The notes under the pieces: generated by a model
What the model was told of the DNA's origin: nothing
Database searches by the model: none
The model's input: only the letters and a program-made list of their open reading frames with translations
DNA from: Squalus acanthias
Taxonomy: Eukaryota
DNA: 64,000 bases
Direction of reading: 5' to 3'
Assembly (NCBI GenBank): GCA_030390025.1
Contig: CM059432.1
Coordinates: 30,754,001-30,818,000, forward strand
Shown: in pieces, positions 1 through 64,000 of the stretch
Position numbering within the stretch: position 1 is the first letter of the stretch
Layout: every line of letters begins with the position of its first letter
Made by a program: the position numbers and the translations under genes

Positions 1-192
1 ACGACAGGTTTCCTTCCCTAAAGGACATTAGTGAACCAGTTGGGTTTTTATGACTAATCATGGTCACCATTACTAATACTAGCTTTTTGTTCCAGATTTA
101 TTTAATTAACTGAATTCAAGTTCACAAAATGCCATGGTGGGAATTGAACCCCCGAATGACTAGTCCAGTAACATAACCAATATGCTACCATA
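1..192 (-). mobile_element. SINE/LINE-tail fragment with tRNA-like head on the minus strand
   Basis: B-box-like GGTTCAATTCCCACC on the minus strand (~137-151); the body resembles common shark interspersed repeats. Confidence 0.4.
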
Positions 193-199
193 TCTACTC

Positions 200-353
200 T
201 ATTGACTCCTTTTATCATTTTAAAATTTCAACTTGATCAACCTTCAACCTTCTAAACTAAAAGGAATACATCCCAGGTTTATGCAACATATCCTCATAAT
301 TTAACCTGTTAAGGTCTGGGATAATTCTGGTGCATCTGCGCTGTACACTCTCC
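200..353 (-). mobile_element. Old CR1 LINE ORF2 fragment, split by the LTR at 354 and resuming at ~10078-10140
   Basis: Resembles the [10 protein letters not shown] region of the other CR1 copies; continues after 10077 as ttcctgaggtgcggtgcccagaactg..cagtactccag. Confidence 0.6.
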
Positions 354-1078
354 TGTGAAGGAATAAGCCATATAACCTATTTAGAAAAATATACCATCTT
401 ATGAAGGAGTTCTGGCCTTATTAAAATATGACAAACTGGGTTTGGAAATTTAGAAACCTAACTATGAAATAGCTATGAAAGCATTCTGGCTATTGAGATA
501 AGACAGTTGTTGACCCTGAATAAATAACCTTATTGAAACAGAAGGTGCACGGCTCTGACAAGCTGACCTTTTGGGAACAAAACAATGGTTCACCCTGGAT
601 AAGGTGTTCTAATTTAAACTTTGTAAAGATGGCACATAAGATAAGGAACATCTGCCCTCATAAAGATGACATAAAATAAGGAACACCTGTCGTTCACACC
701 GTTTTTATATGGTCAACCCAGAACACCTGGAGATTTGACAAGATTCTGGCTGATGTGGCAGTAAGAGTTGCAGAGGTCGGCAGAAAAATGAATAGAGATA
801 ATTAACTTGTATCAGCAGAAAACCTTAAAGGAAATACCACTGGAAAAGGGTATAAATATTGAACTCTCGAATAGGATATCAGACTCGCTTTAATCGGGCA
901 AAGTGATTCTCAGCTTCAGAGGCGGCTCTGTAGTCTACCACTCTTTGTACCTCGGGGATCAAAGGTATTTGGTATTGATGGATATCCTGTAAAGAGAACC
1001 TTAAGACTCATCTGACGCTTCAACAAAAAACTTTTTTTCTTCCTTTCTGATGTCAAGGATCGCAAGCTTCATCAACTC

Positions 1079-3351
1079 TTGAACACCAACGTCCCTCCGG
1101 AACCTTCTTCCCCTTCATTTTCCTCTGACCCCCCTTCTCCCAATCTCACCCCCTGCTGCGTTTTCACTATCCCTTCTGACCTCCCCCTTTCTGACCCCGA
1201 ACGATCAGTCCTCAGCAAAGGCCTGAGCTTCATCCCCTTACGCCCCCACCTCAATGAATTTCGAGCTCGGCACGATGCTGGGCTCTTTTTCTGCCGCCTT
1301 CGCCTCCATGCCCACTTCTTTGGCCAGGAGTCTTCCGCCCGCACGGCTGACCCATTCTCCCGCTTTCAGAATTCCCGTTCTACCTGGACCCCTCCCTCTG
1401 GCCTCTTACCCTCTCTAGATCGTTTCATTGCTAACTGCCGGCGTGACATCGGCCGTCTCAATTTCTCTGCTCCACTCTCTCACTCCAACCTACCTCCCTC
1501 TGAACTTGCAGCACTCTATTCCCTCAGATCCAACCCCGACATTGTCATTAAACCTGCTGACAAGGGTGGTGCTGTTGTTGTTTGGCGTACCGACCTCTAC
1601 TAGCAGAAGCTGAACGCCAACTCTCCGACACCTCCTCCTACCTCCACCTGGACCATGACCCCACTATCGATCATCAAACCACCATTTCCAAGACCGTCAC
1701 TGACCTCATCTCCTCTGGAGATCTTCCCCGCACGGCCGCCAACCTCATAGTTCCCCAACCCCGCACAGCCCGCTTCTACCTCCTTCCCAAGATCCACAAA
1801 CAGTACTGCCCTGGTAGACCCATCGTTTCAGCCTGTTCTTGCCCCACGGAACTTATCTCTTCCTATCTCGACTCTATTTTTTCTCCCCTTATGCAGTCTC
1901 TTCCCACCTACATCCGCGACTCTTCCGACGCCCTCCGCCACTTTAACAGTTTCCAGTTTCCCGGCCCCAACCGCCTCCTTTTCACTATGGACGTACAATC
2001 CCTCTACACCTCCATTCCCCACCAGGATGGCCTGAGGGCACTCCGCTTCTTCCTTGAACAGAGGTCCAACCAGTTCCCATCCACCACCACCCTCCTCCAC
2101 CTGGCTGAACTTGTTCTCACATTGAACAACTTCTCCTTTGACTCCATCCATTTCCTCCAAATCAAAGGTGTTGCTATGGGTACCCGCATGGGTCCTAGCT
2201 ATGCCTGCCTTTTCGTGGGATATGTGGAACACTCTTTGTTCCAGTCCTACTCGGGTCCCCTCCCTCACCTCTTTTTCCGGTACATTGATGACTGTATCAG
2301 TGCCGTCTCCTGCTCTCGCCTTGAACTAGAACATTTCATTCACTATGCTTCCAATTTCCACCCTTCCCTCACCTTCACATGGTCCATCTCCGACTCTTCC
2401 CTTCCCTTCCTCGACTTCTCCGTCTCCATCTCTGGGGATAGGTTATTGACTAACATTCACTACAAGCCCACTGACTCCCACAGCTACCTGGACTACACTT
2501 CCTCCCACCCTGCCTCCTGTAAGGACTCTATTCCATTCTCCCAGTTTCTTCGTCTCCGCCGCATCTGCTCTGACGATGCCACCTTCCATACCAGTGCTTC
2601 CGACATGTCTTCCTTTTTCCTTAACCGAGGATTCCCCTCTACTGTGGTCGACACGGCCCTCGACCGTGTCCGTTCTATCTCCCGCACTTCTGCCCTCACA
2701 CCTGCCCCTCCCTCCCGGAACCATGATAGAGTTCCCCTTGTCCTCACCTTTCACCCCACCAGCCTTCACATTCAACGGATCATCCTCCGCCATTTCCGCC
2801 ACCTCCAACGTGATCCCACCGCCAAACGCATCTTCCCCTCACCTCCCCTTTCAGCATTCCGCAGGGACCGCTCCCTCCGCGACACCCTAGTCCACTCCTC
2901 TACCACCCCCAGCACCCCTTCCCCTTCGCCCGGCACCTTCCCATGCACGCGCAGGAGATGCAACACATGCCCTTATACCTCCCCTCTTCCCACTGTCCAG
3001 GGCCCCAAACACCCCTTCCAGGTGAAACAGCGATTTACTTGTACTTCCTGCAATTTAGTATACTGTATTCGCTGCTCACGATGTGGTCTCCTCTACATTG
3101 GGGAGACCAAACGCAGATTGGGTGACCGCTTTGCGGAACACCTCCGTTCAGTCCGTAAGGGGGACCCCGAGCTCCCGGTGGCCTGTCACTTTAATTCTCC
3201 GCTCCACTCCCACTCTGACCTCACCGTCCTCGGCCTATTACACTGTTCCATGGAAGCTCAGCGTAAGCTCAAGGAACAGCACCTCATCTTTCGTTTAGGC
3301 ACCCTACAGCCCTCTGGACTCAATATTGAGTTCAACAATTTTAGATCATAA
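1079..3351 (+). pseudogene. Penelope-like RT/GIY-YIG endonuclease polyprotein with one frameshift at ~1600
   Basis: KPADKGGAVVV, FYLLPKIHK, GRPIVS, MDVQSLYTSIP, GVAMGTRMGPSYA, RYIDD, Cys linker CTRRRCNTC, NLVYCIRC..CGLLYIGETKRRL..RFAEH; WRTDLY and LAEAERQL are joined by a 1-nt shift. Confidence 0.92.
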
Positions 3352-3634
3352 CCTCAGCCCCGTTCACATTTATATTTTATTTTTTCATCCACCCTTTTGT
3401 TTGGCCCCCCTCCCCTTTTTTTTTTCCTCCCAGAAGCTGGCAGCTGTCCTTCATTCTGCCAGTGCATTTCACGCTTCTTTTAGCCTCAACCTGTCATATT
3501 AACACTTCCTCTTGCCTTGATCATCTCTTAATGTCTCTCAATGTCTCTTAATCTCTCCTTTTGTTCTTTCATCCCCTCCCCCTTTTCCCAGCTTTATCCT
3601 TGCTTTAAATCTATTTCATTTCCTGCTTTTTTCC

Positions 3635-3671
3635 AGTTCTGACGAAAGGTCTTCGATCTGAAACGTTAACT
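3635..3671 (+). ncRNA. Minimal type I hammerhead ribozyme (Penelope family A)
   Basis: AGTT-CTGACGA-a-AGGTC ttc GATCT-GAAA-CGTT-AACT: both core boxes, stem I AGTT/AACT, stem II, palindromic stem III AACGTT. Confidence 0.8.
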
Positions 3672-4535
3672 CTGTTTCTCTCTCCACGGATGCTGCCTGG
3701 CCTGCGGAGTTTTTCCAGCGTTTTCTTTTTTTATTTAAGAACTGTAATACTGTAGCAAAGTTAAGATTTAAAAGTAAGATTCTCTGTTAAAAAGATCGTA
3801 GGGGAAAAATTAGGTCGCGCCCCATTTGGGGCGCAAATATCGTCTGGACGCAAATATTAGCGCCTGGCGCTACTTATCGCCACTGACTGGAAACTTCACT
3901 TTTACCGCCCCGGGAGGTGAGTGGAGCGCTAAATCAGGCGCTGCACACCTGTCTTAAGGCGCAAAGGCCGAGCAGTGAGGCGCTAACTCAGCGCGCGAGC
4001 GCAGCGCAGCTGCTGCCAGTTAGCGAGGGAACACAGACACACTGGCGCCGGCCACTTCTTAAAGCGGGGGGGCCAACTTGCTCCCCAGCCACACCCTGCT
4101 CATTGCAGCCTTGAATCTCGGCCTGGAGAGACCTGTGAATCCATTTTGCTGCCAAGGATGGAGAGGGTGAGAGAACGAGCTCATCGCTTCACCGAGCGGG
4201 CCTTGGATGCTCTGGTTGGTGCGGTGGAGCGCAGAAGATGTATACTCTTCCCTGAGAGTGGCAGGAGGCCTTTGCCACGCGAGTTCAGAAGAGTGTGGAG
4301 GGAGGTGGCTCAGAGCGTCTCCTCCAGGAGCATGGTGCCCAGGACCCATACTCAATGCCGCAAAAAGTTCAACGACCTCACTCGGGTCGTCAGGGTGAGT
4401 GGCTTTTTCTCAATACCTCTCCATCCCTCCATCTCAACCTCACTCTATGGCCAGAGGGTCTTAAAACCCCAATGCACAACACTCATCCAACACCTATGGC
4501 CCTTTCATGAAACACACACACACATTCCACACTTT

Positions 4536-4643
4536 GCATACAGTAAGGGCTATTCACTTATGGGAGGCACATCAGGCAAGACCATGGCTGCATACAGTAA
4601 GGGCTATTCACCTATGGGAGGCACATCAGGCAAGACCATGGCT
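4536..4643. repeat. 54-bp tandem duplication in intron 1 of the copy-1 Myb gene
   Basis: Two units of gcatacagtaagggctattcac(t/c)tatgggaggcacatcaggcaagaccatggct; a single unit in copy 2. Confidence 0.9.
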
Positions 4644-4967
4644 GTATATTTACTCAGATGCTGTCCTTTTTCTTACAGGCCAAGCTGGCGCATAATCAGA
4701 GACAGCAGCAATGGACAGGTGGAGGGCGGCCTCAGCTGCAACCCCTCAGCGATCTTGAGGAGCGCGTCCACAGGATTGTGGCAAGCCGGGTGATCGGTCC
4801 CGTCGCCACTGGAGACGCCGACCCCGTTCTGGACAGCAATGGTAAGGTCATCACCTTTTTGTCCTCTGTCCTTCCACTTGTCCCTCACAACACCAGCCTT
4901 TGACACTTTCAATCCAACTTGCTAACTCGCTGCACTTATTCCTCCCTTACTGCCACCCTGTCCTCAC

Positions 4968-6642
4968 TGTAAGGGATTCTGACCCTGCGTGTCTCGCAGC
5001 CTGTGAGATTCACGCGGCTCTGTGCAGCCTGTATGTCAGTGCGGGTTTAGGCCTTGTTGCCTGTTCTGGTCTCCAGCCAGTCTGGGAGCACTAGACACAC
5101 CTGTGAGTGGTTCGAATCACTCGCCCTTACGGTTCTAGACACTGGACTTAGATGCGAGAGCAGTAATGGAGATGAAACTCATGTAGACTCGGTTGAATGG
5201 TACGAAATGGAAAATCTTTATTGCATGATATTTAAGATTATGAAATACATGTCATAAGCACAGATTAATGACAGTACAATCTTACAAGCAGTTATATAGC
5301 TGATCCTAGGGAAACGAGGAACGAACGACACACCGTAAATAGGGGCACACGTTACAAGTATCCTTAATACTTAAACCCTCCCCTATCAGTATCTATCCTA
5401 ACTAGATTCGTAGGATTTCGAGACTCATGCTCACCACTCGTGATAACTCGGAGAAATTCCGAATAGCTGATCGGATGTTTTTCACCGCAGCACCCACGTG
5501 TCGGTCAGGAGATCTCCTGGTCCCACTTGTTTACTTGCTTCTGCTCCGGCTAGCAGGCTGGACCGTCTGCTGTGATGAAGATCTGTGTTGGTTGGTTTAA
5601 CAGGTACTTTTCCGAGCAGGTTTCACAGTTCAGTCAATATCATCGATGATGAACCGTTCTTGCAAGTTCAAAGAAGTCTTCCTGGCAAGGAAAACTTGGC
5701 TATTCGACCTACAGGCGCGGTCGGGATTTACTGACCGTGGCGATGAGTATGGTCTTCCTCTCTTCTCATCTCATCTCATCTCATCTCATCTCATCTCGGG
5801 CCTTTGGTTCCGCTGCCAGTTACCAACATAGGTCTTCGTTACGCGACACGAGGTAGATCCGAACGGATCAGAAAGTTCAACAGTCTTTTTCAAAGAGGCA
5901 CCAGGCAAGCAGGAACCCGACTACGAGTCAAAACACAGGAGCAGCCACGAGGTTACGAATCGATCGGATAAGAGCATAAGAGCACAGGAGCAGCCACGAG
6001 GATAAGAGAAAGATGGACGGTTGGATCTTGTAATTATAGTGCAAAATCCTCCGTTTCCCGCCCAACCTTAATGTCCTTTCTTTTGTTAGGGTCTGGCGCT
6101 CAAATGTCTTGTATGGGTGATCTCCGTTCTTAATGGGTTTCGGGGCTACTCGTAAATGTCTGAGTACCTGTTAATATTTCTCCCATTGTTAAATCGGTCG
6201 GTGTTCTCCCTGGAGGGGTTTTGGGGCTTCCAAGTGTTTTGTATAACTACCTGCTAACGGCTCTCTCATCGTAGAGTCGTTGGGATTTTACATATTAATG
6301 TCTTTTGGATGGGCCCTTGATTACTCGGTACAATGGCTTTCATTCGTACCTGGGAGACCGATTTCAGTATTTATGTGTATACTGCAAACCCATAATGTCT
6401 CGTGTATTATCTTCACTGTGCTGAATCTTAATCGATCTTGCACAAATGTTTATTGGAACGCCATCTTGTCTGCCTGTCGAAAAGTCTAGAATGTTCTGTC
6501 ACGAGGTGCGGCGGCCATTTTACAGGCTGCTTGTGTCTACTTTGAGAAACCTGGCAGCATTCTGCTGAAATAAAAGCTGTTTGAACGAGACTCTGTGTTT
6601 TCTCCTTATTAAATAAAATCGCGATATATTGCGAATTCTACA
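4968..6642 (-). mobile_element. Solo LTR B (1675 bp) inserted in intron 2 of the Harbinger Myb gene
   Basis: TGTAAG...CTACA termini, TCAC duplication (4964-4967 / 6643-6646), empty site visible in copy 2 (ctcacgctaaag); minus-strand TATA ~6032-6040 and AATAAA 5217-5222. Confidence 0.85.
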
Positions 6643-7968
6643 TCACGCTAAAGCCACTCTTGTACCTCCCTGCTTTCAGATGGTGATTCACCAGCTGAGG
6701 AGACGGGCCCTGAAGCTGCCACTGGGAGTGAAGCTGCAGCCGAGGAGGAAGAGGAAGCCGGAGCATCAGTGCCACCCTCTCCCGAGGAAGCCTATGCCCA
6801 CACTGGGAACACGCCTTCCCTGGAGGGGAGCAGGGGGGAAAGGTCTGATGAGGGTGAAGCTCCAGGACCCAGCGGGCTGCAGCAACGCCATGGGGGTAGG
6901 GAAGAACGGGGGCCTTCTCCCCAGAGGGAGAGTATGCCAGACACTCCTACTGCAATGGACGCAGAGGAGGAGCGGCTGATCGCAGAAATGAACACCCAGG
7001 CGGTGGGCATGCACACTGAGCTCATGGGTGCAGTGGAAAGGGTGCCCGAATGCATTGAGTCACTGGCAAGGAGTGTGGAGCACTTCGCTGTAGCACAGGC
7101 GGATGCCACACTAACGCTTAGTGCTGCAATTCAGTCACTGGCTGCCGTGATCCCATCTCTGACTGCTCTCATGCAGACTCAGATTGAGGCCACGCGAGCA
7201 CAGACTGCTGCCAACCTCGATGGTTCGTTCACATGTCCCCGGGGCTGTCACCGCGCTGCAGCAGGCCAGCAATCTGTTCTCCAGCAGATTGCTCCGGATG
7301 CTTAAGTGCTGCCCCGTGGGAGTGCCAGTGTGTCGGGCGAGCAGGGAGTTGCTGTCCTCTCTCACGATGACAGCATTCCTGCTGCCAACACTGTCACTTC
7401 TCCACTGCACTTGCCACCGCCTGTAGGACAGACTGCTGCCGCCCATGCAGAGTTGGTGCAGTCTGCAGCCGGGCCCTCCAGGCCCAGAACTGGTCGAGGC
7501 CGTCCTTCAGGGGCATCTGCAGTGTCAGGGTCTGACGAGCAGCAGCCTTCCACCAGCCTTGCTGCAGCCACTGAGGTCCCATTACGGAGGAGCAGTAGGG
7601 TTAGAAGGGGGGAAGTGCGCAAGGGAAGGAGATCATCCTCGAAGGGCAAAAAGTAGGAGGTGTGACAAAATGCTGGTCATTTTTTTATTAAAGGTCGAGG
7701 TTCATGGTCCAACTTTTGTTTAGTGTTTTGGACATTATCTCCAGGTTGTGAGAACCAGTTATGTTATTAACTGTTTTTTTGTGTTTATTTCTATGAGTTT
7801 GTCATGAGGAATTGACACACACAGAGTTTGTAAAATAAATAAGTTTCTGTATTCAAAATATACATGGTTGGTGGTTGGAATTATTGGTGCCTTGGCCGGC
7901 TTAGGGGTTGTGTGCTGGGTTCATTGATGTTGTTAGCAATGGCAGAAGCCATTTCCACAGCAGGGGCC

Positions 7969-9129
7969 CTAGAAGCGGCTTGCTATTAGCCGTTGACGGA
8001 CGGCCCTTGCAGTTTCACCATTGTGGGCCGCCCTCCCGCCTTGGTGCTGCTGATGATCATCCTCCTCGTCCTCTTCCTCCTCTTCCTCCTCCTCCTCTGG
8101 TGGTGCTCCAAGGCCTGGTGGCATTGGCTGGGTCCTGAGGATTGCCATGTTATGCAACATGCAGCACACAACTACGAAGTTGGATACTCGCTCAGGCGAG
8201 TACTGCAGGGCTCCTCCAGAATGGTCGAGACAGCGGAACCGTTGCTTCAGCACGCCGATTGTGCGCTCAATTATGTTCCTGGTAGCTTGATGGCTCTCAT
8301 TGTACCACAGCTCAGCAGGGGTGTTGGGCGTACGGAGCGGTGTCATCAGCCAGGTGCTCAATGCATACCCCTTGTCCCCGAGAAGCCAACCAACTGGCTG
8401 ATGCGGTGCCTCAAAAAGTTCTGCCACAGTAGTCTGGCGCAGGATAAAAGCATCGTGGCAGCTGCCAGGATAGTGGGCATTGACAGCGAGTATCAGCTGT
8501 CTGTGGTCACAGACCAACTGAACATTCAAGGAATGGAACCCCTTTCTGTTCCGGAATTCCTCGGCATTCTCATGCGGAGCACGCAAAGCCACATGCGTGC
8601 AGTCAATGGCGCCCTGCACCATGGGGAAGCCCGCTACCCTCGCAAAGCCCAGAGCGCGGTCACGCTGCTTGTCTGGGGTCATGGGGAAAGAGATGAACTC
8701 TCGTCTCCTTTTAAAGAGGACATTTGTGACCTGCCGGATGCAGCAATGCACTGCGAACTGGGAGATATTGGCGAGGTCCCCAGCAGCAGCTTGAAATGAG
8801 CCAGTAGCGTAGAAGTTGAGAGCCACTGTGACCTTCACTGCCACCGACAGAGACGTCCTGGACTTCAGTTGAGGCTGCAGATCTGGCTGCAGCAGGTGGC
8901 AGAGCTCAGTGACCACCTCCTTGCTGAATCACAGCCTTCGCAAACACAGCTCCTCAGACATATGAAGGTAGGAGAGCTGTTCACGATATACCCTGGGAGG
9001 GTAAGCTCTCCTGTACATACGCCTGTTGGCCCTCCTCCGTCTGGCCATCATTGCCACTCTCTCTCTGCGTCTCTGTGTCCTCCGATTCAGCTGGAGCAGG
9101 ACGACGCCCCCAATCAGTGCAGCCCCCAT
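7969..9129 (-). pseudogene. Harbinger DDE transposase (HARBI1-like, 386 aa) with in-frame TGA at 8929-8931
   Basis: GAIDCTHV, NRKGFHSLNVQLVCD, PGSCHDAFIL, LLGDKGY, RNIIERTIGVLKQRFRCL, CCMLHN. Confidence 0.93.
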
Positions 9130-11514
9130 AGTCTCTTTGCAAGCAAAGTAATGAAGGACAGCAACTAAAGTACTAGCGAAGTTAGGATCAGTAGGCAAAA
9201 CTACCTCACAAAGCGTTGAGTCAATGCAGAAGTCTCTCTTTCTCTCTCTCCGAATCTCTCTCTCTCTCTCAGAACGAGTGGTGCAAAAATGTCCACCACA
9301 GAAAAAGACAGGAAGAGGCCCCCTTTAAATAGCGCCCCCCCCAGCCCCACAGCGATTGATAGCGTTCCAGTCTTCCGGTCGTTGGATGCGCCAGGCGGTA
9401 AGGCAGGGGGCGCCACTCAATTTCCGCTCCGGGGCGCCACAAGGGCGTTGCACCATGGAATGACGTCACAATCTGCGCGCGCAGGTGTTCGCAGCGGTAA
9501 GGTTTAGCGCCACCACACAATCTCTAGTTAAGTTCCCGAGCGGCGCAAACATCGCTGCGCCCGGGCGTTAGCGGCTTTGCGCCCCATTAGCGCCCTCTTA
9601 AGGCGCTAACGGGAGGCGCAACCAACTGAATTTTTACCCCCGTATGTTTTCTCTTTTTAGAACTGTTAAAGTTGCAATTGACTTATTCACCAACTGTAAA
9701 TTGCATGTCGGTTCTTTTAATAAATCTCTATATATTTTTAGAATTGTCTCACATAAGACTTCTGTATCAAAAACTCGTGAACTCAATCTCTGTACACTCT
9801 TTGGTGAAGAGTTGCAGAATTCTGAGGGAGTTTCCCGGACCCTCATAATATCCGGGACGTTACAGTCTAGCTAAACTTGTTCATAGCGCTATCTGGAGGA
9901 TGGTAACATTCTTGGGTTGTTCCTTTCCTTTAAGGAGAGATAGCCCGGACCTTTAGACCCAATTAAGCGTCTAGGATTCGGCTACCTCAAACTTTAGTTG
10001 AAAGTGAACATCTGAGAAATACGCCTGATCCGGGGTAGCCCTAAAGGGGCTAGGACTAGTAAAAATCCCTTCACTCCTTCCTGAGGTGCGGTGCCCAGAA
10101 CTGACTGCAGTACTCCAGATGGGGTCTATTGCTGTTGTATCTCATTACATTTGTAATGTATTCTTCAAATTACTCCATTCTAACAATTTAATGAAATTCA
10201 ACCTCCTTAGTTCATTCCTCATTCCCTCAAAATCTGCCGTCCTAAAGTTCAGTCTCTGTTGTATTCCTCTCCTTTTCCATTGTAAGCCGAGCTTGCAGGT
10301 ATGATTTGAGAGTTGCTCTCTAACCATAGCGATGTGACAAAATGAGGAGATTTCTGATTTGTTTTAAATTTCATACACTTCTGAAATAGCTACAGTTAAA
10401 ATGGTGGCTGTCTTTCCTTACCAAAATACAAATTCAAAAATGAAGATCAGAGACAAATTGTCCCCAGGACCAGGGCAGTTTGACTGATCTGGAAATTAGT
10501 AATTATGCAGTGACATTGTTTCAGGTCCTAACTAAATTCTACAGGTCAAGATATTAACAAGTGCTTGGAAACCAGATGACGGAGGAGCATCTCATTAGCA
10601 TGTGACAATGACTTGGCATTATTAATGATCTTCAAGATTAAGCAGCCACGAGACTTGAACAAACTTAGGCGACATCCAAGTCGGAGATTCAGCGGGCCAT
10701 TAACTTTGCAGTTGGCAGGTTGATTGAGAGGACAATAAACTTAAGAAATAATCACAACCCCTCCAGGCATAACTGGATATTATTATTATGTCTGCGAACC
10801 AGTAAATTAGCAACACACAGACAGAAAATAACTTATCATTTGAGGTCCTTTCAGCCCTGGAGCAATGTTTTGTCATCACATGGCTTTGGTCTTTACAATT
10901 TTTAATAATGTTTCCCCATCACGCATCATCACCGTGTTCTATTGACTGAAACTGGGATTGGTGCCATGGAAAATAGTGAGAGAGCTTTCATTGGCGTACA
11001 GAAAGAACGGGAATTGGACCAAGAGGCTGGAGCAGCAGAAGATCACGGCTCAGATATGTACTCATTTTCAAGCTTGGATACTTGCGAAATGGGTATGCAG
11101 GACCGGAAAACATTAGAATCTGGGATGAGCTTTATACAGCCACACACTGATGAGGTACATAGCTGGCTCCAGCCAAACAATGCCCTGTTGAGATTGGAGA
11201 CCAATATTAGAAGATCTCTTTGCAGCTGTAAAAATTACAACATGTATCAAATATCGCAAGCGAGGGGGTGGCCTTTACATGTTTTTAGATTAACTGGATG
11301 GGGAAAGGACTTTACAATGAACTCTTAAAGTGAAGCAATGAAGAATTGCATTTACATAGTACCTTTTCACTTCTCTCAAAAACATCTCAAACCAAATTTG
11401 GTGTGGAATGGCTGTTGCTTTTGTTGAGATAACAACGCATTAAAAATAAACTCTTTGTGACATTTCAACATAATAACATGTCATGTAATGGGTACAATAG
11501 CATAGTGGCTTTGG

Positions 11515-11750
11515 TATAAAAACAGAAAATGCTGGAAATACTCAGCAGGTCGGGCAGCATCATGGAGAGAGAAACAGAGTTAACGTTTCAGTTTGATGAC
11601 CTTTCGTCAGAATTGGAAAATGTTAGAGATGTAACTGTTTTTAAGCAAACGTAGAGGCAGGGATAAGCAGGGGGAAAGAAAAAAAGGGAAGGTCTGTGAT
11701 AGGGTGGAGTGCAGGAGTGATTAAATAACAAAAGGGATGATGATGCAAGA
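11515..11750 (-). mobile_element. Penelope family A 3'/pLTR fragment with degraded hammerhead (11578-11614)
   Basis: Reverse complement of the 3540-3734 region; CTGACGA...GAAACGTTAAC retained, stem II mismatched. Confidence 0.75.
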
Positions 11751-12146
11751 CATTTAAGAGTCTTCCTTATTTCTGTTCTCTGTTATTCGAAATTCTGGGA
11801 ATATGTGCAATCTTCATCATCTGGGCAGTTGATGGCTGCCATGCACTTTCCTCCGCATCAACCTTTCATGCCTCAGATGCTTCTTATTCAAGTGAAACAA
11901 AATTCCACAAGATTAACTCAAGAAGGATAGGTCTCCAGAACTATGGCCATTGATTTGCTTACTGTAGTAATCCAGTCAACTGCACCTCTCTTGAAGCTTT
12001 AGCCACTGCTGCATTTTCTATAGCTACCATGTAGTTCTAATGCTTTACCAAGGTCACAAATCGTTGGTGGATTTTAAACTTGTTGATAATCCCTGTGTGA
12101 TATTCAGGTCAATATTCGAACCCCACCTACTTCAAAAGAAGTTTTG

Positions 12147-13036
12147 GGGGGGGAAATTCGGTTGGTTTGCGCCTCCCATTAGCGCCTTAAGAGGGCGTTA
12201 ATGGGGCGCAAAGCAACTAGCGCCTGGGCGCGGCGATGTTTGCGCCACTCGCGAAATTGACCAGACATTTTGCAGCGGTGCTAAACAGTACCACCATGAT
12301 CTCCTGCGCCCGCAGATCGTGACATCAGTCGAGCGTGCAACTCCCCGGTAGCGCCCCGGACTGGATATTGAGTGGCGCCCCCTGCCTTACCGCCTGCCAC
12401 TAGCAACAACAGGTTGCGGGGAGCGTTTTGCAGTCGGGAAGGGACTGGGGGAGCGCTATTTAAAGGCGACCGCTTCCTGCCTTTTTTGTCGGCGACATTT
12501 TTGCACCACGCATTCTGAGTGAGAAAGAGAGACTTCTGGAGATATTCAATGCTGTGTGAAGGAGTTTTGGGTACTGAGCAGCACTTTGCAGGTTCATTTT
12601 GATTTGATCTTCCTTGCATCGATTTAGAAGAGACTCGGGGGGCTGCACTCTGAGCTCTTTCCCTGGGCCTCTCCATTGTTCTTTCCAGCAGATTTGATGT
12701 ACAGGTCTCTCCAGGCCGAGAGTCAAGGCTGCAATGAGCAGGGTGTGGATGGAGAGGAAGAGCGACCCACCCCTTTAAGAATTGGCTGCGCCAGTGTGTC
12801 TGTGTTCCATTGCTGACTGACATCACATGAGCTTCGCCAGCGCTCTGAGGTAGCGCCTCGCTCCTCGGCGTTAGCGCCTTAAGAGAGGTGTGTAGCACCT
12901 GATTTAGCGCTCCAATCACCTCCAGGGGTGATAGAAGCCAAGTTTGCATTCGGAGGCGATAGTTAGCACCGGGCACTAAACATTGCGCCCAGCCAATAAT
13001 TGCGCCCCAAACGGGGCGATACCGTATTTCTCCCCC
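12147..13036 (-). mobile_element. Non-autonomous internal-deletion derivative of the copy 1/2 Harbinger family, inverted
   Basis: Both ends match copy 1 termini in reverse; retains only the Myb start (MERPRERAQ); TTG duplication. Confidence 0.85.
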
Positions 13037-14133
13037 TTGGTCTGTACCTTTGGAGACATATGGGCTGGATTTTGTCAGCCCCGAGGAGGCGGGTATGGAG
13101 GCGGGACTACCGGTAAAGTTGCAGAATTTGGGGGCGGTTAGCAAATCCGCCCCCGACCCGCCTCCGTGCCCTCTTGCCAGGAGGCGGGAAGCCGTCCTGC
13201 CCCGGGTCCAGTCTCCTCGAGGCGGGAAAGGGATTAAAGCCTATTAACTGCCTGTCAACAGGTAGTTAACAGGCAGAAAATAGGATTATCCCCATTTTTC
13301 CTTCCGAAGTGCAGTCTTCCCAACCTCGGGGAACCCCGCCAGGGTGTAGGGGACGAGTAGGGGGTCGGAGGGGTCTGAAAGTGCGATGTAGAGGTGAGTG
13401 ATGGGGGCAAGTGTGGAGTGCTAAGTATGTAAGGTGAGTGTAAAGTGTTAGAAAATGTTCACTTACCTTTGTTTCTGCCTTCAGCCGCTGTGGAGCCGGA
13501 GTCCTGACATCTCCATTGTAGATCATAGAATCATAGAAAGTTACAGCACTGAAGGAGGCCATTTCGGCCCATCGTGTCCGCGCCGGCCAACAAAGAGCTA
13601 TCCAGCCTAATCCCACTTCCCAGCTCTTGGTCCGTAGCCCTGCAGGTTAGAGCATCCCAAGTACACATCCAAATACTTTTTAAATGTGGTTAGTGTTTCT
13701 GCCTCTACCATCCTTTCAGGCAGTGAGTTCCAGACTTCCACAACCCTCTGGGTGAAGAAATTTCCCCTCAAATCTCCTCTAAACCTTCCACCAATTACTT
13801 TAAACCTGTGCCCCCTGGTTTTAGACCCCTCTGCTAAGGGAAATAGGTCATTTCTATCCACTTTATCTAGGCCCCTCATAATTTTATACACCTCAATAAG
13901 GGCTCCCCTCAGCCTCCTCTGTTCCAAGGAAAACAAACCCAGCCTATCCAGTCTTTCCTCATAGCTAAGATTCTCTACTCCTGGCAACATCCTTGTAAAT
14001 CTCCTCTGTACCCTCTCTAGTGCAATCACATCTTTCCTGTAATGTGGTGACCAGAACTGCACGCAGTACTCTAGCTGAGGCCTAACTAGTGTTTTATACA
14101 GTTGAAACATAACCTCCCTGCTCTTGTATTCTA

Positions 14134-14452
14134 TTGAGAGGTCGCACAACACCAGGTTATAGTCCAACAGTTTTATTTGAAATCACAAGCTTTCGGAGCT
14201 ATCGATTGCCCCTTCCTCAGGTGAAGTAAATAGATACAGAATCGCCAAAGCATATATAGATAGAGAACAAAGCATGTGTACCTTACAATTGCAGACAACT
14301 AAATTAAATCATCCTTACTATCTGCCGAGGTGTGATAAAGTTAATCAGGTCAGCCAGGAAGGTACCACATCAAAGACATAGCACGATACAACTGAGACAA
14401 TGAGGTGGAGTCGCAGGGGGTCTAACGTGTCAATAAATAGATACAGAATCCA
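14134..14452 (-). mobile_element. Penelope family B pLTR fragment inserted in CR1
   Basis: Reverse complement of ~23320-23613; CR1 sequence resumes on both sides. Confidence 0.85.
14183..14224 (-). ncRNA. Minimal hammerhead ribozyme (Penelope family B)
   Basis: Minus strand TCAC-CTGAGGA-a-GGGGC..GCTCC-GAAA-GCTT-GTGA. Confidence 0.75.
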
Positions 14453-16359
14453 TGGCTAATAAAGGCAAGCATTCTGTATGCCTTCTTAACCACCTTATCT
14501 ACCTGGCCTGCTACCTTCAGGGATCTGTGGACATGCACTCCAAGGTCCCTTTGTTCCTCTACACTACTCAGTGTCCTACCATTTAATTTGTATTCCCTTT
14601 CCTTGTTAGCCCTCCCCAAATGCATTACCTCACACTTCTCTGGATTGAATTCCATTTGCCACTGTTCTGCCCACCTGACCAATTTATTGATATCTTCCTG
14701 CAGTCTACAGCTTCCTTCTTCAGTATCAACCACACAGCCGACTTTAGTATCATCTGCAAACTTCTTAATCATACCCCCTATATTCAAGTCTAGATCATTG
14801 ATATATACCACAAAAAGCAAGGGACCTAGTACTGAGCCCTGCAGAATCCCATTGGAAGCAGCCTTCCAGTCACAAAAACATCCATCAACCATTACCCTCT
14901 GCTTCCTGCCTCCGAGCCAGTTTTGAATCCAAATTGACACTTTACCCTGGATCCCATAGGCTTTTAACTTCGTGACCAGTCTGCCATGTGGAACCTTATC
15001 AAAAGCCTTGCTAAAGTCCATATACACTACATCAAATGCACTACCCTCATCTACCCTCCTTGTTACCTCCTCAAAAAATTCAATCAAGTTTGTCAGACAC
15101 GACCTTCCCTTAACAAATCCGTGCTGACTATCCTTGATTAATTCGTGTCTTTCTAAATGAAGATTTATCCTGTCCTTCAGAATTCTTTCCAATAATTTTC
15201 CCACCACCAAGGTTAGGCTGACTGGCCTGCAATTACTCGGTCTATCCTTTTCTCCCTTTTTAAACAAGGGTACCACATTAGCAGTCCTCCAGTCCTCCGG
15301 CACCACACCTGAAGCCAGTGAGGATTGGAAAATGATGGTCAGGGCCTCTGCTATTTCCTCTTTTGCTTCGCCTAATAGCCTGGGATACATTTTATCCGGG
15401 CCTGGGGATTTATCCACTTTTAAAGCTGCTAAACCCTCCTTCCTCTCTCACTATGTTTATTTCATCTAATATTTCACACTCCTCCTCCCTGATAGCAATG
15501 TCTGCTTCGCCCCTCTCCTTTGTGAAAACAGATGCAAAGTATTCATTAAGATCCCTACCGACAACTCCCGCCTCCACTCACAGATTACCCTCATGATCTC
15601 TAATAGGCCCTACCCTTTCTTTAGTTATCCTCTTACTCTTAATATAATTATAAAACATCTTTGGGTTAACCTTGATTTTACTTGCCAAGAATTTTTCATG
15701 CTCTCTCTTTGCTTTCCTAATATCCTTTTTAATTGCACCCCTGCACTTTCTGTACTCCTCTAAATATTCTGGAGTATTTAGCCCTCGGTATCTGTCATAC
15801 GCCTCCCTTTTTTTCTTTATCCTACCCTGAATGTCCCTAGAAATCGAGGGGGCTCTAGATTTGTTAGTCATAGACATCACAGATATCACAGACTGGCTGT
15901 TGGATCCTCTGAGCCAACAGCCAGGTGATTTCTGCAAAGTTGAAAGGTTTGATGAGTCCTGAACACAAGGGCTCATCAAACTACACAGAATGTCTGTTTG
16001 ACAGCTTCACAGAGCTGTCAAATGATGACATTTCTTCTTTCAAAAGTTCTTGACAGATGGCACGTCATATGTTTACGTGCTCTGTCACTGACTTCCCAAT
16101 AATTGGTCTGCTGAGCCCGCTGGGCGGGCTTAACAAGGTCAATCAGGGGAAAATCCCGCTGATTGGCCAGAAGCTGATGGAGGTGGGATTAGAAGCCGGC
16201 AAGCAGCAGTCCCACCTCCAAAAGCTTCCCATTGAGAAAATCCAGCCCATAGCATTACTTATCCATGGGTCTGCAGCCAAACTTGGAGAATCATCACTGT
16301 TGGGCAACTGCACATGCAGAGTTGTTCTTGTGTTGCCCAGTCTATAACCAGATAGAAAA

Positions 16360-16705
16360 CATAATCTCGGCTGACTATCCAGTGCAGTACTGAGGGAGTG
16401 CTGCACTGTCATAGGTGCCACCTTTTGGATGAGACTCCATCTTCGCTCTCAGGTGACATAAAGCATCCCATGCACTTTTGGAAAAAGGGCAGGGGAGGTC
16501 TCTCTGGTGTCCTGGTTGGCAGTTATCCTTCAACCAACACCACTAAAATAAATTAACAGGTAATTTATCTCATCTGCTGTTTGTGGAACCTTGCTGTATA
16601 CAAATTGGCTGCTGTATTTCCCTACATTACAACAGTGACTACACTCGCTGTGATGCACTTTATGATGTTGTGAAAGGCACTTCTATAAATGCAAGTTCTT
16701 TCTCT
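16360..16705 (+). mobile_element. Deu-domain SINE (SacSINE1-like)
   Basis: cagtgcagtactgagggagtgctgcactgtc ... tgctgtttgtgg.accttgctgt...aaattggctgc...cctacattacaacagtgactacact; related copies at 38585-38865, 45170-45425 and 46150-46365. Confidence 0.7.
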
Positions 16706-18023
16706 TTCTGTTTATGGGTCATGTTTACAGAATGAGTTCTATAGGAAATGGGTTCATAATTTAAAAGCGACATCAAATCGTGAGTAATTTATCAAAGTTC
16801 ATTATTTTACCAAATATTACTAGAATGACATCCATTTGACAAAAGCTCAATGTTTGCATGAACAGGAGCACCACAACAAATAGTGCAATTAGGGCTTGAA
16901 AGGTCAGATGCAGAAATCTATTGTGATTAAGGTTTCAAAATGTCTTTGCATGTGAATCAATCAGTAATGATTTTCCTCAGCCAAAATCTTCTGAACTATT
17001 AAATGTCACAAAATCAGATTAACAAACTAGATTGTTTTCTCTTTGAAATATTATGATCTGCTCTTGCGTTTTAACTCCTCAAGTGCAGTGGATCAGATTA
17101 CTGGTCTGGATGATGCTTGGCTGTCTGTGTAGCGCCTTCTGATTTGGACCCAATTTTTGTATTAAAGGTATGGTCACTCATATGTCAATTTTCATATCAG
17201 GGAGAGCACAGTTTTCCTTATGTGTCTTTATTTTATTGTTAAATGGTCTTAGGTGTTCATTTTAGTACAGTAATAGAGTCGTTACTGATGTTTGAGTCCG
17301 TTTTATTACAGTAATATTAGTGTCTGTGTCAATGTCATACTCCATGAGCTGAAAACAAACAAAACTAGTCATCCAGTGGAGGCAGGTGTTTTCCTCAAGC
17401 TATCGATGATATAAAATTTACGTAGCATTGCAACCAACCTGACACCTAAACAAGCTGATGGCAGGAGAAGCAAACTAATTTGTGTGAGGCCCATGATGTA
17501 GATGTCCTTTGGGTTTCCATTTCCTCTTCAGTTTTTGACTATTTGCCACTGCAGTTAGTCGCAAACATTACTTTTGCATCAGCAATTTCATGTGGAAATG
17601 GAAAGATTTAATAACTGCAAGAACACACTTCCTGTGAAAAGGAGAACCTTGTGCTTTATTATTTCTCACTGGAGACTTGTTAGGAGGGTGAAAAGGTTGG
17701 AGATTGTAGTGTTCGGGCATTCTCTCCGGGTAATACAGAAACTTGTGATTTCTGTGGATGGAATATATTTTACAGGCGCAGCTAGAATTCGGAATTAAAG
17801 AAGCAATTCTCCGACTTTGCTCCTCTGGTGAAGAACCTCATCCACTGAGAACGCAGATCGGAAATTTGGGCGTGTGCCAAGCATGGTCTTACGAGAATTC
17901 GTTTCAAGTGGATGAAAAATCATTCGCAGCATTAACACAAATTTCTGAATTGCATTCCTGGCATGCAAGACACTGCACCAGAAGTGTGAAATGGAACATT
18001 AACCCTTCAATTTTCTGACACAT

Positions 18024-18708
18024 TGGCCCTTACCTGAGGGCTCCCGGGACGTGCACAGTTCCGATGCTGGGCCTCTCCAAACTGCAAGAGTGCAGGGCTC
18101 ACATATTCCAGAGGCGCATGTAGTTTGCAGCGTCCCTGGGATCACGTGGGCCATGGGGAGCCAATCACAGAAGGGAATTTCCCTTCATACATTTGACAGG
18201 AAGACCTTTCAAATATATGAATGGAGATCAATGAAAAAACATAGTAAAACTTTAAATAATTTTTTTTAATCACATCTTTAAAATGACTTGAAATTACAAT
18301 AAATTAAGTATTTTAAACAAAAATGTAATTAAAAAAAAAATAATTAAAGTATTTTACGGGGCTAAAAATAAACTTACCTTTTTTTAAAGTATTTTTAAAT
18401 GTTAAATTAGTGAAAATTTTTTTTTACTTTTTTCAACTGTTATCCTGGTAAAAGCAGGCCTTACACTTTTACCAGGCGTAAGAATTGTAAGGGTTTTCTG
18501 CGGGCGGAGGGTCTCCAAAAAGCGAAACTATCCGCCCGCAGAGGCCCTTCTCCAGGGCAGCCGGAGGATCTGTCAAGACCATTCTTGACAGATCGGAAAT
18601 GCCGGTTTTCAGCGCATGCGCTGTGCATGCCTGAAACCGGCATTTCCGATATCCCTACGGGTGGGTGCACAGCGCATACACACCCATAGGGATCGGAATA
18701 TCTGGCCC
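18024..18708. mobile_element. MITE with internal palindrome, related to 47579-48336 (left end uncertain)
   Basis: Shared blocks (cgtccc.gggatcacgtgggccatgg, A/T tract, palindrome) and terminal ..ATCTGGCCC. Confidence 0.65.
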
Positions 18709-20727
18709 ATTGTCTACTTACAAGTCTCGGGCAAGATTTAATTCCGTTCTCTGTCTCCAGTAAATGCCATTTGCTATTTGTGACATTTAAGCAGCCAGCC
18801 ACCTTTTTAATTTCAATTATTTAGCAGTTGTTATGCCAATTAAGTGCCAGGTTTGTTAAATTGGTGGCCTCTGTTGCCTTCGCATCAGAAGGTTGCAGGT
18901 TCAGGTCTCGCCTCATGAATTGAGCATGTAATCTGGGCCGACACTTCACTGCGGCAATGAGCTGCTGCTGCATGGTCGAAAGAAGGCATTAACCTTAGGC
19001 AACAGAACGATAAAGACCCAGTGACACAATTCAAAGAAGGGTAGAGTTCTTGTATCCTGAAAAAAACTGCAAATACCGAAAATCTGAAATAAATTGCTGG
19101 AATTGCACAGCAGGTTCATCAACATATGAACCTCCCCCTGCCCCCGAAAAAAAAGACAGGGTAATCTTTCAAATGTAGACCCGTCACCAGAACAGATCTA
19201 CACCCATAGTGTTAACCTTTTCTCTTTTCAGATGCTGTTAGACCTGCTGGAATAAAAATTCATTTCCCCCCCCCCCCCGAAAACGAATGCTGGGATCGAG
19301 ATGCATGATCAACCCACGCCTGTTCAAAGTAATGCAGGCACATGCTAACTTCATGCTGCCTGCTGATTAACATGTTTGTGGCGTTCAGCCCAGCACTGAA
19401 CAGACTGCTGAGTGGCTGAACATTCTGCATAGGGCCCAAGTTCGTGTGAGGCTATCACCAATTAAAGCTACCCTGCACTTCTTAAAGGCAGTCTGCACCT
19501 CTTAAAGGTCATTCAAATAGCTGGGGAAGAGAGTTAGAGCAGCAAAAAAAAAACAATGATGCCACAATAGGGGAGAGAGCAGGCTCCAAGGTTCTCCAAT
19601 GCAGCACTGGAGGCCTTGGTGCAGAAGGTGAACATGAGAAGAGAGGTACTGTTTCCACAGGGGGCTAGGAGGCCCTCCAGGCAACTGCGTAAAATCCAAT
19701 GGGAATAGATAGCCGTTATGGTGAATGCCAGCAGCATAGCCCCAAAGACCTGGACACAGTGCAGGAAGAAGTTTAATGACCTCACAGGTGTGGTCAAGGT
19801 CAGTGAATTCATCTTCAAATGCCATATCCTGTACCACAACTCCATCACTCACATACCAACAATCTCTACCAAACACGATTCATACCTCACATTCGTAGCT
19901 TCACCTCACCCTCACACACTTACCACTGCTGCAAGTCTCACACCCATATCTCACAGCTTGCATACACTGTCAGCTATTCAACCATGACAGGCATATCATC
20001 CAAACACATTGCTCCACACTCACTGACACAATTCACATTCTCTTGAAGGACAAGGTGGCTCACAACCGGTGCCAGCAGGCCCTAACTGGTGGGGGACAGG
20101 CGTGCCTGCATAACCTGACCCCGATGGAGGAGACGGTGCTGGCCATTATTGGGAGGGCTATCACTTAACCCGTGGACAGCTGCGGCGCTGAAAGAATACA
20201 AGATGCCGGTATCCTCATATGTAATCTTCCTTTTCACATCCCACTACCCGCTCATCCCACAATATCTTCTGATTTACAAGCTGCACATGGTGTTAGCATG
20301 CACTTCAATTTCCAAGCACCACCCCCCACCCCGCCTCCCTCACCACAACCTCAGCCTTGTGCCTTTCTCCTTTCAGACAGCCAAGAACTGACACCTGGCC
20401 AGGCACTGGTGGAGCAGCATGAAATAGAAGAGCACCAAAGCACTGATGATGAAGACACAGTATCGTCACTCAGTTTCACACTTGCAGCCACCAGTTCAGA
20501 TATTGGCACTCCACATAGTTTAGAAGATAGGTTAGAGGCAGGGTTGGCACATGGTGGGACACCGGGCACGAGTGGCCTGTAGCCAGGGGAGGGGGAAAAT
20601 GTAGCATAGGTGCCAGCTCCCTGGAGGACGAGGTCGCACACGAGTTCTGCTGCAGAGGACTCAGATGAGGACTTCGATGGGGTCGCCTACAGAAGAAGGC
20701 TGATGGCTATGCACAATTAAATGCTTG

Positions 20728-22528
20728 GGGCGAGAAATTCATATACTTACCGCCACCTGCTAGCGCCGGCGATTCTCGAAAAAATGGTGGCTGCCGCTCT
20801 TGTGCCAGCTGGAGGCAGTCCCCATGGCAGCCATCATATTCATGGGCCCCTTTGTGCCGCCGATTACTGGCAGTGCCCTGTAAAAAAAAATGGCGGCGTA
20901 GTGACGTCAGTCGGCGTGCAATGCCAACTTAACATCACCTACGCGAACTTCGACCCTAGTGCTCAATTCAGCGCTGGCTCCTAAGCATGCCAGGTTAACC
21001 TGGCGTGCATGCAGGCTGACAGGTGCTGACAGGGGCGATATCTGCAGCTGTTAAAGGGACACACACATCAATCAGGTAAGTTTGAATCGAAGGGTTTGGC
21101 CTTGGTTTTTTGGATTTTATTGAAGTGGTAGCTTGCTGCAATATATGTGAAAAGTTTTTTTTAAGTGTTTTGGGAGTGCTGCTGGACACGTGCAAGGGCT
21201 CGGATGGTAAGTGAAAGCCTTTGAGAAGACAGAACATGCTGCGAATACTCAACAGGTCACGTTACATCCGTGGAGTTCACGTCTCAGGTCGACATGCTGC
21301 CTGACCAACTGAGAGTATTTGCAGCATCTTATGCTGTCATTTCACATTTACAGCATTCGCTAGCAGAGGGAAAAGGAAGATACAGCAGAGGAAGAAGCAA
21401 AAGAGGAGGAATCAGATGCAAGAATGCATTCCAGACAGCCCCTTTGTGGCCGGGATATCTGGGATGGAATCATCTGCCTGTGGTCCCAATGGCTAAGAAG
21501 GCTACCTTGCCTGTTGACCCACTGGCTGGGCAGGCTGCATTTCTTGGGTGTGTGAAATGAGGAAGACACAAGGGTGGAGTTGTACTGACGGGAGGACGAG
21601 AAACCTAGAGGTGCATGCCAGAAGGGGGATAACGTACGAGGATACCCGCATCTTTCAGCCCCGCCCCTGCCAAGAATGGCCTGCACCGTCTCCTCCAAGG
21701 GGGTGAGGTGATGCTAGGAATGGTAGATGTGCCTCGTCATTGGTGCAGATTGTTGGGAGCTGAGTGATTGGGGACTCCTGCATTGAGCAGTGTGTGAGGT
21801 TAGTGGTGCAGTTGGTAGGTAATGGCTTTGGAAGATGCATTCACTGGCCTTGACCAGTGGTCTGAGGTTATGAAGCTTCTTTCGACACTGGAGCCAGGTG
21901 TTGAGGGCGACAATGCTGGCAGTGATGGCCTTGGTGATGTGGTCCCACATTGTTCTTTCTGGAGGGCCTCCTGGCCCCTGTGGGTAGAGGGGCAGTCTTG
22001 CAGTGTTGACCCCCTGCACAAAGCTGGAATGCTGCGTGCGAGACCCTGGGTGCCCCTTCCCTGGCTTGCTGAGCCATTTCTGTTAGTGCTGAAGCAGTTT
22101 TCCCATTTGTTCTTGAGGAAGGTAATTCAGCTTTAAGAGCTGAATAATCACATTTGAAACTTCTTTTAAATATTGAACATTTGTAAAAATGTACTGAATC
22201 AGTGCAATTTATTTTGTCTTGCTTTAATGTGTGTGGCCCCTTTAAATTTCAGAGCTCCTCACTGCCCACAATGCATTGCGAGCTTCACAGACTCGCACAC
22301 AGGCGCTCGGGGAAGCATCAATGCCGCACCAGGACTACAAATTGATCTCGGCTCCCTCGTGCAACACCACCAGGACGGCGTTGTACCTAAGGTTAGCGCT
22401 GTGCCACCTACCTCCATGCCCCCCCACACCAATTTAAGTTGGTTAGTGCTGCGGCCATTTCAGGCGGCCGTTAATGACAGTTAGCGGTGACACCGACTGC
22501 TTTGCCGGCGATCACCAATTTTTCCCCC
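20728..22528 (-). mobile_element. Harbinger derivative with minus-strand Myb remnant, nested in copy C
   Basis: GGGCGAGAAATT...AATTTTTCCCCC, TTG duplication, AREGAPRVS and WLQCRKKLHNL remnants at 21850-22077. Confidence 0.75.
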
Positions 22529-22931
22529 TTGATGTACTGGCAGGCCTGCCAGAAAGCCTGAGTGCAATGTCAAGGAGCATGGAAGAGCCCGGCACCAACC
22601 TTGCACAGGGCTTTGCGCAGAGCTTCCATGATTTCCAGCGTGCATGTGCACTTGTGGACCCAACATCTGATGGCTGAGGTCTCAGCTTCCATTGCCGCAC
22701 AAGCAGAAGTCACCCAACGTCAGAGTGTTGCAGTGGAAGCTCAGTCTTCTGTCATGCAAGCTCAGACTGCTGCCATTGTGGCTGCATTTACCAGTGTGGA
22801 ATGGGGCTTGCAGGGTGTCACAGCAGTCAAGCAAACTGCACTCCAACAGATTACTTGGAATGCTGAGGTGCTGCCCTGGGGGAGTGGCAGTGGCTCCGTG
22901 GAGCACAAACCTGCTGTCCTCTCTCAGGATG

Positions 22932-23613
22932 CAGACCATGCAGACACTGAGACAACGTATGAACGAGCACCGCGCAACAATCGCCAGGCAGGATTGTTAC
23001 CTCCCAGTCGGGGAACACTTCAGCAGTCAAGGACATTCAGCCTCGGATCTGCGGGTAAGCGTTCTCCAAGGCAACCTTAGAAACACACGACAACGCAAAA
23101 TCATCGAGCAGAAACTGATAGCCAAGTTCCGCACTCATGAAGACGGTCTCAATCGGGATCTTGGGTTTATGTCACGATACATGACGTGATCCGGACTCGA
23201 GTCGTCGTTAGCTTGTTCACAGATGTGATTCCCAGTAAAAAAGTAAAAATTTTCCCAGTAAAAAAGTAAAAAAATGTTAAAGCTTTTCGTTTTACATACA
23301 GACGGCAGCTTTTGACACGTTAGAACCCCTGCGACTACACCTCATTGTCTCAGTTGTATCTTGCTATGTCTTTGATGTGGTACCTTCCTGGCTGACTTAA
23401 TTAACTTTATCACACCTCAGCAGATAGTCAGGATGATTTAATTTATTGGTCTGCAATTGTAAAGTACACATGCTTTGTTTTCCATCTATATATGCTTTGG
23501 AGATTCTGTATCTAATTTACTTCACCTGAGGAAGGAGCAAATCGATAGCTCCGAAAGCTTGTGATTTCAAATAAAACTGTTGGACTATAACCTGGTGTTG
23601 TGCGACCTCTCAA
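22932..23613 (+). mobile_element. Penelope family B 3' fragment (GIY-YIG C-terminus plus pLTR)
   Basis: TMQTLRQRMNEHR...PVGEHF...EQKLIAKFRT...GLNRD; 13-bp TSD CTCTCTCAGGATG (22919-22931 / 23614-23626). Confidence 0.9.
23522..23564 (+). ncRNA. Minimal hammerhead ribozyme (Penelope family B)
   Basis: TCAC-CTGAGGA-a-GGAGC aaatcgata GCTCC-GAAA-GCTT-GTGA; all stems intact; palindrome AAGCTT; AATAAA immediately downstream. Confidence 0.8.
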
Positions 23614-24099
23614 CTCTCTCAGGATGACAGCATTCGTCCTCCCACCACTGCCACTCTGCCAGTGCCCTTGCTGTTGCCTGTCAGCCAGCCAGCCCAGACT
23701 GCTGCCACCCACGCCGAGCCACCAATGCTGACGTGCTGCAGTCCGCAGCCGGGCCTTCTAGGCCCAGAGCTGCTCAAAGTCGTCCGGCAGGGTCATCTGC
23801 AGTCTCCCCCACTAAGAGTCAACCTTCCACCAGCCCTGCTGCAGCCACTGGGGTAGCACTTCGTTGGAGCACTAGGACAGGCAAAGGCACACGGGAGACA
23901 GGCACTAAGGGAATGCACAAGGGTGATTAGTTGACTTTGTTATGTAATGTTGGATGGATTGATGTATAAAGTTGGATGAGAATGTTTCTTTTGTGGTGGC
24001 TTTTATTTCATCATTGTGGCCAAGAGGACGCTGTGATGGTCGATAACAGAGGGAAGGGAAGGTATGGGACTAATGTGGAAAGGGGAATTGGGGTTGCAT

Positions 24100-24194
24100 T
24101 CACTGGAACCACCGTCGTATGAGTCGATCACAGACAGCCCGGGCAGAAAGGGGCTGTCTGGGTTGCCTCCTCCCTTCCGCTTCCTCTTCTTCTG

Positions 24195-24225
<31 letters not shown>

Positions 24226-24805
24226 CTCCTCCTCCTCCTCCTCCTCCTCAGCTGGTTGCTGTATGCCTGGTGACAAGGGCTGTGCGCTCATGATGGCGAG
24301 GTTGTAGAGCATGCAGCAGACCACGATGAATCTTGAGTACTGCAGGGCTCCTCCAGAGCGGTCCAGGCAGCAGAAGCGTTGTTTAAGGATGCCAATGCTG
24401 CTCTATCAGATTCCGTGTGGCAGCATGGCTTTCATTGTACGCATGCTGCCCACGTGTGCATGGGATGCGCAGCAGAGTCATGAGCCAGGTGGTCGGCCGA
24501 TAGCCCTTGTCACCCAGTAGCCACCCTGTGATTTGTCATGGTGGCTCAAAGACTGAGGGAACAGTGGACTGTTGCAGAATAAAAGCATTATGACTGTTGC
24601 CAGGATACTGGGCATTCACCATTATGATGTGCTGAGCATGGTCGCACACCAGCTGCACATTCAGCGAGTGGTAACCTTTGCGGTTGCAGTACATCTCAGC
24701 ATTTAGAGACGGTGCCCGCAAAGCCACGTGCATGCAGTCGATGGCGCTCTGCAGCATGGGCAAGCCCGCTATCCTGGCAGAGCCACTTGCACGTTCCGCC
24801 TGCAT
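24100..24805 (-). pseudogene. Degenerate Harbinger transposase of copy C
   Basis: SAIDCMHVALRAP, NRKGYHSLNVQLVCD, VCCMLYNLA and acidic tail; broken reading frame. Confidence 0.85.
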
Positions 24806-24958
24806 CTCCAGTTTTGAAGATGAAAATGGCAGCTTGCCCTACCGCCCTCCAGATGGTGTCCAGCGTGGCCCACACCAGTATTGCGCGCACATGGCGCGGA
24901 TGCCATTTTCGACACAAAACGGCACCTGTAGCGCCTAAAAATCAGGCGCTACAGAGCC

Positions 24959-25946
24959 TGTAAAGTTTCCAAAATTTGCAGATCCCCAAAAATCTAAGGG
25001 AAAAAAAATAAGGACTTTGGAACTTTAAAGGAACATGTCTGGACATGTACAGCACGTGGATCTACCTCTGTGAATAGTAGGCTTGAGGATTGCATTGTCT
25101 GGGAATTCAAAGCCCAGCAAACATTGACATTTGGACAATAGGTCCTGGGAGAAGGCCGCCCCACCCAAAACACAGAACCCATAGGAATGCTAGGCCCAGC
25201 AAGGAACCCAAAACATGAGAACAATGCAAATTTCCATAAAACAACAGCTCAACAGGACGCAAGCCATTTGACTCAGTAAAAGCCGTTACTGTAACGAGGT
25301 TTTTCAATTGACCAGGATTTGATTTGGTTTAGCATAGTTGAAGGCCCATCAAAATTTAACAAGACAATGAATAGGCCTCACGTGAAACCAACTCACTTCA
25401 TTACGAAACCAGTTTTCGTGAGGAGTTTTGGGGGGGGGGCGAAAAGGACTATAATTGCAGCATGACCCAAGACTTCTTTCTCTTTTGACTCGCCGACAAC
25501 GCTGGCACAACTCTCCCTCTCAGCTCTGCCCAGAAGCCGCATGGTAAAGGAAGACATTCGATGACCAGAATCACCATCAACTTACCTGACTGGATTTCGT
25601 ACTGTTAATACCCCTGTTTGGTGAGCATTATCGCTGATCTCCTGAAACCGAAACCTAGCTAGAAAGTGGGATTTTTGGGAGGGATAAAGGTTTTTCTTGT
25701 ATACTGTCATTCTCCCTCGCTTGTAACCGTGTGTTCCCCAAACCTGTTTAAGTGTGAAGTGTGTTTAAGTTTGTTACCTTTTATTTTTAATAAAAGTTAT
25801 AATTCTTTCATCAGAACCTGTTGTCTACTGCTTCTTTATTCACAACCCCTAAATAAGTCCAAGTTTTGAACCTGGGGCGTGGGAGCGATTCGAACCGCTC
25901 ACTGAGTCAGGGGAAAGGCTGACCCCTACCACCACCACCCCCTACA
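24959..25946 (+). repeat. 5' LTR
   Basis: TGTAAAG...CCTACA; ACTATAATT ~25448, AATAAA 25789; roughly 20 differences from the 3' LTR counted by eye. Confidence 0.95.
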
Positions 25947-25950
25947 AAAA

Positions 25951-25968
25951 TGGTGACCGCGGCAGGAC
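25951..25968 (+). promoter_or_regulatory. Primer-binding site, tRNA-Arg(UCG)-like
   Basis: TGGTGACCGCGGCAGGAC matches 17/18 to the complement of the vertebrate tRNA-Arg(TCG) 3' end GTCCTGCCGCGGTCGCCA (recalled sequence); the mismatch is at a CpG. Confidence 0.75.
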
Positions 25969-26020
25969 TTGGCAAAAGGGTTGTGAAGCAGTAGACACTG
26001 ATTCGGAAGAGAGAACTGTA

Positions 26021-27724
26021 ATGGAAGAGAGGATTTCAGATTATGTATTCAGCAAAGTGAATATGGAAAAGAAATGGGTCACTAATCTATTAAAAACTGG
26101 GCGCCCGGTAGATGCAGCAGCTAAATGGACAGAAGGGAAGGATCATAAAAAAATCCTTAGAAAAGGCAGTCTGGCTGATGTGCTTCAAGAAACAGATCCA
26201 ACTTTTGGACAGACTCATTGAAGAACAGGCAGCCGAGATTCGGGAGTCAGCCCTGGAAGTCCAAACAAAGGCCCTAGCAGGGGAGAAGTTACTGTTAGCA
26301 TTGCAGGCGCTAAACCAGGAAAGGGTGCAGTTAGTGGGGGAACACAAGACCCGGCAGGAATATTTACAGTGCCAGGTCACTGAGGCCAAGAACAATGAGC
26401 TGAGGTTGCGGGAAAGAATGCCCGCCTGGCAAAACAAGCAAGAGAGCAGGAGGAGACAGTAAAAGGCTTACAGGCAGCCTATAAGGTAATGAGCGCACAG
26501 GGGTTTGAGGATGCAGACCATTGCCCCTGCCAGAAGCATATAGAGAATCTCAGCCTTGCTCTAAGGAACGCAAGAGGCGTGGCGTGCCTCATAAGCCCAA
26601 GTGCAGCCCAGGTTGACTTTACAGGGAACCTGGGGAGAACGGTTCAGACACCAAAGATAGCGCCAAGGGACGACCCGGTTGAGGAGCGGGAGGGCCCACG
26701 ACCACCACCCATAGCGCCAAGCTTTAGCACAGTCTGGCAAGTAGAAGGGGTGGAGTTAGGGGTAGAAGCTGAGGTGGAAAAAACCCCCGCAAGAGAGGCT
26801 GGGACCGGGGCCGATGTGCCCGGCCCGGCAGGAAAGGTTTGGCCCACCCTCCAAAGCCAGTTTGTGGCTCGCCACGGTACACAACAGCTTAGGGTTATGG
26901 TAAGCCACCTGAGTAAACTCACCCAACAAGGGGACCCCTCAGTTCACTTCATAGAGGTAGAACAGGCCGCAGGCATCAACGACTGTGACGATGCCGAGAT
27001 GGCAAAACTGCTCCTGTTCTCACTGGATAGCCGGCTATACCAGTCTCTCTCTGCTGAGAGCAAGAGAGGACAGAATGGATATGCAGCCATCAGAGAGGAA
27101 GTTTTAGAGGCCATGGGGATGAATGAGGGCAGTCCTTTCTCCCGGGTGGAGAAAACAGTGCAGCTCGCAGGAGAGACCCCACAGGCTTTTGCAGACAGGC
27201 TGTGGCCCGTGTACAGGGGTGCTTGTGGTGGGGATCTTAACAGGGCTCACCTAAACTGGGACGAGCTGGCCCACTGGCTCCGTAGCCTAGTGGCAAACAG
27301 CTTGCCTCGGATCAAAACCCAGGCTGAGCTTTGGTTTGACCCGAAAGACCCCCAGGTCACCGAGGAGGCAGTGGTCAGACAGCTGAACCTGGCCTACCGG
27401 AACGGGAGAGGGGTGGAAGAGCCCCCACAAAAAGGGAAAGTACATGAAATAAAACCCGGCCAGAGTAGGAAGGAGTGGCATCAGGAGGGGAATAACCCTT
27501 CCAGCACAAAGCTTAACTGTTATGGGTGTGGGAAGGATGGTCACTGGAGGAAGGAGTGTAAGAATCTTTGGAAGGATAACAAGGGAAAGAATTCCTCAGC
27601 CCCAGCCCAAAAGGCAGAGACAGGGATCCCTCCCGCCACGGTCGAGTCATTTTTGGATGCCATGAGGTCCCTATTGAGTGGCCCAGGGAAGGTAGCAGCA
27701 GCCCCATACAACCCAGACCTATGA
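26021..27724 (+). pseudogene. gag: Gag-like protein (~567 aa) with two compensating frameshifts (~26150 A-run, ~26416)
   Basis: N-terminal coiled coil; capsid-like Q..GETPQAFADRL (MHR-like) segment; zinc knuckle CYGCGKDGHWRKEC. Confidence 0.85.
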
Positions 27725-28808
27725 CTGGAACCAGCGCAGCCTGCCTACCTGTGTCCCCTTGAAAGACACGCACAGGAAGAGACCTCCCGTAAGGAGGCCA
27801 GGTTAAATGAGCAGGCCTTACTGGAGGAGAACGCCCGCTTAATGGGGAAAGTAGACGGGCTAGAGGGGCAGCTTAGAGACATAAAGGCAGCCTACAGGGC
27901 AGCCAGGAGCAGGGAGTATGAGGATTTAAACCATGGGCCCTGTGAGGAAAGGATAAAAGGTCTGACCCAAGCCCTATCCAAAGCCAGAGGGATGGTTTGC
28001 TCAACAACCCCGGGGGAATTCATCACCCCGCAGTTGCAAGCCATGGTAGCAGAGTTGATCAAACTAAAACAGGATAGAAATCCTCAGCCTGCAGCAGGAC
28101 CAAATTCACAGACTGCACAAGCAGGGGTGGTGGCCTGTCTTGAGGGAGGAGTCACCCAGGCCCCTGTTCAAACCACCCCCCCCTCTCTTCTGGGACTCAG
28201 GTGGGGAGGAGGAGGAGCCTGAACCAGATAGCCCCGCCCCCGACCCAGGTTTTGAACCTGGAGGCGAAAATCCTCAGCCTGCAGCAGGAGAAAATTCACA
28301 GACTGCACAAGCAGGGGCGGTGGCCTGTCTTAGGGGAGGGGCCACCCCACCCACCATTTGGGACATTCCCCCAATCCTCTGGGATTTAGAGGAGGAGGAG
28401 CCGGAACCAGATAGCCCCGCCCCCGACCCAGGTTTTGAACCAGCACCAGGCTGTGAAGAGTCACCTGACCCTGACACAGGTTTAGAAGAGGTACAGTCTG
28501 AGGATAGAAATCCCCAGCCAGTGGCAGTGGAAGATTCACAGACCACACAACAGGGGGCAGTGGCTCGTGTTAAAGACCCACCAGCCAGAAAACCCCCACC
28601 AGCCAGAGCCCCTAGAAGGTCCCCACGAACGCCACAGCCAAAGAAACCGTGGTCACCGGCTCCCCAATTTAAAAGGGCCGCCCCTCAAACCAGGGATCGA
28701 TCTGAGGACAGAGGTTCCCAGCCAGCAGCCATAGGCTGCAAGGGACCAAAGGTACAGGACAGGGCCACACCAAAGGGAGTAGTGTGCTGCAGCCCTAACA
28801 GGGTTTAG
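27725..28808 (+). other. In-frame post-gag ORF X: diverged gag-like module plus Pro/Glu-rich repeats (frameshift in C-run ~28180); occupies the pol position
   Basis: Open in the gag frame from 27725 to 28222; similar to gag 26380-26590; no protease, RT, RNase H or integrase motifs. Confidence 0.65.
28070..28575 (+). repeat. Imperfect tandem repeats (~190-240 bp units) in ORF X
   Basis: NPQPAAG.NSQTAQAG.VACL-type unit three times; EEEEPEPDSPAPDPGFEP twice. Confidence 0.85.
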
Positions 28809-29020
28809 TCTGGCCGCTCGGAGACGGGCGGCGAATGTACAAAGCTTTTGTTGTTAAATTTTGAGATTGTTAAGTTTGGGTATTTTTAGTTAAATTTTAA
28901 GTAAGGTGGTTGGTAGTTTTAAATGTTATAGTTTCAAGCGTGTTTTGTATTGAGTCGAGGTCGCAAGACCCGACTATGCTTCACCCAAGCCAGAGAATCT
29001 ACTCGGGACCTGGCTATATG

Positions 29021-29039
29021 CTCTTGTGTCTCCTTACAG
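29021..29039 (+). promoter_or_regulatory. Candidate env splice acceptor
   Basis: ctcttgtgtctccttacAG ending 15 nt upstream of ATG 29054. Confidence 0.6.
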
Positions 29040-29053
29040 AAGGGATTGTCGAT

Positions 29054-32000
29054 ATGAAGGGGGGCATTCTCCTACTCGCTCTGATAGGAATGCGCGCTGG
29101 GAGGCGAGGTGACGTGGAGGACTCCCACATTTTTGGGTGCTCAGGAGAGAGAGCACCGGTGGTGACTGCGGATGGCAGCAAGCGAGGCGTGAAGGAGCTC
29201 GCTACCTATTCCCACGTGGGAAGATGGCCAGGGTGGCTGGGATCTAACTCCACCCGATACTCCAGTCAGACCGGGCTCACCTACGGGGAGGCCTCCCTCC
29301 CCTGTCCCAGCATACAGGTTGTAGCCACTCGGGTCGGGGTCACTGAGGGGAAACACGTGTGCCTGACTTGCAGAGGAAAGATTCCCCTGGGAAGGTGGTG
29401 GTGGCTCAGGAAGCTGAGCAGAGACATGGGGGACCATACAGCTGACTGGGAGCGACTGGGGAATGACACCCATCGGACCATTACAGGGGACCATAGGGCG
29501 GTGAGCGTGTGCTGGGACAAGTGGTGGAAATCGGAACAGGGGATTTATGTCTGCATGTGGGGGTTGCGGAAGGCCTGCCCCACGGGCATATCCATTATCT
29601 TTTCCGCAGCATGGCTGCATAAGGGGAAGGGGGTGGAATGGGATTCCCACCTACACACTTGCATAGTCCTGCCCTCTCCAGCCCCAGTCAAGGCCACTGA
29701 ACTCGTGGCACATGCCCGTAAGTCCCTGCCCACGACCCAGACAGCAAGGACACACACAGAGACATGCCCTACCACCACCAAGGGACCAGGGAATAAGAAC
29801 ATAAGAACATAAGAAATAGGAGCAGGAGTAGGCCAATCGGCCCTTCGAGCCTGCTCCGCCATTCAATAAGATCATGGCTGATCTGATCCTCACCTCAAAT
29901 CTAAAGAACACAAGAAGTAGGAGCAGGACCCGGCCACTCAGCCCCTGGGCCCGCTACGCCACCCACAGGGCCTCGACCGATCCGAACTCAGCCTCATGTC
30001 CAATTTCCTGCCCGCTCCCCGTAACCCCTAATTCCCTTTACTTCTAGGAAACTGTCTATTTCTGTTTTAAATTTATTTAATGATGTAGCTTCCACAGCTT
30101 CCTGGGGCAGCAAATTCCAAAGACCTACTACCCTCTGAGTGAAGAAGTTTCTCCTCATCTCAGTTTTGAAAGAGCAGCCCCTTATTCTAAGATTATGCCC
30201 CCTAGTTCTAGTTTCACTCATCCTTGGGAACATCCTTACCGCATCCACCCGATCAAGCCCCTTCACAATCTTATATGTTTCAATAAGATCACCTCTCATT
30301 CTTCTGAACTCCAATGAGTAGAGTCCCAATCTACTCAACCTCTCCTCGTATGTCCACCCCCTCATCCCGGGGATTAACCGAGTGAACCTTCTTTGTACTG
30401 CCTCGAGAGCAAGTATGTCTTTTCTTAAGTATGGACACCAAAACTGTATGCAGTATTCCACATGCGGTCTCACCAATACCTTATATAACTGCAGCAATAC
30501 CTCCCTGTTTTTATAATCTATCCCCCTAGCAATAAAAGCCAACATTCCGTTGGCCTTCTTGATCACCTGCTGCACCTGCATACTAACTTTTTGATTTTCT
30601 TGCACTAGGACCCCCAGATCCCTTTGTACTGCAGTACTTTCCAGTTTCTCGCCATTAAGATAATAACTTGCTCTCTGATTTTTCCTGCCAAAGTGCATAA
30701 CCTCACATTTTCCAATATTGTATTGCATCTGCCAAATCTCTGCCCACTCACCCAGCTTGTCTATATCCCCTTGTAGGTTTTTTATGTCCTCCTCACTTTC
30801 TACTTTCCCTCCCATCTTTGTATCATCTGCAAACTTTGATATGTTACACTCGGTCCCCTCCTCCAAATCGTTAATATAGATTGTAAAGAGTTGGGGACCC
30901 AGCACCGACCCCTGCGGAACACCACTGGCTACTGGTTGCCAGTCCGAGAATGAACCATTTATCCCAACTCTCTGCTTCCTGTTAGATAACCAATCCTCCA
31001 CCCATGCCAGAATATTCCCCCCAATCCAGTGATTTTTTATCTTGAGCAATAATCTTTTATGTGGCACCTTGTCGAATGCCTTCTGGAAGTCTAAATACAC
31101 TACGTCCATTGGTTCCCCTTTATCCACCCTGTACGTTATGTCCTCAAAGAACTCAAGCAAATTTGTCAGACATGATTTCCCCTTCATAAAGCCATGGTAC
31201 TAGTGCCAACCGAAAAGGTGCTATACCAGGGGGTACACTACGTGGTAGCTTCCGTGATCCTAAACCTCACGGAGGTAAACTTACCTGAGTGGTGCCCCAA
31301 AGAGACGGAACAGCTATACCAGGCCCTGTTCAGAGAAATGTTCAGGAAGTTCTACGAGTTCGATTTCACAAACGTAGACAAAGCAGAACTGTGCACTGCA
31401 CACACTGAGTATTTTAACAATACGGGGAGACAAAGGAGGGGAGCCTGGAATTATATTTTTACAGCATAAAATACAGGGTCCTCTGTCATCAACAGTCTGG
31501 ATGACATAGAATTGCAGACACAAATAAACGGTTTAAAAACACAATTGCGCAAAATCTTAATGGATGAAAATACAGTAGTGGGCTCAGAGTTACACGAGGA
31601 CCAAGCTATGACAGTCCATTTAAAAGAAATCATTGCTGAGCTGGAAAGGCACGCAAAGACAGTAAATGCACTCATACGGGAGGACAGGAATGCATCAGAC
31701 CAGGCTGCACAGAACGAGGTGTGCATACTGTACGGGGCATGGTTGCTAGGCGAGGGCCAGAGTAACCTGAAGGATTTAAAGCAAGGTTTAGTCCCCTCCT
31801 GGATCAGCAACAAGCACCTCGCAGCCCTCCACCCATTTGAGAATTCACTAAGCCCGTGTCAGCTCCGTCTAGCCTCTGAAGCCTACCCTGTACCAGTAGA
31901 TTGTGGGTGTTCCAATCACAGTATCATGGGGATAGTGGTGAGGATGCCGGTCACGGGTGGGACCGCCCGACCCGCACTGGTATACAGGGTGGAGAACATT

Positions 32001-32267
32001 GGAGTCATTCAAGGGGGTGCACACATCCGTTTCACAGCAGTCCCACCTTATGTCATGAAGTGGGAGCACGCTATGACAGGTACTGACCTCTCCGGGTGCC
32101 GGAGCCGGGGTTCACACATAATACTGTGTCCCCAGCACTTGAACGCCTATTCTAAACCACAGTGTGGGTTTAAAGCTGCGGGCGCATGACCTATAAACTG
32201 TACCATGGATGTAATGGCACAAGACCATGTTTCCCCATTTAAAGGGGAGTGTATGTTTGGGTTTTAG
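29054..32267 (+). pseudogene. env: Env-like gene: signal peptide, Ig-like domain, Thr-rich linker, F-like fusion ectodomain; split by CR1 (29793-31194), stops at 31467 and 32187, no TM
   Basis: MKGGILLLALIG leader; EGKHVCLTC..W.W..EQGIYVC; RQRR at 31428-31439 followed by GAWNYIFTA; heptad region; GIVVRMP and DLSGC....HIILCP Cys pattern. Confidence 0.8.
29793..31194 (-). mobile_element. Young 5'-truncated CR1 LINE inserted in env
   Basis: Uninterrupted 397-aa RT C-terminal ORF (29994-31187), KFADD, (ataagaac)n tail. Confidence 0.95.
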
Positions 32268-32350
32268 TTTAGGTATTACAGGGGAAGGTTGGTTTTCGGG
32301 GATCAGGAATTTTGTCCACCCAGGACGATATTGTAGTGAACTGGAAGTAT

Positions 32351-32362
32351 CGCAGGAGGGAC
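32351..32362 (+). promoter_or_regulatory. Polypurine tract
   Basis: cgcAGGAGGGAc directly before the 3' LTR. Confidence 0.6.
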
Positions 32363-33349
32363 TGTAAAGTTTCCAAAATTTGCAGATCCCCAAAAATCTA
32401 AGGGAAAAAAATAAGGACTTTGGAACTTTAAAGGAACATGTCTGGACATGTACAGTACGTGGATCTACCTCTGTGAATAGTAGGCTTGAGGATTGCATTG
32501 TCTGGGAATTCAAAGCCCAGCAAACATTAACATTTGGACAATAGGCCCTGGGAGAAGGCCGCCCCACCCAAAACACAGAACCCATAGGAATGCTAGGCCC
32601 AGCAAGGAACCCAAAACATGAGAACAATGCAAATTTCCATAAAACAACAGCTCAACAGGACGCAAGCCATTTGATTCAGTAAAAGCCGTTACTGTAACGA
32701 GGTTTGTCAATTGAACAGGATTTGATTTTGTTTAGCATAGTTGAAGGCCCATCAAAATTTAACAAGAGAATGAATAGGCCTCATGTGAAACATACTCACT
32801 TCATTACGAAACCAGTTTTCGTGAGGAGTTTTGGGGGGGGGGCGAAAAGGACTATAATTGCAGCATGACCCAAGACTTCTTTCTCTTTTGACTCGCCGAC
32901 AACGCTGGCACAACTCTCCCTCTCAGCTCTGCCCAGAAGCTGCATGGTAAAGGAAGACATTCGATGTCCAGAATCACCATCAACTTACCTGACTGGATTT
33001 CGTACTGTTAATACCCCTGTTTGGTGAGCATTATCGCTGATCTCCTGAAACTGAAACCTAGCTAGAAAGTGGGATTTTTGGGAGGGATAAAGGTTTTTCT
33101 TGTATACTGTCATTCTCCCTCGCCTGTAACCGTATGTTCCCCAAACCTGTTTAAGTGTGAAGTGTGTTTAAGTTTGTTACCTTTTATTTTTAATAAAAGT
33201 TATAATTCTTTCATCGGAACCTGTTGTCTACTGCATCTTTATTCACAACCCCTAAATAAGTCCAAGTTTTGAACCTGGGGCGTGGGAGCGATTGGAACCG
33301 CTCACTGAGTCAGGGGAAAGGCTGACCCCTACCACCACCACCCCCTACA
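32363..33349 (+). repeat. 3' LTR
   Basis: Direct repeat of 24959-25946. Confidence 0.95.
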
Positions 33350-35370
33350 AGCCAGATTTCTAGCCCGCTGTGCCTTTCCAACATTTCCGGTTTTGATTTG
33401 AAGTTGCATGAGCTGTTCTGTATGCACTCTGTATTCTGCATCTCATTATCCAATTGTCTCGTAATTAACTGCAGCTGAAACTACAAAATGGCGCCAACTG
33501 GAGCTCGTTATACTGTTTGGTTTCCTTGCAATGTTTCCTTGGAAGCTGCCAAAACAGAACAAAAAAAATTACAGAGTATTTTAGAAATCTTTTGACCGAT
33601 TATTTAATAAATTTTTGCATTGCAAGTTTTTTTCGGAAAAATTGGGTGTAATGTGACCCCTGGCACAACACAGGATAGCTACCTCATGTTGTACCTATTA
33701 CAGAAATTGCTTGGATACTGCCTGAATCAATCACTACGCTCGTATTCCACTGTATTCACTGCAATTGACAACATCAAGAGGAATCAGATGATCATAGCAA
33801 GAGCAGCACTAGCAATGGACAAGTTATTGTGGCCAACAGGACCAAACTGTGGAAATAAGTAGATTGCGTAAAGACAGAAAATTGGTCTCTGCCCCATTTT
33901 TAGAGTGTGCATTAACACGCTCATGCTAAACCCCAATCTGCTTTATTCAATAAAGTATTATACAATAGCATACAAGTAGCATAGAATGAAGTGAATAGAA
34001 TTAGCACAGGGAGGCTGAGAAAGGGATTTGGGACTGGCATAGACTTGTCACTTGCAATGTTGAGAAAACGTAGAGCAACGTAACCAGAACAGTGGAGTAT
34101 CAGGTGCTGAACTTCCACAGGGTTTCTCCCAAACGACTGCCCTAGCTTTGGCGGAGGTCTGCAGAAACATCGGTGAAAAGGCTTAAACGCCCTTTACGCC
34201 ATTGCTCCCGGGTTTCTGCCAATCTTCTGCTGAAGTTATGGTGGATGAGCGGGAGAACCCTAATGTAAATTCAGCCCCTAAGTCTGCAATGGCTATGCTG
34301 TCAGTTTATAATGTGCTGGGCAGACCTCATTTGGAGAGGTGTGTACAGTTCTGATCGGGAGCATGTAAAGAGGAGAGCTGTAAGGAAAGATTAGAGAGGC
34401 TTAAACTCAACAGACCAGCAAGAAGTTGGTTATGAGGGGACCTTACTGAGGGATATGAAAATATTAAATTGGGCAGGTCAGGTGAACACAATAGAAGCAT
34501 GAGAAAAACAGACATCGAGCCAAAGAGGAATAGATTAGGGAGTGGGATGGTGTTGGTGCCGAGGATACAGGGTTTGTGCCAAAGGCCACTATGGCTGCAA
34601 TTTTACTTACCTCGGCGGGACGACATAAATGGCGGGTCCCGACCCCGCCGCTGTCTCCATCCCAGACTCTGAAATGACTTTCCCCTGATTGGGCTTGTTA
34701 AGCCCGCCCAGCGCATTTCCCAGCCAATTAGAGGAAGTGGGTCTGGTGACGTCTTTTGATGACGCGTCATCAGCCGGTTTCCTTAAAGGGACCATGGCCA
34801 ACTTTATTCTGGCATTTGTGCTGTCAGTGTTCTACAGCATTGAGGTGCTGCAAACACTGACAATCACTGCACAGAGGTGCAGGGTTGCACCCAGGTTCTC
34901 CCATGACTCCCTCCATATGCTTATGGAGGGAGCCACAGCACGCAGGAAGGTCCTCTTCCCTTTCCATGGGCGGAAGAGACCTCCCCAGGACACCAACACA
35001 GCCTGGTTGCACATTGCAGAGGAGATCACAAGCAGGGATGTGGTCAGGAGGACCTGGGTGCAGTGCCGCAAATGTTTCAATGATCTCAGTAGATCACGAA
35101 ACATAAGTACAAAGCCACACTCAACCTCATCCTGCTGTGCCTCTCATCACATCCCCATCACGCTGCCTTCCCTACCCTACTCCTGCACATCCTTACTCAC
35201 ACCAACTTTTCGTTCACCCCCACCCACCCATCTCTCTCTATCTACATTATCACATCCCCATCTCACTAGCCACCGCTCACACTCACCCTCATCCTCGTGC
35301 AATCATACCAACTAACAACACATGAGGGTAGGCACTTGGGTGTTTTATGCAATGTTCATGTAAAGTTTTT

Positions 35371-36126
35371 GGGGGAGAAATTCATTATAGCTCCATTTGG
35401 GGCTCTAAATTTTAAAAGTTTGGAAAATTAGCTCCAGGCGCCAATGTTTCTAAACTTTAAAAAAATTCGGTTTTGCGCTCCAAGAAGTAAGTGGAGCGCT
35501 AAATCAAGCGTTCCACTTCCTTCTTGGAGCGCAATCGGCAGCAGGTGGGGCGGAGATTTCAGCAGCTCTGCACACTGGGCCGTGCAGCGCTGTCACGTTC
35601 AAAGGCTTCTTCCCGCCCTTAAAGGGAAGGGCCATCACTGCAGGCTCTGCAATTTAAAAAGTACCTACCTGGACCACCAAGGTAGTCGCGATCCCGCACG
35701 ATCAGCCCGGCACTCAAACAGAGTGCCGGGCTGATCAATCGCGGGCAGGAGCCCGCGAAAAAAAGTGGAAGAAGAAAGGTAAATTTTTTTCCAATTACCT
35801 CGGCCACCTCGTCTTTAATCATCACCCCCAAAGTGGCCAGCCGCCCGATGCACGCCTCCTGCAGCTGGCGGTGTTTTCAACTGGCGCTGCTGCAGGGGGT
35901 GGAAGTCAATTTCGGGTCCTGGGTGCTACCGGGGAGATGCGCACGGTGATGACGTCACGATCACTGGGCGAAGGAGATCGGGGCGCAACACCATAGCGCC
36001 GCCAGAAAACTACCGCCAAATGATATGGCGGGAGTTGATGTCAGCGCCGCGCCCGGTTGCAAAGCCATTTGTGCCCCATTAGCGCCCACGTTAATGGGAG
36101 GAGCAAAGGTACCCAGTTTCGCCCTC
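35371..36126. mobile_element. Harbinger-type MITE
   Basis: GGGGGAGAAATT left end, GCGCC-rich subterminal arrays, similar to 41062-41785. Confidence 0.65.
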
Positions 36127-36173
36127 TCTGTTAATGTGGTGTCAATCATTGAAACCTTTATTTTCAACACTTT

Positions 36174-36841
36174 GGGCTGGATTTTCATTGACCCGTGGAG
36201 GTGGGTTTGGAGGCGTGTGGGGGGTTAAAATTGCGAAAACTGGCGGGCGGGCACAAGCCCACCTCCATCCCGCCTCCACGCAATTTTAATTAAATCGTGT
36301 CTGCTGGTCCCGACTCCGTCCCACCTCTAAGAGGTGGGATAGGCTGTTAAGGCCCTTAACAAGCACTAAATTGCCTCTATAATGCCATTTTGAAAGGCCT
36401 TTGTGATTTTAACCCTTTTTCTACATGAAGCATGCCTCTGGCTGCTGGCTGGCTGCTGGATGGATGTGGGGATGCATATATGGATGGCTATGTGGATGGA
36501 TGCATATATGGATGGATGGGGAGGAGACATATCTGGGAGTGGTGGTGTAAAAATATCTGGGAGCAGACTTAGGGCTGCTGCTGCTCATTTTGCATCCAGG
36601 TCCTCTCACAGCAAAGGCCAGGCAGTCTTTGCAGACCTTCAATGCAGCAGCAATGATGACATCTTCAGAGGCGACTTTCAGACTGAAAACACTAATTGGT
36701 TCATGGGTTCCCACATGCTGGAACTCAATTGCCCAATTAGGTGAAAATTGCATCAATCTCCCACATCCAATTGCAGTCGGGTGGATAACACGAAAAGTGG
36801 ATGACACGACCCCAACCCGTCCCAGTATCAAAATCCAGCCC
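36174..36841. mobile_element. Harbinger-type MITE
   Basis: Perfect TIR GGGCTGGATTTT / AAAATCCAGCCC, TTT duplication. Confidence 0.8.
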
Positions 36842-38054
36842 TTTGCGTTCTTGGACAGATTTGCGTGCACCTTTGGAAGTTCCTTAGTGAGTTGCAGTAA
36901 ATGGTGAGACAGAACGGTATAACCCACAATGGTGGTGACTATGAAAGGAATGGCTTGGGCATTGTAGGGATGCTTTATGGTATTGGTGCGGGGTTGTGCC
37001 AACCTGGCGCATCATGTGGCGACCAGGGTGTACAGCGTCAAGTGAAGTAAGTCTGGCCATGGCCCGGGCAGCAATGTGGTCGGGTGCTGATGCCCTGTGT
37101 CCTGTGCAGCATCAGTTGATGGTGGAGAAGGTTGGTGTTGTTGGTGCTGCTGCTGGTGTGCCTGGTGCTGCTGGTGTGCCTGGTGATGCTGGTGTTGGAG
37201 CTGATTGTGGGGGGATTCTGAGGACCAAGGTGAGAGAGTATAAAGGGCACTCATGCTGATGGAATAGATGGCAGGTGAAGTAGCGATGACAGAAGCGATC
37301 TGTTAATGGTGAGAGAGGTAATGAGGTCAGACTGGATGGAGACTTGTGTAAAGACTTGCAGCATGGTGAATCTGTTGTGGAAATACAGTGAGGAAGAGTT
37401 TGTGGCTCAGAGAAGATATCTCTGTAAGGTGGGAGCTTTTGCTGTACATTTGAAGCTGTCAACTCAACAGCTGATTCAATGGCAAGTGACCTCCCGCCTC
37501 AGCTTGACAGACGAGGCCTAGGCACAGCGGGACACCGGTCGGTGACCTGTCAAATCCAAAAAGCTGGAAAAAAACCATGGATAAGTGGCTGTAAACAAGT
37601 CACTAATGATTTAGATTGGGTCCCCCGCTGCTGCCTCGGGTCTGCTCAGCGCTGGCAGACCCAACATCGGGAAAGTCCAGTGTGCACATTTTGACAGCGG
37701 GTTCACGGCCCGCTGTCAATCATTTTAAATTTAACAGCTGACCCATCACCCATCCCATCTGCTGAGCGCCGGCAAAATTCCAGCCACCGGGACGATATTG
37801 AGGCAATAGAGAGAGCACAGCACAGATTCACGAGTTTGCTGCCTGGTATGAGGAAATACAAATAAAGATTGTAAACTTGGGTCCATATTTGTTAGAACTG
37901 AGAAGATTAAGGGATTATTTGACAGGTATTTAAAATTATCAAGGGATACGACAGGATAGATAGAAATGGACAGTTTTCTGTGATTGAGGAGTCTGGAATA
38001 AAGGGAATAAATATAACAGATTTAGGACAGAGCAGCCAAAACTGTTTTACACAA

Positions 38055-38485
38055 CAAAAACAACTTGTATTTATATGGCGCCTTTAACATAATAAAACAT
38101 CCCAAGGCGCTTCACAGGAGTATTATAAGACAAAAAAATTGACACTGAGCCACATAAGGAGAAATTAGGGCAGGTGACCAAAAGCTTGGTAAAAAAGCTA
38201 GGTTTTTAAGGGGTGTCTTAAAGGAGGAAAGAGAGGTAGGCAGGCAGAGAGGTTTAGGCAGGGAATTCCAGAGCTTGGGGCTTAGGCAACAGAAGGCACG
38301 GCCACCAACGGTTGAGTGATTATAATCAGGGATGCTCAAGGGGGCAGAATTAGAGGAGCGCAGATATCTCGGGGGGATGTGGGGCTGAAGGAGATTACAG
38401 AGATAGGAAGGGGTGAGGCATGGAGGGATTTGAAAACAGGGATGATAATTTTGAAATTGAGGCATTGCTTAACCAGGAGCCAATA
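38055..38485 (-). mobile_element. L2-clade LINE 3' end
   Basis: YLCNLL..YLRSS..LSIP..TVGGRAF..PKLWNSLP; related plus-strand fragment at ~55510-55780. Confidence 0.75.
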
Positions 38486-38584
38486 TCAATAGGTTAGATA
38501 GCAGGTTGATGGAAAGGTGAATAAAGGGATATAGGAACAAGGTGGCCACATGGGTTTAGGAGTACAATTCATGAGGATATACTC

Positions 38585-38865
38585 CTTTCAGATGAGATGT
38601 TAAACCAAGGCCCCATCTTCCCTCTCAGCTGGACGTAAAGGATCCCACAGCACTATTCAAAGTACAGCAGAGCAGTTCTCCCAGTATCCTGGCCAACATT
38701 TGTCCCTCAACCAATACCTAAAATAAATTATCTGGTCATTTGTTTCATTGCTGTTTGTGGGACCTTGCTGTGTGCAGCTTGGCTGCTGTGTTTCCCACAT
38801 TACAACAGTAACGACTTGGAACTCCCTGAGGTTATGAAAGGCTATTAAATGCAAGTCTTTCTTTT
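38585..38865 (+). mobile_element. Deu-domain SINE fragment
   Basis: Similar to 16360-16705. Confidence 0.65.
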
Positions 38866-39275
38866 TAAACACCAACAGGGAGTGGTTGGGCCAAATAGCT
38901 TATTTCTGTGTTGTAATTTCTGTGTAACTTGTTCAAATCTGGATGTAAAATAATTAAAATACTGTTGATTTTAATTCTACATCATTCGCTAGTTTCATAA
39001 GAAGTTCTCATTTTTATCACCCGCTCAACACATCAAGGGGAATGAGTAAGGAACGTTTGTTAACTGAGGTCATAAAAGATTTACAAAGCTAGCATTCCCT
39101 TCTCGACTGTGTATTAAGTTTATTTGACAGATCGCAAGATAAGTACAGCTGAAGGAGACCATGCAGCCTATTTTAGTTCAACTATTCAGAAAATAATATT
39201 CCTTCTCCGGCCCCATTACTAACTGGATCTTGAATGAATCTAAGGTTTGTGCATTCAGAACCCTAACTGGACAAC

Positions 39276-39775
39276 CTTCTTCTTCCTAGGCAGTCCCTCG
39301 GAACCGAGGATGACTTGCTTCCACACTAAAAATGAGTTCTCAGGTGACTGATGAGTCCAATGCGGGACCTACAGTCTCTGTCACAGGTGGGGCAGACGAT
39401 GGTTAAAGGGGCGGGTGAGTGCGGTGCTTGGGTTGACGTGCGCTCCTTCCGCTGTTTGCGCTTGGCTTCCGCTTGCTCCCGGCGAAGAGACTTGAGGTGT
39501 TCGGCGCCTTCCCGGATGCTTCTCCTCACTTTGTGCGGTCTTGGGCCAGGCATTCCCAGGTGTCGGTGGGGATGTTGCACTTTTTCAAGGAGGCTTTGAG
39601 GGTGTCCTTGAAGCATTTCCTCTGCCCACCTGGGGCTCTCTTGCCATGTTGGAGCTCCGAGCTTGTTTTGGGAGTCTCGTATCGGGCATGCAGACAATGT
39701 GGCCCGTCCATCGGAGCTGATCGAGCGTGGTCAAAGCTTCGATGCTGGGGATGTTGGCCTGAGCGAGAACCACTG
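39276..39775 (-). mobile_element. RTE-clade LINE 3' end
   Basis: QLRWTGHIVCMPDTRLPKQ; terminal CPTCDRDCRSRIGLISHLRTH; (GAA)n tail on the minus strand. Confidence 0.85.
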
Positions 39776-41061
39776 GACAACCATTCCAAGTGTTACTCAC
39801 TCTTTGTGTGAAGACAATTCTACCTGAAATCAGACTTTTTACCAGTTTACCTTGAAGCAGTGCACTGCATTCACTTAAGATAGAAAGGTATACTTACTTC
39901 AGAATTAATCACGGTGATTATAAACTAAAGAAGCCAGAAACTACATGTGACTTGCGCTATAATATTTAGCAAATTGGGGATAAAATTTCTGATGAGTGCT
40001 ATTTTTAGCACATTGATTAATGCAATCATATAAAATGTGCGGTATTTTAACAAAGTTGGTACACCATTTATTTTAAACAGGTTAACCACGATTAAAATAG
40101 CACGCACAGGCATTTCACACAAGCATGTTAGCCAGTGTGCTAAAAGCAGCACTCTGTGGAATTTCAATCCCATGACGGTTCAACCACACAGGGGGCTTGT
40201 TAATAAAATTAAGGTGCATTGTAGTAAAGGTAATGTGACAGCATGGATAGGAACCCTATGGATAGGAATTTGTCTATAGGACAATAAACAGAGAGTAGTT
40301 ATTTGGACTGGAGAGATATGAATTGTGATGAACTGCAAGGGTCAATGTTAGGACCATTTCTCTTTCCAATATGTATAAATGATCTGGAAGAGTATAAGTG
40401 CATGTCAAAACTGGAAAAGCACAGTTATCTATGAAAAGGTTTGTGATCAACTTCAAGATATAGGCTCCAATTTTAACTCCCCCGCCCCAGCCCCGCACCT
40501 CCCCCCACCCCCCGATCATCTAGCAGAAACCGGGCAGGGGAAAGTTAAAATAAGAGCAGCGACATACCCGCTGTAATCCCACTGCCTTCCCGACAGGTCC
40601 CAGTGTTTAGCTGCTCTTCTGAGCAGGCGAGCGGGACACTTGCAGGAAGGCAGCGGGGTCCTTTATATATACAGATCGGGTCCCAATGATGTAATCGGGA
40701 CCTGACTGCAATTTTAGTCAGAGACCTGAATTGGAAGCAGTGACGGCTTCCCCGTCAGGCCAAACATGCCGGGAGGTGAATCATGGGCCAGAAGAGGCAG
40801 AGGCAGGAAAGTTTTATATATTTTTTTTAAGTTTCTTTATTGGCCAGAAGGAGCAGGAGTTTGCCTTCCTCCCCCGATCATGATCACAGGGATACAGATT
40901 TTTTAAAATTCAGTCTTTGGATGTTGACGTCACTGGCAAGGCTAACATTTATTGCCCATCCCTAGTTGCCCTTGAGAAGGTAGTGGTGGGCCTTCTTCTT
41001 GAACCATTGCAGTCGATATAGCGAAGCTGCTCTCAAAATGTTATTAAGTAGGGAGTTCTAG

Positions 41062-41785
41062 GGGGAAAAATTGAGTCGCGCCCCCTTTGGGGTGCTAACT
41101 TCGCCGGGGCGCTAAAAGTAGCGCCCCCACGGTGGAAATTCATCAGTAGTACCCCAATAGGGAAGCAGAGTTCTACTAGAAGCGCCCCGCCTCCCTCTTG
41201 GGGCGCTGTGAGTGAATACCGCGGCGCTACGTGCCACAACACCATGCACTGCGGCACGTCGCATCGCGGTACTACAGGCCTTCCTCACCTTCTTAAAGGG
41301 GAGGGGCCTTGCGCAACACGACCCGGGCCCAGCTGGGTCACCAGGGATCGGAGTGCCAGCAAAAGAGCCCAGCATTCAAGAGAAGTGCCGGGCTCACGGA
41401 GCGCAGCCGACACTCCACGGGGGGGCTTCAGAGGACGCCGGGGACGGCAGAGCGGGCAGGTGTTGGCAGGCGGCCAGCAACAAAAATGGCCTCCCAGCAC
41501 TTTCCCTTTAATTAGCGCTGCCCCGGCCGCAGGTAGGACTCCCTGACCCCGTCGGACATACCAAAGATCGCGGCTGGGGTGCGAGCGGGATGCTGCGCAT
41601 GGCGATGACGTCAGCGGCGGCGGCGCAGCGCCGCGGGGTGCTAACGGTTTCCGCCATCGTTAACCTCCCGCTGAATTTTGCGGGAGGAGTTGGCGGCGCC
41701 GTGCCCGGGCGCAAGTTGCTTTGCGCCCCATTAGCACCCTCTTAGGGCACTAATGGGCGGCGCAAAGCAACCATTTTTTAGGCCC
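41062..41785. mobile_element. Harbinger-type MITE inserted in a LINE 3' fragment (~40905-42000)
   Basis: GGGGAAAAATT...ATTTTTTAGGCCC, (C)TAG duplication; the host repeat is uninterrupted at 46760-47105. Confidence 0.8.
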
Positions 41786-44319
41786 TAGTATTTTGACCTG
41801 GCGACGATGAAAGACTGGCGATATATGTCTAAGTCAAAATGGTGTGTGACGTGGAGTTGAACTTGGAGGTGATGGTGTTCCCATGCAGCTGCTGTCTTTT
41901 TCTCTTTAGCTCTTTAGGTGGTGGAGGTTGCGAATTTTACGAGGTGCTGCCGAAGAAGTCTTGGTGATTTGCTGTAGCGTATCCGGTATAGTATCCAGTA
42001 GATCGTATATATTGCCTCCACTGTGGCGGGAGAGGGTCCTGTAGTGGCCTCTTCCCCCTCCATTTAGCCCCAACATTTACCTGCTGAAGGCCTCGGTCTC
42101 ACCTGGGATATTGATTCTGATCTTTGGTGTACTCATGCGCCTTTAATAACCTTCACCATTACTTCTATTGTGCAGCACCATCGGGATTGTCCTCTTCATA
42201 TGGGCGGGCTCCCTCTTTGTGGTGGGATTCCTGCTGAAGGTCTCCCGTGCATCCATGGAGGACACCTCAGGGTCTTTATTGCCACTTCCGGGGCCTATCA
42301 CCAGTGGTCCGGAGAAGCAGCAGTAACGCAGGTGGACGGAAGTATCTTTGCAGCTGCACCGATCCACTTACCTGGATGGGTGCAACCGTAATAATACTCA
42401 AGAAGCTCGACAACATCCAAGACAAAGCAATTCACTTGATCGGCACCTCATCCACTAGCCTAAACATCCACCATTGGCTTAATCAGCTGCCAGGAATGGG
42501 AGATCTGGGAGTTGTGTAAAAGATTTGTGACCAAATGAAGGCATATTCGTGAAGGCCTTCATTCAGTCACTTACAATTCACATTTGCAAGCTAGGGGAAG
42601 GTCTGATTGAGCGTGCTCTGAAACGTTTTCAAGAACACCTCTGCACACAGTACAACTTCAGTGCAATCAGGTTATTAATAATCCTATATGTCATGTACTG
42701 TGTGAGAGTGCCTACTGTTTCCTTCCAGAGTGCTGCCCTTGGTGACAGTGTGTGATATATGTACTTTGAGACTTATTCTGGTACTTCGCTAAGTGACAAC
42801 TCAGTGACTGGGTGGTTGTGTGTCATTAGAACCTTGGGATTAACATGACCACACCCCCCACCCCCGGAATTTGAACTCTAACCTGTACCAGCTGCAAGCT
42901 CTGGGCTTCCTGACCTTGCACATTTTCTGGCACATGTGCAAGCGCAGTAGGGGTCTGATGGAAGGCTACTCAATTGCTGCTGTCCTGAGAGACTGCACCG
43001 GCATCCATAATCATTCCCGACACACCCCTGTTGCTGGACACTGCCTCATCCTAGCCACTAATCCATGTGAAAGTAGATCTAACAGCAGGATTTAGATCAT
43101 GCATAATAGTTCTCTCTAGCCAATACCAAGCCTGTCGCAGTTGGAAGAGATAACCTCTTCCACCTTGGAACCAAAATCCTCTATTGCAGCAGTCTGAACA
43201 TTTGCAGAAGTTGGACTTACTGGCCTTAGGGTCTCTGCAATGCAGGGCTCCTCTGCAGATGTCCCTGTACTTGCCACATACTCCAGGGTACACTGCAGTG
43301 TTACAAAACCATTGGTAGGACAAGTGCAACTTGCGGATTCCTCCACACAAGTTGCCATCTCTAACATGCAGCATGGCATGGTCCTTAACAACAGCACCAA
43401 CACATGACACTCAGAAAGCATCCTTCTTTTAAAAACAGGTCTTATGAGATCCAGGTCCCCAGGCTCAATAGGTGAGGTGGAATGCAAGATCAGACTCTGG
43501 ACAGCAATATCCTACTCTTCCTTGGCCACCACCACCTGTTCATGCTCACTTGTGTTGTGTGTCTCACCTGAAGCACTCCCTCCTAGCTCGCTGTCTAACT
43601 CTCTTGGGGTGGGTGTATCTGAGCTGGTGCTTGGGAGTGATAGAGTGAGAGACAGCATGTGCTATGAAGTGCTGTCATGCCCAGTGATTGTGTGGTCTGG
43701 CTTAGCTTCTCTGGCACAGCTAAAGAAAGTGTAGAGGAAGAGAGGTTACAATAGTGCCCTTCTTGGATTTCCATGGTAAACTGCTTGAATATATAGTTTG
43801 TTAACAGTGAGCAATTGAAAGATTAGGATGAGGAGGAAGAGCAGGAAAAGGTCTGCCCAAATCCTGAGCTAGGGGGCAGTCCTCCCTCTTCTGCATTGGC
43901 ACCATCCTCTTTGGTCTCCCTTCACAGGATCTGTAGGCTTTCCTGCCCATATAGGATAAGAGGAGAAATATTAGGGTATCTCCAACAGCACGATCTCTGG
44001 CTATGGACTGTCTTCACCTGCAACAAAATTCCAAGATGATATGGGGTGATGCCCGATTGTCAGATTGTAGCTCTTACAGGTGTGACGACACATGGTGTGA
44101 GTGGCTGTGTTAGATGACAGGATTCATTTGGCTAGAATGCAAGTAAGGATGTGAGTGAAGGAATACTTGCTAGGGAAGGATAGTGGTGTAAAGTGCTGCA
44201 TAATAGGCATTACGATAGCCACTGAAATGCTTTAAGGCAACGTGAGAGGGAGGTAATTATAAGTGCCATACGTAATACTGAGCACAGCGTATTAATAAAA
44301 AGGTAATGGCGAGTTCTCC

Positions 44320-44550
44320 TACCTTTGCTGACTGGGTGAGGCCATAAAACTTCATCCCTGAATTACTTTCAGGAGAGCAGTATGGTGCTTAAGGCAGTGA
44401 TGGTTAGAGCCACCTCCTTTCATTCCCCATGAGTAACTCAGTCGGGGATCCTCCAGGAAGCGGGCCATCCTCCTGTGCCTCACCTCTGCCAGGAAAATTT
44501 CAATAGCCTCATCCAAGAGGTTGCCTGCTGAGCTTTTTACAGGCACGTTT
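44320..44550 (-). pseudogene. Very old Harbinger Myb exon-1 remnant
   Basis: AGNLLDEAIEIFLAEVRHRR, followed by KFYGLTQSAK and a GTAGG donor. Confidence 0.4.
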
Positions 44551-44639
44551 GGAAAAAGTGCTGGCTTGCAAGCTAATAAACCATGAATCCCATTCCTTTA
44601 CGCTGTTGCAGGCCTTTAAATCCTGCAGCACCACCACAT

Positions 44640-44890
44640 TTAGGAACATAGGAACAGGAATGGACCATTCAGCCCCTTGAGCCTGTTCAGCCATTCAATG
44701 AGATCATGGCTGATCTGTATATGAACTCTATCCACCTGTCTTGACTCCATAACCCTTATTACCCTTAGCTAGCAAAAATCTATCAATCTCAGAGTTCAAA
44801 TTATTAATTGAGCTAACATCTATTGCTTTTTGTGGGAGAGAGTTCCTCACTTCGACCACCCTTTGTGCGAAGAAGTGTTTCCTAACTTCT
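44640..44890 (-). mobile_element. CR1 3' end
   Basis: aggaacataggaac tail and 3'UTR like those at 29793-29890. Confidence 0.75.
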
Positions 44891-45169
44891 CGCCGACCAG
44901 TTGGTGAGGCATTTGCAACACCGACAGCTCAGCCACATTACGGTCAGGAGGTCAGTGAAGGGTCTGTGCATCAAAGTTAGAGCGGCGACTCCTCCTGTAT
45001 TCCTAGTTCAGCATACGCCTGAGTGGAAATCTATAAAATTATGTAATTAGCAAAAGAGGGTGCAATTGAAGCATATGTTAAGAGTATTAATTGAAGTTGT
45101 CAATATAAAGAAAAAAGAACAAGATTTCCTCACACAGAGCATTAACTGTAGTGCGGAAATATAATTAGA

Positions 45170-45425
45170 AAGAAAGAACCTGCATTTATATAGCACCTTT
45201 CCCAACCTCAGGATATCCCAAAGCGCTTTACAATGAAGTACTTTTGAATGTAGTCACTATTGTAATGCAGGAAACACAGCAACCAATTTGAGCAGAGCAA
45301 GATCCCACAAACAGCAATGTGGTAATGTCCAGATAATCTGTTGTTTAATGATGTTGGTTGAAAGATAAATATTGACCAGGGCACAAAGGAGAACTCCCTG
45401 TTCTTCTTTGAATATTGCCACCCAA
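45170..45425 (-). mobile_element. Deu-domain SINE fragment
   Basis: Reverse complement of the 16360-16705 type. Confidence 0.65.
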
Positions 45426-46759
45426 GAGGGCCAGTTAACATCTTATCTGAAAGACGGATTCATTAAACGCAGTGAAGAGATTACAAATGGTGCTTGGAGC
45501 AGTAGCACTGGGACCCATGAGCCATGTTGCAGGAACCTGACAGAGATGCCAGATAGAATAATGGATTTAGCAGAGAAAATCAATAAATCAGAGCGTTGAT
45601 AAGTTTATCCAGGCAATTGTCTCTGCTCTTTCAATGATGATTCACTGCAAGGGAAAGTAAAATATTCAATTAAGTGGTGAAGGAAACAGCCCCTGGTAAA
45701 AATCTAAAGTTTAGCCAGCAGTCATTATCTCTTGGTAAACAGATTACGATATTTTATTTTCAATTTTCTTCTTCGCCTCCCAGAGTAACTACTTCCAGCA
45801 GCTGTGCACTGCCACAGGCATAATGCTCCACTCCTGGTTTGCGAAGAGTAACTTGAATACAGCTGGGCTAGTGGTTAAGGTGCTATAATTGGTTTAAATC
45901 ACCCCCATGGCCAGTGGGTATGAAGGGAAAAGTCAATGAGGTTTCCTGCTCCTGGTCACCATTCCTGCAGGAGGTTATGGTAAGCATGACCATCAGGTGA
46001 AGAGAAGATTGAGCTCAGCTGCGATGCCTTACATGATCAAATAGCCCAACACGCACTGATTTGACCCACAATGAAGAATTGTCACTTGGTCAGTGTACCA
46101 GAAAGCTACTGTGTAACTTTACTGCTGGCTTTATGTTTAGGTAAAGGTTCTTCTTTGACTAGTGCCCTGGGATCTTTTACCCCTACCTGAGAGGGCAGAA
46201 GTCAGTTTTACGCCTCATCTGATAGATGGCACCTCTAACAGTGCAGTAATCGCTCAGTACTGCACTGGAGTGTCAGCCTAGATTATGTGCTCAATTCTCT
46301 GGTGTAGGACTTGAACCCACAACCTTCTGACTCAGAGACGAGCATACTACCACTGAGCCACACTGAGCAGGTAGGATATCCTTTTCTGATCCCCAGACAG
46401 CTGCTGCTCTCTTTCTCTGTACACTCTTGTTAGTTGACACTTACTACAGGCATTGAACTTTCTCCTTTTGCTCCTCCTAAATTCTAACGAAGCTGTTCTG
46501 CATTCTCCTTCCTCTTTGCATCTTCACTATGTTGAGATTATGACTCATCACACCACCTCCTACCCTAACTAACAAATAGTGGAACTCTTTACCTCTCTGA
46601 ATGCACTAAAGTGAAGCAGAAACAGGTAGTGGTGACCAAGGAGAAGCATATTGGGGGACCAGTAGGCATCCCGCCCTCGCTGTTGAGCCTGTAGATCTGG
46701 ACTTCATGCGGTCTATTTTTAAAAGAAGAATGTTCTCTCAGCAGGAAACATTATTTTTT

Positions 46760-47105
46760 TTATTATTCGTTTATGGGATGTGGGCGTCGCTGGCAAGGCC
46801 AGCATTTATTGCCCATCCCTAGTTACCCTTGAGAAGGTGGTGGTGAGCCGCCTCCTTGAACTACTGCAGTCCATGTGGTGAAGGTACTCCCACAGTGCTG
46901 TTAGGGAGGGAGTTCCAAGATTTTGACCCAGCGACGATGAAGGAGCCGCCGATATACTTCCAAGTCAGGATGGTGTGTGACTTGGAGGGGAACTTGGAGG
47001 TGGTGGTGTTCCCATGCATCTGCTGCCCTTGTCCTTCTAGGTGGAAGAGGTCGCGGGTTTGGGAGGTGCTCCCGAAGAAGCCTTGGCGAGTAGCTGCAGT
47101 GCAAG
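46760..47105 (-). mobile_element. LINE 3'-end fragment
   Basis: Minus-strand frame ..AGSKSWNSLPNSTV.. typical of LINE ORF2 C-termini; second copy at ~40905-42000. Confidence 0.6.
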
Positions 47106-47578
47106 CATGAGGCACCGTGCCAGGCAGTGTGCAGCAGATGGCAGGTTTTCAGTGGGCAATTCTGTTCAACTTCAGCAGACTTGGACATTGGTTAGAGAAT
47201 CATACGATAGGGCTTCAATGAACTCACAGGTGCCATTAAGTCGGTCATGAAGCCATAGTAGCCAAGATGAGGCAGTTCCCAATACCAGTGGCAGGATGGT
47301 GCTTTCTTTCAGGATGCCAACACATCCCGTCTCTCTTGGCTGTGCATGTGCCAGAAAGCTGACAGGATGCCCACCCAACAGAAGAAGTGAGACAATCAGT
47401 AGCGGTCCACCTCAAAACTCAGTTGTTGGGAAATGAGGGTCACTGCAATCCCAAGAGCTCTTGCACATTCAGCAGCCAGCCACCTTTCTTACTTTTGCCA
47501 CTAAGGCAGCACTTAAATGAAGCCCCAGACTATGGTTAAGACCACATACATTACACACTATCACCAAGTGGAAACAAT

Positions 47579-48336
47579 GGGCCAGAAATTCGGCTCCCTG
47601 GCTTCCCGCGGGTGCAAGGATCGCGCGCGCACCTACCTACCGCGCCTGCCGTTGACCCCTGGGCCCGCGAGGAATTCGGGTCCTGGGCCTCCTCCAACTG
47701 CCGGCGCGCAGGGCTTGCGTATCCCAGGGGCGCAGTTAGTGCGATGCGTCCCCTGGGATCACGTGGGCCATGGAGAGCCAATGGCAGCAGACCATCTTTC
47801 ATTCATAGATTTGACAGAAAGACCTGTCAAATCTATGAATACAGATCGGCCTCAAAACATCCCTAAAACTACAAATAATTTTTTTTTAAATCACATTTTT
47901 AAAATAACTGTATATTAATTAACTATTTCAAACAAAAATTTACATTTTTGAAAAAATTAATTACACTTTTTAACGGGGTTAAAACTAAACTTACCTTTCT
48001 TTAAAGTAATTAAAAAAGATAAATCTGTGAAAAAAATGTTTAAATTTTAATAAAATCAACACTTACCTTGTTAAAAGAAGGCCTTGCGCCTCCTTTTTCA
48101 ATGTGTATCTTCTCCGTATTTACCCTCACGGAGGAACCTGTAAAAAAACCCGAAGTGCGAGGCGAACGCGCTGGCCCTCCGGCGTGCGCGTTCGACCTCT
48201 GAACCCCTTCCTTCAGGGGAACGGAAGTGCCGGTTTCCTGCGCATGCGCAGTGCATGCAAGAAACCGGCACTTTCGTTCCGTCCACGGGTGAGTACATAG
48301 TGCGTACTCACCCGTGGCGAGCCTAATTTCTGCCCC
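47579..48336. mobile_element. Harbinger-type MITE with internal palindrome
   Basis: GGGCCAGAAATT...AATTTCTGCCCC, AAT duplication. Confidence 0.8.
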
Positions 48337-49970
48337 AATATGGTTGCAAACACTCACACGTGACATGGTTGTACATTAAAAGAATCTGGTAACACTAATT
48401 TGTGTACATAGTGTTGTTGGTAAAGTTTGCTTACAGTTCTTATAATTGGTAGATATTTGAACTTCAGGGGAAATGTAATGCATTGTAGCTGAAGGCATAT
48501 TTGGTGAGAGAATGGGGAAAAGGGCTGGACAGGGCAGTGTCCACATTTGCAAGTTAAGAGGTGGCCAATATGGGAGCTTCTGAAATGGCTTTCATTGCCA
48601 GCATTGGGTATTGCTCTACACCCACTTTGGACTCCTCTCTTTAGCAAAGTTGTGCAGCTACATCAACAATTTTTGAAACTTTTGCTGAACTGTATTGGAA
48701 AAAGCCAAAAATCCTAACCAAGGAACCTCAAGTGCTAATTCAATATTCAGTCTGCTTGATGCTCACTATGGTGATTGGCGGTGCATCATTGTACCTGTGC
48801 TCTGCTGGTGTCCTAGAATACTAAACAAGTGTCAGAATATAGCTTTAATGCCAGGAGCCAACCTGCCACTTGCCTTTGTGGATTGGCTAATGGGAGGGAG
48901 ACAGTTGACCGCCTTAAATTAATAGCATCGTGACAGCTGTCTGCGAAATGAGCATTGACTTGTATAATCTGGTGCTGATGGTTGAAAACAAGCTATACAC
49001 TTAGAGTGTGGAATCCTTTCCCCTTTATGTAAGTAGTGTTATTGTGTAATGGAACCATAGGGTCACATTGGTACAATCTATAACCACTGGACTTTCAGGA
49101 ATCTTATCAATCTTTAAAATTTCCAGTGTCAGCTAAATTTATTCCCGACTCCAATTGGGGGATCATCACTGGAGGGGTGGGTGTTGAGAAATGGTCGGCT
49201 GCTGCAAGATTTATGGAGCCAGACATCAGAAGGAGAATTTTATTTCTCTCTGACAAGCAGGATTACCAGTTGTGAAATGTTGGAGAATTTGGACACAGGA
49301 CAAAGAGCCCCCAAATTTTTAGAGGCATCAATAGATCTGCTGCTGGCCCAGATTTAGATGAGCAGAAAGGTCCTGTTTGCAAAATAGGACAGAAGTCTCA
49401 CATTGAGAATTGCCCAGGCATAACTAAAAGCAAAGGACCTGGCAATAAATGGCAGCTCTACAACTCCCTGCATGGCTTCTCTGGGTGCTGCAAGAAGTTG
49501 AATGACCATAAAAAGTCATTTAGAGGAATCAGCCGCACGTTCCAAGAATGCACTTTACTTACAACCACCTTCCCTTTATTGTGTTGAAGTGCTTCAAGAG
49601 CTTACCATTAATGTTCATGAGGTTCGGTGGAGTTCTTTACACCAACAGTCTTCACCTGCAAGTGTTCCCTTATTCACAGCCTTACGTTCATAGACACCAC
49701 GAAAAGCCTCAAATGGAATGTAATTGCTTGTTTCAAGTACCTATCATCAGCCCCATGACTGTCCACCTGCTACAGTCTGGGTTTCATTGTATCTTATTCT
49801 GACTCTTGGCATTCTTAAAGGAGAAGCCAACCCACAACAGCAGAAATAAATTAATTAGAAGTGTTGGTCCACCCAATCTCTGGTCTCTCACCTTTTATGA
49901 GGAGGAAGATTTGGAGCTCCTAAGGGGCAAATAGAAGTGTGAATCAGAGACAGGAAAGTTGAAGAGAAGG

Positions 49971-52900
49971 TGTCGTAAGAATGAGCCTTACGCGTGGTAA
50001 ACTTAATGTAAGCTTTAATCAACTTAAAACGGTGCTGCATACAAAAGAGGTCTTACCCTATGCCTCTTCCAGAGCTAACTGATCAGTCCAGTATTTATCC
50101 TGGACTGATTACAGGAAGTGATGTCATACAGGAAGCTGAAAAGTGTTACCACATTCTCCCCCCCCAAAAGATTAGGAGGCCGGAATGCTCCCTCCATTTC
50201 GTAGCCGTTGGATGAGGGAGAGCCGCACCCGTTTGGGTTCTCGTAGCGGTAGAGGGCCCCTAGCCCGTTTACCCGCTGCGGGCCATGGACCAGAGTCCGA
50301 GTGCTCCAGCCCGCTCTGTGAGGGGTCAGAACGATCCTGACTGTGTACTGGTACCCGAATGGGTGTCGGGCAGGGCTGTGGCAGATCCGTTTCTGAGCGT
50401 ACGGTACAGGGTTGATCGTGGCTGCGCGTGCGAGCCCCGACGGGCTCATAGTCAGTCTGCCCCAGGTCGGCACGCTGGAGTGAGGTACCAGCCGGCGTCA
50501 GATCCCGATCATGATGAGAGGCACCTGGCAAGCCCAGAGATGTGCCTGGTACAATATCATCCCCTGGTGTCCCTCTATGTTTCGGCGGGCAGGGAGCCAG
50601 ATCCCGCAATGACACGGTAGATTCCCGACCGTCAGGATACCGAATATAGGCGTAGGTAGGGTTGACGTCAGTGAGCTCAACCTCATCTACCAGGGGGTCA
50701 TTCTTAGACGCCCGGACATATCTTCGGAGTAGCACTGGTCCCGGTGCAGTCAGCCACGACGGGAGAGATGTCCCATAGGATGAGCGACGCTGAAATCGGA
50801 AGAACCGTTCATGAGGCGTCGTATTTGTGGCGGTCGAAAGGAGGGACCGTGTGGAGTGTAATGCGTCTGGAAGTACTGCTTCCCAATGCTGGTTGGGTAG
50901 GCCCCGAGATCTCAAAGCCAGACGTACCGCATTCCAGATGATAGCGTTAAAACGCTCGACTTGCCCATTCCCAACCGGATGATAAGGCGTCGTTTTGCTG
51001 GCAGCAATACCCCGTTCCGAGAGATAGGCCTTGAGTTCTCCCGACATAAAAGAAGGGCCCCGATCTGAATGAACATAGGATGCCATGCCACAGAAAGCAA
51101 ATACCTGTTCAAGGCAGCTGATAACCGTGGTTGTCAGCATATTGGGGCAGGGAAAGGCAAACGGAAAACGAGAATACTCATCAACCATTGTTAATAGATA
51201 AGTGTTGCGAGTCGAAGAGGGCAACGGCCCCTTAAAATCGATGCTAAGCCTTTGCATTGGCTGGGTCGCATGTATGAGTATACCACCCGAGGGGCGGAAA
51301 AACCGAGGTTTCAATTCCGCACAGACTCTGCAGTCCGAGCACATCTTCTTTACATCCCCGGTAGAGAATGGGAGATTTCGGGACCGCACGAAGTGCAGCA
51401 TGCGAGTAACGCCTGGATGACACAACCCATCATGGATGTCTACGAGCGTAGAGGGTGCCATGGCGGAGCAGAATGCTCGTGTGAGGGTATCCGGAGCCAC
51501 ATTCTCCTTGCCAGGTCGATAGTGGATGGTGTAACCAAAAGAGGCCAATTCCAGCCGCCAAAGCTGGATTTTATTATTTTTAATTTTGGTCCGTTTTCGA
51601 TTATCGAGCATGAAGGCGACCGATCGCTGGTCCGTGATTAAGGTAAAGTGCTGGCGAGCCAGGAGATGACTCCACTTCCGTACTGCCTCTATGATGGCTG
51701 TAGCTTCTTTCTCGACTGGAGGATAATGTAGCTCAGCCCCTTGAAAAGTCCTGGACAAAAATGCCACCGGACGACCTTCCTGATTCAGAGTGGCTGAGAT
51801 TGCCACCTCCGAGGCATCACACTCAACCACGAAAGGAAGACTCTCATCGATGGAGTGAAGAGCCGCTTTCTCCAACTGCTTTTTCAGGAGGTTAAAGGCT
51901 GCAACAGCCGTTGTGTCTAGTGGGAATGTGCTGGCCTTCAGTAGAGGTTGGATTCGGTCCGAGAAGTTAGGAATCCATTTCGCATAGTATGCAAACAGGC
52001 CGAGGGCCCGGCGCAAGGAGGCCGGATTCTTAGGTGGCGGGAGTTCTTGGAGTGGGCGAAGCCTTTCAGGGTCAGGTTTAATGATGCCATTGCCCACACA
52101 ATAGCCAAGGATGTTGATAGTTGGTTGTGACTCAATGGATTTAGCCGCATTCAATGTCAAATTACGGTGCTGGAGTGCATCCCAAAATCGTTGGAGATTG
52201 GCGTCATGTTCCTGCTGATTGCGACCTGCGACAGTAATATTGTCCAGATAAGGAAACGTATCCTTCAAGTCTTCCTGTTTCACCAGGTCATCCATTGCTC
52301 GCTGGAAGACAGCCACTCCATTAGTGACCCCAAAGGGGAGGCGACGAAATTGATACAGCCGCCCATTGGCTTCAAAGGCTGTATACTGCTTGTCTGAGAC
52401 CTTCAAGGGTACCTGATGATAGGCGCTTTTCAGATCATAAGTCGAGAACACCGTATACTCAGCCAATTTATTAACCATATCATCGATGCGCGGCAATGGG
52501 TATGCGTCCAAGTCCGTATACTGATTGATGGTCTGTGAATAGTCAATGCACAGCCGTTTCTTGTGAGGTTGTAGAGGGTTCTTAACAATAACGACCTGGG
52601 CGCGCCATGGCGACGAACAAGGCTCGATGATATCCTCTGCTAAAAGCCGAGAAATCTCAGCCGCAATAAAAGACTGGTCTTCCTGACTGAAACGGCGTGA
52701 CTTTGTTATAATCGGTTTGCATCGAGGAGGGATACTGGCAAACAGTGAGGGTTCATCCAGTGAAGCTGCTGACAAGGCACAGAACGGTAATCGAGGTCGT
52801 ATATTAGAAATAGTGAGTTCAGGTTTGGATCCGCCGAACTCAATGGTAAGCTTCTTATGCTGCTTTTGAAAATCCAGCCCTAAGATAAGATCACTACATA

Positions 52901-54390
52901 AGTCCTTGAGCACCGAAAGCCGGGTGGAGGGATACCTGTGACCTTTAAGCATTATTTCAACTACACAGAAGCCAGAAATTCTGGTATTAAGTGATGACTG
53001 AGCCATCGCAACTGCCTGGTCCGATGGAAAAACATGTAGCTTTAACTGTGCAACAGTCTGTTCCCTAATGAAACTATCAGTGCTACCTGAGTCAATTAAG
53101 GCATCTAAAGTATGTCCATTAATTGATGCTTTTGTAGCTGCATGGAATAGATTCTGAGGACAAGCAGCTGTAATTGGTGTCGTTGCACAAAGAGTGGCTG
53201 AAATTCTAGGTGTGTTTCTTCGAGAAAAAACCCGAGAGGAAGCACGATAGTTTTTAGTTGGAACATCCTGATAGGCCCTTACTGGGGCAGTTCGGTAGGA
53301 CTTAGCTTGATAAGCCCTCGTAGAGGCTCTTGATAGGCAAACCTTTACAAAATGACCCTTTTTGTTGCAATGACTGCAAAACGCATTGCGAGCAGGGCAG
53401 AATCTCCGAGGGTGAAACTCATCACCACAAAAAAAGCATTTCTTAGATTGCCAAGAGGCTGCCACAGTGGGGTCATCATCCTCTTCATCAGTGAAGTCAT
53501 CAGATCGATCGTCAGGGATAAAGTCCTCCCTAATAGAGTTCACCTGTGGCCTCTTAAATTGCCTGACTGTAGTTAAGGCAGCAGACCGAGGTCTGGGCAC
53601 TGTAAAAAGGTCTGCATTTCTTTTTGCCAGATCTAGAGAGCAAGCCAGGTCATAAGCTCTCTGCAGCTCAAGTGTCTTACTTTCCAGTAGACGCTGGCGT
53701 ATAAATGGGGAGGCAAGCCCGCAGATGAACGCATCACGGATCATTTCTTCGCGGTATAGCTCAGCTGAGGCTGCCCGAAAGTTACAGTCCATACTAAGTC
53801 TGCGAAGCTCTTGGAGGAATTTATCAATGGATTCCTCCGGCCCTTGTTGGGCTGTAGCTAGTAGATGTCTAGCATAGACCTCATTCGGTGTCTTAGTATA
53901 TAGTCTCTTAAGCGTCTGAATTGCCTCCTCATAACTGTCCCAGTCTTCCACATACTGGAATACATTCGGGGTGACACAGTTGATGAGTATCCGCAACTTT
54001 GAGTTATCATCAGCTTTGCAATACTCAAGAAAATTCTCAAACGTGCGATACCAGTGTTTCCACACCTTACCGGCTGCTGGGGTGTTTGGGTCCAAGTCAA
54101 GACGCGATGGTTTAAGGATGTTTTCCATGATGGGTGATTCCCTGGATCCTTAGCTCCGAGTTCGTCCAAAAAGTTTGAGTGCGAAGTTTTTCAAAAGTTG
54201 ATTAAATTGTCGTAAGAATGAGCCTTACGCGTGGTAAACTTAATGTAAGCTTTAATCAACTTAAAACGGTGCTGCATACAAAAGAGGTCTTACCCTATGC
54301 CTCTTCCAGAGCTAACTGATCAGTCCAGTATTTATCCTGGACTGATTACAGGAAGTGATGTCATACAGGAAGCTGAAAAGTGTTACCACA
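49971..54390 (-). mobile_element. Intact Gypsy/Ty3 LTR retrotransposon
   Basis: Identical 183-bp LTRs (49971-50153, 54208-54390), GAAGG TSD (49966-49970 / 54391-54395), PPT GGGGGGGGAGAA, single ORF. Confidence 0.97.
50172..54128 (-). CDS. Gag-Pol polyprotein (1318 aa): Gag, protease, RT, RNase H, integrase
   Basis: Two knuckles (CFFCGDEFHPRRFC, CSHCNKKGHFVKVC), LIDSGS, RLCIDY, LPFG, YLDN, CDAS, H..H..C..C, IDFKGP, SDRG, NGQVER. Confidence 0.96.
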   Translation of the reverse strand: MENILKPSRLDLDPNTPAAGKVWKHWYRTFENFLEYCKADDNSKLRILINCVTPNVFQYVEDWDSYEEAIQTLKRLYTKTPNEVYARHLLATAQQGPEESIDKFLQELRRLSMDCNFRAASAELYREEMIRDAFICGLASPFIRQRLLESKTLELQRAYDLACSLDLAKRNADLFTVPRPRSAALTTVRQFKRPQVNSIREDFIPDDRSDDFTDEEDDDPTVAASWQSKKCFFCGDEFHPRRFCPARNAFCSHCNKKGHFVKVCLSRASTRAYQAKSYRTAPVRAYQDVPTKNYRASSRVFSRRNTPRISATLCATTPITAACPQNLFHAATKASINGHTLDALIDSGSTDSFIREQTVAQLKLHVFPSDQAVAMAQSSLNTRISGFCVVEIMLKGHRYPSTRLSVLKDLCSDLILGLDFQKQHKKLTIEFGGSKPELTISNIRPRLPFCALSAASLDEPSLFASIPPRCKPIITKSRRFSQEDQSFIAAEISRLLAEDIIEPCSSPWRAQVVIVKNPLQPHKKRLCIDYSQTINQYTDLDAYPLPRIDDMVNKLAEYTVFSTYDLKSAYHQVPLKVSDKQYTAFEANGRLYQFRRLPFGVTNGVAVFQRAMDDLVKQEDLKDTFPYLDNITVAGRNQQEHDANLQRFWDALQHRNLTLNAAKSIESQPTINILGYCVGNGIIKPDPERLRPLQELPPPKNPASLRRALGLFAYYAKWIPNFSDRIQPLLKASTFPLDTTAVAAFNLLKKQLEKAALHSIDESLPFVVECDASEVAISATLNQEGRPVAFLSRTFQGAELHYPPVEKEATAIIEAVRKWSHLLARQHFTLITDQRSVAFMLDNRKRTKIKNNKIQLWRLELASFGYTIHYRPGKENVAPDTLTRAFCSAMAPSTLVDIHDGLCHPGVTRMLHFVRSRNLPFSTGDVKKMCSDCRVCAELKPRFFRPSGGILIHATQPMQRLSIDFKGPLPSSTRNTYLLTMVDEYSRFPFAFPCPNMLTTTVISCLEQVFAFCGMASYVHSDRGPSFMSGELKAYLSERGIAASKTTPYHPVGNGQVERFNAIIWNAVRLALRSRGLPNQHWEAVLPDALHSTRSLLSTATNTTPHERFFRFQRRSSYGTSLPSWLTAPGPVLLRRYVRASKNDPLVDEVELTDVNPTYAYIRYPDGRESTVSLRDLAPCPPKHRGTPGDDIVPGTSLGLPGASHHDRDLTPAGTSLQRADLGQTDYEPVGARTRSHDQPCTVRSETDLPQPCPTPIRVPVHSQDRSDPSQSGLEHSDSGPWPAAGKRARGPLPLREPKRVRLSLIQRLRNGGSIPAS

Positions 54391-54629
54391 GAAGGTATCA
54401 GCTGGGGGTTCATCATTATGTTTTGTTTCTCTTTCTTCTCATGCTATTGAACTTCACATAACCTGTTCGCAAGCTACATATGAAACACTCCTTCTACTGA
54501 AAGACACATGTTAACTCTACTTCTCTGCAACTCATTCTAATCTTTCTTCTTCTTCCCAAGATGTCACACCGTAAGAAGAAGAGGAGGAGAATGAAGATCT
54601 GCCAGCATTTCATTACATGTTCTATCACA

Positions 54630-54835
54630 GTCCAAAAATGTGCGGGTTAGGTTGATTTGGCTATGATAAATTGACCCTTAGTGTTAGGGGGGGATTAAAT
54701 ATGTGGGGTTACGGGGATAGGATGGGATATGTTAGGGGGAATTAAATACGTGGGGTTACGGGGATAGGGTGGGATATGTGTCGGTGCAGGCTCGATGGGC
54801 CGAGATGGCCTCTATCTGTACTGTGGGGATTCTGT
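54630..54835 (+). mobile_element. HE1/V-SINE-like fragment
   Basis: tccaaa.atgtgcgggttaggt.gatt.ggc.atg.taaattg.ccctt V-domain-like block and CR1-like tail gatgggccga..tggcct. Confidence 0.6.
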
Positions 54836-54961
54836 GTGAGAAAGCAGGGACAAGGTACTGGATTTGGATGATCAGCCATGATCGTATTGAATGGTGGAGC
54901 AGGCTCGACGGGCCGAATGGCCTACTCCTGCTCCTAGTTTCTATGTTTCTATGTTTCTATC
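54836..54961 (+). mobile_element. CR1 3'UTR with (gtttctat)n tail
   Basis: gatcagccatgatc..gaatggtggagcaggctcga..gggccgaatggcctactcctgctcc. Confidence 0.75.
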
Positions 54962-56669
54962 ATTCACCTGCTTGCTGCAAAGCACCAGCTCATAAACATC
55001 CCTCCAAGGGGATTTAGACAGTGAGCCAGAGGGAAGTGCACAAGATAATGCACAGAGCACAAGTGACCAGCTGGGGTGGAAGATGAGGAGGCAGACATTA
55101 TTGACTAGAAGATCAGAAGACATTGACCATTGGCTTAAAGAACCTTAGGATTCAGTTCTCATTGGTCTTCTTTTAAAAGAAGAATGTTTGCAGAGCATCA
55201 CATGTATTTTAGGCACTGGGAATAGACATTAGAATGTGCAACAGATAGTGGGGAAATTGAAGGAGACCACTGTGTGAATCTTCCACACCATGATGGATGG
55301 ACTTGCAGCACTGCAGTACAGAATGGAGCATCTGTCAGCTCCAGACCAATCTACAATGGAGGCCCCCACCACAGAGGTCCTAATGACATTCTTAGCTTCT
55401 AATAGGGATGCTCCTTCATCCATGGTAACATAGACACCCAATTTGAGAGGGCTGTCTCTTTCATCCTCCAGCCACCTCTGCTCCACTGGTCTGATTTTGC
55501 CCTCCTTGTGCATCCCCCACTCACTTTGTCCACACCATTGGTGGCTATTCCTTCAGTCTTCTAGGCCCTAAGCTCTAGAATTCCCTCCCTAAACCTCTCC
55601 ACCTCTCTCTTCCCCTTTAAGACACTCCTCAGAACCTACCTCTTTGACCAAACTTTTGGTTTCCTGTCCTAATGTCTCCTTCTTTGGCTCGGTGTCAATT
55701 TTTGTTCTGATTACGTTCCTGTGAAGCACCTTGGGACATTTTACTGCGTTAAAGGCACTATATAAATACAAGTTGTTGTATGCTATCATTAGGTCTGCTT
55801 TCCTGCTGAACTGTGGCCATGCAGAAGCAGTTCCAGTAACATGGCAGGAATGTGCTGATATGATGCTGCACTCTCTCAGGATAGAAACACATGCATGCCT
55901 TTCCACCAGCTCCCTCAGATGTGGCATGAATAGAGCCGGGTCAGGCTGTCCGTGCAGCAGCAGCACAAGAGGTGCAGCCTTCAGCAGGTCCACCTCAGGA
56001 TTTACCTGCCACATCAGCCCCAAGAGGCTCATATTGAGACACAGGAGCATCCACCTCACATACACGGACACTCAAGAAGCATCAGAAGGGGGTTGCGAAC
56101 ACAGACCCTCTGCTCTTGCAGAGTCGAAGGGGCAGAGGGTGCAAAGCTGGGATGTAGGGCTTCAGAAGATTGTAGAGGGAAGGATAACTGAAATTATAGT
56201 AATATGAAGCCATAAATATTCAGATTTCCAGATGTTTCATGAGCGATTCTCTTTATGTGCTGTAGTATGAAAGCTTCAGGAGGCAACGCGGGATTAAGTG
56301 AACGCTGAGTGCTCAGTCTTGCCAACAGAGAGACTATTAACTTATTTGGTCTGACCCAGATACTCAGAGAAGCCAAATAAAACTTTTAGTCATTGGAAGA
56401 ACATATTGCTTATGTTAACAAATGTTTAAATACTTGCCAACCACTCTGCATAATCAAGCACATCTCGTGCAGAGAAAAAAATGCAGGCGAGATAGTTAAT
56501 GAGTTCTTTAATAAGCAACACACACATACATCACAGGCAAATGGTTGCTAATTTGTGAGTTTTGATGTGTTAAATGACTAGTCTAAATTGCAAAAACCCA
56601 GGGCATAAAATTAACGGCTCATTCAGGACGGATTTTCATTTTGTGGCAATAGATGAAGAATCCCAAACA

Positions 56670-56774
56670 CAAAAGCCAAATACTGTGGATGCTGGAAATC
56701 TGAAATAAACACAGAAAAGGCTGCAAGTACTCAGCTGGTCAGACAGCATCTGTGGAGAGAGAAACAGAGTTAAC
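56670..56774 (-). mobile_element. Penelope family A pLTR end, truncated at the hammerhead
   Basis: cagcatctgtggagagagaaacagagttaac is the reverse complement of the 3665-3695 region. Confidence 0.7.
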
Positions 56775-57219
56775 GGCCAGAATTTTGGCGGCTGTCAGAG
56801 GGCGGGTTCGGAGGTGGGTCCGCTGTCAAATTCTAAAAGATTGACAGTGTCATAGAGTCATAGGGGTAGAAATTAGGTCGCGCCCCATTTGGGGCGCAAA
56901 TATCGTCCGCGCGCAAATATTAGCGCCTGGCGCTAATTATCGGCACTGACAGGAAACTTCACTTTTACCGCCCCGGGAGGTGAGTGGAGCGCTAAATTAG
57001 GCGCTGCACACCTCTCTTAAGGCGCAAAGGCCTAGGAGTGAGGCGCTACCTCAGCGCACGAGCGCAGCGCAGCTGCTGCCAGTTAGCGAGGGAACACAGA
57101 CACACTGGCGCTGGACACTTCTTAAAGCGGGGGGGGCCACTTGCTCCCCAGCCACACCCTGCTCATTGCAGCCTTGAATCTCAGCCTGGAGAGACCTGTA
57201 ATCCATTTTGCTGCCAAGC

Positions 57220-59074
57220 ATGGAGAGGGTGAGAGAACGCGCTCATCGCTTCACCGAGCGGGCCTTGGATGCTCTGGTTGACGCAGTGGAGCGCAGACGA
57301 TGCATGCTGTTCCCGGAGAGTGGCAGGAGGCCTTTGCCACGCGAGTTCAGAAGAGTGTGGAGGGAGGTGGCTCAGAGCGTCTCCTCCAGGAGCATGGTGC
57401 CCAGGACCCATGTTCAGTGCCGCAAAAAGTTCAACGACCTCACTCGGGTCGTCAGGGTGAGTGGCTTTTTCTCAATACCTCTCCATCCCTCCAGCTCAAC
57501 CTCACTCTATGGCCAGAGGGTCTTAAAACCCCAATGCACAACACTCATGCAACACCTATGGCCCTTTCATCAAACACACACACACATTCCACACTTTGCA
57601 TACAGTAAGGGCTATTCACCTATGGGAGGCACATCAGGCAAGACCATGGCTGCATATTTACTCAGATGCTGTCCTTTTTCTTGCAGGCTAAGCTGGCTCA
57701 TAATCGGAGACAGCAGCAACGGACGGGTGGAGGGCGGCTTCAGCTGCAACCCCTCAGCGATCTGGAGGAGCGCGTCCACAGGATTGTGGCAAGCCGGGTG
57801 ATCGGTCCCGTCGCCACTGGGGACGCCAACCCCGTTGTGGACAGCAATGGTAAGGTCATCACCTTTTTGTCCTCTGTCCTTCCACTTGTCCCTCACAATA
57901 CCAGCCTTTGACACTTTCAATCCAACTTGCTAACTCGCTGCACTTATTCCTCCCTTACTGCCACCCTGTCCTCACGCTAAAGCCACTCTTGTACCTCCCT
58001 GCTTTCAGATGGTGATTCACCAGCTGAGGAGACGGGCCCTGAAGCTGCCACTGGGAGTGAAGCTGCAGCTGAGGGGGAAGAGGAAGCCGGAGCATCAGTG
58101 CCACCCTCTCCCGAGGAAGCCATGGCCACACTGGGAACACGCCTTCCCCGGAGGGGAGCAGGGGGGAAGGGGCTGATGATGGTGATGTTCCAGGACCCAG
58201 CGGGCTGCAGCAACGCCATTGGGGGGGGAGGGAAGAACGGGGGAGCAGGGGGGAAGGGGCTGATGATGGTGAAGTTCCAGGACCCAGCGGGCTGCAGCCA
58301 CGCCATGGTGGGGGGAGGGAAGAACGGGAGCCTTCTCCCCAGAGGGAGAGTATGCCAGACACTCCTAATGCAATGGACGCAGAGGAGGAGCGGCTGATTG
58401 CAGAAATGAACAGCCAGGCGGTGGGCATGCACACTGAGCTCATGGGTGCAGTGGGAAGGGTGCCCGAATACATTGAGGCACTGGCAAGGAGTGTGGAGCA
58501 CTTCGCTGTAGCACAGGCGGATGCCACACTAAAGCTTACTGCTGCAATTCAGTCACTGGCTGCCAGGAACCCATCTGAGACTGCTCTCATGCAGACTCAG
58601 ATTGAGGCCACGCGAGCACTGACTGCTGCCATCCTCGATGGTTCGTGCACATGTCCCCGGGGCTGTCACCGCGCCGCAGCAGGCCAGCAATCTGTTCTCC
58701 GGCAAATTGCTCCGGATGCTGAAGTGCTGCCCCGTGGGAGTGCCAGTGTGTCGGGCGAGCAGGGAGTTGCTGTCCTCTCTCACGATGACAGCATTCCTGC
58801 TGCCAACACTGTCACTTCTCCACTGCACTTGCCACCGCCTGTAGGACAGACTGCTGCCGCCCATGCAGAGTTGGTGCAGTCTGCAGCCGGGCCCTCCAGG
58901 CCCAGAAGTGGTCGAGGCCGTCCTTCAGGGGCATCTGCAGTGTCAGGGTCTGACAAGCAGCAGCCTTCCACCAGCCTTGCTGCAGCCACTGAGGTCCCAT
59001 TACGGAGGAGCAGTAGGGTTAGAAGGGGGGAAGTGCGCAAGGGAAGGAGATCACCCTCGAAGGGCAAAAAGTAG
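57220..59074 (+). pseudogene. Harbinger Myb/SANT-like gene, exons 57220-57456, 57687-57849, 58009-59074; 1-nt deletion ~58121 and 87-bp duplication 58153-58326
   Basis: Colinear with copy 1, same splice sites; frame differs from copy 1 after EEA. Confidence 0.85.
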
Positions 59075-59368
59075 GAGGTGTGCCAAAATGCTGGTCATTT
59101 TTTTATTAAAGGCCGAGGTTCATGGCCCAACTTTTGTTTAGTGTTTTGGACATTATCTCCAGGTTGTGAGAACCAGTTATGTTATTGACTGTTTTTTTGT
59201 GTTTATTTCTATGAGTTTGTCATGAGGAATTGACACACACAGAGTTTGTACAATAAATAAGTTTCTGTATTCAAAATATACATGGCTGGTGGTTGGAATT
59301 ATTGGTGCCTTGGCCGGCTTAGGGGTTGCGTGCTGGGTTGATTCGTGTTTGTAGCACTGGCAGGGGCC

Positions 59369-60529
59369 CTAGAAGCGGCTTGCTATTAGTCGTTGACGGA
59401 CGGCCCTTGCAGTTTGACCATTGTGGGCCGCCCTCCTGCCTTGGTGCTGCTGCTGATCATCGTCCTCGGCCTGTTCCTCCTCTTCCTCCTCCTCCTCTTG
59501 TGGTGCTGCAAGGCCTGGTGGCATTGGCTGCGTCCTGAGGATTGCCATGTTGTGCAACATGCAGCACACCACTACGAATTTGGAAACTTGCTCAGGCGAG
59601 TACTGCAGGGCTCCTCCGGAATGGTCCAGACAGCGGAATCATTGTTTGAGCACGCCGATTGTGCGCTCAATAATGTTCCTCGTTGCTTGTTGGCTTTCCT
59701 GGTACCGCAGCTCAGCAGGGGTGTTTGGCGCACGGAGCGGTGTCATCAGCCAGGTGCTCAATGCGTACCCCTTGTCCCCCAGAAGCCAACCAACTGGCTG
59801 ATGCGGTGCCTCGAAAATTTCTGCCACAGTACTCTGGCGCAGGATGAAAGCATCGTGGCAGCTGCCCGGATAGTGGGCATTGACAGCGAGAATCACCTGT
59901 CTGTGGTCACAGACCAACTGCACATTCAAGGAATGGAACCCCTTTCTGTTCCGGAACTCCTCTGCATTCTCTCGCGGAGCACGCAAAGCCACATGCGTGC
60001 AGTCAATGGCGCCCTGCACCATGGGGAAGCCCGCTACCCTCGCAAAGCCCATAGCACGGTCATGCTGCTTGTCTGGGGTCATAGGGAAGGAGATGAAGTC
60101 TCGTCTCCTTGTGAAGAGGGCATTGGTGACCTGCCGGATGCAGCGATGCACCGCAAACTGGGAGATATTGGCGAGGTCCCCAACAGCAGCTTGGAATGAG
60201 CCAGTGGCGTAGAAGTTCAAAGCCACTGTGACCTTCACTGCCACCGACAGAGACGTCCTGGACCTCAGCTGAGGCTGCAGATCTGGCTGCAGCAGGTGGC
60301 AGAGCTCAGTGACCACCTCCTTGCTGAATCGCAGCCTTCGCAAACACAGCTCCTCGGACATGTGGATGTAGGAGAGCTGTTCACGATATACCCTGGGAGG
60401 GTAAGCTCTCCTGTACATGCGCCTGATGGCCCTCCTCCGTCTGGCCATCATTGCCACTCTCTGTCTGCATCTCACTCTCCTCCGATTGAGCTGGAGCAGG
60501 ACGACGCCCCCAATCATTGCAGCCCCCAT
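59369..60529 (-). pseudogene. Harbinger DDE transposase with in-frame TGA at 59639-59641
   Basis: Same motifs and length (1161 nt) as copy 1; the stop replaces R in KQRFRC. Confidence 0.93.
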
Positions 60530-61045
60530 ATTCTCTTTGCCAGAAAAGTAATGAGGTACAGCAACGAAAGTAGCAGCAAAGTTAGGATGAACTAGGCAAA
60601 ACTACCTCACAAAGCGTTGAGTCAATGTAGAAGTCTCTCTCTCTCTCTCTCCGAATCTCTCTCTCTCTCTCAGAACGAGTGGTGCATAAATGTCGACCAC
60701 AGAAAAAGACAGGAAGAGGCCCCCTTTAAATAGCGCCCCCCCCCAGCCCCACACCGATTGATAACGTTCCAGTCTTCCGGTCGTTGGAAGCGCCAGGCGG
60801 TAAGGCAGGGGGCGCCACTCAATTTCCGCTCCGGGGCGCCCCAAGGGCGTTGCACCACGGAATGACGTCACAATCTGCGCGCGCAGGTGGTCGCAGCGGT
60901 AAGTTTTAGCGCCGCCGCACAATCTCAAGTTAAGTTCTCGAGCGGCGCAAACAGCGCTGCGCCCGGGCGTTAGCGCCTTAACGCCCCATTAGCGCCCATT
61001 TAAGGCGCTAACGGGAGGCGCAACCAACTGAATTTTTACCCCATA

Positions 61046-64000
61046 GAGTTATACAGCTCAGAAAGAGGCCCTTCGGCCCATCGTGTCGGCGCCAGCCATC
61101 AAGCCCTATCTATTCTAATCCCATTTTCCAGCACTTGGTCCATAGCCTTGTATGCTATGGCGTTTCAAGTGCTCATCTAAATGCTTCTTGAATGTTGTGA
61201 GGGTTCCTGCCTCTACCACCCTTTCAGGCAGTGAGTTCCAGATTCCAACCCTCTGGGTGAAAAAGTTTTTCCTCAAATCCCCTCTAAACCTCCTGCCCCT
61301 TACCTTGAAACTATGCCCTCTGGTTATTGACCCCTCTACTAAGGGGAAAAGTTCCTTTCTATCTACCCTATCTATGCCCTCATAATTTTGTACACCTCAA
61401 TCAGGTCCCCCCTCAGCCTTCTCTGCTCTAAGGAAAACAACCCCAGCCTGTCCAGTCTCTCTTCATAGCTGAAGCGCTCCAGCCCAGGTAACATCCTGGT
61501 GAATCTCCTCTGCACCCTCTCCAATGCGACCAGAACTGCACACAGTATTCCAGCTGTGGCCTAACTAGCGTTTTGTACAGCTTCATCATAACCTCCCAGC
61601 TCTTATATTCTATGCCTCGGCTAATGAAGGCAAGTATCCCATATGCCTTTTTAACCACCTTATCCACCTGTCCTGCTGCCTTCAGGGATCTATGTACATG
61701 CACACCAAGGTCCCTCTGATCCTCTGTCCTTCCTAGGGTCCTACCATTCATTGTGTATTCCCTTGCCTTGTTAGTCCTCCCAAAATGCATCACCTCACAC
61801 TTTTTGGGGTTAAATTCCACTTGCCACTGTTCTGCCCATCTGACCAACCCGTCTATATCGTCCTGTAGCCTGAGGCTTCCCTCCTCGCTATTTACCACTC
61901 CACCAATTTTCGTGTCATCTGCGAACTTACTGATCATTCCTCCTACATTCATATTTAAATCATTAATGTACACTACAAACAGCAAAGGACCCAGCACCGA
62001 TCCCTGCGGTACACCACTGGACACAGGCTTCCAGTCACAAAAACAACCTTCGACCATTACCCTCTGCCTTCTGCCACTAAGCCAATTTTGGATCCAATGT
62101 GCCAAATTGCCCTGGATCCCATGTGCTCTTACCTTCTTGACCAGTCTCCCATGCGGGACTTTTTCAAAAGCCTTACTGAAGTCCATGTAGACTACATCAA
62201 CTGCACTACCCTCATCCACACACCTAGTCACCCCCTCTCAAAATTCAATCAAATTGGTTAGACATGATCTCCCCCTGACAAAGCCATGCTGACTATCTTG
62301 ATTAGTCCTTGCCTCTCCAAGTGGAGACTAATTCTGTCCCTCAGAATTTTTTCCAATAATTTCCCTACCACTGATGTTAGGCTCACTAGCCTGTAATTCC
62401 CTGGTTTATCCCTACTACCCTTCTTGAATAATGGTACTACGTTAGCTGTCCTCCAGTCCTCTGGCACCTCCCCTGTGGCCAGGGAGATTCTGAAAATTTG
62501 TGTCAAAGCCCCTGCAATCTCCTCCTTTGCCTCACACAGCAGCCTGGGATACATCTTTTCTGGGCCTGGGAATTTATCAACTTTTAAGCCCACTAAAACT
62601 GCTAGTACCTCCTCCCTCTCAATACTAATTTGTTCAAGTATATCACAATCCCCCTGCCTGATTTCTATGCCTACATCGTCCTTCTCCATAGTGAACACAG
62701 ATGCAAAATATTCATTTAAAACCTCATCCACATCTTCCGGCTCTACACACAGATTGCCACTTTGGTCCCTAATGGGCCCTACTCTTTCCCTGTTTATCCT
62801 TTTGCCCTTAATATACTTATAAAACACCTTGGGATTTTCCTTTATTTTGCCCGCCAGTGTTTTTTCATGCCCCCTCTTCGCTCTCCTAACTTCTTTTTTA
62901 AGTACCCCCCTGCACTTTCTACACTCCTCTAGGGCTTCCACTGTTTTTAGTCCTTTGTATCTGCCAAAAGCCTCCCTTTTTTTCCTAATCCATTCTTGTA
63001 TATCCCTTGACATTCAGGGTTCCCTGGGCTTGTTGGTCCCACCCTTGACCTTTACGGGAACATGTTGGCATTGTACTCTCTCTATTTCCTTTCTGAAAGA
63101 CTCCCACTGCTCTGATGTGGATTTCCCAGTCCACTTTGGCCAGATCCTGCCTTATCATATTAAAATCGGCCTTCCCCCAATTTAGAACCTTTTCCATGAC
63201 TACCTTAAATCTCACCGAATTATGGTCACTGTCACCAAAATGCTCTCCTACTAACACTTCTACCACTTGCCCGGCTACATTCCCTAGAATTAGGTTCAGT
63301 ATTGCCCCCTCTCTTGTAGGACTTTCTACATGCTGGCCCAAAAAGCTTTCCTGGATGCACTTTAAGAATTCCGCACCCTCTAAGCCTTTCACACTCTGAC
63401 TATCCCAGTTAATATTGGGGAAGTTGAAATCCCCTATTATTACCCTATTATTTCTACACTTCTCTGAGATTTGCCTGCCTATCTGTTCCTCTATCTCCCC
63501 CTGACTGTTTGGGGGCCAATAGTACACTCCCAGCAAAGTGCTTGCCCCCTTTTTGTTTTTAAGTTCTACCCATATGGCCTCATTAGAGGAACCTGCTAAG
63601 ATATATTCCCTCCTTACAGCAGTAATTGACTCCTTAATTACACCCCCCTCTGTCTCGCCTGAAGATTCTATACCCCGGAATATTGAGCTGCCAGTCCTGC
63701 CCCTCCCTCAATCATGTCTCTGTGATAGCTACAATATCATACTCCCATGTGATCATCAACACCTTCAATTCATCTGCCTTACTCGCAAGACTCCTTGCAT
63801 TAAAATAAATGCCATCCAGCCTTGCCATACTCCCTTGTGCCATTACATATTTGCTCTGCCTTCCAGGCTGACTTGTTTTTTCCTCTATATTTGGCTGTGC
63901 ATCACCCCCTAATATAGCTCCACTCCGTATCCCATCCCCCTGCCAAGTTAGTTTAAACTCCCCCCGACAGTACTAGCAAACCTCCCCGCAAGGATGTTGG
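61046..64000 (-). mobile_element. CR1 LINE ORF2 (endonuclease plus RT), frameshifted, runs off the window; tail begins at 56851
   Basis: IIGDFNFP, SDHN (APE endonuclease), DWRTANV, PQGSVLGP, KFADD. Confidence 0.93.

What the first reader, a model, noticed from the sequence alone, without database searches (positions are those of the whole stretch)
24959..33349. Pol-less retrovirus-like provirus with gag, a novel ORF X and an Ig-tipped F-like envelope
Seen: LTR-PBS-gag-X-env-PPT-LTR with an exact 4-bp TSD, LTRs about 2% divergent by eye, and no pol motifs in the 1.3 kb between gag and env. Established: lokiretroviruses are a vertebrate lineage whose Env resembles Mononegavirales fusion proteins. 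Inference: a non-autonomous, satellite-like relative that keeps structural genes, depends on a helper for enzymes, and has an architecture I do not recognise from described elements. This is the best candidate for an undescribed system in the window.
Basis: partly seen in the sequence, partly recalled or inferred. Interest (0 to 1): 0.88.

Follow-up and report, generated by a model that had tools for sequence, protein, structure and literature searches.

The report
Enzyme-less shark retrovirus borrowing helper enzymes
This is one decayed copy of a several-hundred-copy endogenous retrovirus family of a cartilaginous fish that kept its coat and envelope genes but replaced its enzyme gene with a short patchwork of its own parts, and that patch has since moved into a second, distantly related virus lineage and made it enzyme-less too.

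Summary
The layout is real and inherited. At least 218 loci carry the same gag/X junction, and 0 of 33 fetched copies has any Pol enzyme domain. ORF X is not a new gene. It is a hollowed pol: about 65 nt of pol start, a duplicate of Gag's own coiled coil (46% identical), and the non-enzymatic Pol tail (43%), in frame behind the gag stop. Three pol-bearing sister families sit in the same genome and are the likely helpers. Their RT resembles snakehead retrovirus, not lokiretroviruses (by inspection; no reference tree), although the Env looks F-type. New here: a ~430-nt X cassette is 86-100% identical in two backbones whose gag genes are about 65% identical, and the second backbone also exists with a normal pol start (9 of 12 loci). 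The pol-replacing cassette therefore moved between lineages, which points to co-packaging. The window copy is dead: frameshifts, a LINE in env, no transmembrane end. It works like mouse IAP 1Δ1 or chicken EAV-HP. This scan found a pol-less family of this kind before on other DNA of the same genome (e1-8036056).

The parts
24955..24958 (+). Target-site duplication AGCC, left copy
24959..25946 (+). 5' LTR, 988 bp, TG...CA
25951..25968 (+). Primer-binding site for tRNA-Arg(TCG), one mismatch in this copy; overlaps the first gag ATG
25950..27724 (+). gag: coiled coil, capsid, one CCHC knuckle; ends in TGA; frameshifted in its 5' third in this copy
27690..28110 (+). X cassette (approximate ends): the stretch shared at 86-100% with the second, otherwise ~65% identical backbone
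27725..27790 (+). ORF X part 1: relic of the pol start, in frame behind the gag stop
27794..28000 (+). ORF X part 2: duplicate of the Gag coiled coil
28078..28808 (+). ORF X part 3: non-enzymatic acidic/proline-rich Pol tail; tandem ~190-bp duplication and frameshift in this copy
29054..29794 (+). env 5' part: signal peptide and probable Ig-like domain (about 29306-29554)
29795..31194 (-). Truncated LINE inserted in env, private to this copy among those fetched
31195..32237 (+). env F-like part with RQRR cleavage site (31428-31439); in-frame stops; about 720 bp with the transmembrane end missing after 32237
32348..32362 (+). Short purine-rich tract (PPT)
32363..33349 (+). 3' LTR, 987 bp
33350..33353 (+). 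Target-site duplication AGCC, right copy

Best explanation
A dead copy of a non-autonomous, defective-interfering-like ERV family (B) derived from snakehead-retrovirus-like gag-pol-env ERVs of cartilaginous fishes. Shown: in an ancestor close to sister family A2 the enzymatic core of pol (about 1,200 codons) was replaced by a duplicate of the Gag coiled coil, leaving both pol ends as ORF X in frame behind the gag TGA; this layout was then copied to hundreds of sites with normal LTRs and 4-bp TSDs; the ~430-nt X cassette also sits in a second backbone (B2) whose pol-bearing form (A3) is abundant. Inferred: B RNA makes its own Gag, a minor Gag-X read-through product and a spliced Env; it is primed by tRNA-Arg; it is reverse-transcribed and integrated by helper Gag-Pol that co-assembles in mixed particles; co-packaging allowed template switches that moved the cassette into A3 and swapped env segments. 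Most likely role of X: a retained, translatable stand-in for pol that keeps the read-through signal and RNA geometry, with a possible extra role of the second coil in docking to helper Gag.
For: 218 exact junction 22-mers, control 0. Pol core absent in 33 of 33 fetched copies, near-full env in 26 of 33, in-frame TGA before X in 25 of 25 locatable copies including the window. X residues 24-92 are 46% identical to the same copy's Gag 145-213, E 6e-17; X tail 43% to the Pol tail, E 6e-34; X start aligns with the pol start. A2 shares PBS type and LTR 3' end; 10 of 10 sampled A2 loci cover 1,277 or more of 1,421 Pol residues. Cassette bins are 86-100% identical in 11 of 11 B2 copies, flanks about 56-86%. 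9 of 12 B2-type gag loci chosen for lacking the exact junction continue into protease/RT; the A3 pol-start 22-mer occurs 1,391 times. B1 env is 90-94% identical to A2 in one 450-nt stretch but 70-90% elsewhere, and 2 of 17 B1 copies carry a different env 5' half. Shared gag polymorphisms are depleted of amino-acid changes (w 0.38 vs 0.75 for singletons, p 0.032).
Against: No trans-mobilisation, transcript, read-through product or splice was shown. Selection on X within the family is not significant (coil w 0.37 vs 0.78, p 0.32; tail p 0.36), and env shows no within-family purifying signal (F part w 1.16 on 20 shared changes), so env may be a passenger renewed by recombination. Sampled A2 copies look older (LTR pairs 3.7-8.8% apart) than B1 (1.3-4.0%), so the closest relative may not be the working helper. 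For A3 only the first ~300 Pol residues were seen. The RT tree had no named SnRV or Loki row. Mosaicism could also come from gene conversion between integrated copies.
Confidence: 0.85

Rival explanations
1. ORF X is an evolved adaptor: the Gag-X read-through protein uses its second coiled coil to recruit helper Gag-Pol or to bias packaging, so the cassette spreads as a selfish module that converts autonomous ERVs into parasites.
For: Three pieces are joined in one frame; X is open for 289 codons or more in 14 of 25 copies; the coil has diverged ~30% in DNA from Gag with w 0.25-0.43; no shared stop codon in X; the cassette succeeded in two backbones.
Against: The pairwise w includes the Gag branch; within-family tests are not significant; homologous crossover keeps the frame by itself; any shorter pol-less genome may have a copying advantage; family C thrives with a different pol relic and no coil.
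Confidence: 0.25
2. X is neutral filler left by one rearrangement; only cis signals and Gag matter, and env is a passenger.
For: No significant within-family constraint on X or env. Gag-only relatives without env exist in the same genome (5 of the 6 non-A1 loci of that group fetched at length).
Against: X tail vs Pol tail w 0.33-0.50 and B1-vs-B2 tail w 0.40 with intervals below 1; the frame stayed open through ~30% divergence; env is near-full in 26 of 33 copies.
Confidence: 0.3
3. The family is a pol-less lokiretrovirus, a Bhikhari-like element that kept env.
For: F-like Env with an RXRR site; Gag with an N-terminal coiled coil, as described for Bik-1; dual RNase H in the relatives.
Against: The relatives' RT matches SnRV at 36 of 47 residues in the core stretch and the one Loki row counted (Loki-Lch) at 25 of 47, counted by eye; 24 of 24 Loki rows have PFG where these have LPQG. 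The Loki survey found none in 3 chondrichthyan genomes. Dual RNase H is shared by all retroviruses.
Confidence: 0.08
4. One-off rearrangement or assembly artefact.
For: The window copy has private damage.
Against: The same junction occurs 218 times on many contigs; exact 4-bp TSDs in 10 of 15 scorable copies; a contig from a run of another coded organism bridges the gag/X junction (record 11).
Confidence: 0.01

Closest known systems
Mouse IAP 1Δ1 elements (PMC6466679, passages)
   Same: Internal deletion in the pol region leaves one ORF for a novel gag-pol fusion; non-autonomous, complemented in trans, yet very successful.
   Different: 1Δ1 lacks env and needs Gag and Pol in trans; here gag is whole, env is kept, a Gag domain is duplicated into the pol slot, and the cassette crossed into a second lineage.
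Chicken EAV-HP (PMC4607243, one passage)
   Same: Defective, env-bearing ERV believed to spread with a helper and to recombine with relatives.
   Different: Alpharetrovirus-like. That EAV-HP carries large pol deletions is recalled, not read here. No in-frame replacement ORF is known to me.
Zebrafish Bhikhari Bik-1/Bik-2 (10.1101/2024.03.25.586437, passages)
   Same: Pol-less fish ERV families with a coiled-coil Gag, recently mobile, helper presumed.
   Different: Gag only, no env; assigned to lokiretroviruses; the passages read name no helper in the reference genome. Family C here is the closer analogue.
Snakehead retrovirus clade (clade Huo / class III; CmiERV lineage I) (PMC6001957 passages; PMC4422223 part 1 of 2)
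   Same: RT motifs of the pol-bearing relatives; in-frame gag-pol stop read-through (SnRV listed in PMC13517186); known from a cartilaginous fish.
   Different: TGA here against UAG in SnRV; short Env tail; SnRV's Env type could not be compared; the element itself has no RT.
Lokiretroviruses (PMC7947760, parts 1-2 of 4 and supplement passages)
   Same: F-like Env with signal peptide, RXKR-type site, fusion peptide, coiled coil and TM.
   Different: RT motifs differ; an extra Ig-like N-terminal arm (the word immunoglobulin is absent from the main text); not reported from Chondrichthyes.

Membership tests
Non-autonomous ERV (IAP 1Δ1 / EAV-HP / Bhikhari kind) | Lacks enzymes needed for replication | tested here: met
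   Pol core covered in 0 of 33 copies and not in the window
Non-autonomous ERV (IAP 1Δ1 / EAV-HP / Bhikhari kind) | Same deleted form inserted independently many times | tested here: met
   218 exact junctions; own LTR pairs in 25 of 33 copies and exact TSDs in 10 of 15 scorable
Non-autonomous ERV (IAP 1Δ1 / EAV-HP / Bhikhari kind) | Related autonomous-type elements with matching cis signals in the genome | tested here: met
   A2: 68 exact pol-start matches, same PBS type and LTR end; A1: 29; A3: 1,391
Non-autonomous ERV (IAP 1Δ1 / EAV-HP / Bhikhari kind) | Mobilisation in trans demonstrated | not testable with these tools
   Only indirect: recombinant mosaics
Lokiretrovirus | RT inside the Loki clade | tested here: not met
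   Tested on the pol-bearing relatives by motif inspection: LPQG vs PFG in 24 of 24 Loki rows; tree without named Loki rows
Lokiretrovirus | Env similar to Mononegavirales F | tested here: met
   Atlas features 0.92-0.94, 10 of 10 best hits in one clan; RQRR site, one TM, no CX6CC. Pfam and PDB sequence searches gave no F hit; fold model unusable
Lokiretrovirus | Dual RNase H (tether plus RH) | tested here: met
   In the relatives' Pol; not diagnostic, shared with all retroviruses; absent from the element itself
Lokiretrovirus | Integrase closest to CGIN1 | not tested
   No integrase tree was built
Lokiretrovirus | Optional smc coiled-coil gene | tested here: inconclusive
   X's coil is a Gag duplicate; Loki smc sequences were not compared
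SnRV clade (clade Huo, class III ERV) | RT groups with snakehead retrovirus | tested here: inconclusive
   36 of 47 core residues match SnRV by eye; tree puts A1, A2, D outside gamma/epsilon-like and gypsy-like rows, among amphibian and coelacanth RTs, but holds no SnRV row
SnRV clade (clade Huo, class III ERV) | gag and pol in one frame behind a single stop | tested here: met
   SnRV read-through in PMC13517186
SnRV clade (clade Huo, class III ERV) | tRNA-Arg primer (recalled for SnRV, not read here) | tested here: inconclusive
   The element uses tRNA-Arg(TCG); the SnRV genome paper was not held
Satellite virus (unrelated to its helper) | No substantial homology to the helper | tested here: not met
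   Gag about 59-65% and Env about 67-82% identical to A2
Ig-fold Env head | Immunoglobulin fold | tested here: inconclusive
   Ig_3 sub-threshold in 7 of 9 proteins; model pLDDT 37, all-beta; best Z 5.9, rmsd 4.4, 110 aligned to IgM-Fc, within background

The most novel reading that the evidence does not exclude
The X cassette is a portable, selfish pol-replacing module. By crossover at the gag end and at the Pol tail it converts co-packaged autonomous retroviruses of different lineages into enzyme-less, env-bearing parasites, and its read-through product (Gag plus a second Gag coiled coil) actively recruits helper Gag-Pol. This would be a transmissible defective-interfering element recorded in a vertebrate germ line.
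Probability: 0.25. Interest if true: 0.82.

Novelty: new variant of a known kind. Interest (0 to 1): 0.52.

Why it matters
Pol-less ERV families are known, but here the parasite, three candidate helper families and the recombination traces all sit in one genome, so the question of which helper serves which parasite, and of why env is kept, can be tested by phylogeny alone. The move of one pol-replacing cassette between backbones about 35% apart is a rare fossil record of defective-interfering evolution. Separately, the helper families pair an SnRV-like RT with an F-type Env. PMC9040795 (passages) states that the Env of canonical retroviruses has no detectable similarity to the Loki/Mononegavirales type; if the RT placement holds, F-type Env is either older or more mobile among retroviruses than that view allows.

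Tried and rejected
Gag search among longer proteins found nothing (weak evidence). AlphaFold2 on whole Env (pLDDT 29) and on the Ig arm (pLDDT 37) was unusable; the fold search on the latter stayed at background Z. Pfam and PDB sequence searches did not detect F homology. A viral-contig scan for a named SnRV-like RT returned none, so the tree lacks SnRV and Loki references. Expression: no RNA holder listed; contigs from guessed-RNA runs cover the region but say nothing on transcription, read-through or splicing. An RNA fold behind the stop codon had no shuffle control and differs between families, so no read-through structure is claimed. One stretch first read as an A2/B recombinant proved to be an env segment where B1 and A2 are generally close. 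Several pairwise dS values are saturated and are not used. The 2,168 candidates are not a copy number. Rejected: a captured host gene or new fold as the origin of X; the Loki smc gene as its origin (the own-Gag match explains the coil); a one-off rearrangement. Earlier-findings look-ups by sequence and by words returned nothing.
Full report
OBSERVATION. The element spans 24959-33349. Its LTRs (988 and 987 bp) differ by 19 substitutions and one gap (K2P 0.0195) and are flanked by AGCC on both sides. A PBS-derived pattern matches 427 places in the genome, and 3 of 3 such loci scanned hold a tRNA-Arg(TCG) gene. Gag has a zinc knuckle and capsid-type features. No catalytic Pol motif lies between gag and env. 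This copy is dead: gag and X are frameshifted, and env carries a 1.4-kb LINE, stops and a ~720-bp loss that removes the transmembrane end. The genome is 3.7 Gb. All named Env and close Gag relatives come from sharks and skates, so the host is very probably a cartilaginous fish (inference).

IT IS A FAMILY. A 22-mer across the X-specific junction occurs 218 times, control 0; this is a floor, since only 24 of the 30 best-matching loci carry it exactly. I fetched 20 best matches and 13 loci spread over the first 100 listed junctions. Of these 33, none covers any of the Pol enzymatic core, 26 cover 750 or more of 764 Env residues, and 25 have a scorable LTR pair. An in-frame TGA precedes X in 25 of 25 locatable cases including the window, and X is open for 289 codons or more in 14 of those 25. 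TSDs are exact 4-mers in 10 of 15 scorable cases. The copies fall into two backbones: B1 (22 of 33, and the window; LTR pairs 1.3-4.0% apart) and B2 (11 of 33, 8 of the 13 spread loci; 0.6-4.4%). At the shark rate assumed in PMC4422223 (2.2e-10 per site per year, flagged there as uncertain) the window copy would be about 44 million years old, so 'young' is relative. Contigs from runs of two other coded organisms tile the region, and one bridges the gag/X junction.

WHAT X IS. Searching the genome with divergent Gag proteins revealed gag-pol-env relatives. Their Pol follows a single in-frame TGA and reads protease, RT, tether, RNase H, integrase, SH3 and then a ~190-residue low-complexity tail. 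X has three parts. (1) Its first ~65 nt align with the pol start, best with family A2. (2) Residues 24-92 are 46% identical to the Gag coiled coil of the same copy, E 6e-17, and about 65-70% identical in DNA to B1 and A2 gag but poorly alignable to B2 gag. (3) The rest is the Pol tail, 43% identical, E 6e-34. So X is pol with its enzymes replaced by a Gag duplicate, and the duplication is old.

HELPERS. A2 has 68 exact pol-start matches. It shares B1's PBS type, LTR 3' end and 4-bp TSD; 10 of 10 sampled loci cover 1,277 or more of 1,421 Pol residues; Gag is about 59-65% and Env about 67-82% identical; scorable LTR pairs are 3.7-8.8% apart (three short pairs at ~20% were left out as not true pairs). 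A1 has 29 matches, another PBS, and LTR pairs about 1-2.5% apart. A3 has 1,391 matches and carries B2-type gag; only its first ~300 Pol residues were seen. A gag-only family C, with a decayed protease relic, the same tail and no env, also exists. Which family served B1 is not settled: A2 is closest but looks older, and A1 and A3 are candidates by age or abundance.

THE CASSETTE MOVED. B1 and B2 are about 65% identical in gag, 55-84% in env and 60-78% in the X tail, yet 96-98% identical over the gag end and first half of X. In 11 of 11 B2 copies the 50-nt bins jump from about 56-86% to 86-100% for roughly 430 nt. A B2-type gag 20-mer occurs 284 times. Of 12 such loci chosen because no exact junction was listed beside them, 9 continue into protease/RT, 2 carry a variant X, and 1 stops. 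The cassette's pol relic and coil match the A2/B1 lineage, not A3, so the direction is B1 into A3 (inference). That B2's tail is A3's own Pol tail is inferred; the A3 tail was not fetched. Env is also mosaic: B1 is 90-94% identical to A2 in one 450-nt stretch, and 2 of 17 B1 copies carry a different 5' half. Template switching between co-packaged RNAs is the established retroviral route to such mosaics; conversion between integrated copies is not excluded.

SELECTION. Between lineages gag and env are constrained (B1 vs A2: w 0.25 and 0.17), but this may predate the loss of pol. Within the family, shared gag polymorphisms are depleted of amino-acid changes relative to singletons (w 0.38 vs 0.75, p 0.032), so B1's Gag mattered while it replicated. 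X points the same way without significance (coil 0.37 vs 0.78, p 0.32; tail 0.68 vs 1.12, p 0.36). Env shows no such signal (F part 1.16 vs 0.91; Ig part 0.65 vs 0.51). Use of env by B copies is therefore not shown.

LINEAGE. In the RT alignment of the Loki paper's supplement (part 71 of 80), 24 of 24 Loki rows read PFG where A1 reads LPQG. Over a 47-residue core stretch A1 matches SnRV at 36 positions and Loki-Lch, the one Loki row I counted, at 25 (by eye). My tree of 52 RT rows places A1, A2 and the distant family D outside the gamma/epsilon-like and gypsy-like rows, among frog, coelacanth and unnamed RTs; it has no named SnRV or Loki row. The Loki survey lists 3 chondrichthyan genomes with 0 hits, whereas SnRV-like ERVs are known from elephant shark (clade Huo). 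Env has a signal peptide, a probable Ig-like arm, RQRR, one TM and no CX6CC; its ectodomain scores 0.92-0.94 against F-protein clusters. The Ig call is sub-threshold but recurs in 7 of 9 proteins; both structure models failed.

MECHANISM. Shown: layout, copy number, origin of X, pol-bearing sisters, mosaics, constraint on Gag. Inferred: LTR transcription; Gag from the ATG inside the PBS; low-level read-through of UGA-CUG, which resembles the type II UGA-CUA/CGG contexts tabulated in PMC13517186, giving Gag-X in place of Gag-Pol; spliced env; enzymes from helper Gag-Pol in mixed particles. That an open frame behind the gag stop protects retroviral RNA from nonsense-mediated decay is recalled, and would explain X without a protein role. 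The bolder reading is that the second coil docks helper Gag-Pol (25%).

NOVELTY. Nine library searches showed no paper on a gag-X-env shark family, on a pol-replacing cassette moving between ERV lineages, or on F-type Env in SnRV-like ERVs. Repbase and Dfam were not searchable; Hart 1996 and Chen 2022 (Env diversity in anamniotes) were not held; bioRxiv supplements were closed, and the Loki supplement was cut when stored. Any of these may already hold these families. Seen: PMC7947760 parts 1-2 of 4 plus supplement passages; PMC4422223 part 1 of 2; passages only of the other 13 papers. Earlier notes of this scan on the same genome describe a pol-less env-bearing family, the SnRV affinity, the Ig-like Env head and tRNA-Arg primer switching; they are unchecked and were read after my own analysis. 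The Gag-coil duplication and the cassette transfer were not in the notes shown. Verdict: real, a new variant of a known kind, interest 0.52.

Noticed in passing
G000, families A1, A2, A3 (e.g. L081-L090, L126-L129, L133-L152, L166-L177): Pol-bearing ERV families that pair an SnRV-like RT with an F-type, probably Ig-tipped Env; the A3 pol-start 22-mer occurs 1,391 times. The RT/Env pairing may matter more than the pol-less layout.
   Followed up: partly
L091, L093-L096, L106-L118: Family C: gag, a decayed protease relic joined in frame to the same Pol tail, no env. A second, independent way of hollowing pol in this lineage; many of its pattern matches lie on C29 and small contigs.
   Followed up: partly
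L051-L065, L097, L099: Distant family D (RT 59% to A1) with F-like env, no Ig arm detected by alignment, another PBS; several copies have pol deletions that bring gag close to env.
   Followed up: partly
L049 vs L046, L048: B2 copies use two different PBS sequences; both overlap the first gag codons.
   Followed up: no
L141/L142, L147/L148, L151/L152: Three A2 copies end in a B-like LTR piece (84-85% to B1, 71-74% to A2) and share the same 3' flank, suggesting one hybrid insertion later duplicated with its surroundings.
   Followed up: partly
G000:C26, about 39.0-42.2 Mb (L102, L103): Long tandem arrays with a 1,623-bp unit holding tRNA-Arg(TCG) and tRNA-Ser(GCT) genes; 427 pattern matches genome-wide, so this ERV's primer tRNA is highly amplified.
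   Followed up: no
L040, L043, L044: Three of the 20 best-match copies sit inside simple or minisatellite repeat arrays.
   Followed up: no
window 24536-24838 (-), 7972-8928 (-), 59642-60601 (-): Harbinger-type DDE transposase pieces (DDE_Tnp_4); the provirus inserted about 120 bp from one of them.
   Followed up: no
window 50175-54149 (-): A 1,325-codon open gag-pol-type frame of an ordinary Gypsy element (protease, RT, RNase H, integrase); no DNA similarity to the provirus.
   Followed up: no
window 1561-3348 (+), 14425-15447 (-), 61431-63707 (-): A Penelope-like RT plus GIY-YIG frame and further LINE pieces.
   Followed up: no
P0002, P0003: Sawshark gene models in which this Env is fused to host Niban-like or zinc-finger sequence; probably annotation chimeras, exonisation not excluded.
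   Followed up: no

What the first reader, a model, noticed from the sequence alone, without database searches (positions are those of the whole stretch)
27722..28808. Gag UGA is followed in frame by a diverged second Gag module and repeats instead of Pol
Seen: TGA-CTG then 165 open codons. EARLNEQALLEENARL..IKAAYRA..EDLNHGPCEERIKGLTQALSKARGMVC parallels the repaired gag segment EAKNNELRLREENARL..LQAAYKV..EDADHCPCQKHIENLSLALRNARGVAC, and TPQLQAMVAELIKL parallels TQQLRVMVSHLSKL. Pro/Glu-rich repeats follow. The divergence is too high for a recent tandem duplication. Established: UGA-C contexts are leaky and some retroviruses express pol by readthrough. Inference: the readthrough slot was reassigned to a Gag-X fusion that could co-assemble with or interfere with helper particles.
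Basis: partly seen in the sequence, partly recalled or inferred. Interest (0 to 1): 0.72.

Follow-up and report, generated by a model that had tools for sequence, protein, structure and literature searches.

The report
Chimeric pol-slot ORF in satellite provirus
In a dead copy of a helper-dependent endogenous retrovirus of a shark-like fish, the enzyme gene behind the gag stop codon has been replaced by a patchwork reading frame carrying a coiled-coil piece probably taken from a different gag family; related copies seem to keep this frame open, so it may be made as a read-through extension of Gag.

Summary
An 8.4-kb LTR element (LTRs 98% alike, 4-bp target duplication) has gag, env and no pol. 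The native gag TGA is followed in frame by 165 codons. They match the Gag coiled-coil/HxxC module (z 16.7) and first capsid helix; repeats continue in another frame after a break near 28176. It is not a second Gag: the linker is cut and the capsid body is absent. The module is 35% identical to this element's own gag, and contigs in 3 of 4 runs suggest a sister gag family as donor. This copy is dead (gag, ORF X and env broken). In other copies, 4 of 4 listed length variants in ORF X keep frame, against 0 of 4 in the spacer, and the older repeat pair shows dN/dS 0.20. Readthrough is inferred, not shown: no suitable ATG, but no stimulatory RNA structure and a non-canonical UGA-CUG context. Best reading: a helper-dependent lineage making a Gag-X fusion like mouse IAP 1Δ1. 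The scan noted a similar pol-less ORF X elsewhere in this genome (e1-7807165, e1-8036056); the foreign-gag origin is new here. Co-assembly or interference is untested.

The parts
24959..25946 (+). 5' LTR (TG...CA), preceded by a 4-bp target-site duplication
   Evidence: 968 matches, 19 mismatches, 1 gap column against the 3' LTR; AGCC on both flanks
25951..25968 (+). primer-binding site; tRNA-Arg type is recalled and follows a lead from e1-7806816, not tested here
   Evidence: sequence directly; no tRNA gene in the window to compare
26021..27724 (+). gag: N-terminal coiled coil, HxxC module, capsid, one CCHC knuckle. Broken in this copy near 26147 and 26412 (early stop 26219-26221); two further length differences near 26784 and 26849 offset each other
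   Evidence: (zf-CCHC E 0.0016, below Pfam cut-off); the skate relative P0002 scores retrotransposon-gag clusters
27722..27727 (+). native gag stop with 3' CTG (UGA-C context); candidate readthrough site
   Evidence: differing gag 3' ends join here in codon phase in X6 (3 contigs) and X11 (2 and 1 contigs)
27725..27758 (+). first ~11 codons of ORF X; probable remnant of the pol start (inferred)
   Evidence: one X11 contig leaves the element at 27758 and goes on in frame with other sequence; 18 letters, one contig, weak
27785..28012 (+). Gag-derived coiled-coil plus HxxC...C module
   Evidence: 35% to own gag; 44, 34, 46, 44% to P0001, P0002, P0004, P0005; model with helices 11-62 and 71-94, mean pLDDT 78
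28019..28074 (+). first capsid helix of a probable sister gag family; the ~90-residue gag linker before it is missing
   Evidence: contigs of X1, X6 and X8 run from 28074 into capsid DNA at 26930-26935, in frame for the X1/X8 joint; an X6 loose end before 28018 reads in frame like the pre-capsid motif of P0001/P0002
28078..28577 (+). three acidic Pro/Glu-rich repeat units (starts 28078, 28268, 28508); frame break of this copy near 28176
   Evidence: length difference at 28176 listed in X6, X8 and X11 but not in X1
28578..28808 (+). basic Pro-rich tail ending at TAG; probably the former pol/integrase tail (inferred from position, a recalled RRSxR-type motif and earlier notes; not shown here)
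   Evidence: charge profile; no homologue found
29054..29793 (+). env 5' part: signal-peptide-like start, weak Ig-like domain, Thr-rich stalk
   Evidence: Ig_3 E 0.043, below cut-off; P0003 and P0005 match
29794..31196 (-). 5'-truncated LINE inserted into env
   Evidence: RVT_1 E 6.6e-21; other copies in the window
31197..32189 (+). env 3' part with an RQRR motif and an in-frame stop at 31467-31469; truncated
   Evidence: no family hit
32363..33349 (+). 3' LTR, followed by the target-site duplication

Best explanation
This is a dead copy of a multi-copy, helper-dependent, env-bearing endogenous retrovirus lineage of a cartilaginous fish. In its ancestor, pol followed the gag stop in frame and was made by readthrough (inferred). 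Template switching during reverse transcription (inferred) removed the enzymes and left a chimeric frame of about 360 codons: the first ~11 codons of pol (inferred), a coiled-coil/HxxC module and first capsid helix (shown to be Gag-derived; probably from a sister gag family), and an acidic repeat plus basic tail, probably the old pol end (inferred). The lineage has kept this frame open through later duplications and deletions (shown in a small sample). The simplest way to translate all of it is low-level readthrough of the UGA, giving a minor Gag-X fusion. The most likely benefit is in cis, as for mouse IAP 1Δ1: the fusion or the act of translating it favours the element's own RNA, through stability against nonsense-mediated decay or preferential entry into helper-made particles.
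For: No pol, yet intact termini, a target duplication and LTRs 98% alike, so it was integrated by enzymes supplied in trans or lost them later; the same layout from 25950 to 29800 is covered in all 30 bins in 4 of 4 runs from three organism labels. The stop is the native gag end, and other gag 3' ends join at it in phase. Length variants listed in other copies, with the break sites of this copy left out: 4 of 4 in ORF X keep frame, 0 of 4 in the non-coding spacer do (one-sided p 0.014). Repeat units 2 vs 3 give dN/dS 0.20 (p 0.006) and 1 vs 3 give 0.31 (p 0.056) in the ORF frame, against 0.53-2.69 in the off-frames. The first in-frame ATG is codon 40, inside the homologous module, and my acceptor pattern found nothing between 27401 and 28081. 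SnRV, SSSV and ZFERV are described as having in-frame gag stops, two of them UGA (passages of PMC13517186). IAP 1Δ1 fusion acts in cis (passage of PMC6466679). Readthrough protects against NMD, depending on downstream ORF length (passages of PMC5360307).
Against: No readthrough, RNA or protein data. UGA-CUG is not the consensus UGA-CUA/CGG, and no stimulatory structure was found. For 2 of the 4 in-frame events the letters between are not known; with the 2 known ones only, p is 0.067. The tables are cut (3 indel rows, 217 substitution rows and 219 loose ends not shown). Changes in repeat number keep frame by construction. X1 does not list the difference at 28176, so that break may be shared by some copies. 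The youngest repeat pair shows no constraint (dN/dS about 1.6 on 6 differences), and the constraint on the older pair may date from the pol tail. No pol-bearing relative was retrieved, so the pol origin of both ends is unproven here. The AU test does not reject ORF X plus own gag as one clade (p 0.093).
Confidence: 0.5

Rival explanations
1. Neutral recombination scar: ORF X is open only because it was joined from coding pieces in phase and the lineage is young. It is not translated to any effect; the lineage spreads through its cis signals and its gag and env.
For: No readthrough structure; no constraint in the youngest repeat pair; changes in repeat number keep frame trivially; the older dN/dS could be inherited from pol; defective elements without functional genes outcompete helpers in cattle (passages of PMC10924933).
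Against: Several junctions (pol start to module, module to helix, helix to repeats) are all in phase; the 69-, 138- and 3-base variants are not repeat-unit changes and keep frame; contigs do show frame-breaking variants in gag (2 of 2 listed with known length) and in the spacer (4 of 4).
Confidence: 0.25
2. Adaptor or interference: readthrough hangs a coiled coil of helper-type Gag on the element's own Gag. The fusion can then pair with the helper's Gag or Gag-Pol, pulling the enzymes into its particles or poisoning the helper's assembly.
For: The captured piece is an oligomerisation-type helix pair that keeps the residues invariant among five other gag modules. It appears to come from a co-resident gag family, and one sub-lineage duplicated the coiled coil in frame (joint 27877 to 27809 in X1 and X6). 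Gag fragments can be trans-dominant (abstract of PMC4599808).
Against: Retention of conserved residues is expected from a recent capture. A variant in X8 and X11 skips 138 bases that include the HxxC motif and most of the capsid helix, so that part is dispensable in some copies. The donor family is not shown to be the helper.
Confidence: 0.15
3. ORF X is a decayed form of a complete second gag (gag-stop-gag), or a separate accessory gene expressed from a spliced or internal transcript, not by readthrough.
For: The contigs that run from the ORF X helix into capsid DNA could come from a full second gag rather than from a donor family's first gag. Fish foamy-like ERVs carry ORFs under purifying selection between pol and env (passages of PMC5210030).
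Against: No suitable start codon or acceptor-like site upstream; the frame is continuous with gag across the stop; there is no pol between gag and ORF X; no gag-length-plus protein was found (weak).
Confidence: 0.1

Closest known systems
Mouse IAP 1Δ1 (passage of PMC6466679)
   Same: Non-autonomous ERV subtype whose internal deletion leaves a new fusion ORF; needs Gag and Pol in trans; the fusion acts in cis to favour its own retrotransposition.
   Different: 1Δ1 deletes part of gag and pol and fuses them directly. Here gag is full length, the stop is kept, env is kept, and the pol slot holds an inserted piece probably of another gag family.
Readthrough-type fish retroviruses: SnRV, SSSV, ZFERV, WDSV (passages of PMC13517186)
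   Same: In-frame stop after the Gag zinc knuckle; UGA in SSSV and ZFERV. [quoted passage not shown]
   Different: There the downstream frame is pro-pol; their contexts (UAG-GGC, UGA-AGA, UGA-CGA, UAG-GAU) differ from UGA-CUG. Kinship could not be tested without RT.
Lokiretroviruses and zebrafish BHIKHARI (PMC7947760 parts 1-2 and supplement passages; bioRxiv 2024.03.25.586437 passages)
   Same: Gag with an N-terminal coiled coil before the capsid; RxxR-cleaved env; pol-less Gag-coding families (Bik-2) exist.
   Different: Bik-2 has neither pol nor env, and no second gag-derived ORF is mentioned in the passages read; the paper's table lists 0 of 3 genomes in the one Chondrichthyes row I saw; earlier notes of this scan place similar shark elements nearer SnRV.
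Defective parasite-of-parasite ERVs, bovine ERVK[2-1-LTR] D-type (passages of PMC10924933), and Ty1 p22 (abstract of PMC4599808)
   Same: Defective elements mobilised by helpers; a Gag fragment that acts on particle assembly.
   Different: D-type elements have no intact ORFs; p22 is the C-terminal half of the element's own Gag from an internal transcript, not a foreign N-terminal module behind the stop.

Membership tests
LTR retroelement / endogenous retrovirus | Two LTRs with TG...CA ends and a short target-site duplication | tested here: met
LTR retroelement / endogenous retrovirus | Gag with capsid and nucleocapsid | tested here: met
   CCHC knuckle E 0.0016, below cut-off; relative P0002 has PF00098 and scores 0.91 to retrotransposon-gag clusters; my own single-sequence capsid model was unusable
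Non-autonomous (helper-dependent) ERV | No protease, RT, RNase H or integrase | tested here: met
   the only RT is the inserted LINE
Non-autonomous (helper-dependent) ERV | Pol-less form multiplied as such | tested here: inconclusive
   ORF X region covered in 4 of 4 runs from three organism labels, with structural variants; no contig spans the whole stretch and no copy number could be measured; earlier notes claim over 1000 copies for a similar family, not checked
Non-autonomous (helper-dependent) ERV | A pol-bearing helper with the same LTR and PBS exists | not testable with these tools
   no genome held; searches for a pol-bearing relative empty
IAP 1Δ1-like fusion element | Deletion leaves an open fusion frame that the lineage keeps | tested here: inconclusive
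   4 of 4 listed variants in frame against 0 of 4 in the spacer; small and cut tables
IAP 1Δ1-like fusion element | Fusion protein acts in cis on mobilisation | not testable with these tools
   needs experiment
Type II readthrough site (UGA-CUA / UGA-CGG with 3' stem-loop) | Consensus triplet after UGA | tested here: not met
   UGA-CUG against the consensus in passages of PMC3159437; +4 C is present
Type II readthrough site (UGA-CUA / UGA-CGG with 3' stem-loop) | Stable 3' RNA structure | tested here: not met
   z 0.4 to -0.9 in 5 of 5 windows; 1 of 15 windows below -2, as 1 of 18 controls; 0 pseudoknot candidates; one decayed copy only
Complete second Gag | Capsid body and nucleocapsid after the coiled coil | tested here: not met
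   only the first capsid helix is present; linker cut
Lokiretrovirus or SnRV-like clade | Position in an RT tree; dual RNase H | not testable with these tools
   the element has no pol and no helper was retrieved
Lokiretrovirus or SnRV-like clade | Env related to paramyxovirus F (PF00523) | tested here: inconclusive
   no hit for the env pieces in Pfam, PDB or the Atlas; RQRR motif seen in the sequence; F-likeness of similar elements is claimed in earlier notes only

The most novel reading that the evidence does not exclude
A satellite retrovirus has turned its gag readthrough slot into an adaptor: a small share of its Gag carries the coiled coil of the helper family's Gag, which lets an element with an otherwise incompatible Gag co-assemble with, and take the enzymes from, a heterologous helper.
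Probability: 0.13. Interest if true: 0.75.

Novelty: new variant of a known kind. Interest (0 to 1): 0.42.

Why it matters
Pol-less endogenous retroviruses are common, and fusion ORFs that act in cis are known from mouse IAP. What is unusual here is that the stop codon and the frame behind it were kept and filled with part of what is probably another family's Gag. If readthrough and selection are confirmed, this is a case of a recoding site being reused for a non-enzymatic extension, and a natural test of how defective elements gain an edge in helper-made particles. It would also give a UGA-CUG readthrough site from a deep fish-retrovirus lineage, a group where readthrough is described mostly from sequence alone.

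Tried and rejected
No whole genome is held, and the cluster-member look-up could not be made, so copy number and full-length relatives were not seen. Searches for a Gag-Pol, Gag-X or pol-tail relative were empty: gag, longer proteins; ORF X tail, longer proteins; gag in viral and metagenome contigs; junction pattern. These blanks are weak. The all-representatives search with the ORF X N-terminus gave 5 hits: three are gag-type modules (P0001, P0004, P0005) and two (P0006, P0007) I set aside as low-complexity or chance. No RNA holder was listed, and X11 is RNA by guess only, so nothing is said on expression. Contig depth peaks just after the stop and over the capsid, but depth cannot rank parts of a gene and was not used. 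The substitution rows shown are mostly changes private to this copy (7 of 8 non-synonymous in ORF X, 11 of 17 in gag); they reflect decay after insertion and say nothing on selection in the lineage. The unit 1 vs 2 value was misregistered by one codon and was redone. The single-sequence capsid model (pLDDT 43) was unusable; the fold search with the ORF X model gave 0 matches at E 0.001. A check whether a lokiretrovirus consensus has the same stop context found nothing in the supplement text (the file is cut and has line breaks). Rejected: recent tandem duplication of own gag (dS about 1.0, mismatches even over the three codon positions); a nonsense mutation splitting a longer gag; a complete second Gag in this copy. 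Paper searches for a published gag-derived ORF behind a readthrough stop listed none by title or abstract start. The library lacks most subscription papers, bioRxiv supplements are closed, and figure S2 of PMC7947760 is not held.
Full report
Setting. The finding lies inside an LTR element at 24959-33349. Its LTRs differ at 19 positions plus one gap column over about 988 bases, and a 4-bp target duplication flanks it. The order is LTR, PBS, gag, ORF X, a U-rich spacer, env interrupted by a LINE (RVT_1 E 6.6e-21), LTR. There is no pol: Pfam finds none in the eight ORFs scanned apart from the LINE, and a motif scan of the three + frames of 25950-32360 finds no protease or RT motif. The gag has 3 relatives among 7997 candidates scored, one named from the skate Rhinoraja longicauda at 40% identity, so the host is probably a cartilaginous fish. 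No whole genome is held.

The observation. TGA at 27722-27724 is followed by CTG and 165 open codons in the gag frame; 7 of 5000 shuffles are that open. The match to the gag coiled-coil/HxxC module is beyond chance (22/62, E 5e-12; score 119 against at most 50 in 300 shuffles). So is the capsid-helix match (0 of 60 shuffles against each of three gags). A model built on a 6-row alignment shows helices 11-62, 71-94 and 102-117, mean pLDDT 78. Three corrections matter. ORF X is in two frames in this copy, with a break near 28176. It is a Gag fragment: the distance from HxxC to the capsid helix is 33 residues against 118-128 in three gags, and only that first helix is present. And this copy is dead: gag is broken near 26147 and 26412 and stops at 26219-26221, and env has a LINE and a stop.

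Other copies. Twenty runs from 8 studies hold part of 26000-29800, with shares of words up to 0.39. I laid 4 of them (X1, X6, X8, X11; three organism labels; all contigs) at 85% likeness, and all 30 bins were covered in each. Length differences are listed at the window's break sites: 26147 in 4 of 4 runs (a minority of depth in X1), 26412 in 3 of 3 runs that cover it, 26778-26784 in 4 of 4, and 28176 in 3 of 4 (not X1). Most of the damage is therefore private to this copy, though the ORF X break may be shared by some. Leaving those sites out, four length variants fall in ORF X: a 69-base duplication in the coiled coil (X1, X6), a 138-base skip and a one-repeat-shorter form (X8, X11), and a 3-base difference at 28762 (4 of 4 runs). 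All four keep the reading phase on either side. In the non-coding spacer 0 of 4 listed variants are multiples of three, and two frame-breaking variants are listed in gag (one-sided p 0.014 for ORF X against spacer; 0.067 using only the two ORF X events whose intervening letters are known). The tables are cut, so this is suggestive, not settled.

Where the Gag piece came from. Over the 62-residue module, ORF X is 35% identical to this element's gag and 44, 34, 46 and 44% to P0001, P0002, P0004 and P0005; own gag is 53% identical to P0001. Synonymous distance to own gag is about 1.0. A six-row tree joins ORF X with P0004 at 83/82, not a starred branch, and does not reject ORF X plus own gag (AU p 0.093). 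Better evidence is in the contigs. In X1, X6 and X8, sequence like the ORF X helix runs on into capsid DNA at 26930-26935, in frame for the X1/X8 joint, with 20 and 37 letters on the shorter side. In X6 a 77-base loose end before 28018 reads, in phase, like the pre-capsid motif of P0001 and P0002. A gag family that carries this helix in its normal setting thus seems to exist in these genomes. The module is better seen as a capture from a sister family than as a long-diverged duplicate, which weakens conservation of its residues as evidence of function. I cannot exclude that these contigs come from a full second gag.

The stop and the ends. The TGA is the natural end of gag: it lies 61 residues after the knuckle motif, against 75 and 65 in P0001 and P0002. 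Contigs with different gag 3' ends join at 27721 (X6, 3 contigs), 27710 (X11, 2) and 27701 (X11, 1), at codon boundaries. None of the 40 substitution rows shown, of 257, touches 27722-27725. One X11 contig leaves the element at 27758, eleven codons after the stop, and continues in frame. This would fit a pol-bearing relative, but it is 18 letters of one contig. The basic tail has an RRSxR-type stretch that I recall from integrase tails. Two earlier notes on other pieces of this genome (e1-7807165, e1-8036056) say that a similar ORF X ends in the pol tail. I could not test this: searches for a pol-bearing relative were empty. Sequence look-ups did not link those notes to this window, so they may concern a sister lineage.

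Selection inside the repeats. Units 2 and 3 differ at 8 synonymous and 7 non-synonymous sites over 20 codons (dN/dS 0.20, p 0.006); units 1 and 3 give 0.31 (p 0.056); off-frames give 0.53-2.69. Units 1 and 2, the young pair, differ at 1 synonymous and 5 non-synonymous sites over 39 codons, with no sign of constraint. The frame was translated under selection at some time, possibly while it was still pol.

Is it read through? The first in-frame ATG is codon 40, inside the homologous module, and my acceptor pattern found no site before 28081. Readthrough is thus the simplest route to the whole frame. In-frame gag stops, two of them UGA, are described for fish retroviruses (passages of PMC13517186). 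Against this, UGA-CUG is not the UGA-CUA/CGG consensus (passages of PMC3159437), folding 3' of the stop is no more stable than shuffles, and no pseudoknot candidate was found. Readthrough is inferred only.

Mechanism. I put 0.5 on a helper-dependent lineage whose chimeric frame is kept open and made as a minor Gag-X fusion acting in cis. Known parallels are the IAP 1Δ1 fusion (passage of PMC6466679) and protection from nonsense-mediated decay by readthrough into a long ORF (passages of PMC5360307). I put 0.25 on a neutral scar, 0.15 on an adaptor or interference role, and 0.1 on a decayed second gag or separate accessory gene. One result counts against the adaptor idea: the 138-base skip in X8 and X11 removes the HxxC motif and most of the helix. 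Binding could not be modelled.

What is known. Papers seen: PMC7947760 (parts 1-2 of 4 and supplement passages); passages of bioRxiv 2023.10.26.564294, 2024.03.25.586437, 2021.11.23.469661, PMC6466679, PMC5210030, PMC10435555, PMC13517186, PMC3159437, PMC10924933, PMC5360307; abstracts of PMC12440569 and PMC4599808. Ten searches listed no paper on a gag-derived ORF behind a retained readthrough stop; the library is incomplete. Family membership (lokiretrovirus or SnRV-like) cannot be tested without RT, and my env searches gave no F-protein hit.

Verdict. A real and somewhat unusual feature, a new variant of a known kind (defective ERV with a fusion ORF). The scan has already noted something similar in this genome. 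Interest 0.42; 0.75 if the adaptor reading (probability about 0.13) proved true.

Noticed in passing
window 26399-27724, near 26784 and 26849: The long gag ORF appears to stay open only because two length differences offset each other; about 22 codons between them match relatives poorly in this frame.
   Followed up: partly
   Followed up: no
window 28820-28960: A purine-rich run followed by TGT lies just after the ORF X stop and resembles a polypurine tract; a U-rich non-coding spacer follows, where an env splice acceptor might lie.
   Followed up: no
window 29054-29793: The env 5' part has a weak Ig-like hit (Ig_3 E 0.043) before a Thr-rich stalk; several earlier notes describe this layout in the same genome.
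   Followed up: partly
window 29794-31196: A 5'-truncated LINE with a short tandem-repeat tail is inserted antisense in env; no clear target duplication was found.
   Followed up: partly
protein P0005 (matches window 27809-28015 or 26414-26635, and 29039-29335): A gag-type coiled-coil module is joined directly to the env leader in one predicted protein: a further deleted element or a gene-model artefact.
   Followed up: no
window 24100-24840; also 8365-8649 and 59766-60061: The element inserted next to minus-strand ORF fragments that look like a Harbinger-type transposase (recalled from the translation, not searched); related stretches occur twice more in the window.
   Followed up: no
window 27740-27760 and gag near 26810: The motif just after the stop (hydrophobic residues, then Cys-Pro-Leu) resembles the pre-capsid motifs of P0001 and P0002 and recalled aromatic-Pro protease sites, so a helper protease might cut ORF X off Gag.
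   Followed up: no

Follow-up and report, generated by a model that had tools for sequence, protein, structure and literature searches.

The window analysed here, a 64,000-nucleotide stretch of Squalus acanthias DNA, harbors a complete Ty3/Gypsy LTR retrotransposon of 4,420 nt on the minus strand (positions 54390-49971), with direct TG...CA LTRs, a target-site duplication and a polypurine tract. Read in the sense direction, the element is preceded by the target-site duplication CCTTC (54391-54395) and opens with a 5' LTR of 183 nt (54208-54390), which has the same sequence as the 3' LTR. Within the LTR, a perfect 10-bp inverted repeat (54346-54319), found also in the 3' copy, encloses the 8-nt loop GATAAATA (54336-54329, LTR 55-62) and is followed by an initiator-like TCAGTT at LTR 72-77. 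Further downstream lies a 12-nt stretch, AAGTTGATTAAA (54262-54251, LTR 129-140), which we call the partner and predict to be a self-primer; within it are an initiator-like A-G (54261-54260) and an ATTAAA (54256-54251, LTR 135-140), the sole AATAAA/ATTAAA hexamer of the LTR. A short hairpin, GCTTA/TAAGT (54238-54250), comes directly after the partner, and folding of the window element predicts a 7-bp hairpin close to the LTR end (54211-54229). The primer-binding site (PBS), TTTAATCAACTT (54206-54195), starts one base (54207) past the LTR and precedes a single open gag-pol frame of 1318 aa, read from an ATG at 54128 (50172-54128). The polypurine tract (50154-50165) adjoins the 3' LTR (49971-50153), which carries a copy of the partner (50025-50014) with no PBS behind it, and the second CCTTC duplication (49966-49970) closes the element, all of these features lying on the minus strand. 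The identical LTRs and the unbroken frame point to a recent insertion.

The gag-pol translation contains a CCHC-type knuckle followed by protease, reverse transcriptase (RT), RNase H and integrase, the Pfam order protease-RT-RNase H-integrase in this polyprotein (P0001) being that of Gypsy elements, and the best PDB match to its RT is the Ty3 enzyme (E 5.6e-50). The Pfam scan of P0001 detected neither PF00385 nor PF24626, its C-terminal 242 aa gave no chromodomain match at E values up to 10, and a Tf2-type SH3 match was likewise absent from the element. What lies at this locus is an intact chromodomain-less Ty3/Gypsy retrotransposon. The active site of its RT reads YLDN and not YxDD (residues 634-637 of P0001), though the element looks recently active; among 175 motif-matched proteins of the relatives (P0002-P0196), YxDN appeared in 136 and YxDD in 30, the remaining 9 matches being spurious, and a literature search for YLDN together with reverse transcriptase gave no match.

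The remainder of the window is transposon-rich eukaryotic DNA, and the window as a whole has no tRNA gene. Two copies of a Harbinger-like DNA transposon, 89-100% similar to each other, occupy about 3800-9640 and 56860-61040 and include a Myb/SANT frame and a DDE_Tnp_4 transposase. Weaker Harbinger-like copies lie near 22800-24300, and 34689-35315 contains a Myb frame. A 596-aa frame on the plus strand (1561-3351) with weak RT and GIY-YIG matches is Penelope-like, and LINE-type fragments with RT and endonuclease matches were found at 14422-15740, 29994-31199 and 61428-63707 (−).

The initial annotation had proposed that this element lacks a tRNA-type PBS and that its PBS position is instead complementary to its own LTR across the poly(A) signal, and the sequence bears this out. 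After the 5' LTR comes an A followed by TTTAATCAACTT, not TGG, and these 12 nt pair without a mismatch with the ATTAAA-containing partner, the two arms being separated by 44 nt as read on the minus strand. The proposed orientation of the self-primer also agrees with the arm geometry, which puts the 3' end of the partner facing U5. The site has the features by which the PBS of self-primed elements is recognized, a complement of at least 10 nt to the own LTR, a start 0-5 nt past it and no TGG. A complement of at least 12 nt occurred in none of 20,000 dinucleotide shuffles of the LTR and one of 11 nt in six, while 30 of 18,222 sampled positions of the window have a complement of at least 12 nt within the preceding 183 nt. 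The 81-nt region spanning both arms folds into the expected stem with two inner hairpins (−16.9 kcal/mol, z −3.2, none of 200 shuffles as low), and the signal weakens in longer stretches (z −2.8 at 121 nt, only −1.4 at 150 nt); a further GTTTT/AAAAC stem is predicted past a 4-nt bulge.

An LTR subfamily that differs by 10 substitutions and a single deletion (54193, 54244, 54261-54313) is seen in contigs of two read runs; its change at 54244 sits in the loop of the side hairpin and retains the stem. Contigs of these runs show one base missing at 54261, at the outer edge of the partner, and one missing at 54193, in the T run behind the PBS, and are too short to phase the two; together, both deletions would leave an 11-bp duplex core.

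Relatives of the element were collected at the protein and DNA levels. Protein searches with the gag-protease part listed 112 matches, and with the pol part the best 120 out of 1,270. Among the named hosts of the listed matches were corals or anemones, a mussel, crustaceans, nematodes, a tunicate, a catshark and an electric ray. Neither a chromodomain nor a Tf2-type SH3 domain appeared among the precomputed Pfam domains of these 112 and 120 listed matches. A gag pattern retrieved 120 metagenome loci, in a scan that covered about a third of the collection, and four genome-bin loci. Among the resulting 125 sequences (124 loci and the window), 75 had both enough upstream DNA and a gag match, and they fell into 36 groups at 78% DNA identity; most of the relatives derive from a few assemblies and do not represent a random sample. 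Loci L081-L120, with only 300 nt of flank, were not judged, L123 was dropped for want of a gag match, and L073, with a 10-nt match at another place, was not taken as representative. Three loci filed under bacterial genome bins (L121, L122 and L124) are animal-type retrotransposons of the clade, likely host contamination. The 'LTR pairs' returned by self-BLAST in L122 and in several viral contigs turned out to be terminal overlaps of circular assemblies and not LTR ends, and the viral contigs scanned for clade relatives held none.

With an anchor chosen independently of pairing, the PBS position of at least one member paired perfectly with the own LTR over 10-16 nt (mean 13.6) in 26 of the 36 groups, window included. 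Cross-family pairing averaged 5.0 nt over 650 combinations, and 10 nt was attained in 14 of them. When the longest inverted repeat before gag was sought blind to pairing, the same duplex right after the CA was repeatedly returned, with 6-10 nt in controls, and at loci where self-comparison fixed both LTR ends, no more than 1 nt separates the terminal CA, or its spacer base, from the start of the pairing. The PBSs of these 26 families comprise 22 distinct 11-mers, and none of the 26 representatives starts with TGG. The 10 groups lacking a run of at least 10 at the anchor include none with an unbroken frame, and two of them (L041 and L062) yielded a duplex of 10-12 nt in the blind search; conversely, 11 of the 13 loci with an unbroken frame have such a run, the other two (L012 and L058) having the duplex with one mismatch. 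Counting from the inner end of the duplex, pairing exceeds the cross-family expectation at positions 11-16 and falls to background at 17, positions 1-10 being perfect partly through the choice of representatives. Whichever RNA start was assumed, folding predicted the duplex at a probability above 0.5 in 25-26 of the 26 families. Judged from these comparisons, the self-pairing of the primer site is real and clade-wide.

Distances around the duplex vary among families. In L007, L022, L049 and L067 the duplex adjoins the gag start, with the ATG 15-18 nt from the PBS start, and in the window element the gap from PBS to ATG is 78 nt; in L007, L012/L067, L022 and L049 the fold could also affect translation. 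In L066 and L030 a mere 20 and 23 nt, respectively, lie between the partner and the end of the LTR, which would give a first cDNA of about 21-24 nt.

Loss of the complementarity in related elements had been named by the initial annotation as what would speak against its proposal; instead, the complementarity proved to be conserved, with matched changes in both arms. On a weakly resolved gag tree, parsimony requires no fewer than 65 double changes, matched between the two arms, over positions 1-13. Even between L022 and L055, which are 99.6% identical in gag (3 of 680 bases differ), one change in the partner, seen in both LTRs of L022, is accompanied by the matching change in the PBS. G-U pairs, allowed in the search, occupy 6 of 405 cells at positions 1-13 of the 32 distinct duplexes, against 29 of 113 in the neighbouring hairpin after the partner. 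The matched change and the scarcity of G-U pairs are both expected if the PBS is copied anew from a retained primer in each cycle. In Tf1, about half of the cDNA keeps a copy of the PBS at its 3' end (PMC11042837), and a title cited in the reference list of PMC6317226 has it that the self-primer is not removed; from these facts we infer that the PBS of the window element may be re-copied likewise. Much the same covariation and G-U pattern would arise if perfect pairing of the duplex were under strict selection.

The word GATAAATA had been read as a possible TATA box, which would make the partner internal to R, a reading that the comparison does not support, no TATA being conserved upstream: the window LTR has none, TATAWA occurs within 160 nt upstream in one of the 26 families, and ATAAAT in two, at different places. 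The strongest non-terminal conservation is instead an A/T-G at positions 11-10, its G present in 24 of 26 families, preceded by a pyrimidine run that is mostly T at positions 13-16. This arrangement resembles an initiator; according to PMC3601003, initiators are frequent in LTRs and can function where a TATA box is missing. Given that no TATA is conserved upstream, the partner is more likely the 5' end of the RNA than internal to R. Positions 13-16, which are paired in 23, 17, 15 and 11 of the 26 families, respectively, lie upstream of the initiator-like A at position 11, and one fixed start at that A therefore does not explain the whole duplex; RNA starts would need to vary or to lie a few bases further upstream. 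Four of 24 listed read runs were examined: X19 gave 0 records and X21, which is raw DNA, six partial reads. For X1 and X17, which are RNA by guess only, the contigs spanned the LTR from end to end and joined it to several different flanks, the pattern expected of DNA, so that they are not evidence of transcription, and these contigs contained neither a start site nor a poly(A) end.

The proposal that the fold masks the poly(A) signal in the 5' LTR was weakly supported. A canonical hexamer overlaps the partner in 16 of the 26 families, three of which have a second one downstream, and it is missing there in the other 10, whose partners have A/T-rich ends and of which three have a hexamer downstream of the duplex. 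If the cap lay within about ten bases of the hexamer, its closeness would already be expected to suppress the poly(A) signal. Masking appears, on this comparison, to be at most a secondary effect, which may help some families and is not the conserved function. The hairpin after the partner closes within the LTR and reaches at least 4 bp in 20 of the 26 families. It opens with the four bases that follow the partner, which read GCCT in 13 of the 26 families and differ little from this in most of the rest, and the summed hairpin length of 113 compares with a shuffle mean of 75.5, none of 2,000 shuffles reaching 113.

A complement conserved through matched changes, with a hairpin right after the partner, leads to the reading that the window element probably starts reverse transcription, in the manner of Tf1, from roughly the first dozen bases of its own RNA rather than from a tRNA; that it primes itself in some form we consider very probable. 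By analogy with Tf1, transcription would start at the partner or a few bases before it (about 54261-54266, where a pyrimidine run is followed by A-G), and the 5' end of the RNA would fold onto the PBS across the 44-nt loop. The RNase H of the element would then, as in Tf1, cut the duplex at its junction with the hairpin, AAA/GC (54251/54250), at the 5' foot of the latter, leaving a 3'-OH that faces U5. From this end, RT could copy about 44 nt, which would then be transferred onto the short R of the 3' end, and plus-strand synthesis would copy the retained primer and rewrite the PBS in each cycle, keeping the arms perfectly matched. Covering of the 5' ATTAAA would be a side benefit in those families with the hexamer inside the primer.

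Self-priming might also proceed with a partner internal to the RNA, whereby transcription would start far upstream, a cut after the partner would release a long 5' fragment with its final 12 nt acting as primer, and the 5' poly(A) signal would be hidden by the fold. We regard this as unlikely. Pairing does extend 2-5 nt beyond the initiator-like A in most families, the extra GTTTT/AAAAC stem is predicted past the 4-nt bulge in the window, the hexamer overlaps the partner in 16 of 26 families and TCAGTT at LTR 72-77 is a further initiator-like word, but GATAAATA sits in a hairpin loop less than 20 nt from that TCAGTT, no TATA stands at a conserved distance, and the hexamer is missing from the partner in 10 of 26 families. 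In addition, the pairing ends sharply at 16-17, where a long primer copied back into the PBS would be expected to let the complementarity creep further. Quite improbable, in turn, is a duplex that serves as a structural or regulatory stem, blocking polyadenylation or organizing the leader, with something else as primer, such as a host RNA fragment displacing the stem. Such a stem should tolerate G-U pairs as the adjacent hairpin does (29 of 113, against 6 of 405 in the duplex), its 3' arm always begins one base past the CA of the LTR, that is, at the PBS position, and a host primer would need to match 22 different 11-mers; the matched changes between near-identical copies also weigh against it, despite the A/T-rich, hexamer-like run in which the partner ends in nearly all families and the restriction of the PBS arm to the 5' LTR, an asymmetry that poly(A) control needs.

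Pairing in cis and in trans is indistinguishable from sequence, and LTR ends join several flanks in the contigs, pointing to many LTR copies, so the same short piece might be cut from another RNA copy, be it the second genome of the particle or a transcript of a solo or 3' LTR; yet the cis fold, predicted at about 0.99 across a loop of 21-72 nt, should form first, which makes priming in trans very improbable. A chance complement hardly needs to be entertained: for all the A/T-richness of the arms, and with 30 of 18,222 window positions reaching 12 nt, none of the 20,000 shuffles did so, and the covariation across 26 groups refutes it.

Priming by the RNA 5' end, as preferred here, invites comparison with the systems in which self-priming has been described, namely Tf1/sushi, or predicted, namely Tcn1 and the TAR copia lineage (PMC6317226, PMC4600332, PMC10085805, PMC5341516). 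Tf1 uses a self-primer from its 5' end (PMC10085805). Like the window element, Tf1 and Tf2 of Schizosaccharomyces pombe, Tj1, Tosmo1-3, Tcry1 and the Tf1/sushi group have the Ty3/Gypsy domain order, no tRNA site and, directly behind the 5' LTR, a PBS complementary to part of the own LTR (PMC10085805, PMC4600332, PMC6317226). The window clade differs from Tf1/sushi in having no chromodomain or Tf2-type SH3 match, a loop of only 21-72 nt, a poly(A)-like hexamer often inside the primer, an RT motif that is mostly YxDN and, as named hosts of its relatives, animals. The 'pretzel' reported for Tf1 consists of three duplexes, whose side duplexes pair PBS-adjacent with LTR sequence (PMC10085805), whereas pseudoknot-free folding of the window clade predicts a local hairpin after the partner and, in the window element, a second one near the LTR end. 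Self-priming is likewise predicted, from an LTR complement of at least 10 nt located 0-5 nt past the LTR, for the TAR lineage (Houba, Osr-1) and the Tcn1 clade (PMC6317226). TAR elements are plant Ty1/copia elements, a different superfamily, so the signature occurs outside Tf1/sushi, whereas Tcn1 forms a chromovirus clade related to Tf1/sushi. Two further LTR elements also lack a TGG-type PBS: Skipper of Dictyostelium has a polypyrimidine stretch with no complement in its LTR (PMC5006619), and the fungal copia element GalEa, as described in PMC6934838, a hairpin inside the internal region.

A tree of RT-RNase H was built from 14 proteins of the clade together with Gypsy-like contigs, of which 12 out of 17 were used (five were omitted as short or redundant), with chromovirus-group outgroups labelled by a Pfam chromodomain in four cases and by likeness in four, Tf1 and sushi themselves being absent; PF00385 matched four of the eight outgroup proteins scanned. 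The clade forms one side of a long branch (100/100) and the eight chromovirus-group rows another (96/92), while a union of the clade with five of these rows was not rejected by an AU test (p 0.057), long branches weakening both tree and test. The absence of a chromodomain match is the reason for not filing the clade under Tf1/sushi, and an origin of its self-priming separate from theirs appears likely. Among other loci, L130 (1043-8050) encodes a Gypsy polyprotein that has a chromodomain and, between RNase H and integrase, a match to DNA adenine methyltransferase (Dam). L125 (110-565) belongs to the chromovirus group, has true LTRs and shows 9 nt of complementarity between the PBS position and its own LTR. 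As to named families, Cigr-1 of Ciona intestinalis is presumably about 4.2 kb long with one ORF of about 1,200 codons, a size that fits the relatives. Its clade is reported in molluscs and annelids (PMC6238403, PMC8556966), tunicate and mussel proteins are among the listed matches of the window element, and the main text of these two papers makes no mention of a PBS; from size and host range, the affiliation is a lead only. The literature covered, which leaves Repbase, GyDB and most subscription journals outside its scope, gave no description of self-priming in the window clade. Some Repbase entries may already refer to self-priming among Gypsy families of animals, in which case the trait would have been noticed before.

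Experimental proof of self-priming comes from the fission-yeast element Tf1, and the trait has been treated as a mark of the Tf1/sushi chromoviruses. The mechanism as such is known, and what appears to be new, from the comparison of these sequences, is a variant of it in an unexpected lineage. We put forward only tentatively the wider proposal that a pan-animal Gypsy clade, ranging from cnidarians to cartilaginous fish, might have evolved self-priming independently of Tf1/sushi and in the most compact form seen, in which a dozen bases would be initiator, poly(A) signal and primer at once, the making of the primer would remove the 5' poly(A) signal, and a YxDN RT would copy a first cDNA of 21-72 nt. 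If true, a widespread chromodomain-less clade of animal Gypsy elements would add a likely separate origin of self-priming, its members would escape control by tRNAs and tRNA fragments, and the tRNA-based PBS filters used in LTR annotation would miss them. The very short leader would, moreover, bring the cut-and-prime step within reach of assays that use an RNA of only about 100 nt.
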